A stretch of DNA of 64,000 nucleotides from Takakia lepidozioides (taxonomy: Eukaryota; Plantae; Bryophyta). Below, in pieces: positions 1 through 64,000 of the stretch (position 1 is its first letter; each line of letters opens with the position of its first letter). The stretch spans positions 46,004,001-46,068,000 of the forward strand of contig CM060731.1 in NCBI GenBank assembly GCA_030704615.1, read 5' to 3'. The notes beneath the pieces were generated by a model that had not been told where the DNA came from, made no database searches, and worked only from the letters and a program-made list of their open reading frames with translations. Both the position numbers and the translations under genes were made by a program.

Positions 1-899
1 CAGCATACGATGGCATCAGACCCACGGGTACTAGAACTTCGACAAACAACTCGTTAACTACTCATTGACTCTTTGTAAAGTCTGAAAGCCCCTCTCGTGT
101 TTCCTAGAAATGTTAACAGCGGGAACAGTGGTGACACGGCCATGTGTTGATGTGGCGTCATGGAGTGGACTCAGTCTTGGCAACCGCAGTTTGACATGAA
201 GGCTGTGTTGATGCGGAGTGTGTGTTGTAATAACTCGCATCCGCATCTCGTGCCTCGGTTCCGTGTGTTCCTCGTCACGATTCTCATCCCAAAGTGTTTG
301 TACATCTTTTGACCGATTTTGTTTACGGGGAGGGGGAACCACGAGTAGTCTAACTTCACCTAGTAGATGTGGACAGTGTGCGCAACGCACGTCTCTCAAG
401 TGCTTTTCTGCTTGTCTCTACCTGCAATTGCAGGCGTCTCACCAAGTCATTCTAATGCAAATTCTCCAATCAAGCAATGCAAACAAAAATCTGTCGGGTG
501 GATTCACACCCCTGTTCCCACCCCAGCACCTGTCCAAATTAGTATCGACTTATCTGTTCTGCGCATGCATTTAAGGATGAACTGCGAGGCCGTTGGAGCT
601 GGGTCTTGAGAAGTAAGATATATCTGACGAAAGAGTAGAGTTTTGTCCTGGAAATAGATAAGCTTGCGTGTGAGAATTTTAAACAGATAGTTGGGAGGTC
701 TTGTTCATAGACAAGTTTAGAAAAGGAAAGGCCTTGCTGGGGAGAGAAGAACACACTGGTCAGAACTTCAATTTTTCGTGAGAGGGTTCTGCTCACAGAC
801 CATGGAGAATTGACATCAGTCCATTGCTGCAGCCCGGGAGAGATCAATAGAGTGATCTCGACAGAGATACGGACTTGCAAAAAATTCAGACCTGTCATT

Positions 900-7877
<6,978 letters not shown>

Positions 7878-7985
7878 GGTTAGCCTTAGTTGTTATGTTC
7901 CTCATTCTGGTTCATGAGCTATTATCTGGAGACTACTTTGGGGTCTACGTTACAGTGTATTCAACTCTCTCTCTCTCTCTCTCTC

Positions 7986-10709
7986 ACAATGAGGAGGTCA
8001 AGGCTGAGTACGTCCAGGCCTTGCAAGAGGCTCTCCCTCATTTTGTCCAATCGCTCCAAGAACTTCAGTCACGCTCTGTTAACGCAAGAAATGAAGTCGA
8101 AAGAGCAGTGGACTCTTGGGAGAGTTTTGTTTCCTCCGTGGCTGACAAGATCATTGGGAGGAAACTAATTGTCTGCGGTAGAGCAGTTGATTGGTGGACT
8201 AATGAGATTAAACTCAAGATAGCTGAGAGACGAGCCCTCTATAAAGAGTGCTGCAATTTGGAAACCAACAGAGAATTGTGGGCGATCAATCAGCTTGTTA
8301 GGTCTCAGAAGAAATTATACTGGGACAAGTTATACAATGAAATAAACTCAAACCACCATGGTGGTAATGACAAGAAATTCTGGTTGGCCCTTCAACGTTT
8401 GTACAAACCGAAAAACGGTCAGCAAGTACAAGCGCTGAAGACTACTAAAGGTGCAGTGGTGACTTCATCGGTTGACATTGTCAAAACCTTTGAAACTCAC
8501 TACAGTATCCTTGGCAGAACTTCTAGGTCTAACAGTGAGGGGTCTTCTGCTGAATGGAGGGACACAGTCGTAAAAACTGTTCCTATGATTCAAAACGCTG
8601 ATGAACTGGAGTATATTTCAATGGCTTATAATGCTCCCATTAGTTCTTCTGAGATTGTGGAAGCAATTGAACATTTAAATGGATATAAAACTGGTGGACC
8701 TGATGGTATTGTCAACGAGCTTATCAAGCACGGTGGCGATCCCATGATAGAGGCCCTAGTTCTCCTCTTTAACCTTATCTGGAAGACTGAAATGATCCCC
8801 TTTCGCTGGCGACAGGGGGTCATTGTCAATCTATACAAGAAGGGTGACAGAGAAGAACCGGGGAACTACCGTGGCATCACACTCCTCAATGCTGTTGGCA
8901 AGACATTCTGCAGAGTTATAAGTACTCGTCTCGAGGTTGATCTGGAGTCTAGAGGTTGTTTCCACGAAGGCCAAGCTGGCTTTCGGCGAAACAGGGGCTG
9001 TGTGGATCATATCTTCACTCTTAGCCAGATTATCCAGGGAAGGAAAAAAGAAGGGAAACCCACTTATGTCTTTTTCCTGGATGTCAAAAAGGCTTATGAC
9101 ACAGTGTGGAGAGATGGCCTATGGTTCCGCCTCTGGTCTTGTGGGATCAAGGGAAAGATGTGGAGAGTTGTCCACAACTTGTATGCTCACACCAAAAGCT
9201 GTGTCACTGTTAACGGACAGAAGTCCAACTTCTTTGACATAGACCAAGGTGTAGCTCAAGGATGTACTCTCTCCCCTCTGCTCTTCAATGTTTTCATCAA
9301 TCAACTCCTCGAGGATGTGGAAAGTGAGGGATTTGGGTTAAGGGTGGGTGATACCACCATACCAGCCCTTATGTTTGCGGATGACTTCGCAGGCATAGGG
9401 GAGACTCCAACCAATCTCCAGGAGTTGATTGATTGCGCGAAGAGATACTTTGATCTTTGGGGGCTAGAGGCTAATGTCAGCAAATGTGCAGTGGTAGCAT
9501 TCAACGACAGAGGAGAGGGAGGAAGTGATCTTAAGTGGCAGTGGGGTAGTCAAGAGATCCCGGTCCTCCCTTCCTACACTTACCTGGGCGTTGAGTTCTC
9601 CTCCAATTGTAATTGGGATGCACATATCCGGAAAGTTGTTCAAACTGGCAAGGGCAAAGCTCTGGGGCTCACTAAATTTTTCCACTGCAGAGGGGTCAAC
9701 TCTGAGGTTAGGAAAACCATGCTTTGTCGCGGTATTAGTCCTGCCTTGGAGTACGGATCTGCTATATGGGTTGATAACTCCAACCAGGCTAAGTCTCTAG
9801 AATCCATTCAAGTGGGTATGTCAGCATGCTCCAAAACAGCCAATGTGGCTGTTCGGGGTGAGTTTGGCATTCCGTCCTTAAGCTCCCGACGAGATGAATT
9901 CAAGGTCAGATGGTGGGGTCAGCTGCAACATATGCCCAACACCAGATATCCTAAGTTAATCGACTCTATATCTTGGAAACAGGACCGCCCTGTCAAACAG
10001 GCGAAGTCCTGGCAGAAGAGAGTAGAAGAGATCCTCAAGGACCTGGACCTGGATCCGCAAGTCTTGACCCTGCTGGATAAATCTGACTTAGAGGCTGTAG
10101 TGTCCTCAGCCATGTCTGTTGCCATGAGATTGTCTGATGAAAATGAAGTCAGGCAGAAAACTTCCCTGAACTTGTTTCCAGTCTGTGACATGGGGGAGGA
10201 CATCTTGGATGACCTCAAGGGTCTACCCACTCTCGGCACTAGACTGAAATTTAAACTCAGGGCAGGAAGCCTACCTTTGAACAGCAAACAGAAGCAGAGA
10301 GGAAAGGGAGAGTGCAATTGCCCGTTGTGTGGGCAATCTGAAGACAGTATTCATTTTCTGATACACTGTCCGGGGTTCTCTCACCAAAGAGACGCTCTCT
10401 TCAAATCTATTAAGGGTATTGTGCCTGTACCCCTGTTTACCAACTTTGAAAGTCTCGAGGCTGAGCCAAAAGCCCAGGCCCTCCTGAGGCCTAGTTTTTG
10501 GGCAAATCACACACAGCAGATTGATGCTTGTGTGAAGGGATTTCTAGAGGATATCTGGAAAACCCGGATTAATTCTATATATGGAGGTAAGTCTTACTAC
10601 CAACGTCAGCCCCTGACAGAGGTAGGTTCTGTCCCTTTTGTTCCCGCTCAAACTGGGCGCGGGGTCAATGGCCACAAGGCTACGGCAAACAACGTCTTAT
10701 GAGTACAGT
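7986..10709 (+). mobile_element. Non-LTR retrotransposon (non-L1 LINE; RTEX/L2/CR1-like, clade uncertain), 5'-truncated, long open RT ORF
   Basis: ORF 7895-10702 has RT motifs KTGGPDGI, NYRGITLL, QAGFR, FLDVKKAYDTV, GVAQGCTLSPLLF, MFADD, YTYLG and a C-terminal CPLC..HFLIHCP zinc motif. No endonuclease domain. It starts right after a (CT)n tract in the GH1 3' region and ends TGA-GTACAG-(TC)n. Confidence 0.92.
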
Positions 10710-10722
10710 CTCTCTCTCTCTC

Positions 10723-12364
10723 AAAGGCCAAAAAGGCCAAAGGTCAAAAAGGCCTATGACACTGTGTGGAGAGACGGTCTATGGCTCCGACTCTGGTCTT
10801 CCGGGATCAAGGGAAAGATGTGGAGAGTGGTCCATAACTTGTATGCTCACACTAAAAGCTGTGTCACTGTAAATGGACAGAAGTCTAATTTCTTTGACAT
10901 AGACCAAGGTGTAGCTCAAGGATGTACCCTCTCCCCTTTGCTCTTCAATGTTTTCATCAATCAACTAGGATGTGGAAAGTGAGGGATTTGGGTTAAGGGT
11001 GGGTGATGCCACCATACCAGCCGTTATGTTTGCGGATGACTTCGCAGGCATAGGGGAGACTCCTTCCAACCTCCAGGGGCTGATAGATTGCGTGAAGAGA
11101 TACTTTGATCTTTGGGGGCTAGAGGCCAATGTCAGTAAATGCGCAGTGGTGGCATTCAACGACCGGGGGGAAGGAGGAGGCGATCTCAAGTGGCAGTGGG
11201 GAAGCCAAGAGATCCCTGTTCTCCCCTCCTACACCTATCTTGGCATTGAGTTTTCCTCCAACTGTAATTGGGAAGCACATATTCAAAGAGTGGTTCAATC
11301 TGGCAAACGCAAAGCGCTGGGTCTCACTAAATTTTTCCACTGCAGAGGGATCAACTCTGAAGTCAAAAAAACCATGCTTTGCCGCGTTATCAGGCCGGCC
11401 TTGGAGTATGCATCTGCTGTATGGGTTGATAACTCCAACCAGGCTAAGTCTCTTGAATCCATCCAAGTCGGGGTGCTCAAGGAGTGCATGTCAGCATGCT
11501 CCAAAACAGCTAATGTGGCTGTTCGGGGTGGGTTTGGCATTCCCCCCTTAAGCTCCCGACGCGATGAATTCAAAATCAGATGGTGGGGTCAGCTGCAACG
11601 TATGGCTAATACCAGATATCCTAAGTTAATCGACTCTATATCTTGGAAGCAGGACCGCCCTGTCAAACAGGCTAAATCCTGGCGGAAAAGGGTAGAAGAG
11701 ATTTTCAAGGATCTGAATCTTAGTCCACTAGCCATGACCCTGCTGGATAAATCTGCTTAGAAGCTGAAGTTTCCAAGCCATGTCTATTGCCAGGAAATTG
11801 TCTGAAGAAAATTAGGCAGAAAACTTCCCTCAACCTGTTTCCAGTCTGTGACATGGGTGAGGCCATCATGGATGACCTCAAGGGTCTCCCCACTTTCGGC
11901 ACTAGACTGAAATTCAAACTCAGGGCGGGTAGCCTACCTTTGAACAACAAACAGTCGCAGAGAGGAAGGGGGATTGTAAGTGCCCGTTGTGTGGGCAACC
12001 TGAAGACAATATTCACTCCTGATTCATTGTCCTGGGTACTCTCACCAACGGGACACCCTCTTCCATTCCATCAAGGAAATTGTGCCTGTACCTCTGTTTA
12101 ACAACTTTGAAAATCTTGAGGCTGAGCCAAAAGCCCAGGCCCTTTTGGGGTCTAGCTATTGGGCAAATCACACACATCAGATTGATGCTTGTGTGAAGGG
12201 ATTTCTGGAGGATATATGGAAATCTCGGATCAACTGTTTATTCCAAGGTAAATCATACTACCGGCGTCAGCCCCTGACAAAGATAGTTTCTGTCCCTTTA
12301 TGTTCCGTTCAAACTGGGCGCGGGGTCAATGGCCACAAGGCTACGGGAAACAATGTCTTATGAG

Positions 12365-12369
<5 letters not shown>
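10723..12369 (+). mobile_element. Second tandem copy of the same LINE family (diverged subfamily, 5'-truncated within RT, frameshifted)
   Basis: Begins at VKKAYDTVWRDG after a stuttered junction (aaaggccaa aaaggccaa aggtcaaaaaggcc). ORFs 10972-11760, 11787-12101 and 12082-12363 match copy 1. Ends TGA-GTACAA followed by (TC)n at 12370-12396. Confidence 0.9.
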
Positions 12370-12396
<27 letters not shown>

Positions 12397-12444
12397 TTGA
12401 ACCCTGGTGGGTTCGAACCCCACAAAAGGCTCCAGGAGGGCTAG

Positions 12445-12680
12445 GTTCCCTCGGGGTCAATGGCCTTAAGGCTATGGCAAGCCAACGTTTGCAGGGAAAG
12501 AATGAGTACAATCATTTTTAACCTGGTGACATGGGTGAGGACCTTGAGGATGAATGGCCTACCTATCCTCGGCACGAGACTAAAACTCGGGGTGGGGAGT
12601 TTACCTTTGTACAATAAACAGATGCAGAGAGGTGCAAAGGAGATTGTCAATCTTGTTCCACACAAATTTGTCCAATAGTT
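12445..12680 (+). mobile_element. Older degraded fragments of the same LINE family
   Basis: ggggtcaatggccttaaggctatggcaagccaacgt...atgagtacaatc, followed by a decayed DMG..LPILGTRLKL..GSLPL..KQ.QRG segment. Confidence 0.7.
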
Positions 12681-14594
12681 CATGCGTGCATGCCAGCATG
12701 TCGGTGTTGGTTGTCATATGGTGATTTTTTGAGTTTGATTTTCGTATTGTGTGGGTACCCTGGCAGTGATAGCCTGCATCAGTCCAATGTGTTATCTTTC
12801 TCGTGAAAAACTTTGCTGTGCCTCTGATATGTAGTCCTGTAGTTGGTGTGTGTTTGGGACTAATGTGAGGTTTGGGCTTATCAGATTCCAGATCTGAACT
12901 TGATGGACAGTTTGTCCAATCTGCTTCAAAATACGATGGATTTGAACGAGTGGATCACAACAGCAGGCCATGAAACCAAATATCACTTAGGACCCTTCCA
13001 CTCAGTTGTTGGCCACTCACTGGCTCTATTTGACAAGACAGCAGACTCACTTCAGCCTTCGAATGTGATTCATAGCACAACAAACTTGTGTATTCAGTAA
13101 GATTTCCGCAATGACCCAACATGTGGACTCAGCATTAACACAAAGGCCATATCTTGTTGATGTTTCAAATTGTACACATAGCAGGAGTTGCCTACAGTGT
13201 ATATTACTACATCACTTCCAAAGATGAGTGATCTGACATCGAGTACAACAATCTTCCATCCTATTTCATATACAGTTGCGAATTTGTGTCTTCCTCAACA
13301 GCCAGATCATCTCCTAGAGATGCAGATTTGTACTGTACAGCTGGAAGGACTGAACCAACAACATGAATTACTTATGTGTGACTGGTGGAATCCATGTTCC
13401 AGCCAATATTGAACACTTGTTTATACTATTTTCTAATTCTTGCAAGTAGAAGGGTCAAAAACTGTCCGCTGGTTTTGAGGTTTCATACAGATTGCCAGTG
13501 GCTTCAGTGGTAAGACATTCTTGAGGAAGACTTCAACAAGGCCTTAAAAAGTACTGCAGACTGTACACTAGAGCCATCCTACAACCCTTTCACCATGATT
13601 AATCTACTAAATGCCCCTAGCAATCAAATAATCCAGTAGGGTAAGCTGGTGTATAGCATAAATTTACTGTCTTTCTGTGAACCATGTTCAACTATACATT
13701 CCAAATGGCAATTGCAAGTGAAGTTTACTGTACAGATGGAGGTAATTTGGGCAGCTCTGTGTAGTCCTGTACTTATAAGGATCTCCCAAGGTGTACAGGG
13801 CCCTCACTTGAGCCTCCACATGTACTGTTCAATGGCATTTGAGTATGCGATGAGATTGTTGCAATTGACAACAAGTCCAATATTACTTAGGGATTCTGCA
13901 ACCACCCAACATGTAGACGTACAAGAACACAAAGGCCATATTTTTCCTTCATCTGCACATTACACGAGGGGTTTACAATTTGTATTACTACATTCGGAAT
14001 CTCAAAGATGATGGGCTGTCATCGATCTGCTACAAAAGCCTTTGGACCTATTCATATACTGTTACGGATTTCAACGAGAATGAGATTGTCCCCTAGTTAC
14101 AGATTGAAGATTCCAGGTTGATGTAAGTAGATAAACTGAAGCGGTATCTATTACCACTAGTAGAAGGATCCACCGATTAGAGCTGACTCTGAGGTTTCAA
14201 GCTTGTAACACATCCCTAAGGAAGAGTTCCAACAACGCCTTTGAAATCTACTTCAGAAGTTGAAGCATCCGATGAGGAATATGGCTCTACCCGTTGTCAC
14301 TCGGGGAGATATTACTGCCTAGGCCAAAAAGCGTCTTAGAATCAATTCAGTTCTACCTTCCCCGGAAGTTCTTCCCCCACTATCATGTTATCTTCTCTTG
14401 ACCGCACATCTCTCCAGTGCGATAACGAACACACGATCCGCCACTTGCTCTAATTTTGCAAGAATTATGACAGCGTGGTAAACAGAAAGATCACAAGAGC
14501 TAAGTTCAATGGATCAACGACGACCCACCACCATGAATGAATGAATCAGCCCCAGAAACAATCCGAAACCTCAACTGTATGGAAAGCCAAGATA

Positions 14595-14677
14595 GATAAG
14601 CAACCGGTGGATGGAGAGGGCGATGGCCCTGAGCCTCATCTGCCACGTGTGGGGATCAATCCGACTTTCCCAGCCAC
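14595..14677 (+). promoter_or_regulatory. Light-responsive I-box/G-box module upstream of Rubisco activase
   Basis: GATAAG (14595-14600), GCCACGTG G-box (core 14644-14649) and a further GCCAC near 14673, about 130-210 bp upstream of the ATG. This is a classic motif set for photosynthesis-gene promoters. Confidence 0.55.
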
Positions 14678-14803
14678 ACACGCGGGCTTAATGGCTGGCT
14701 TTCTATCCAATGCTTCAAACACTTCTCTTCTCGCACTCTTTTGATCGTAGCTCTGCTGAGTTTGGAATCAGTCTGCAGCCCCGGCGTTGGCACCCATCTG
14801 GCT

Positions 14804-17800
14804 ATGGCGACCAGCGTTGCAGCCATGCGGGGCGTGGCCGTGCCTCAGGTATCTGGTACCAGTATCTGCTGCTGCAGTGGGTGCTTGTAAGAATGCTGTG
14901 AATGAAATTGTGGAGTGGTCTGTAGTAATGGCATTGTGCCATTGGAGCTTTTGTGATTTGTCTGGGTGGACTTTTCTTCGTGGTTGAGTTGTTCGGGTGT
15001 ATGCTTTTGCATGAATTTGGACTTATGGTTCGTAGCTGGAAATGTAAGAGTGTGTGGATTGCTCCAGTAGAAAGAAGCGTTTGACTACCATCCAATGTGG
15101 TGCTTCTGGCCATGAGGTAGACAGCTGGTGAAGGTGTTTGCCATCGTGAACTCTCACACTGAGCACAACTCCATGAGTTTACCCAATTGAGTGTAGTTGC
15201 GTAATTGGTGATCCTTGCGTGAAATGACGGAATGTCCGATGAGATGTAGGGAGAGAGGACTTGGAGCTTACGTAGGGGTGGCATTGGTGAGCTGACATCC
15301 GTGCACAATGACTCAGGTGAACACAGCCTTGGCTGGAACTCAGGCTACGGGCAGCAAGAGCGCACCAAGCTCTGCGTTCTTTGGGGGAAACTTGAAGACT
15401 TCCGCTAGAGTGACACTGGGAGCTCCCAAGGGGAAGGCTCGTATCGTATGTGAAGCGGAAAAGACCGAGAAGAAGGTGGACAGGTGGGCAGGTCTGGGGA
15501 AAGATATCTCTGATGATCAGCAGGATATCCAGCGTGGGAAGGGTCTGGTTGATGCTTTGTTTCAGGGTGCTCAGGGGTTGGGTACCCAAAATGCCATCAT
15601 GAGTAGCTACGACTACGTTAGCACTGCCCAGCGGACGTGAGTTCTCTTCCCTTCACATTTCGAGTGCTGCGTTTCTGTATTCTTGTGTATGTTAGTGTAT
15701 TTTCGTTCTCCACACGCGGATATATGGTAGCAGTAACGATGGCAGGAGTAGAAGGATAATTTTCATGGTAAAACACTCTAATGTTCCTCCCCTCTCCTCC
15801 CCCTCTCATTCTGGTGTTAACTCACTCCCAGAGAGGCATCTTGTAGCAGGTCTATTTCAATGATCTTGTTTGCTGCTGAATGTACGTATGTTAATGGTCC
15901 TCTCTGTGAGCTAGTGCTGAAGGTCGCATGGGAAGGTTGCATAGCATTTAGAATAGATATTTCCTTAGCAAACCTGTATCTTCCAGGGACATTTAGAAAA
16001 CTAGAACCTGCCCACTAAATGTGTGTTTTGGAATCCGTAGTGGAAGGTCAATTGGTCTTTGTTTCCATGTCCAGGAAGATGCTGACTTAGTGGTTGATCA
16101 AACAGGTTTGACTTTGATAACATGAAGGATGGGCTCTACATTGCACCTGCCTTCATGGACAAACTGGTTATCCACATCGCAAAAAACTTCATGAGCCTGC
16201 CCAACATCAAGGTAATGCACCCGGCAGCCCCAGTCTTGTTCATTTTGTTTCTTTATGGCAGGCCTATCTCATTTGCACGTGAGAACAAGTCTAACCCATT
16301 GTTAAGAAGGTCTGTCTGGCAGGAGAGATTTCACTGAATGTATGGTTGGATGGCAGGTTCCTCTTATTTTGGGTATTTGGGGAGGCAAGGGACAGGGAAA
16401 ATCATTCCAATGTGAGCTTGTCATGTCAAAGCTTGGAATCAAGTAAGTAGGTATCACTGTGGATAATTTTTTGTATTTCCTTCAGCTGGAAGGGTTGGTA
16501 CCCTGTACCGATGACTTAACTTTTAATTTAGTCCTGGATTTTCTTTACTTGCATTGCATTGTTGTGGATGTATTCACATTTCTTTCAAGAGTCATCTATT
16601 TCCCAGCTTGCCACTGTGTTTTTGCATGTTTTAGAGCTTGCAAGTCGTTGCGAAGGGACGTGGCTTAGGTCATGTTATTCATTTGTTGTGTCTAGCAACA
16701 GAAATCTATATAACAAGAATGTGGTGGTGGCAGCCCCATCATGATGAGTGCAGGAGAACTGGAGAGTGGCAGTGCGGGTGAACCAGCTAAGTTGATTCGT
16801 CAAAGATACCGTGAGGCATCAGATATCATCAAGAAGGGGAAGATGTGTGCCCTCTTCATCAATGATTTGGATGCCGGTGCAGGGCGCATGGGCGGTACTA
16901 CCCAGTACACTGTGAACAACCAGATGGTGAATGCCACTCTCATGAACATTGCTGACAACCCAACAAATGTGCAGCTTCCTGGTATATACAACAAGGAAAC
17001 GATTCCCCGTGTGCCCGTCGTCGTTACTGGTAATGATTTTTCGACCTTGTATGCTCCTCTTATCCGCGATGGTCGTATGGAGAAGTTCTACTGGGCTCCC
17101 ACTCGGGAAGATCGTATTGGTGTGGCCAAAGGAATCTTCAGGGCAGACAATGTTCATGATAAGGATATTGAGAATTTGGTGGATAGCTTCCCTGGCCAGT
17201 CCATTGGTGAGTAGCACTTCTCTGCAGTTAAATTTTTGACAGTGGTGACTTTTTCGTGGTTTTGTATAATTTGCGGCTCTCGTGTGGCTCTTGTTTCTGC
17301 ATGTGAACAAATATTGTTTGTGTGTTTCTTATGCCTGTGTTGATTTTGAGTTAATTTTCTCTCTTGCAGATTTCTTTGGTGCCCTAAGGGCCCGGGTATA
17401 CGATGATGAGGTGAGGAAGTGGGTGTCAAATGTTGGAGTGGAGAACATGGGCAAGAAGTTGGTGAATTCGAAGGAGGGTCCCCCAACCTTTGAGAAGCCA
17501 GCTATGACAGTTGCAAAGCTCATGTCATATGGTCACATGCTGGTGCAAGAGCAGGAAAATGTGAAGCGTGTGCAACTTGCTGACCAGTACCTGTCTCAGG
17601 CCGCTCTGGGTGATGCAAATGCTGATGCTATCAAGCAAGGCACCTTCTTCCAAGGTCAGTCATAGTTGCTACCTGAACTATGATCTTTGAACTTCCACTC
17701 TCCTTTAACTCTATATTAACTCTATATTAATGCTGTTATTTAATATGAAAAGACTTACACACGGTGTGGGTTGTGGGATGCTTGTTTGTTTCTGTCAGCG

Positions 17801-18025
17801 AAAGCTGAGTGACCATGTGGTGCGGAAGAGAAGCCGCGTAGACTCTATCCATTCTGGACAAACAACAAACTGATATGATGAACATGCACGCATGTCTCAG
17901 GTAAAGCAGCCCAACAAATCAACATTCCTGTGCCTGAAGGCTGTACAGATCCGAATGCTGGAAACTTCGATCCAACTGCCCGTAGTGATGATGGCAGCTG
18001 TACTTATGACTTCAAAAACCTATGA
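14804..18025 (+). CDS. RCA: Rubisco activase (chloroplast AAA+), alpha isoform; beta isoform ends at 17665
   Basis: Exons 14804-14848 ([15 protein letters not shown]), 15317-15636 (transit peptide, [18 protein letters not shown]), 16106-16211, 16357-16442 (Walker A GGKGQGKS), 16734-17206 ([23 protein letters not shown]), 17370-17654 and 17901-18025 (KAAQQ...EGCTDP...DDGSCTY). Confidence 0.96.
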
Positions 18026-19149
18026 ATTAAATAATGATCTTTTGTTACTGCAGAGCTAGATAGATTGAGAAGTGAATTATCTCCTTGGACCATCTGTTGT
18101 GAACTCTATATAACATGATTTTTGAGGGCCACTTTACATTAAGGGCCAAGTGGTGTAGTGACCAAAATCCCTGTGTATTTCTCAGTTTATACTCTTGGCT
18201 CAAGTTGTCTTAAACCTCTCAATCTCCAATCTACATCACATTAAATCTTCACACTAGACACAACAATCTTTCATAAAAGGGATAAAATTCATGGGCTTGA
18301 AAGAAACGAGTTTGGATTATCCCATTGTCTAGACAGAATAGTAGAGCAACAAATGTTAACATTAATTCAAATATGCAACCACTAAAAAGGTCATTATTTG
18401 TGACTGGAGCTGACTTGATACTGCCATCTGCGAAGATGCTACGCAAAAACTTGTACACCCGATATTTAAAGGTATGCTAATTGTGGTTCAATTAATGCAA
18501 CGCTGGCTAAGGATCCAACATCAACTCAAGAAGCAGAGAAAAATTAAGCAATACAGAAGAATGCAAGTGTTATCGCAAAGCCCACCATCGCTATGCAACC
18601 CACCAGGAGTTCATTTTGCTTTGTGAGTACCGTAATTACATAATATTTCAAACGTACTACTTTCAAATCTTGGAGGTTGAAAAATTGCAGATGCAGTCTT
18701 AACCAACTGCTCATACAAAAAATCTCACAATCCGAGAAGTCCCGTGGAGCTCAGAGAAAGTTTTTTCTTTTTTAGGTGAGGAATCAAACGTGCAACGAGA
18801 AAGGGAAATAAAATACGAAACGATGGATTAAAAGTTAAGGTTGGCTGTCACGCAGCCTAATATACTCTCGAGGAAGGAAGACAGAGAGATGTGTCGGAAC
18901 AATATCAACCCAAATGAAGTCTACATCATGCCAAGTACATTTCTTCACTCTATTCCTAGGTTAGGATCCCTCGCCCCCACCCCGCTAGGAGCCCAAAGCA
19001 TTAGGAATGGTAGTCAAATTTGGAAAGGGAAAAACCTGGGAACCCAAAATTTGGATTACCTTTGGTAGAGGAGCACAGGGACCCCACAAGCCAGTCACTG
19101 GCCCAAGGTCATTGGAGGATTACCATGCGAAATCACCCCCAAAATGGCC

Positions 19150-19900
19150 AGTGTCTTAACGTTCCACCCTTCACTGTGCGCAACAATATCCATTTTGCAC
19201 CAATAAAGCTTTCTATTCGAGAATGGATGAACTCTATTTCTTTATTCTCATCTCAAAATGTTCAGATCGTCTCTCTTTTAATAGATCTCATTAAGTGGTA
19301 GCTGAAGATCGGAACCAACATTGACATTTTTAGCAATATCAATAACAATGTTACATCCGATCTTCAACCACCTCTCAATAAGATGCCTTAAAAGAGAGAC
19401 ATCTTGAGATGAGATTAAAAGAAACTTCTCATTGTGGACTCCAATCTTCAATCTGCCCCTCAAAGTCCGAAATATTCCATTAAATGCTAAATCTCTCACG
19501 AGTGATAACTTGGTAGATCTGTCCTTATCATTTTCGATTATACACCAGCATGCAAGGTGAAGCTAAATCCCCTCCCAAGGACACAAATTGGAAAAGCTCT
19601 CCTATGGAAAAAGGAACGTATAACCAACACCACAAATCAAATTTCGCAAACCAAAAATGTGACACTAATGCGGGACCAGAGTCTATACTGCATAACTCTG
19701 GCCACCAGCCCAGCCGATGAAAACCCATCACTTACTTTGATTCCTTGATGCACCATGTTGAAATAGCTCTTGGCCTCTCCTCTCAGTGTGGCCCTTCCAC
19801 GCTATGAGCCAATATAGTGATGTAAAAGTTAAACATGGAGCCAAGGCCTGGGCCTTGGCCTCTAATGTACAGCGGCCAGAAGCTGTGCAAGTTTTTCTAA
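19150..19900 (-). mobile_element. Possible highly degraded L1-like 3' remnant
   Basis: No intact ORF. Minus-strand pieces such as LRGRLK and ILAHSVEG/LW..AWK loosely resemble post-RT L1 regions. Weak evidence. Confidence 0.25.
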
Positions 19901-20479
19901 TATATAATAAATTTTCGTCTGATGTGGAATGATCTGTGGAATGACATGAGCGTCCTCATCAGAGACGGTCATTATTGGGAGGAGGATTATGTCTGGTTGA
20001 AGGTTTTGGTCATGTTTCAACCAAGTTAGCAGAAGCTGTCACTCTGTTCCATTAACACCAGTAAATGTCAGAAAGCTCAGGTAGATCCCCACCTGTTGGT
20101 CTGATGGGGTTTTTGACCTTCCCCATTATTTTATACCTTCCTTAAATAATTACTCACTTATGAAAGTATCTGCAATTTTTTGAAAGACACTAACAAACAT
20201 GTATCCCAGCTCCTAAACCTGTTCCCAATTTTGGCCGCATGATGCCATTGTATATATTTCCAGGTAGCAGTGCATGGAAGATCTTAAAGAGTGTGCACTT
20301 CATAGAGAAATTACTGACCTATATGCATCATAGATATGCGAGTCTTAAAGGCATAGGGAGTGGCAACTTGCTTAATGAACTTGCGACCCAGTCACCTGGC
20401 CCATCTGTAGAATGTGGTTGACTGAATCCCTTTTATCCAACCTTGCAGGCTCCAGACAAACCTGTGCACTGTCACCCAT

Positions 20480-20875
20480 CTTGAACTCGCATGTGGAGTA
20501 TATAATGTGAAAATGTCTGTGCAGCAAGGTAGACGGAATGAGTAAATACTGTTAAAACTTTGCTGTCTATCACATAAATCCCAAACTCCAATGTCCTGCT
20601 GCATCGTACTCTTGAACGAGCATGTTGTGTACATAATGTACATAATGTGAAAATGTCTGTGCAGCAAGGTAGACGGAATGAGTAAACACTGTTAAAACTT
20701 TGCTGTCTATCACATAAATCCCAAACTCCAATGTCCTGCTGCATCATACTCTTGAACTAGCATGTCGTGTACATAATGTGAAAATCTCTGTAGGAATGGT
20801 AGAAGGAATGAGTAAATACTGTTAAAACTTTGCTGTCTATCACATATCAATCCCAAATGCCAATGTTCTGCAGCG
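20480..20875. repeat. Three tandem ~130-140 bp repeats
   Basis: Units start with cttgaac at about 20480, 20611 and 20751 and share ggaatgagtaaa.actgttaaaactttgctgtctatcacata.atcccaaa. They lie downstream of the DUF1421 gene. Confidence 0.9.
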
Positions 20876-21471
20876 GCGTAGTCAGCAACAATTGGCACCA
20901 AAAAGTTGAGTGGAAGTAGGGATTATGTCCACACACCAGTCTCATCAACTGAAAATATGTATGACTTGTGGCATCTGATTCCAGATGTGGTTCACTCCCT
21001 TCTCCTATGGGAAAGGAGACAGGTCTAGGAAGTAACGCTCGGATATGACCAGTCTCACCCTCCCAAGCATGGTCTTCAAATGGTACAGCTGCTGCTCAGT
21101 CCGCAAACCCCCCCCCCCCAACTCTACAGTTTGACCTTCAAAGCAACTTTGTTTAAGTATCCATAAAGTGACCAGTTCCAGAACCTATACATCCAGGTGT
21201 AATGACTGGCCTCAGTTGAAACCATGGGAAGAAGAAGTTCACATTTACCATGACAACAAGAGCATCCAATACTGCTTATGTACAGAGCCACCTGGAAAAG
21301 AGGTAATGAACAATAATTCAGCAATGAAGCTGTGGCTGATTCATGCAGAACAGCGAATTCCTCTTGCAACCTTTGTTTTGTTACTATACTACTGAAAGCA
21401 CTTGAATTCTGCGGCAAACAATTTCTTGTCGCAATCAACACCCTTCCTGCCTTATTGATCCCCAACTGCTG

Positions 21472-24400
21472 TTACCGTCCAAACCAGCCTTTCTGGGGTT
21501 GTACTTCACCACCACCATTCATCAACTTGTCAAGTACAATATTCAGATCCACTGACTGTCCATTCTCTGTCAGCCTTCGCACCACAGCTCTTACTTGGTC
21601 CTTGGAAAATCCCATGACTGCCACTTTCTCAATCACTTCATCAATTGGCACCCGGTTTGTTGATAAAGGTGCTCCCCCTGAGGGACCAGCACCATTAGCC
21701 CCTGCAGGAGGCAATGACTGCTGAACTGGTTGGGCAGTGGGCAAGCGTGGGTAACCCCCACTGCCACTGCTTGGAGCGGAAGGCAGCACTGGCTGTGCTA
21801 CACGGTACACGGAGCTGGTATATCCAGGCTGCCCCATCATCTGTGAATCATACATGGATGGTCCAACCTGGCCCTGGGAATGGTATGGAGGTGGCAGTGC
21901 CAATTGGCCTGAGTTATTCCGACCAACAGGAAGCTCATAGACCTGTGGTCCACTTGGGCCAAGCTGCTGTTGACTCGGCGGCTGAGACTGCTGCATCTGA
22001 GGAGGTGGGAGCGGGCGACTTCCATAGCCTTGAGGCAAGTATGGTGGTGGCGGCGGTGCAAGCTCCTGGACATAGTTGGCCTGTTGAGGGCCTTGGTGAG
22101 GTACCTGAGGGTGAGGACCATAGGGTGGGGCTTCTGCCTGGTGGCTGTACTGTTGTGGCAACTGGGTATGTGGCCCTAGCTGCTGCTGCTGCTGGAGTTG
22201 TGGCGGCTGCTGCTGAGCGTAAAAAGACTGCATTGCCATGGAGTTCTGGGGCTGCAGCTGGTGTGGAGGTGGGCCTGGTGGCAGAGAAGGCTGCTGGTAG
22301 TGGGGCTCTGCCTGTGTTGCAGAAGGTGCCTGCAGCTGCAGCTGCTGGTGCTGTTGGGGTGGTAGCTGCTGAGATGCTGGAGGAGAAGGTGGTGGCTGCA
22401 AAGGTGGGGGGGCAGGGGGGGATGGTAACTGCTGCTGATGGTGAAGATAAGGGGGTGCCAATTGCTGCTGTGGAGGGGCATCCACCTGCTTTGGAGGTGA
22501 GGGAGGACTGGGAGGTGCCTCAAGAGCTGCTTGGACAGGTGCTGGTGCAGTAGGAGGCATCTCGGTCTTGCTCAGCTGGAGCTTTGCAAGCTGCGAGTGT
22601 GCCTCTGATATCTCCTGCCTGTCACGCAATACCTGCACACCCCGTTGCACCTGCCAATCCCGCAAGTTATGTTTCTTCCAGAGCATCATATGTGCCTTCA
22701 CAAGTATGCTAGTGAAGGTAGAAAAACCAACAAAGTGACCTTGTGCATGTCAAACTCAAGGCAGAGGAGCATAGTTACACTGCCACACTAAAAGCTGCAA
22801 TCATATGCCTGATAATGCGTTCAAGACTGAGAAACAACATCTTTTCCTCAATATCCATTCTGATGCATACATGGATTTCAGAGAGAATCCAAAATTGTGT
22901 GGTCCGCTATTAATCTACCCTAATGTTGCCAAAAGGACTAACTTACGTGCAAGCAAAGCCAACAACTTGAAAGAACAAATACCTCTCGGATCATGTTTTC
23001 CAAGGACCTCAGCTTCCCATCGGTAGAACCACTATTATTTGCTGCCTCGCCTTTGAGTTCACTCACCAGATGTTCCAGTCGCTGAGTGGTAGACTCAAGC
23101 TGGGTCAGGCGTCCACTCATGCCCTCCAGCACACGTAACAGGTTGTCGGCATACTTCTTCATAGTTCCTTCCACAGCTGCCACTGTGGCCGCTTCAACCG
23201 TGTCCTTCTCATATGTTGAAGGAGGCTGCATAGTTCGCTGAACATGCGACATTGAGCATAACAGACAACCAACAACCATCAGTACCACTCTATCCATAAA
23301 TGCCTTAACCCTATCGCTTTGAACTTTGGTATTTCTTGCCTTGCAATACTGGGTAGCTGTGTCCCAAGGTGGCCTTCATTCTCACCATGTAATGATATTA
23401 GCCCTTTGAGAGCCACACACCTGGATTTGATTTTGCCAAAGAATCTAGTATTATTTGGTTTGTGTCGAACTATCACTTTGATGGGTGAGACACATCTTGG
23501 TCACTGGATTGGCGACATGACTACTCTTTTTTAAATCAACATCTCACTTCACATTTCAGTTTGACCTCAAACGCTGCCAATTTTACAGGTTGATGCACAT
23601 ACCAGCAGTATCACCAACTGCATAGGGACTTCCACAGAGAGGTTTAGGTCATGCACCACATAATTATTCAACCATAGCTTACTTCTTACTTCCCTCCTCA
23701 CTGTGTAGACTGCCTGAATGTTTACTCATCCCACAGAGGTTTGCAGTAAATGCCACTCAAACCGATTTTGTCAAGATGCCCATATTCTCCAAGTGTACCA
23801 GAAAAAGAAAGCAGACCACAACTGAGTTCAATTCAGCTTTGAAGCTGAAAGCATACTGGCAGTTTTCCATTCTAAGTGGGTGTCAACATTTAATGTACCT
23901 GGTCCCATGATTAATATCCATTCACTCTCTGAAGTACCAATGCCAATGGCCACTAACGATCCTCGGCCCCACGGTGGCCATTAAGCCATATCCATCTCTG
24001 CTACCAGTGCAAACAGACCTCAGGCTTCTATTGTCAAAACAGATACATTCAGGGCATAAGTGCAGGACAGTTTCTCTGGCATCTGCAGAAGCAGATCTAC
24101 AGTAAATGACTTGCCACCATTCAGGTTAATCTAACCCTTGTTAGTAATTACCCACAAATGCGACTCAGATTAGGTCAAATCTGGTAATTGATCAGCTCCC
24201 TGATTACAGCTTTGAGTGGCTCCGTAGCTATCACAACCCACTCAGAATATGCAGTATATGAGTAATCAGGTCATCTGTGCGATAATGTTGACCTCCTTCC
24301 CAATCGCTACATCTAACCTTCCCCCTTCTTCAACGGTGGGATCTGTGATTTCGTCACCAACATGATCCCATTAAGACGGTTTGAACTTCCAAATCATGAA

Positions 24401-24899
24401 ATGGTAATCCTCAATCTACCCCATTTCGTCCCTCCTAACTGCTATATTACAGACCAGAAGTAACAAAATATACCAAGGTCGCAGGGATTTGAGAAGTTGC
24501 ATATGCCGGGGTAGACGATGACTGCCGTCCACGGCTCTCCTCCCCTCGTAATCCTGACGATGAAGCGCTCAACTTGTTCCCTGTAACTGCTGTGCTTGCG
24601 ATTGGCTGAAAATCAAAGTTCTCCTCCCCTCTCATCCCCGGAGACGCAGCATTGAACTTGTTCCCCGAACCTGCTGTACTTGTAATGGGCTGGAAATCAA
24701 AGCTCGGTAGCACATCGTCGTTACCAAAATCGAATTCAGGTAAGGAATTCTCCCTCTTGCTGTGAACGCCGCTGTAAGAGGTGTTCCCACTGGAATTTGC
24801 CGTAGACGGCGCGGTTGTCGAATGCAGCAACTCGAAGAAAGGCTCGTTCTGTGAACCTGCTTGGAATGCAGCCATGCCTGACGATCCCTGGTGATCCAT
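21472..24899 (-). CDS. DUF1421 / FLOE1-like prion-like coiled-coil protein
   Basis: Exons about 24899-24474 (MDHQ..., DDVLPSFDFQPI), 23237-22983 (VEGTMKKYADNLLRVLEGMSGRLTQLE...KLRSLENMIRE) and 22650-21472 (VQRGVQVLRDRQEI..AQLAKLQ, Q/P-rich disordered region, C-terminal VPIDEVIEKVAVMGFSKDQVRAVVRRLTENGQSVDLNIVLDKLMN = DUF1421). Confidence 0.9.
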
Positions 24900-25299
24900 G
24901 GAACGCAAGAGATCCTCTAAAAGAAAACAAAACCCAGATGGTATCAAGCGGGGCAATTAACACTGCAAGTTATGAGATAAATTTATCATCCCAGACCAGG
25001 GTTATACCGTTCACCACCACCTATCGAGTTCACCAGACAGACAGAAACCTTCTCTAACCAGCGAAAGAGTGAGACAAGGAGATTGAGAAAGCCCACAAAG
25101 TAGATGAACCCTGGCACCCTCAATTGGGCATTGAAGAGGGGAGAGAATCCATTTCCGAAGACGAGGGTAACGTGTGATGGAAGAAAGAGAAGCGGATTGG
25201 AAAGAACACGAACAAGACGACGGTGGATGAGTCCTGCCGCAAGCAACCATGCCTTGCAGTCCAGGATAAAGGAATATTTACGCGGTAATTCGTAATATT

Positions 25300-26050
25300 T
25301 TGTCAGTTTGTTACTAATAAGTTACTAATCCTGCGTTTACTATTCCTCAACCTCCGGCTATCTTGTTATGGATGAATCTCGTCGGACGTAATGGCGCCGA
25401 CGGACACACTAGACCGTGTGTGAGAATGGATGAATGTATGTTTAGCCCAAACTTACCTTCCAGTGACGAGTTAAATTAACATCAAAATATTAAGGAAACT
25501 TTTGAAGAAATAAATAAGTAAATCCGTAGATATCCCCAGCCGCTTGAATTTCCGGGCCACCCAAAGAACGGCTGGCTTTACGAGGGCCGCCCAGTACAGC
25601 CTCCGTTACTAATGTTGTTTTCTAATAAGAATAATAACAATAAATTAAAAATAGAAAAGAAATTAAAAAACAATAAAAAACAATAGTATAACCAAAAATA
25701 AAAAACCAAACAATTAATTTTAAAAACAAAAAGAGTCACCTTACAATTAGCTACGTGTTTAATTTTAATTTTAATTTAGTTTTTATTAAAAATTTAATCA
25801 AGAGTTTCTTTGGAAAAAAGAAAGAGAAAACAGTTTATCTGATTGGTTAAATCTATATTGTTTACTAAACGACTTTTTGGGGACCTGGATAGTTGCACAC
25901 GCACCACGTGGCTCGTTTTCAGACCTCGTTGGTACCACGGGAGTGCTGACGTGGAGTAGAATTAGGCCCTGAAGGTGTTCCCGCCACACCCTAAAATTTC
26001 TCTTTCCCCCCATTTACTCTCTCGATTGTTTTCAGCAGAAATGTGTGGAA
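25300..26050. promoter_or_regulatory. Shared divergent promoter region of the DUF1421 gene and SMC3
   Basis: The genes are head-to-head with ATGs about 1.4 kb apart. There is a central A/T-rich tract (about 25615-25800) and CACGTG / TGACGTGG motifs near 25905 and 25947. Confidence 0.45.
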
Positions 26051-26296
26051 TGTCTGTTGACCTTGCTGCGAAGATTCTGTCTCTCTCTTCTCATCCTCCT
26101 CCCGCCTCTTTGAAACAGACTTGCTGTTGTCATCGTCTTGTCGCTCGGTTTCTTATACTGCTTAGGATGATCGCATTTCTCTGTCCAATTTAGCGTAAGT
26201 TCACAATTGTATGCGGGATTCTGTGATATGTCTCTTGTGTCTGGAATTTTTCCACCAAGTTAGAAGGCTGTGGGAGGCCTGCTTTGCTGTGCAGCC

Positions 26297-40058
<13,762 letters not shown>

Positions 40059-40900
40059 ATGTCCAAGTGATGTCTAATTGTAAATTGTGCGTTTGCTTCC
40101 TGTCATGGTTCTGGAGGATAAAGTGCATTGGGATCTTCTGCCTGCTTTGTTCTTGAGGTTACTTCCTGTGAGTTTTTTGTGGTATCATTTGAGTGAGAAG
40201 TTTTCTGTATGCCGATTGCCACTCCCCCTCAAGCGGGCACATAATGGAATCTGTTGCCAAATGGTATGATAAGCATGACTGTAATTGAGTATAGCATACC
40301 TGCGTTGCAATTCACCTCACATATTGGACTAGTAGTTAGTCACAGTTTTTGGGGTCCACAATTTTGCCAGTCTGGCAGAATAAATTTGGCCGTGAGAAAC
40401 TTGAACTTTGAAAAGTATGAGTGTGACATGCACAGAGGAAGCCTGGAGTGCCTTCATCTTCCAGGCCCATGTGGCTGCACTCTGGCTTAGCCTTTTCCAA
40501 TTGCATTTTTGGAAACAGAGATCATGTCTCATTAACAGCCATGTAAGTTACGCTCCATCAAAACGGAAAATGGGGGTCTACTCTAAACTTTAAGGCAGAA
40601 CAGTACGTGGACGGACGTTCTTGTTTTATGTGGTGAACTCGATGTTCATGTTTCTAACGACGAGAGGAAATCTTCTTTTTCTAAAAAAAAATAAAGGGAA
40701 ACACCTGGGAGCGACAGCTGACAAATCAGGCTGGCCCCTTGATAGTTCTAGCGACAACCGAAGGTCGAGAGCTAGTTTAGCGTAGAGCGTGAATAGGGTG
40801 GCGAAGTTCCAGGTCATTGTAAACACATCATCGTCATCACGCCACGTTGTCATTGTCGTCATTTGTGTGTGTGACGGTTGCAAGGGGCCCGCTTTGGACT

Positions 40901-41022
40901 AGGTAGCATTGGAGAGGAGCCCGGATATAGCAGGGAGGCAGGACCTACCGAGCCGCGTTAGCCGCGAGATGTCATGGCGACCTGCTATATCCGGTAGCAG
41001 GGGCTCCTCTCGAGCGCTACCT
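40901..41022. mobile_element. Small hairpin/MITE-like element
   Basis: Inverted arms aggtagc.tt.gagaggagcc..ccggatatagcagg and cctgctatatccgg...ggctcctctcgagcgctacct. Confidence 0.6.
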
Positions 41023-41024
41023 GA

Positions 41025-41263
41025 CATAACCGGTTTTTAGGGCAGCGAGCCAATCATTTTAGGGCAGCTAGCCAGTCAGTTTACCCTTGTATGTACCTAC
41101 CACCACGTTTTCTATCCATTTGGAGCTGTGATATGAAGTTTTCATCCCCGCAACAGGTAGGTAGTTAAAATCTAGTAGGTCGTAGAATACCACATATAGC
41201 ACCCCTCCTCAAATCCAGTAGAAACACGCCACGTTAGCGAGTCTGCTCTAAAAATCGGTTATG
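41025..41263. mobile_element. MITE with 21-bp terminal inverted repeats (CA...TG ends, hAT-like)
   Basis: CATAACCGGTTTTTAGGGCAG at the left end and CTGCTCTAAAAATCGGTTATG at the right end (2 mismatches). TSD is degenerate. Confidence 0.7.
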
Positions 41264-42199
41264 GTTCCTCACAAATGAGCATCGAATTGGATGGCGTCTC
41301 TGTAGAAACAGAGAAGGAGTACACGCTTTGTATGCTTGGCTGTACCCTCTTCCCAGCAAAAGAGGTTATTGCAGTGAAACTTCCCCTACTAACCTGCTGA
41401 TAATTCTAGCCTGAAACGAATGTACTCTGGGTGAAGAAGCAAGAAAGCGGATGGAGCATGGAACAGCGCTGGCAGGAGTTGTTTGAAGATACTTCACAAT
41501 GGTGGGACAGTAGCCTTGACAAGGTGAGCTTCCTTGTGTAGGAGTTCGACTGAACTCTGGTATGATCGTATTGTGTGGACTGGTGAGTGAAGTCAGAATT
41601 TCGCTTTGCTGTCTGTATCGAGGTTGTTCTTCCTGAGCAGGTAGGTCACACACCGATCTCAGAGGGAGGCCACATATTCAATCGTCTGGTTCTCTCTGTT
41701 GCACAGCTTGCCTCCATCTCCCACTTCTTTGACTCATCTTCCGCTTGCAAATCGTTGTGCTTCTGTAGGGGAGCCTGGTGTGTCAAAAGGGAGAGTTCAG
41801 CTGTTGTTTGTGGCAAGAAGCTGTTGAAGACTTCAATCGTTACAAGCCACAACAATGACCTCCTGGGGAACTCCAAGCAAGAGGGGAAATAGAAGTGGTT
41901 CGGTGATGCAAAGCAGCTCTGCGCTCACAGCGAGAGCAGGGAAGACCACATGGATCATCAAGAACAATTCTGCTTCCAATGGCTCTGGAGACTCCATCTT
42001 AGGCAAAGGCCCAACTCCCAATATCACTGCGCAATCGCCTCTGTCAGAAGAAGGAGTATGGGAGGACCATCCCACAGGTGGTCTCTGAGCAGCCGGTGCT
42101 AACATTGGATACAACCAAGCTAAAAGCTCAAGCACAAAAGCTCACCTAGAGGGGGGTCCCTCTGTATTTCCCTGGGAAGCTAAGACCAAGGCTGTGGGT

Positions 42200-45100
42200 C
42201 AGAAGATGGATAGTTGAACACCTAGGCGCTGAAGGGGGACTGGCCCAGCATTTTTGTCTCTCCATGGGGAGAGGTTTCTACCTGGCTCTCTTTTGTTCGA
42301 CAGTGGAAGCAGAGGCAGCGTTAAGGTTTAACACCCAGATGTCTGCTACAAAGGTTTTCTTGTTTCCATGGACCCACGATTGGGGCCACAAACAGGGAGT
42401 CCTATGGAGACCAAGGGTCATCGTGATACCTTTCCTTCGTGCCACTTACTTAATGTCCCTTCCGGAGATTGGCGCCAGTTTTGGCACATTTATTGGCTCC
42501 CTGAACGTTTTCGAGCCAATTCCAGCACCATCAAAAGTGTAGACAATGAAGCAGTTCATCTCGATCTTGCCAAAGACATTGGAGTGCCAAAACTTGTTGT
42601 GAATCTAATGCCCGAGTCTAAGCCAATATAGGGGCCTCAATAAAGCTCCCGACGCTGGACGACATAGTCGTCTCAATCAAGGAGGAGCTCATTTCTACGA
42701 TTTGCTTCGTGTGCAATGGAGAAGGCCACATTCGCTCCAACTGTCCAAATTTCCAGAGGCAGAATGCTTTGGACGCCTCCAAGCAGGACTCTATGCTAAA
42801 TGGCAGGGCAGGCTCCACCTTAAGAGCAACAGAAGATGATTCGTTGGCCCAAGACAATCACCAAGCAAACGTGGAGATGCTGCGAAGTGATCAGCCTCCA
42901 AAAAAAGGAAGCGCGATGGGGTACGAGCCACATGGATTCACCCCAACCGTCCATACGACCTGGCCCCTGTCAAAATTGTGGAAGCCTGGGCTTCCTTCCC
43001 TTTCTCTGAAGAAGAGCTACAGCTCTTGGATAGTAACAGTCTCACGGCCACGGCTTTCCTGGAACTTCACTCTTTCACTCGGAGGCCTCTTACGGGATGG
43101 GCTGCCGGGACTGATTACTACAGGGATATGGCAGCGATTTCGGTGACTCCTCTGGGTTTCACCTTCTTTGACGAATACACAAACTTCTTCATCCCTAAAA
43201 ACGGAGAAGGCTTCCGCTCTGCTTGGGTCACGGAGGCTCTGGTTTCAGAGCTGAAGTCTGGAACAACAATGGACATTGCCCTTCATCTGACTTCCAAAGT
43301 TCTCAGGGAGTTATTTCCTCGCATCTCCATCTCTCAATCTCACACGCAGAATATAGGCATAATGGTCGAAAACAACGCTGCTCTTGTGAATCTGGCAGTT
43401 ATCCACGTTCTACCGGTTTTCAAGTTCAACGACATCCTCCAATGGAATTGACCACTGGCACATAGGATTTCTTTAGTCCATTGTAATTCTGTGGAAACAA
43501 GTCCATTGCACGGTCTTCAAAAGTCCATAACATTCCTTGTTGGATTCATTGGAAGTTCCTATGGTGCATATTGAAGCTAGGAATTCAGCAATGACATATA
43601 TATTTGCTGGTTTTAATGAGTTAATTCAAAAAAAATTGATGACACCATCAATTGCAATCATCTAAAACTATGTCGATAACGTCCATCTTGGTCCAGTCAT
43701 TCCTGCATTCACCCATGGGTGAAACAGTGGGTGGTGGGAGGTGACTTCAATATGGTGGAAGTAGATTGCGATCGAGCATGTCCTTTTATGTCCACAGTCT
43801 GTCTGGGATTATTGGAACTCTTTTTGTTTGGCTGCCGGTTTGTTTGACGCATCCCCTCCACTGGAGGGAGAGCTCAAATTTACCTGGTCTAACAACATGC
43901 AGCCCCCCAATCTGGCGCTTGCTTGGTTAGACAAATTTTACTGCTCTGCTCACTTGTTGATCTGGTCTGTCAGATCTCCAATTGCTCCTATCTCCCCTGG
44001 ATTTGACCACTCCGCTGTCCAGTTGTCTCTTCACACCCCTGGATCAGAGGCAGGGGCTTTTTAAAGCTAAACCCCTCCATCCTGTCTGACCCAGAGGTGA
44101 TAAATTCTCTTCAAAGGGTTTGGTCCTCTGCTGACCTCCCCTTCTCCTCTCCAACTCTTCTTTTTCTCTCCAAAAGTGCCTTCATGTATGTCAATTTCAA
44201 GTGCAGCTTGGAAGGGACGACCCCCAAACCTATATCTCGTACAAAACTGCCAAGAAGAACCTTTCTTTGCTTCATCACTCCAGGGAGCAGTTTATTAAAA
44301 TCAAGGCTGGGGTTAACTGGTCGCTTAAGGGGGGAGAAAATGTCTAAATACTTCTTTGCTAAAGCTGCTCAACGGCTGGCTTCCACTCTCATCTCTTCTT
44401 TGCGTGATGCTTTTGGTCTGCCCTCCTCTGTCTGAAGGAAAATGTCCAGCATTGCTGCTGACTTCTTCAAGCAGCTCTTTGAAAAAAGACCTCACACGCC
44501 ACTGGTGGAGGAAGCTAGAAATTCCTTGTTGACAAATATCCCTTGCTCGCTGACTGCTGTTGACAATGCCATGTTGGCTGAGCCTTTCAAGAGGAGTTGT
44601 GTAGGGTAGATGAATTGGCTTCTATAAAGAGTCTGGGTCCTGATGGCTTGCCAATTGAACTGTTTAAATCCCTTTGCTCTAGGCCGGGGGGATTTCCTGC
44701 TCATGGCTGATGACAACTTGGCGAAGCAGATGATGCCCTCTCAAATGTCTGAAGGTCTTATAACCCTCATTTACAAAAAAGGAGAGAGAGATAGCGTGGC
44801 TAACTACCGTCCAATCACCCTTCTCAATTCGACGTACAAAATAATAGCCAAGGCTTTAGCTTTAAGGATCCAACCCTTGATGCCCAAAATTATAAGGAAG
44901 GACCAGACTGGTTTTTTGAAAGACCGTGTGATACTTGATAACATTTTGTTGGTGCATGAAGCACTCCATAGAGCTTCTTTGAATAACCAGCCCCTAGCCC
45001 TTCTTATGTTGGATTTCAAAAAAGCCTTTGATTCTATCGATTGGACTTTCCTCCTGGTTGTCTTGGATAAATCTGGCCTGAATGGTCCCTTCCTGTCTTG

Positions 45101-47909
45101 GATCAAGATTCTGCTGCAGTATGCTTCCAGTAAAGTTTTGGTTAATGGGGTGATCTCCTAATTCTTCCCGATTTCCAGATGGGTTATAAGGCAGGGATGC
45201 CCACTGGCATCTTTCCTTTTTCTGATTGCAGCAGACTCCCTTTGGCATCTTCTTGAAGCTAGGCATGACATCACGGGGCTTCATCTCCCTACCTTTGTAC
45301 CAGAGATGGTCAAGCTCTCTATGTATGCTGATGACACCACGCTCCTACTGGACAACTCGACCCGATATAACATTGACAGAGCTCTACAGGCCTTGCAAAT
45401 ATTTTGCTTGGGCTCTGGTTTGAAGGTCAATTGGACGAAATCTATGGGCCTTCTCTCCTTGTTACAAAATCAGGCACCAATTTCGCATTGTCAACCTTGC
45501 AGGGGTCAGGACATTGGACTAAAATGGCTCCAACCAGGTGAGTCAAACACGTTGCTGGGCCATCAAATTGGTTTGAATCTGCCCCAACAAAGTAGAATGC
45601 AAGCTGTGACTCTGGCACATTGGAGTTCTTCCATGCTTTCCATTGCAGGAAGAGCACTGGTGGCCAACCAGGTGCTACTTGCCTCTACCTGGTTTTCTGC
45701 TGCTGTGTGGGATCTAGGTACATCGATGGTGAAAGAGATAAAGGCTTTGGTTCGGAACTTTATTTGGGGAGAGACTACGCAAAACCCAGTGAGAAGAGCC
45801 CTTATTTCCTGGGAGCAGCTCTGCCAGCCTAAGATCAAAGAGGGCCTTGGCATTATTGATCCTGCGGCGCAGATAAAGGCTTTGCTGGCCAAATGGATTC
45901 CGAGAGCTCTAACTCACCGCCACAGCCCATGGAGCAAGTTAATCCAACCTTACTTGATGGGAGCTATGTCTTCTTCTTCCCGGCCGTGGGCTCAATCCCT
46001 GCGTTGGATTGTTCAAGGCAGGAACGCCAACATTCAGCTCGGATCTAGCCCGTGGCAATCAATCTGGGCAGCCTGGCAATCCTTAAGGTGCTCTCTCACC
46101 CAAAGTCTCCCCACAAATTACGCTGAGGCAGTGCGTCAACCTATCTTTGGGAATCGCGATTTAAATTCTGAAATGTTGCTGCTACAACGACCTAAATGGG
46201 CTTTCTGGGAGCAATGTGGCTTCACTCACGTGGGAAGTATTTGGGAGCAAAACCAATTCATGTCTGAGCCTGCAGTTACTCAGCTGGTTGGCACAAGACG
46301 TGCTAAAGCTTGGCCTTCCCTGCTTGCAGAAATTCCAGCCTACATGGCTCATTTACTCATTGCAGGGGAAGGCAACTGACCCTGCCTCGATGGATGGCCT
46401 CAGCAACCAATGGCGTGAACTCTGTCATCCTTGTTCTATCTGTGCAGGGACAAACTGCTTCGGGGATTGCCTTTGTGGCAGACCTGGAGGGTGATCTGCA
46501 CTTCGGAGGCATGATGGACATGAACAAAAGCTCCTTATTCCCCATCAGGGTGATAGACGGTTCGGGGAACACCACCCCAACCCCTCTCAGAGGTCAAGAA
46601 GTCCAATGGGCTCTTCACTCAAAATTCACCTGGTTCCTGTCGTATCCCCTGGCTGCTTTGCAGTTCGACCCAGGGGAGTGGAGATGGAAGGATGATCATC
46701 AAACTCCCTTTTTTGTCCATTCAGTAAAGCTGGGCTACAAGCTGTTGAGACCAGACACATTTTCCACTCTAGCTGGGAGGAAAAGTGGGGGCACTTACAT
46801 TTGACACATACCAACTGGGATCTGGTTTGGAAAGAGATTTGGAGAAAAGAAAGACCAGCAAAAATCTCCGGCTTTCTGTGGAAATTGGCGCACAGAATCC
46901 TGCCTGTGTCCATGCCAAGACTCTCCTCAACAACACCTTCTGCAGTTTATGTAACACTCAACCAGAATCCATCGAGCATTGCTTAACTGAGTGCCACCTC
47001 TCGGTTAGAATTTGGAGAGAGGTGTTAAGGTTCTATGCAAACTGGGCTTCCTTTCCATCCCCCCCTCCACCATCTCTCTTGCTTCTGAATATGTTGTCTG
47101 CCCACAGAGTTTGTGTCTGCCCTGTCTGGGCCAGTCTTAGGGCCATAATATTGTGGAACCTATGGAAAGTTAGATGTTCATTTGTATATAAAGGAAGCCC
47201 CCCATGGGCAGGTCTACCCTCTTTTGCATCTACCAAGACCTGCTTATTGAGGGGAGGAAAGCCTGGGGCGTCATGATTGCAGCTATTTCCAAATCTTCGG
47301 AGCAACGCGGGGGAAAGCTCTTCACTGATTTTCAGCAGTCCTGGGGTAAAAATGGCCTTCTCGGAACCGATCTTCCCAATGACCGATTTTGTTGGTAAGT
47401 CTCCACTCCCACCGCTTGGGATGTCACCTGGTGAGGGAGATATGGGGGCTTCAATTGGAGACACAAGAAGGCCCGAGTTACTAAGTTTAGAACTTCGTTT
47501 TTAGATAGCTTGCAATGGCTGTCTTCTGGCTCCTTGTGTTTTCAGATGGCAAACGCTGGTTGTCTCTCATGCCAGGGTGTTTTTCAGATGGCTTACACTG
47601 GCTATCTTTCCTTCACTTTTTCCATTCTGTTGCTGCAGCTTATAGCTTAAGCTCAGCCCAGCTCTAGGCTTACCAGCAGTCTACTGAGCATCTGCTTCCC
47701 TTAGCAGTATCATGTAGCTTGGGAGATCCCTGTTTTCTCCTCATTTTCTCTTAGGCTGACAGTGTCTCCTTTCCTTAGGCTTCGAACAGGCTGCTGCTTA
47801 CCAGCAATCTTCTCTTAGACTTAGATTTCTATTATCTGCTGCTTACCAGCATTTTGCTTAGGCTCTGACTCCATTTCATCTCGCTTAGATTTGATCTGCT
47901 CCCACGGTC

Positions 47910-47947
<38 letters not shown>

Positions 47948-50356
47948 GATAGAGAGATGAAACTCACTACAGTATCCTTGGCAGAACTTCTAGGTCTAAC
48001 AGTGAGGGGTCTTCTGCTGAATGGAGGGACACAGTTGGAAAAACAGTTCCTATGATTCAAAACAGCCCTGATGAACTGGAGTATATTTCAATGGCTTATA
48101 ATGCTCCCATTAGTTCTTCTGAGATTGTGGAAGCAATTGAACATTTAAATGGATATAAAGCTGGTGGACCTGATGGTATTGTCAACGAGCTTATCAAGCA
48201 CGGTGGCGATCCCATGATAGAGGCCCTAGTTCTCCTCTTTAACCTTATCTGGAAGACTGAAATGATCCCCTTTCGCTGGCGACAGGGGGTCATTGTCAAT
48301 CTATACAAGAAGGGTGACAGAGAAGAACCGGGGAACTACCGTGGCATCACGCTCCTCAATGCTGTTGGCAAGACAATCTGCAGAGTTATAAGTACTCGTC
48401 TCGAGGTTGATCTGGAGTCTAGAGGTTGTTTCCACGAAGGCCAAGCTGGCTTTCGGCGAACAGGGGCTGTGTGGATCATATCTTCACTCTAAGCCAGATT
48501 ATCCAGGGAAGGAAAAAAGAAGGGAAACCCACTTATGTTTTTTTCCTGGATGTCAAAAAGGCTCATGACACACTGTGGAGAGATGGCCTATGGTTCCGCC
48601 TCTGGTCTTGTGGAATCAAGGGAAAGATGTGGAGAGTTGTCCACAACTTGTATGCTCACACCAAAAGCTGTGTCACTGTTAACGGACAGAAGTCCAACTT
48701 CTTTGACATAGACCAAGGTGTAGCTCAAGGATGTACTCTCTCCCCTCTGCTCTTCAATGTTTTCATCAATCAACTCCGCGAGGATGTGGAAAGTGAGGGA
48801 TTTGGGTTAAGGGTGGGTGATACCACCATACCAGCCCTTATGTTTGCGGATGACTTCGCAGGCATAGGGGAGACTCCAACCAATCTCCAGGAGTTGATTG
48901 ATTGCGCGAAGAGATACTTTGATCTTTGGGGCTAGAGGCTAATGTCAGCAAAGGGCAGTGGTAGCATTCAACGACAGAGGAGAGGGAGGAAGTGATCTTA
49001 AGTGGCAGTGGGGTAGCCAAGAGATCCCGGTCCTCCCTTCCTACACTTACCTGGGCGTTGAGTTTTCCTCCAATTGTAATTGGGATGCACATATCCGGAA
49101 AGTTGTTCAAACTGGCAAGGGCAAAGCTCTGGGGCTCACTAAATTTTTCCACTGCAGAGGGGTCAACTCTGAGGTTAAGAAAACCATGCTTTGTCGCGTT
49201 ATTAGACCTGCCTTGGAGTACGGATCTGCTATATGGGTTGATAACTCCAACCAGGCTAAGTCTCTAGAATCCATTCAAGTGGGGGTGCTTAAGGAGTGTA
49301 TGTCAGCATGCTCCAAAACAGCCAATGTGGCTGTTCGGGGTGAGTTTGGCATTCCGTCCTTAAGCTCCCGACGAGATGAATTCAAGGTCAGATGGTGGGG
49401 TCAGCTGCAACATATGCCCAACACCAGATATCATAAGTTAATCGCTTCTATATCTTGGAAACAGGACCGCCCTGTCAAACAGGCTAAGTCCTGGCAGAAG
49501 AGAGTAGAAGAGATCCTCAAGGACCTGGACCTGGATCCGCAAGTCTTGACCCTGCTGGATAAATCTGACTTAGAGGCTGTAGTGTCCTCAGCCATGTCTG
49601 TTGCCATGAGATTGTCTGATGAAAATGAAGTCAGGCAGAAAACTTCCCTGAACTTGTTTCCAGTCTGTGACATGGGGGAGGACATCTTGGATGACCTCAA
49701 GGGTCTACCCACTCTCGCACTAGACTGAAATTTAAACTCAGGGCTGGAAGCCTACCTTTGAACAGCAAACAGAAGCAGAGAGGAAAGGGAGAGTGCAATT
49801 GCCCGCTGTGTGGGCAATCTGAAGACAGTATTCACTTTCCGATACACTGTCCGGGGTTCTCTCACCAAAGAGACGCTCTCTTCAAATCTATCAAGGGAAT
49901 TGTGCCTGTACCCCTGTTTAACAACTTTGAAAGTCTTGAGGCTGAGCCAAAAGCCCAGGCCCTCCTGAGGCCTAGTTTTTGGGCAAATCACACACAGCAG
50001 ATTGATGCTTGTGTGAAGGGATTTCTAGAGGATATCTGGAAAACCCGGATTAATTCTTTATATGGAGGTAAGTCTCACTACCAACGTCAGCCCCTGACAG
50101 AGGTAGGTTCTGTCCCTTTTGTTCCCGCTCAAACTGGGCGCGGGGTCAATGGCCACAAGGCTACGGCAAACAACGTCTTATGAGTACAATCTCTCTAGAT
50201 AGCTGATATGCTATGGTTTCGGGTAAATTGCCCCCCAGTTAGCCTTCACGGCCTCGCTAGTAGTTATTTTTTCCACCGTTATGTGAACTTTTATTTAAGT
50301 TAATTTGATCAGAAGGGCCTCTGTCCCCTTTCCTACCCAAACAAAAAAAAAAAAAA
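42200..50356 (+). mobile_element. Degenerate near-full-length L1-clade LINE (ORF1 zinc knuckle, EN, RT, zf-RVT, poly(A)), interrupted by a nested LINE
   Basis: ORF1 remnants GRGFYLALF..KVFLFPW and CFVCNGEGHIRSNCP (~42700); endonuclease WVVGGDFN (~43728), LDKFY, FDHSAV; RT NYRPITLLN, DQTGF, LDFKKAFDSIDW, RQGCPL, MYADD; zf-RVT CSLC..ESIEHCLTEC; poly(A) at about 50343-50356. Many stops and frameshifts; 5' boundary uncertain. Confidence 0.85.
47958..50189 (+). mobile_element. CT-targeting LINE copy (5'-truncated, ~2.2 kb) nested in the (CT)n of the L1 3' UTR
   Basis: Near-identical to 8490-10708 apart from small indels. It follows (CT)n at 47914-47946. TSD tctctctagatag at about 47940-47952 and 50190-50202. 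Ends TGA-GTACAA. Confidence 0.92.
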
Positions 50357-50359
50357 CAA

Positions 50360-50640
50360 CTGTGCCACTATGCATTACTTATATTTGCAATTCAACGTTG
50401 CACTATGCAACGGAGCCCTCTCTAAACCATTCTCTCTCCAGCGCTCAGTTCGCCAGGGCTGCCACAAGTGGCACCATTCATGTTCCTCATTGTCGCTGAT
50501 TTACTGGGTTACACGTTGCAGCAAAATAGGGCTATATCTGGGCTCACTAATTGCATTACACAACAGCACACTCAGGTCATATACTCCATGTTCGTAGATG
50601 ACACCTTCTTTATGCTGCAGGCAGCTGCAAATATACCATA
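50360..50640 (+). mobile_element. Older degraded L1 RT fragment
   Basis: NGALSKPFSLQRSVRQGC... and YSMFVDDT motifs directly after the L1 poly(A) and abutting the HET gene stop. Confidence 0.7.
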
Positions 50641-50687
50641 TTTGTAGCTAAGAAAAAGTATTGTGTAATAGCCAAGTTCCACGAGTT

Positions 50688-53239
50688 TCACAAAAGATAC
50701 CACTGCGTATTCTCGTGCAAAAATTCGCACCGAATTGAAGTATGAGTGGCGTAGTTGCCCACGTCTCCATCTGTACCTGCCTTGTCACCGTCATCTCTAA
50801 CCGAAGCCTTCGCCAGAGCGCCAGTGACAACCGATTCATCGTCTTCGACATCCTTCCAAGAGCCGTCGAGCAAGGCGGAAGGATTCATCAACAGAACGCT
50901 TGCGAGGCATTCATGGCGCAAGCGTATGTACTCAAATCCATCTCCACTATCCCGCTTCACCTCCCTGACAATCCCGATCACCGCGTCGTGCGAGGGTCGT
51001 CCTAAAGATGCTTGCAAGTGGTTGGTTTTCTGCAGAAAATCTTCAATCTCCACCTTTCCGTTGGGAAAGCCCAAGGCGGCCTCAGCCTCCTTGCGTCGCT
51101 CGTCTTCGAACGTCGTCCTCATTATGACCGCGTAGTCCTCTCCCCGTGCCCAATAAAGAGGCTGCTGCAGCTTTTCCCGATCTGGGATGATGACATTGAT
51201 TTGTAAGATGAGGGGCTCGCTACCGGCTTGAGGGATATGGGCGGTGAATTGGGTGGAGAAGGCTGTTTGGTCGGTGACAGGTTTTGGGATGAAGAGTCCA
51301 GGCGAATTCAGCGATAGTCCCTGCTGGGTTAGAGTCGCCTGACTTTCGACATCCCTGGCGAAGCCGTCCTGAGGTATCCCCAAAAGAGATTCCGGCGCCC
51401 ATCGGAAGCCTTCTCTTTGTACTCGGGCATGCGTGTTGAAGATGATGTCGAAGGGATATTCCTTCAGCATGGACAGGAAGATCACCATACAGTGCTCTTC
51501 AAGCTCTTTTCCATTCCCGGCGGCCTTTAGAATATCTTTCGGATCTAGGCCCATGATACCGCAAACGCACAGCGTCTGATCAGCCAATTTTGAGGTCGTG
51601 CGGAACTGGAGCGCCTTGATCATCGGCGGCAATGCTTGGTCGATGGTCTTAAAAAGCCCAAGCTTGAGGAAATCATGGAGGATGACAAACTCTCCCATAT
51701 TTTTCGCCGACGATTCATGTGGAAACGTGATGCAGTGCCCGTCCTCGGTCGACTTATCCTTGCCGTCAGCGAACCCGCCGATATCTTCACGAAAACTTAG
51801 TGCTTGATCTTTAAACTGCAAAAGCAACTCGTTCGCGAGGATTCCCTCCTGGAACGTCCACAACCGATGGTTCCAATTGGAGAAATACAGACAGACACTC
51901 TTCTGGAGGTCGTTCGCTGTTGATGGCACTCTTCGAATGTCAGACGATAGCACGAGCACCGCAGACGCATATCTATAAGTACCTTTTAGTCCCCGGATGG
52001 CAAGCTGTCGATGCCCCTTTAGATCTTTCGCGACGGGTATACAGAGAGTGTCCATCCAAAAGTGGCTTGGGTTGCCCTTCGCCTTGCCAGATTCTGCAGC
52101 TGCGTTCACCACCTTTTGAATCTGTGATACTTGGCATCGCCGCAAACAATTATGAGTCGGATTGCCCATTCCATCGGACCACCTGTTCATACAAGTTTGT
52201 CAGTTTCACAAATCAAGTATAGCCAATTCGATCGGTTGCTTAGGTAGGAAGCTTACACGTGGGAGATTGCTATGTACTGTGGTGAATCCGACTTGTCCTT
52301 ATCAAAGGTCGCAACTTGTAGTTTCTGTTCCGCTTCGCTCCAGCAGATGATCGGCGTACCTCCGTCGTCCATGATTGCAACGACACGACTCACATCGACG
52401 TAGACGTCTTCGCAGCCATCGCAGTTTTCCGCATGTGCCCTCTGGTACGTCGCTTCATTAATATTTTGCGCGACACATGTGTCCTCCGTGCAACCCCTGC
52501 TCGCGTGCATCGCTTTCCCCTGCGGATTCGGTAACGCTGCGATATAGTAATGCCCATCGATGCCCATATCCGAGAGACTTCTCCGAACATCCATCGGACA
52601 CCAACCTTGCGCCAGCATCCGATTCTTCAAAAGGATGGAATACCCCCACCTGTTCGAGGTTCGTTTAATGTCGTGGAACGACAGCATGGCTTGCTTGAGG
52701 GTATGCCCGAGCGCGATGATGGACATGGAGATCTCCTCGGTAAGCGGCCATTTCGCGTGCTCAGGTTTCGCGATCTCCGTCAGACGAGGACGGCCGGGCG
52801 TGGCGCAATAGTAGTTGACGTACTTTGATAGCTCGCTCAGGATGGTCTCCGTCTCCATGAGCCACCTTTCCAAACGACGCTTGTGTTTGCGATCCTTCTC
52901 TTTCTGGACCTTTTTCCTCCATTTGCGTATCTTGGACGGCAGATACTTGGTTGTAATGCACCTTTTATTTTCATCTAGGAATTCGGCGGGGTTCGCTTTG
53001 ACCCCGTTCACTGCGAGGACTTCGATCACGCACCCAAAGTAGAGCCAAGTTTGGAAAAAGTCTTGCACTTCAGCTGCGGATCTACCGCCAAACGAATTTT
53101 CACCTCGCAGGTCTTCTTTGGACCAGTTCCGCCGACTCGGATAGCATAGGAACCCGCCTTCTCCAGAACTGTACTCAAGGGATGTGGCATTTGGGACACG
53201 GATATGTTGAACGCCGTCTGGCAGAGCGAAGTGATCCAT
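50688..53239 (-). CDS. Fungal-type HET-domain (heterokaryon incompatibility, PF06985-like) protein, ~825 aa, two exons
   Basis: Exon 1 53239-52257 and exon 2 52182-50688 total 2478 nt with an open frame. HET motifs are joined across the intron: YIAISHV|WSDGMGN, FWMDTLCIP, AIR..KGTYRYASAVLVL, SNWNHRLWTFQEG, RTTSKLADQTLC, GFRWAPESLL. The N-terminus has FFQTWLYFG, GWCP and a Cys/His cluster (H..CTEDTC...H..NC.GC). Confidence 0.9.
52183..52256 (-). other. 74-nt fungal-style spliceosomal intron in the HET gene
   Basis: GTAAGC donor, ACTGAC branch site close to the AACAG acceptor. Splicing restores the SHVW motif. Confidence 0.88.
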
Positions 53240-55189
53240 ATTAAGCAGCACACTATCTCGCAAAACCTTTACTACCACAAGCAATAGTTAAATTTCCCCT
53301 GGAAAGATGGTCTTGTAATATTATAACATTAGCGCTTTTCAATCCACGATGGTTGAAACACGAACTGCGTCAAGCAACAAACACCGGATGCCGGAGTTTA
53401 GTTCAGAACAACTTACGCACGCGGCCACAAATCACTGGAGGGAGGAAACAACATAGTGCAGATTTGTGAAATCAGGGCAGAAGTATGCTTGAGTTATCAG
53501 AGTAAGAGAAAAAAATGTAACTGAGGTCAGAAGGGATACAATACCTTGGATGGCGAGAACAGCGCCCTGTGATGTCGAAGGAACGATTGCAAAGGCTTGT
53601 TCAATATATCCTGGCAAACACAGGAGAAGAAGGAGTCAAGGAGAGGTAGGAGCCAATTTAGCAGCTGACAAAAGGGTTAGGTATTCAGATTCATAAAAGA
53701 AACGATGCTGTAGAACATGGTGGATTTAAAAAGTGAAGCAACCAAGGAGCTACAGGTACAACGTTAGCTTCAGTCATGGGACAGTATGGTAAACACAGTG
53801 GATTAAGCTCACTGGCACCTCATGCTCATTGGTAAACGCAGGACTGGAACAATCATCACCTGGAGCAACTCGCGCCAGCTCAAAATGGAACAGTCTACCA
53901 AGAGCAAGCTCCACGGGGACAAGGTCAAGATCATGTATCAGACAACAGAAAAGAACCAGAGGTTTTGCCATGCAGCACAACGCACCACAGCTCTAGCTCC
54001 TTAGAGGCAGTTACAGATGCAAAAGCTGATGGCTTCAAGGAGAATCAGCACAGCTCACAAGTTGTTGAAGTTGCAGCTGATGGCTTGGAGGAGAAAGTTG
54101 TGCATGTGAAACTATCCACCACCCCCATGTCCCTACAAGGAAAAGTGATGTCCAGTTCTTTGGGAAAACCTGGCTCATCCAAGTCTGGGCTCATAATAAG
54201 CTCTCCAACGACCACAGCTGAGATCGCAAGTCCTCTTTGCAGCTCACTAAGAGCAAGGTAGCACTAGTTGCTATCCACTCCTTAACAGTGATAAAGAAAC
54301 AATGACATATGAAATCAAAGCACTTTCTGAGTTTTTCTCCTAACGTGTCAAGGAAAATGAAAGAATTGGTCATTTCAGGTCTTTGTTAGGAATAGAGGAG
54401 TTACCTTTGCTCCGAAGCGAAACAGAAAATTTCAAACACTTGCCACACTGAGGACCTCAGCTGAGAGCCTACAAGGTCTTCAAGTTGCCAGAGTTCTGCC
54501 AGAAATCATGCATTTTGTGTTCTAGCCTGACAATGTTCACTGAACACTTGTACTGTTAGAATTGTTCCCCCAAGCGAAGCAAATACAGGAAATTGGGATA
54601 CTGCAGGATTTATAGTGGGAACAAGGAGCCACATTCATCTTTGAAGCCAAAAACACTGGAAGGGGAATTGGCTGCATCAGATCCATTGGTCGCAACACCT
54701 GCTGGTCTTGGAGGAAAGAGCCAAAGTTTAACAGTACTGAGGAGCTCCCCTCGGTTATCTGCAACCTTATCCCAGAAACGGAAGCCAACACAGGTTTGTG
54801 CACATCTATGTGAGCTTAATGCTCTCACTTCAGCAGGAGTTGCAGTTGGTAGGTCTGCAGTCTTGGTGAAAATTGGTTGTACCATTAAAATCCCAGAAGA
54901 GTCTATCTTACTGATTATACCTTCCTATGACAATCTGTTGACATCGGCACTAGTACTTATATGAGCACTGTATTTTCCAGGCACTTGTGTTGGATGAAAA
55001 GAAACAGCTTCGGCCACCAGTGATTTTTAAAGAGGGCAATGCATTGGGCTCTTCGAAAAGTGGAGGAGAGGCGGAGGAGAGGCGAACTGTAGAAGTAACG
55101 AGTCTGACAATGCTGGTCGGCATCGATATGTCCGCAACTGAAATATTAGTTGCATTATCAAAACTCGGGTAGGGGAAGACGCGGATTAC

Positions 55190-55470
55190 GCCTTTTTTTT
55201 TAATTCGGAAAATAGCAAGAGTGGCTACAGAGTTTTGCCAAAATAAGGCATATATTCTGTTCATCCATTCAAAATAGGACAGAACCATCCACATCCGGAA
55301 TTTCATCCATTTATATCATCAACATTTGACGAATTCATCCATAATAATTATTGTTTTTGGAGAAATTTGGAGATTTCATCCATGAAAAAACATGGAATTT
55401 GCTACGGAATATTCTTTTCTATTTTTTGAGGTCGCCATTTGGCGAAAATTCGCCAAAAACAAAACGCCGC
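55190..55470. mobile_element. Non-autonomous hAT-like MITE, copy A (decayed left end)
   Basis: Direct homolog of 58022-58269 (ggaaaatagcaagagt.gctacagagttttgc...gatttcatccatgaaaaaac...ggcga..attcgcca). Confidence 0.75.
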
Positions 55471-56899
55471 CTGTCCCCTTTTATCTTTAAGAAAAAAAAG
55501 TGTTAACCTTGTCTGAATGTTATTTTTTCCCTACTCCCGACTGTTAACATTTATCCAGGGAGACTTGGTCTGCCCTGTTACTTCTATAAACGTTAAACTG
55601 CCATAAATGTTAAGATACTCCTACTTGTGCTGCACACTAACAAATGTTAAGTCTTATTTGTTAACAATTGTTGAGTCTTTGTCATAATCTCTAATTTATT
55701 GTGGCTTCTATTAATTAATTGATTCATGTTTGCTGTTTTTTTTTTGGGGCCCCACCTTTGCAGAGCCCACAATTTACTAATTTAGTAAGTAGTAGGTAGT
55801 AAAGAGGGGGCCCTCCCTTATATACCCTCTGGGGCAGTGAGACCCTTCTAGAAGCCAGCCCACCGGGGGACCCTTCTAGAAGGCCTTACACACATGTTAA
55901 CCCTACAAGATTCCCTATTCTAAATTTGGCCAATTCCTCCCTTTTTTTTTTGGACTCCCTATCTCATTCCCTAATACACGGAGCGCCCCATATCTAACTC
56001 CTGGGCCACACTAATTCCTGGACCACTCTAGAATCAGGGCTGAATGAAACGGCTCTACATATCATATTTGGCATTATACGTATTTTGGCCTGAGGTTGAA
56101 CGTCAAGCCTAAGAGAATATTGTCTCTAGCATAAAGAATCTTATCTTGAGGATGAAAACGATTCTCTTAATAATGTCTTTGAAAACAAATCTTATCTGGA
56201 GATTAAATATTAGTCTAAAGTCCTATGGTTTTTGGCATGTTGTCTTCAGGTCCATAGTACAATGTGTTTTGCAATCTTTTCCGTACCTGTGGAGCCCACA
56301 GGGTATCGGTAGAAGCACGTTGGTGATAAATGGCACACAGTCGCAGGCTTGGGCCTTCCTGTCCTGTCCTGGAGTCCTGGCAGCAGCAGCCAATCATGCC
56401 GACAGGCCACAGCCCTGTTTCTCATGTTATTACATACATATACTAACATCCATCCTGTCTGGCATACCCTAATCTCTGACATTTTATTAACTTGTTGCGA
56501 CAGCATTGATGGTTATAACACTATATGTAGCTGCAATCTCTGTGCTCCCACGAGGCTCTCGTGAAAGTTGAAACTGTGGTTACATTATGATCCATAAATG
56601 TGAGGGTCTGGAGTTGCAAGTAATCGGATTCCAGAATGTAAACTAGATATTATACATGTGCACACTGGTAAGGTAGTCCTGTGTCATGTGCTTGGAAATA
56701 AAGCTTTGCAGGATTTTAATCATCTCCCTGTGAAGTTCAAAGATCGCTATGTACCTTGTGCGAACTTCCCAATGACGCTGGCTCAAAGTTTATATCCCTC
56801 ACCTCGAAGAGAGAAGTGGGTCTGGTAGAGTGTTTCAAAAGTACATTGTGTGTAGCTGTGCGTGCTGATCTGAGATTGATGTTTTTTTCTTACCTTCAC

Positions 56900-58003
56900 A
56901 CGCCCGCGAATTTTTGGTAGTGACGCTGGTCTCCAAGCAGCGCTCCTTCCGAGGAGGCTTCACACCCCTGGCCACACATGTTGGCCCGCCCCTCCATGTC
57001 TTCATGTAGCTCGCCAAAACTGGCTCGCCCATTGCCCCTAAACTTTTCCTTTTCCCTTTGCCCTTCCCTGCCCGGACCTGCACGCACGTCCCCATTATGC
57101 AATATGGGGGAATGATAAGAACAACTTTACATAGGGTATTCTAATATTATTTGGATTAAGCAGTTTTAAACTTGATATGAACAACCTTCCGAAAGGTATC
57201 CATCACGAATGACCTAATGATAGGAACAACCATCGATAAGGTATTAAACACATTTGTTTCGATTTTTATGCAAGTTAAAAAATGACACGGAATCCGAAGG
57301 GTACACCAATATGTTTAGATAGAGCAATTTTAAAATTGAGATGAACAACCTCCGCCCGATTTCAATGCGCATGACCTAATGGTAAGAACAACCTTCCTTA
57401 AGGTATTAAACAAATTTATTTGGATTTATTCAAGTTTAAAAATGAGTCACAATAACCTTCCAAAGGGTACTCTAACATTATTTAGATTAAGCAATTTTAA
57501 ACTTGACATGCACAACCTTCCGAAAGGTAACCATTGGAGATGACCTGATGGCAAAAACAACCTTCCGTAGTATTACACATATTTGTTTGAACATTATGTA
57601 AGTTAAAAAATGATTGAAACAACCTTCAGGAGGGTATACCAATATGTTTGGATTTAACAATTCTAGAATTGATATATTTTTGGTTTATATTCAATCTTAA
57701 AATGAGCCTGGTTAGAGTTAGCAATTTTAGAGTACCCTCTGGAAGGTTGTTCTCCCCAAATTGCATAATGGTGAAGTGTGTGCAAGGTCCGGGCAGGGAA
57801 GGGCAAAGGGTAAAGCAAAAGTTTACGGGCAATGGGCGAGCCAGTTTTGGCGAGCTACACGAAGACGTGGAGGGGCGGGCCCACATGTGTGGCCGGGGGT
57901 GTGAAGCCTCCTCGGGAGGGGCGCTGCTTGTAGACGCGCTGATGGCCCCTGGGAGACTAGGGAGCCACCGTCGTTACGACGCGGCTACCGAAAATTCGCG
58001 GGC
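56900..58003. mobile_element. Foldback / Mutator-like element with ~200-bp inverted arms and internal ~165-bp tandem repeats
   Basis: About 56900-57110 is the reverse complement of about 57753-58003 (e.g. gtagctcgccaaaactggctcgcccattgccc vs gggcaatgggcgagccagttttggcgagctac). The interior has roughly three units rich in ACAACCTTCC..AAGGTA. Confidence 0.8.
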
Positions 58004-58021
58004 CTTCACACAACATGGGGT

Positions 58022-58269
58022 CAGTGCTTTTTTATGAAATTTGGAAAATAGCAAGAGTAGCTACAGAGTTTTGCAGGATATAGCCATTTATTCTGTTCAT
58101 CCACCTATGTGCCATCATCCATATTTGGCGAATTCATCCATTTTTTATTTTTTATTTGGAGAAATTTGGCGATTTCATCCATGAAAAAACAGTGGATTTG
58201 CGACAGAAAATTCGATTTTATTTTTTGAGGTCGAAATCTGGCGATTATTCGCCACTAAAAGAATGGCTG
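58022..58269. mobile_element. hAT-type MITE, copy B, with 8-bp TSD
   Basis: CAGTGCTTTTTT...AAAAGAATGGCTG ends, flanked by perfect catggggt duplications at 58014-58021 and 58270-58277. Confidence 0.82.
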
Positions 58270-58720
58270 CATGGGGTCAGCGTTATTGTGTGCTTATGTA
58301 GCGTTTCCGAAAAGAACGGTGGGCTCGGATCGAAACCCAAGAGCACATGGAGACAGCGTGATGCAGACGCGTCGTCCACTGGGCCCCAACGGCCATCAGT
58401 CCACAGTCCAAACCAAGCACCGCATTCTTGCAGTATATTATATTACGGTATTACTGCTATTGTGATTCTGCGGCCCCACTGCCCAGATGAAGCTCGCTCC
58501 CCTGGAAGCATCAGTCGGAGACTCGTTTCAAGTCCCTCAGGTACCTGCAAAAGCATACAGACAACGACTCATCCACTGAAGAAGTACATCAATCAATTCA
58601 ATGATCATTGTACTTCTTAGTCAAAAGGGGTTTAATAACTGTGGAAGCCTGTCCGAACAACCGAACCTCTGATTGCCACTGGCCAGGCACCAAACTCTGG
58701 AGTCTGCAATGCTCTTGAGC

Positions 58721-58830
58721 ATAAAGATAAAGATAAAGATTCTTTACCGTCCAGTGAATTTACAGAGCCTACTGCTCAACACACAAGCCATCGAGGGCCC
58801 AATGGGCGGTCTGAAGGCACATGTTGAAGG
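58721..58830 (-). mobile_element. 3' end of a retroposon (LINE/SINE) with a (TTTATC)n tail
   Basis: Reverse complement of 63395-63492 (ggccctcgatggc..gtgttgagcagtaggctctgtaaattca.tggacg.taaaga..ctttatc repeats). Confidence 0.65.
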
Positions 58831-59414
58831 ATTGAACCCAGGATCACCTAGGTTATGCACAGGCAAGGCACAGACACCCAACCAGTGGGCTACCTGCTCA
58901 AGTGCATAGAACGCTATGCATAAGTATTATGTTGTGAGGGCCACTTGTAAAAACATGATACCGACTGCACCCAGAGAATAATGAGGTTGACTTGGTACAA
59001 GTCGGTGGAGTCTGGCTGCAGCTGGCTGTGCACTTTGAATCAATGGCACCAGTTCCCATCCAAATAGCTGTTGACATGTATGCCGCTGCAAACTCAAGGG
59101 AAAACTACCCCAGACTAGGGGTTTCAAATGGTTAAGTTACATACTGCAGTGGGATGATCCGTTGCCGATCAAAACACCCAGAAACAAACTCGTTGATTAT
59201 GACGTTTATACAGTACAATCCTGCCTAACCTTCCCGCTCTCACCTCTGATGAGTCCCACCGAGAGTCCAGAGAAGAGTTTGTCAGTCATCTCCTTTGTTA
59301 GTGACAGTGGGTCGCACGAATGTATGGAACACTTGCTTGAGAAGGTCGAACCATAAGCAGTAACGTAAGTTAGCAGAGGTTGTTAGCATTGCTTATCTTT
59401 GCAACCTCTCAGTG

Positions 59415-60623
59415 ATGAGTTCCACCGAGTCCCTGCTGTCCGCGCAATGGCGGAGCCCCTCCGACATCTTGTCGGTCTTACTCATTATTGGCGGTGATGT
59501 AGTACAGAAAGCTCTTGCTCAACTCTCAGGAGATCGTCTGGTGCCCGTAGCATTCAGTTTCGGATGGGTAGCATACTCGTTCAGCACCCTGATGGCAATC
59601 GTGGGAGATGGACGTCTAATGCCTCTGCCGGACTACCCCGCCAAGGTCATCAACGCCGAGTCTGGCTACATCCGCTCCAACAGATCCTGGGTACTCAGCC
59701 GGTTGCTCCGGGACTTTGAGTTTCCACTTGCTGACCACATCGGCCTACATATTACTGTCTTCAAAGCGGAAGAAAGGGAAGCAGGTAGTCCAGACAAGGA
59801 CTGGTGTTGGGCAAGCGGAGTTCTGGTCATAGTTTTGCAGCTGGGAATCGCAGCTATCCCATGCGGATTGTACGGTGACCCGGGAATCCTCCTTGCGACA
59901 GCTGCAGGAACACTGCTAGCTCTGACTACAGGCTCGTTACCGCAATGGCGGTTTGAAAAGTGGGCATGTCGAACAAAGAGCAAGAAGGTGGTAAGTCTGA
60001 CTGGCGGGAATGGCACAAGGCATGTGATGGTCATCCTCGGCGATGGAAGAGGACTGGATCTCGAGGATCTAGCAGCGGCGGAGAGCCCAATGATGAGGCG
60101 ACGATCCGAGCAGGGCTACCGCCTGGCGAAGCGTGTGCGTGACGAAAATGGGGCACTCCTGAAGGACAAAGAAGTTTTGATGCTTGGCAGTGTCCCTGCC
60201 TCGTTCCGGATAACCCAGGTTATGTGTGTGGTGCTAGCAGCTCTGTGGATTGTATTTCTCCTCACGGTTGCGGGGCTGAAGCAGAACACATGGTACCTGC
60301 TTGCGGTTGGCGGTCTCGGCATGATCCAAAATGTGGTGGTTGCAGGGGCGAGTCGGGGACAAAGCACAACAGGCATTCACTTGACTAAAATTGAGTCATT
60401 TGAGCAACCAAAGGTCATGGATGCATTGATGGATCTTGAAATAAACCATGAAACTGTCGGGAGGTCTCTGCTTAAGGAATTCTTTAATGGGAACTTACGA
60501 CCTGCAGAAAAAGGCTGGTGGGATGGCACGGACAAGGAATCATACGAGAGCGATAGGCGCAGGAAGAGGCCTGAGAGCTTGCGATATGGTGCTCCTTCCG
60601 CATTCCAGTCTCATCAGATATGA
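59415..60623 (+). CDS. Fungal-type conserved multi-pass membrane protein (~402 aa), partner of the HET gene
   Basis: Intronless intact ORF with 4-6 hydrophobic segments. Motifs QW..PSDILSVLLIIGGDVVQKALAQL, PVAFSFGWVAY, DGRLMP.PD, R.NRSW.L.RLLRD, LPQW..EKW, GNG.RHV, LDLEDLA, WYLLAVGGLGM.QN and KVM.ALM.LE resemble a family of ascomycete hypothetical proteins I recognise from recall. Possible 48-nt 5'UTR intron GTAAGT...CTCAG at 59365-59412. Confidence 0.8.
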   Translation: MSSTESLLSAQWRSPSDILSVLLIIGGDVVQKALAQLSGDRLVPVAFSFGWVAYSFSTLMAIVGDGRLMPLPDYPAKVINAESGYIRSNRSWVLSRLLRDFEFPLADHIGLHITVFKAEEREAGSPDKDWCWASGVLVIVLQLGIAAIPCGLYGDPGILLATAAGTLLALTTGSLPQWRFEKWACRTKSKKVVSLTGGNGTRHVMVILGDGRGLDLEDLAAAESPMMRRRSEQGYRLAKRVRDENGALLKDKEVLMLGSVPASFRITQVMCVVLAALWIVFLLTVAGLKQNTWYLLAVGGLGMIQNVVVAGASRGQSTTGIHLTKIESFEQPKVMDALMDLEINHETVGRSLLKEFFNGNLRPAEKGWWDGTDKESYESDRRRKRPESLRYGAPSAFQSHQI

Positions 60624-61589
60624 CTTGCGTTTGAGCTATAGGGATGGGGGGCACGGTTCTAAATTTTCCCTATGCATCATTATCGAAAGTCATGAAATTT
60701 TTTCCTGCTAGACAGTTTTATTTGTGTCCTCTGTTTTTCCTATCTACTAGTCAAAGTCATGTTGTTGTTTTGTTAGTTCTATCAAAGATTTGTATTCACG
60801 AGCTCAACTCAGTCAAGTACCATAAGGATTGCACCACCAGCTGTAACCATGAAGACCTTTCATCTCTGATGCTTGTAGGCTGCCTGACTATTTATCGAAA
60901 CCTGGCTCACATGCAGATGTGTAGGTCTGCGTGCATTACTGCATCAGGAAGCGAGAGTTTCAAGGGAGCGAGACTCAACTAGCACATTTTTATCAGCACC
61001 AATCAGGATCTCATGTGGCAGCATCAATTGGTATATTGTAACAAAATCAGTCCCTCCAAAGGCAAATTGCTGTTTCAGCTCCATGTGTGACTGTGTGAAT
61101 TTTTTTCAAAAGAGCTGTGCAATTGTCAAGTCGGTATCATATCTCCCCTTCCTGCTGCTTCCTTGCGCGGGTCTGGTCTAGGGACCAGGAGGGGGAGGCA
61201 GGAGTGTAAAGTTGGTTGGAGGTGAATGCTCCAACCGGGTGGTATTTGTATCCAATTTCATCTCTTCTTGGATGTTTCATCCACATGGGATGAAAGCCTC
61301 GAACTGACAAGGGAATTGGCCTTCATCGCATCTTCCACAAAAGCAAAATGTATTTTTCCCTTGCAAAGGGGTAAAAAATGGGCCCACCCACTGCGGTGGG
61401 AGATTTCACCTGATTGGCCTGCAAATTTGCAGACCCTGCTGCAACAGGTAGGTAAGTACCTTTTGTCCGTTATTGTCATTTTCTTGGGAGTCATACCCAT
61501 TTTCTATCCCGGGGTCACTCTTTCCTACAAAGTCAAACTTACCCACTCGGCGCCTAGGGGTTAGGAAGCACACTTCTAGATACCACTAC

Positions 61590-62096
61590 CTTAGCACCAT
61601 CTCAACTTCCATGGTGGCTTCAGTTGGCGACGGCCACTCCATTCTCGAAACGAGGGTCGATCCCCAGCTTGGTACGACATGATGATCTCAGATCCTCCAC
61701 CATGGACGAGTAGGGGGCGTAAACCCACAGCGCGAAAGAAGCACCAGCTCTTTACCACTCTTTTCCTTGAGAGACGCATCCTGCTCAGCGGCTCCTCCAC
61801 ATTTTGGCACCTCCATACTTCACAATTCCGGTCTTATTCCGGAATCGCTCAGGGATAAAAGGTAGCGCCTCTTCTAGGACAGAAACTCTTTCTTTTCCGC
61901 TATTATGCCCAATCAGCTTAGTAGTTTGGCCTGCCACTCCCTGAGCTCTGAATAAATTCCCCCAGGCCGACCTATGGTGTGGAACCGTGACACAAGGTTG
62001 TTGTGATGGTAATTGGAAAGAAGAGAGTACATAAGGTTTCCTCCTTGATCTTTGACTAATGCTTGTGCGGGATAAAAGAAGGGCCATATTATCCAC
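61590..62096 (-). pseudogene. NAGK: N-acetylglutamate kinase (NAGK/argB) pseudogene fragment
   Basis: A transit-peptide-like start is followed by RVSVLEEALPFI.RFRNKT.IVKYGGA, then frameshifted VGLRPLLVHGGGSEI and KLGIDPRFENG...EATMEVEMVL. Truncated at about 61590. Confidence 0.8.
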
Positions 62097-62135
62097 AGAG
62101 ACGAGCAGGCACCAAAGGGCGCGGGGTCGATTTGA

Positions 62136-62234
62136 CTGTTTGGGATTGTTCGAGTAGAAGAAATTAAATTGACGGCCGATCTCCTGTTTGGGATTGTTCG
62201 AGTAGAAGAAATTAAATTGACGGCCGATCTCCTG
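62136..62234. repeat. Exact 48-bp tandem duplication
   Basis: ctgtttgggattgttcgagtagaagaaattaaattgacggccgatctc occurs twice, at 62136 and 62184. Confidence 0.9.
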
Positions 62235-63394
62235 GGCGGCTGGAGCAGCGTTTAACCCCTAAGCGTCAAAACGACCCAACTTGGGTCGGTTGGGTTTAGA
62301 AAACAGGGCAGGTTATCCCTAAGGTTAAGCCTGATGTGGGCCCACATAGGCTCAATCGATTGGAAATCAAGTCAAGTATGATGTGGCATTGCCCAATTGG
62401 TCATATGTACTGGCAATTGCCACGTGGAGAGCGTAGAGTCCGCCACACTCCTGATTTTGAGGCCACTTTCCACCATCTAACTTGCCCAAAGGATGACCTG
62501 ACAACTAGGGTCCGGTTAGGGTGAAATTCCATGCACCCCCAAAGGGAGGGTGGTGCGTCTCCTAACACCTTTTATTGCGCCACTTACCCCCTAAATGGCA
62601 CCCGCAGTCGACCTCCCTCGGAGATCTCCATGCCTAAGCTGGAATCAATGGCGATGGTAGCTCCAGGCGTGATTTGGTGTCAAACCTGTTGTTGTCGGAG
62701 GGTGGGGGAGAGCGCGGGTGGAGACTCAATTGATGCGTGGCGGTGCGCACCTCGAGAGCGGCCTGGAGATGCTTATTCGACATTTTTTTTATTATCGCGT
62801 TGATGAACCTGGGTGGGGGGGGGGTGGACATGCCTTGGGAAGGGTGGAGACCTAATCAATTTAGGGACGGTAGAATGAGGCACCCCCTAAAACCCTCCAC
62901 AAGAGAGGGCTATTGGCCAAAAATTATAGGCCCACATAGGTGCAATTGCAAGTCTCATGGGCAAGGGGTAAAAAGACCTAGTAGGAGACTCAGATTGGCC
63001 CGAAATGTTTTTAGGGAAAACCCATACCCACCCACAACACTCCGCCATCATAGGCAAGCTGTAAACTGAACACCCAATCACCGAGGATCCCTTGTGCAAA
63101 GCACATAATTTTTGAAATCGCAGATGTATTATATATTGGTTATCAAAGTACATATTTTTTTTTTAGTCCAACTTTTTTTGGAAGGTGGACATCTTCATGA
63201 CACACCAAACGATGGTTTGAACCCACAACCACATCCAACGTGGTATGTGCCCATTACCACTGGGCTACATGCTGGTTGTCAAAGTACATATCATCCCACT
63301 TCTGCTGAGTAGGACGGTCCCTCCTGTAAAACCAATTAATATTTTTAATATTTGACGCATCCCGAAGGAAGCGTAAATTATGGTGTCTCTTCAC

Positions 63395-63492
63395 CCAGAA
63401 GGCCCTCGATGGCATGTGTTGAGCAGTAGGCTCTGTAAATTAGGCTCTGTAAATTCAATGGACGCTAAAGAAACTTTATCTTATCTTATCTC
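63395..63492 (+). mobile_element. Second copy of the (TTATC)n-tailed retroposon 3' end
   Basis: Homologous to 58721-58830 in inverted orientation, with an internal taggctctgtaaat duplication. Confidence 0.65.
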
Positions 63493-64000
63493 TTTACATG
63501 CAAGTGTGTAAGAATATGAATACACTTATGCGAGAGTAGATTGTTGTGAAGGGGTGATTTTCCATAGCTTGGGGTGCCCTAGGCTCGACCCTTTTTGAGT
63601 GATGTAGAGGACATTAGTATTGAAGGGGGGGATAACATGGGATTGGATCATAGCTCTGTGGGAGCGGGAGATGGTTGAAGTGCTCAAGCGCATGGTCGGC
63701 TTGACCATGAAGTATTGGAGTCATTGGCTTCAATGAGTAGCTATACATCTCAGTCCGGACTCCGAGGATACAGCCTAGTCCCCCAAGTAGTGAGAGTTTC
63801 AGTATGAACCCTCAATATGAGCAAAACATTTTAGGTTCTTACTTATGTAGCGCTGAATCCTAGGTTGCTCTTCCATGTATCAAGATACGAAACATACATT
63901 TTGATCTTTCATGTATTTCATTTCGCACTACCTCACCCTCAATTCATGGTTGTTCATGGTGATGCTTTTTATGTAATGTTTGAGCCTGCTAAATCGTTGT

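What the first reader, a model, noticed from the sequence alone, without database searches (positions are those of the whole stretch)
50688..60623. Head-to-head fungal-type HET + membrane-protein gene pair in a plant chromosome: candidate two-component cell-death/defence module
Seen: two intact ORFs transcribed divergently (HET-domain gene on -, ATG 53239; multi-TM protein on +, ATG 59415). Both have fungal-like architecture (0-1 tiny introns), unlike the intron-rich host genes, and only TE-like debris lies between them. Known: HET (PF06985) domains are fungal non-self cell-death effectors structurally related to TIR domains, and fungus-derived HET genes have been reported in mosses. From recall (unverified), this membrane family often sits head-to-head with this HET subtype in ascomycetes. 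Inference: the two genes were co-transferred as a unit and kept intact while the surroundings decayed. This suggests coupling, e.g. a HET/TIR NAD+-processing enzyme making a signal that gates a membrane effector, similar to bacterial Thoeris (TIR + TM effector), or a toxin-antidote pair, repurposed for plant immunity or antifungal antagonism.
Basis: partly seen in the sequence, partly recalled or inferred. Interest (0 to 1): 0.92.

Follow-up and report, generated by a model that had tools for sequence, protein, structure and literature searches.

The report
Fungal HET and membrane-protein gene pair in moss
A moss chromosome carries two intact fungus-derived genes side by side, a HET cell-death-domain gene and an uncharacterised six-helix membrane-protein gene. 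The same two families are repeated next-door neighbours in fungi, so this looks like a captured two-gene module whose function is still untested.

Summary
An intact 825-aa HET-domain gene (minus strand, one 74-nt intron) and an intact 402-aa six-helix membrane-protein gene (plus strand) lie head-to-head, 6.2 kb apart, between host LINE copies in a bryophyte chromosome. Both are fungal-type.

New here: the two families are recurrent immediate neighbours in fungi. I found 8 independent loci: six head-to-head with gaps of 0.4-2.5 kb, one tandem, and one annotated as a single protein in Alternaria. A Sphagnum-like locus has the same layout with a decayed HET.

The partners do not co-diverge. Closely related membrane genes sit beside very different HET genes (Mantel r = -0.2; AU p = 0.0017). 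The window's membrane gene groups with Sphagnum copies (dS about 0.5) inside an Agaricomycete-rich clade. Its HET gene groups with Helotiales/Chaetothyriales-type genes. Co-transfer as one unit is plausible but not shown.

Function is inferred only: probably a het-c/pin-c-like non-self/cell-death pair. No expression data could be obtained, and the complex prediction gave no verdict.

HET transfer to mosses is already published. The membrane partner and the conserved pairing appear undescribed. Unchecked first-stage notes report similar pairs elsewhere in this genome.

The parts
52257..53239 (-). HET gene exon 1: the subfamily-specific N-terminal domain (about 320 aa, helical, with FFQTWLYFG and Cys/His motifs) plus the first HET block YIAISHV
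   Evidence: ORF. Alignment A3 with 23 relatives: all 23 positions that are >=90% conserved are kept. AlphaFold model has pLDDT 85 and no PDB fold match.
52183..52256 (-). Single 74-nt intron (GTAAGC...CTGAC...AACAG, phase 2), fungal in size, with a CTRAC-type branch site
   Evidence: Sequence read. Same position and phase in L002, L003 and L013. Absent in L042, L092, L094, L084 and L079.
50688..52182 (-). HET gene exon 2: the rest of the HET domain (HFWMDTLCIPV at 52032-52064; RLWTFQEG at 51843-51866), a conserved middle region, an acidic variable tail and the conserved C-terminal QWYLL, plus the stop
   Evidence: Pfam PF06985 gives 21.3 bits on this exon alone, against a cut-off of 22.5. Unsplit relatives score 33.7-51.9 bits. 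Alignment A1. 83 of 93 positions that are >=90% conserved are kept.
59415..60623 (+). Intronless gene for a 402-aa membrane protein: six transmembrane helices in three hairpins that carry one cytosolic alpha/beta domain. The family has no Pfam model.
   Evidence: ORF. More than 1000 homologues. AlphaFold model has pLDDT 91 and pTM 0.87. Hydropathy. No PDB fold match. 74 of 75 conserved positions are kept.
53240..59414 (.). 6.2-kb spacer between the two start codons. It holds a foldback element (56929-57935) and two ~270-bp repeat copies (55190-55464, 58026-58263). No coding potential was recognised.
60580..60777 (+). Non-coding stretch 3' of the membrane gene that is still alignable with the Sphagnum copies
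   Evidence: blastn: 68% identity over 208 bp to L001 and 78% over 69 bp to L096.
49000..50196 (+). 3' end of a host LINE copy that bounds the pair on the HET side. This is evidence of integration in host DNA.
   Evidence: 97% identical to window 9533-10715 and 33079-32531. RT domains in neighbouring ORFs.

Best explanation
This is a fungal two-gene module that reached a bryophyte genome by horizontal transfer and is integrated there.

Gene 1 encodes a cytosolic 825-aa protein of one particular HET subfamily. It has a ~320-aa helical N-terminal domain with conserved Cys/His residues, then the HET (TIR-like) cell-death domain, then a variable acidic tail.

Gene 2 encodes a 402-aa protein of an uncharacterised fungal family. 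It has six membrane helices in three hairpins, and almost all of its soluble mass lies on the cytosolic side.

Shown:
- Both genes are intact and keep nearly all family-conserved residues.
- The HET gene keeps the fungal intron.
- The two families are recurrent immediate neighbours in fungi, usually divergent and 0.4-2.5 kb apart.
- In the moss the spacer has been widened by repeat insertions.

Inferred:
- The recurrent linkage reflects a functional pair of the kind known from fungal allorecognition (het-c/pin-c, un-24/het-6, Bh/Bp).
- The HET protein would be the fast-changing death-inducing partner. The conserved membrane protein would be the partner it monitors, is triggered by, or acts on at the cytosolic face of a membrane.
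- Whether the moss uses the pair (for example in antifungal defence) or merely carries it is open.
For: Intact genes and the intron.

HET identity: the three HET blocks are present and relatives pass the Pfam cut-off.

Fungal affinity of both genes.

Linkage:
- A membrane-family gene lies directly upstream of a HET gene of this subfamily in L002, L042/43, L079, L084, L092/93 and L094 (head-to-head) and in L050/53 (tandem).
- Alternaria triticimaculans XP_049220160.1 is annotated as one 890-aa protein: a HET-subfamily part at residues 1-580, then a membrane-family part at 610-853.
- 3 of 33 HET loci with at least 2.5 kb of upstream sequence are paired, plus 2 short contigs. The membrane gene was never found elsewhere in about 270 kb of flanks. 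Poisson P <= 1.5e-4 even at one family member per Mb.
- A Sphagnum-like scaffold (L096) has the same divergent layout, about 7 kb apart.

Spacer repeats.

Constraint:
- 74/75, 83/93 and 23/23 conserved positions are kept.
- Membrane gene against Sphagnum: dN/dS 0.28-0.35.

Precedent:
- Closely linked HET + partner genes, including a membrane partner: PMC2988816.
- HET as a TIR-related death domain: PMC10197012.
- HET genes induced by Botrytis in P. patens: bioRxiv 10.1101/2020.10.29.361329.
Against:
- No evidence of physical contact: the complex prediction gave no verdict.
- The partners do not co-diverge. Mantel r = -0.2, p = 0.7, while the two halves of the HET protein give r = 0.8, p = 0.003. 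The sister membrane genes L050/L092 have HETs in different well-supported clades. AU rejects the moss membrane genes plus the L002 membrane gene as a clade (p = 0.0017).
- Most loci of either family are unpaired: about 30 of 33 HET loci, and the membrane loci L005 and L007 (Armillaria).
- In Sphagnum the membrane gene is intact and multicopy while its HET neighbour carries in-frame stops. Neither gene strictly needs the other in mosses.
- The window's membrane protein has proline at a tryptophan that is invariant in 47 relatives (W156P).
Confidence: 0.6

Rival explanations
1. The two genes are passengers without coupling. Both arrived on one piece of fungal DNA, or separately in a region that accumulates foreign DNA and transposons (like the 'fungal regions' of Physcomitrium). 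They lie together only for that reason. Their intactness reflects youth or independent uses.
For: - Apparent donors are incongruent.
- Most family members are unpaired.
- Sphagnum keeps the membrane gene beside a dead HET.
- The surroundings are transposon-rich.
- Published fungal regions hold several unrelated fungal families (PMC7911284).
Against: - The same two families are adjacent, mostly in the same head-to-head layout, in 8 independent fungal loci. This is far above chance.
- The layout recurs in a second moss lineage.
Confidence: 0.25
2. Mobile cargo. The membrane gene, with or without a HET neighbour, rides on a mobile element that multiplies within mosses and moves between them. The pair is kept by selfish spread rather than by host benefit.
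For: - One 90%-identity cluster of the membrane protein holds 45 member sequences in Sphagnum balticum, and another holds 17 in S. jensenii.
- Window against Sphagnum copy: 80% nucleotide identity and dS 0.47-0.54, with homology running about 200 bp past the stop.
- The one host gene that could be compared gives dS 1.25-2.28.
- Unchecked first-stage notes list further HET + membrane pairs elsewhere in this genome.
Against: - No terminal repeats or transposase were found around the pair.
- Homology with Sphagnum stops at the start codon on the 5' side.
- There is only one control gene, and its orthology is unproven.
- The HET genes of the two mosses are only 28-30% identical, so the whole pair did not move as one piece between them.
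Confidence: 0.15
3. The HET domain is a TIR-like NAD+-processing enzyme whose product gates the membrane protein, which acts as a Thoeris-like effector. Alternatively, the two form a toxin-antidote pair.
For: - The HET domain is a remote relative of TIR (PMC10197012).
- The conserved glutamate motif RLWTFQE is intact.
- The membrane protein has conserved polar residues inside its helices and a conserved cytosolic domain.
Against: - Enzymatic activity of HET had not been established as of that review.
- The membrane protein matches no Pfam, PADLOC or PDB nucleotide-binding or effector fold.
- Sphagnum keeps the membrane gene without a working HET, and an unchecked note reports the reverse elsewhere in this genome. 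This is hard to fit to an addiction module.
Confidence: 0.1
4. Contamination or chimeric assembly. The pair belongs to a fungus living on the moss, not to the moss chromosome.
For: - Both genes are fungal-type and have higher GC (52-53%) than the spacer (44%).
Against: - A LINE copy 490 bp from the HET stop is 97% identical to two other copies in the same window, which also holds a plant DUF1421 exon.
- The 6.2-kb spacer is AT-rich repeat DNA, unlike the 0.4-2.5 kb fungal spacers.
- Chromosome-scale Sphagnum assemblies carry the membrane gene as well.
Confidence: 0.02

Closest known systems
Neurospora crassa het-c / pin-c (and un-24 / het-6): closely linked two-gene heterokaryon incompatibility loci
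   Same: A HET-domain gene lies next to a partner gene, and in het-c/pin-c the partner is a membrane protein. The HET side is the fast-diverging one and the partner is more conserved (PMC2988816).
   Different: [quoted passage not shown] The partner here is an unrelated six-helix protein with no Pfam model. The pin-c position next to het-c is confined to Neurospora/Sordaria, whereas this pairing spans several fungal classes. No population data or incompatibility phenotype exists for this pair.
Fungal Regions FR1/FR2 of Physcomitrium patens (Sun et al. 2020, New Phytol 228:1169)
   Same: Fungus-derived HET genes sit in a moss chromosome together with another conserved fungal gene of unknown function ('CF') and mobile elements, and a role in antagonism towards fungi was proposed (as summarised in PMC7911284 and PMC11228847).
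   Different: The P. patens HET genes are described as truncated, while this one is full length with its N-terminal domain and fungal intron. No HopQ1-like gene was seen in this window. I could not determine whether 'CF' is the membrane family found here, because the paper is not held. No P. patens protein is among the 120 best membrane-family hits.
Podospora anserina het-B (Bh HET + lectin-fold protein with Bp PII-like protein) and gasdermin/protease two-gene clusters
   Same: These are adjacent two-gene fungal cell-death modules in which one partner carries the death domain (PMC10890737, PMC10197012).
   Different: The partner families are different. Those systems have genetic proof of interaction, and this one has none.
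Bacterial Thoeris and other TIR + effector defence systems
   Same: A TIR-like domain protein is encoded next to a second protein that could be an effector, sometimes a membrane protein.
   Different: HET is only a remote relative of TIR and has no shown NADase activity. The membrane protein has no match to any PADLOC model or signal-binding fold. This is a eukaryotic module with no operon.

Membership tests
HET domain (Pfam PF06985) | Match to the Pfam model above the gathering score | tested here: inconclusive
Exon 2 alone scores 21.3 bits against a cut-off of 22.5, because profile positions 1-26 lie in exon 1. Unsplit relatives at 30-54% identity score 33.7, 37.8 and 51.9 bits, with the domain starting at the YVAISHVW block.
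HET domain (Pfam PF06985) | The three conserved sequence blocks: Y-x-A-L/I-S-Y/H-x-W; W-I/M-D-x-L-C-I; R-x-W-T-x-Q-E | tested here: met
   YIAISHV|W spans the splice junction. HFWMDTLCIPV and RLWTFQEG are in exon 2. All three blocks are invariant or nearly so in alignments A1 and A3.
HET domain (Pfam PF06985) | Induces regulated cell death when expressed | not testable with these tools
   This needs expression in a fungus, yeast or plant.
Linked two-gene HET incompatibility loci (het-c/pin-c type) | The HET gene is closely linked to a specific partner gene | tested here: met
   8 independent fungal loci, 1 Sphagnum-like locus and this window.
Linked two-gene HET incompatibility loci (het-c/pin-c type) | Divergent haplotypes kept by balancing selection, with linkage disequilibrium between the two genes | not testable with these tools
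   There are no population samples. The only hint is that closely related membrane genes are paired with very divergent HET genes: L042/L094, L050/L092 and window/Sphagnum.
Linked two-gene HET incompatibility loci (het-c/pin-c type) | Non-allelic interaction of the two products triggers cell death | not testable with these tools
   The complex prediction gave no verdict, which is evidence neither for nor against.
Thoeris-like TIR + effector system | An effector with a recognisable signal-binding or executioner domain (SLOG, Macro, SIR2 or a known membrane effector) | tested here: not met
   No Pfam, PADLOC or PDB match. The best structural Z is 5.8, to generic helical bundles.
Thoeris-like TIR + effector system | A TIR-type enzyme that makes an NAD-derived signal | not testable with these tools
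   The conserved glutamate is present. However, HET enzymology was unestablished in the literature I read.
Moss 'fungal regions' (Sun et al. 2020) | Cluster of fungus-derived HET, HopQ1-like and CF genes with mobile elements | tested here: inconclusive
   The HET gene and mobile elements are present. No HopQ1-like domain occurs in any ORF tested. Whether CF is the same as the membrane family could not be checked.

The most novel reading that the evidence does not exclude
The HET + six-helix membrane-protein pair is a widespread, so far undescribed fungal two-component non-self/immune module. In it, a conserved membrane protein is watched or used by interchangeable, hypervariable HET partners. 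Bryophytes have captured such pairs more than once, and the membrane gene has spread among mosses more recently than the host lineages diverged.
Probability: 0.3. Interest if true: 0.8.

Novelty: new variant of a known kind. Interest (0 to 1): 0.62.

Why it matters
HET-domain genes are among the most abundant and least understood fungal immune-type genes. Only a handful have a known partner. A conserved partner family with a confident but unmatched fold gives a concrete handle on what one HET subfamily senses or targets. It is found next to that subfamily in lichen-forming, helotialean and dothideomycete fungi and again in two moss lineages. For plant biology it extends the published fungus-to-moss transfer of HET genes from single genes to a linked pair. 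It also offers a testable case of whether a fungal cell-death module can be re-used by a plant.

Tried and rejected
- Binding: complex prediction with HET exon 1, HET exon 2 residues 4-268 and the membrane protein scored 0.00. That is no verdict and counts neither way.
- Fold of the membrane protein: Foldseek against PDB gave E > 2. VIA wide gave a best Z of 5.8 to generic helical bundles. The atlas returned only unnamed fungal clusters.
- Fold of the HET N-terminal domain: no match, with E >= 1 and Z <= 6.4.
- Families: Pfam on the membrane protein and 47 relatives gave only chance hits. PADLOC gave none. The atlas feature search gave unnamed fungal clusters.
- Co-divergence: rejected by the Mantel test and tree comparison.
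- Further HET or membrane-gene remnants in the window: none.
- Sun et al. 2020 is not held, so I could not check whether its 'CF' family is this membrane family.
- Host identity: the best named hits of the one host exon are only about 55% identical, to liverworts, Sphagnum and Ceratodon. The species stays unknown to me.
- The spliced HET protein was never joined. The exons were searched, aligned and treed apart by reference.
- I considered and rejected the idea that the Sphagnum HET neighbour is intact with introns. It has in-frame stops inside the aligned blocks.
Full report
**What is in the sequence**

The minus strand carries two long ORFs, 52253-53284 and 50688-52190. A single 74-nt intron joins them: 52256..52183, GTAAGC...CTGAC...AACAG, phase 2. 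Splicing restores the motif YIAISHV|WSDG and gives an 825-aa product that starts at ATG 53239. All relatives begin with the same MDH(F/L)P N-terminus.

The plus strand carries an uninterrupted ORF from ATG 59415 to the stop at 60623, encoding 402 aa. The two start codons are 6175 bp apart and the genes diverge.

I did not build or search the joined HET protein. The exons were handled apart by reference.

**Host context**

Earlier notes of the scan call the organism a moss. The window holds a plant DUF1421/FLOE-like exon at 21472-22701. Its best named relatives are bryophyte proteins at about 55% identity.

A LINE 3' end at 49000-50196 lies about 490 bp from the HET stop. It is 97% identical to two other copies in the window.

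The spacer between the two genes is AT-richer, 44% GC against 52-53% in the genes. It holds:
- a 1-kb foldback element;
- two ~270-bp repeat copies;
- no ORF with a Pfam match.

Contamination or a chimeric assembly is therefore very unlikely.

**The HET gene**

Exon 2 alone falls just short of the Pfam HET cut-off (21.3 against 22.5 bits), because the first block of the domain lies in exon 1. Unsplit relatives pass the cut-off with the domain starting exactly at that block. All three HET blocks are present and invariant.

The protein belongs to a distinct subfamily. Its ~320-aa N-terminal domain carries FFQTWLYFG and a set of conserved Cys/His residues. The confident model of that domain (pLDDT 85) is helical and matches no solved fold.

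The window gene keeps 23/23 (exon 1) and 83/93 (exon 2) of the positions that are at least 90% conserved in relatives.

In trees it pairs with a 1.8-kb metagenome contig, L012 (71% identity). Both sit in a fully supported clade of 10-16 sequences whose only named members are Bisporella (Helotiales) and Phialophora (Chaetothyriales).

The intron has the same position and phase in the closest fungal relatives L002, L003 and L013. It is absent in more distant members. This is strong evidence that the gene came from that fungal lineage with its intron.

**The membrane gene**

It belongs to a family of about 1170 clusters at 50% identity, 384 of them at E <= 1e-30. The family has no Pfam model.

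The AlphaFold model is confident (pLDDT 91, pTM 0.87). It shows six hydrophobic helices in three hairpins. The three long, basic, soluble segments form one alpha/beta domain, presumably cytosolic, and the loops on the other side are tiny. No solved structure resembles it beyond generic helical bundles.

The window protein keeps 74 of 75 conserved positions. The exception is proline in place of a tryptophan that is invariant in 47 relatives (W156P).

In a careful tree it forms a clade (100/98) with Sphagnum balticum and S. jensenii proteins and two unnamed sequences. That clade is sister (99/97) to a clade with one member labelled Umbilicaria vellea MAG. Both lie inside a clade (100/99) whose other named members are all Agaricomycetes.

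**Is the pairing real?**

Yes. I searched with the HET subfamily in metagenome contigs and public assemblies, then looked for the membrane family in the flanks with tblastn and a family HMM.

| Locus | Layout |
|---|---|
| L002, L042/43, L079, L084, L092/93 (GCA_030012865.1), L094 (Letrouitia subvulpina MAG) | membrane gene directly upstream of the HET gene, head-to-head, gaps 0.4-2.5 kb |
| L050/53 | tandem |
| Alternaria triticimaculans XP_049220160.1 | annotated as one 890-aa protein: HET-subfamily part followed by a membrane-family part. I cannot tell a true fusion from a merged gene model. |

Among 33 distinct HET loci with at least 2.5 kb of upstream sequence, 3 are paired. Two more paired loci are on short contigs. 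The membrane family never appears elsewhere in about 270 kb of flanks. The chance probability is at most 1.5e-4 under a generous background density.

The pairing is thus recurrent but far from universal. Bisporella (L004), L008 and about 30 other HET loci lack the membrane gene. The membrane loci L005 and L007 (Armillaria) lack any HET gene within 10 kb.

**A second moss lineage**

Scaffold L096 is 94% identical to S. balticum over 6.7 kb. It has an intact membrane gene and, about 7 kb upstream on the other strand, a HET gene of the same broad subfamily.

That HET gene is only 28-30% identical to the window's. Its best match is the basidiomycete Obba rivulosa at 41-43%. It carries in-frame stops. 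The S. balticum chromosome locus L001 keeps only a remnant.

**Do the partners share a history?**

Not detectably.
- Distances between membrane genes and between their HET neighbours are uncorrelated (Mantel r = -0.2, p = 0.7). The two halves of the HET protein, used as a control, correlate (r = 0.8, p = 0.003).
- The sister membrane genes L050/L092 and L042/L094 have HET neighbours in different clades.
- A tree that joins the moss membrane clade with the membrane partner of the nearest paired HET (L002) is rejected (AU p = 0.0017).

The pattern is a conserved membrane gene beside interchangeable, very divergent HET genes. This is what fungal incompatibility loci look like.

Co-transfer of the window pair on one piece of DNA remains the simplest reading of the layout, and repeat insertions explain the wide spacer. 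But no sampled fungus carries this combination.

**An unexpected side result**

| Comparison | Nucleotide identity | dN | dS | dN/dS |
|---|---|---|---|---|
| Window membrane gene vs Sphagnum copy | 80% (homology runs about 200 bp past the stop) | 0.15 | 0.47-0.54 | 0.28-0.35 |
| Window membrane gene vs fungal homologues | not computed | 0.23-0.30 | saturated | not estimable (about 0.09 by the one method that ran) |
| Host DUF1421 exon vs its best Sphagnum homologue | 73-77% in the two short stretches blastn aligned | 0.34-0.37 | 1.25-2.28 | not computed |

If that single control is representative, the moss copies of the membrane gene are younger than the split of their hosts. Together with the 45-member cluster in S. 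balticum, this keeps a mobile-cargo reading alive.

**Mechanism**

Nothing was shown directly.
- The complex prediction gave no verdict.
- No defence-system model matches either protein.
- No expression data could be obtained.

My best-supported reading rests on analogy with het-c/pin-c, un-24/het-6 and Bh/Bp, and on the topology: a cytosolic HET protein, and a membrane protein whose mass is cytosolic. On that basis the pair is most likely a fungal non-self/cell-death pair in which the HET protein is the variable executioner and the membrane protein its conserved partner.

The Thoeris-like signalling idea is not excluded, but nothing supports it.

**Novelty**

Already published:
- transfer of HET genes from fungi to mosses;
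- 'fungal regions' with HET, HopQ1-like and conserved fungal genes.

Apparently new, as far as the held literature shows:
- the membrane partner family;
- its conserved pairing with one HET subfamily across fungal classes;
- the presence of the pair in two moss lineages.

Whether the published 'CF' family is this membrane family could not be checked.

Noticed in passing
window 59415-60777 against L001 10359-11776: The membrane gene is 80% identical in nucleotides to the Sphagnum balticum copy (dS 0.47-0.54), and the homology continues about 200 bp past the stop. The one comparable host exon (DUF1421) gives dS 1.25-2.28 against its best Sphagnum homologue. The fungal-derived gene may be younger than the split of the two mosses.
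   Followed up: partly
window 59880-59882 (residue 156 of the membrane protein): Proline replaces a tryptophan that is invariant in all 47 aligned relatives, including Sphagnum. The residue lies at the turn between membrane helices 3 and 4.
   Followed up: no
L096 932-2998 (minus) and 10133-11311 (plus): This is a Sphagnum-like scaffold. A decayed HET gene with in-frame stops, closest to the basidiomycete Obba rivulosa, lies about 7 kb upstream of an intact membrane gene and is divergent from it. This is the same layout as in the window, but with a quite different HET.
   Followed up: yes
P0002, P0003 (Sphagnum balticum, S. jensenii): The 90%-identity clusters of the membrane protein hold 45 and 17 member sequences. 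The gene is multicopy in Sphagnum, which suggests recent amplification.
   Followed up: no
P0441 = XP_049220160.1, Alternaria triticimaculans: This protein is annotated as a single 890-aa product. Residues 1-580 resemble this HET subfamily and residues 610-853 resemble the first 246 residues of the membrane family. It is either a real fusion or two merged tandem genes.
   Followed up: partly
L004 1-289 and L092 14875-16941: Two independent loci of this HET subfamily (Bisporella; GCA_030012865.1) each have a DUF6536 + DUF8419 gene within 10 kb. This may be a further recurrent neighbour.
   Followed up: no
L050 3065-4015, 8927-10873, 13637-14454; L017 6881-7929 and 8642-11074: Several fungal contigs carry two or three paralogous HET genes of this subfamily within 10 kb, so the genes occur in local clusters.
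   Followed up: no
window 52253-53239 (HET N-terminal domain): Conserved Cys/His positions (C214, H245, C250, C255, H269 and a C-x-C) suggest a metal-binding site in a domain with no known fold.
   Followed up: no
window 62136-62231: A perfect tandem duplication of a 48-nt unit (two copies, 100% identical) lies downstream of the membrane gene.
   Followed up: no
window 56929-57935: A foldback element with 151-nt arms (93% complementary) surrounds about 166-nt internal tandem repeats. No other copy occurs in the window.
   Followed up: partly
P0091 (ENA metagenome, 670 aa): The first ~60% of a membrane-family protein is followed by WD40 repeats in one predicted ORF. This is either a fusion with a repeat sensor domain or a gene-calling artefact.
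   Followed up: partly
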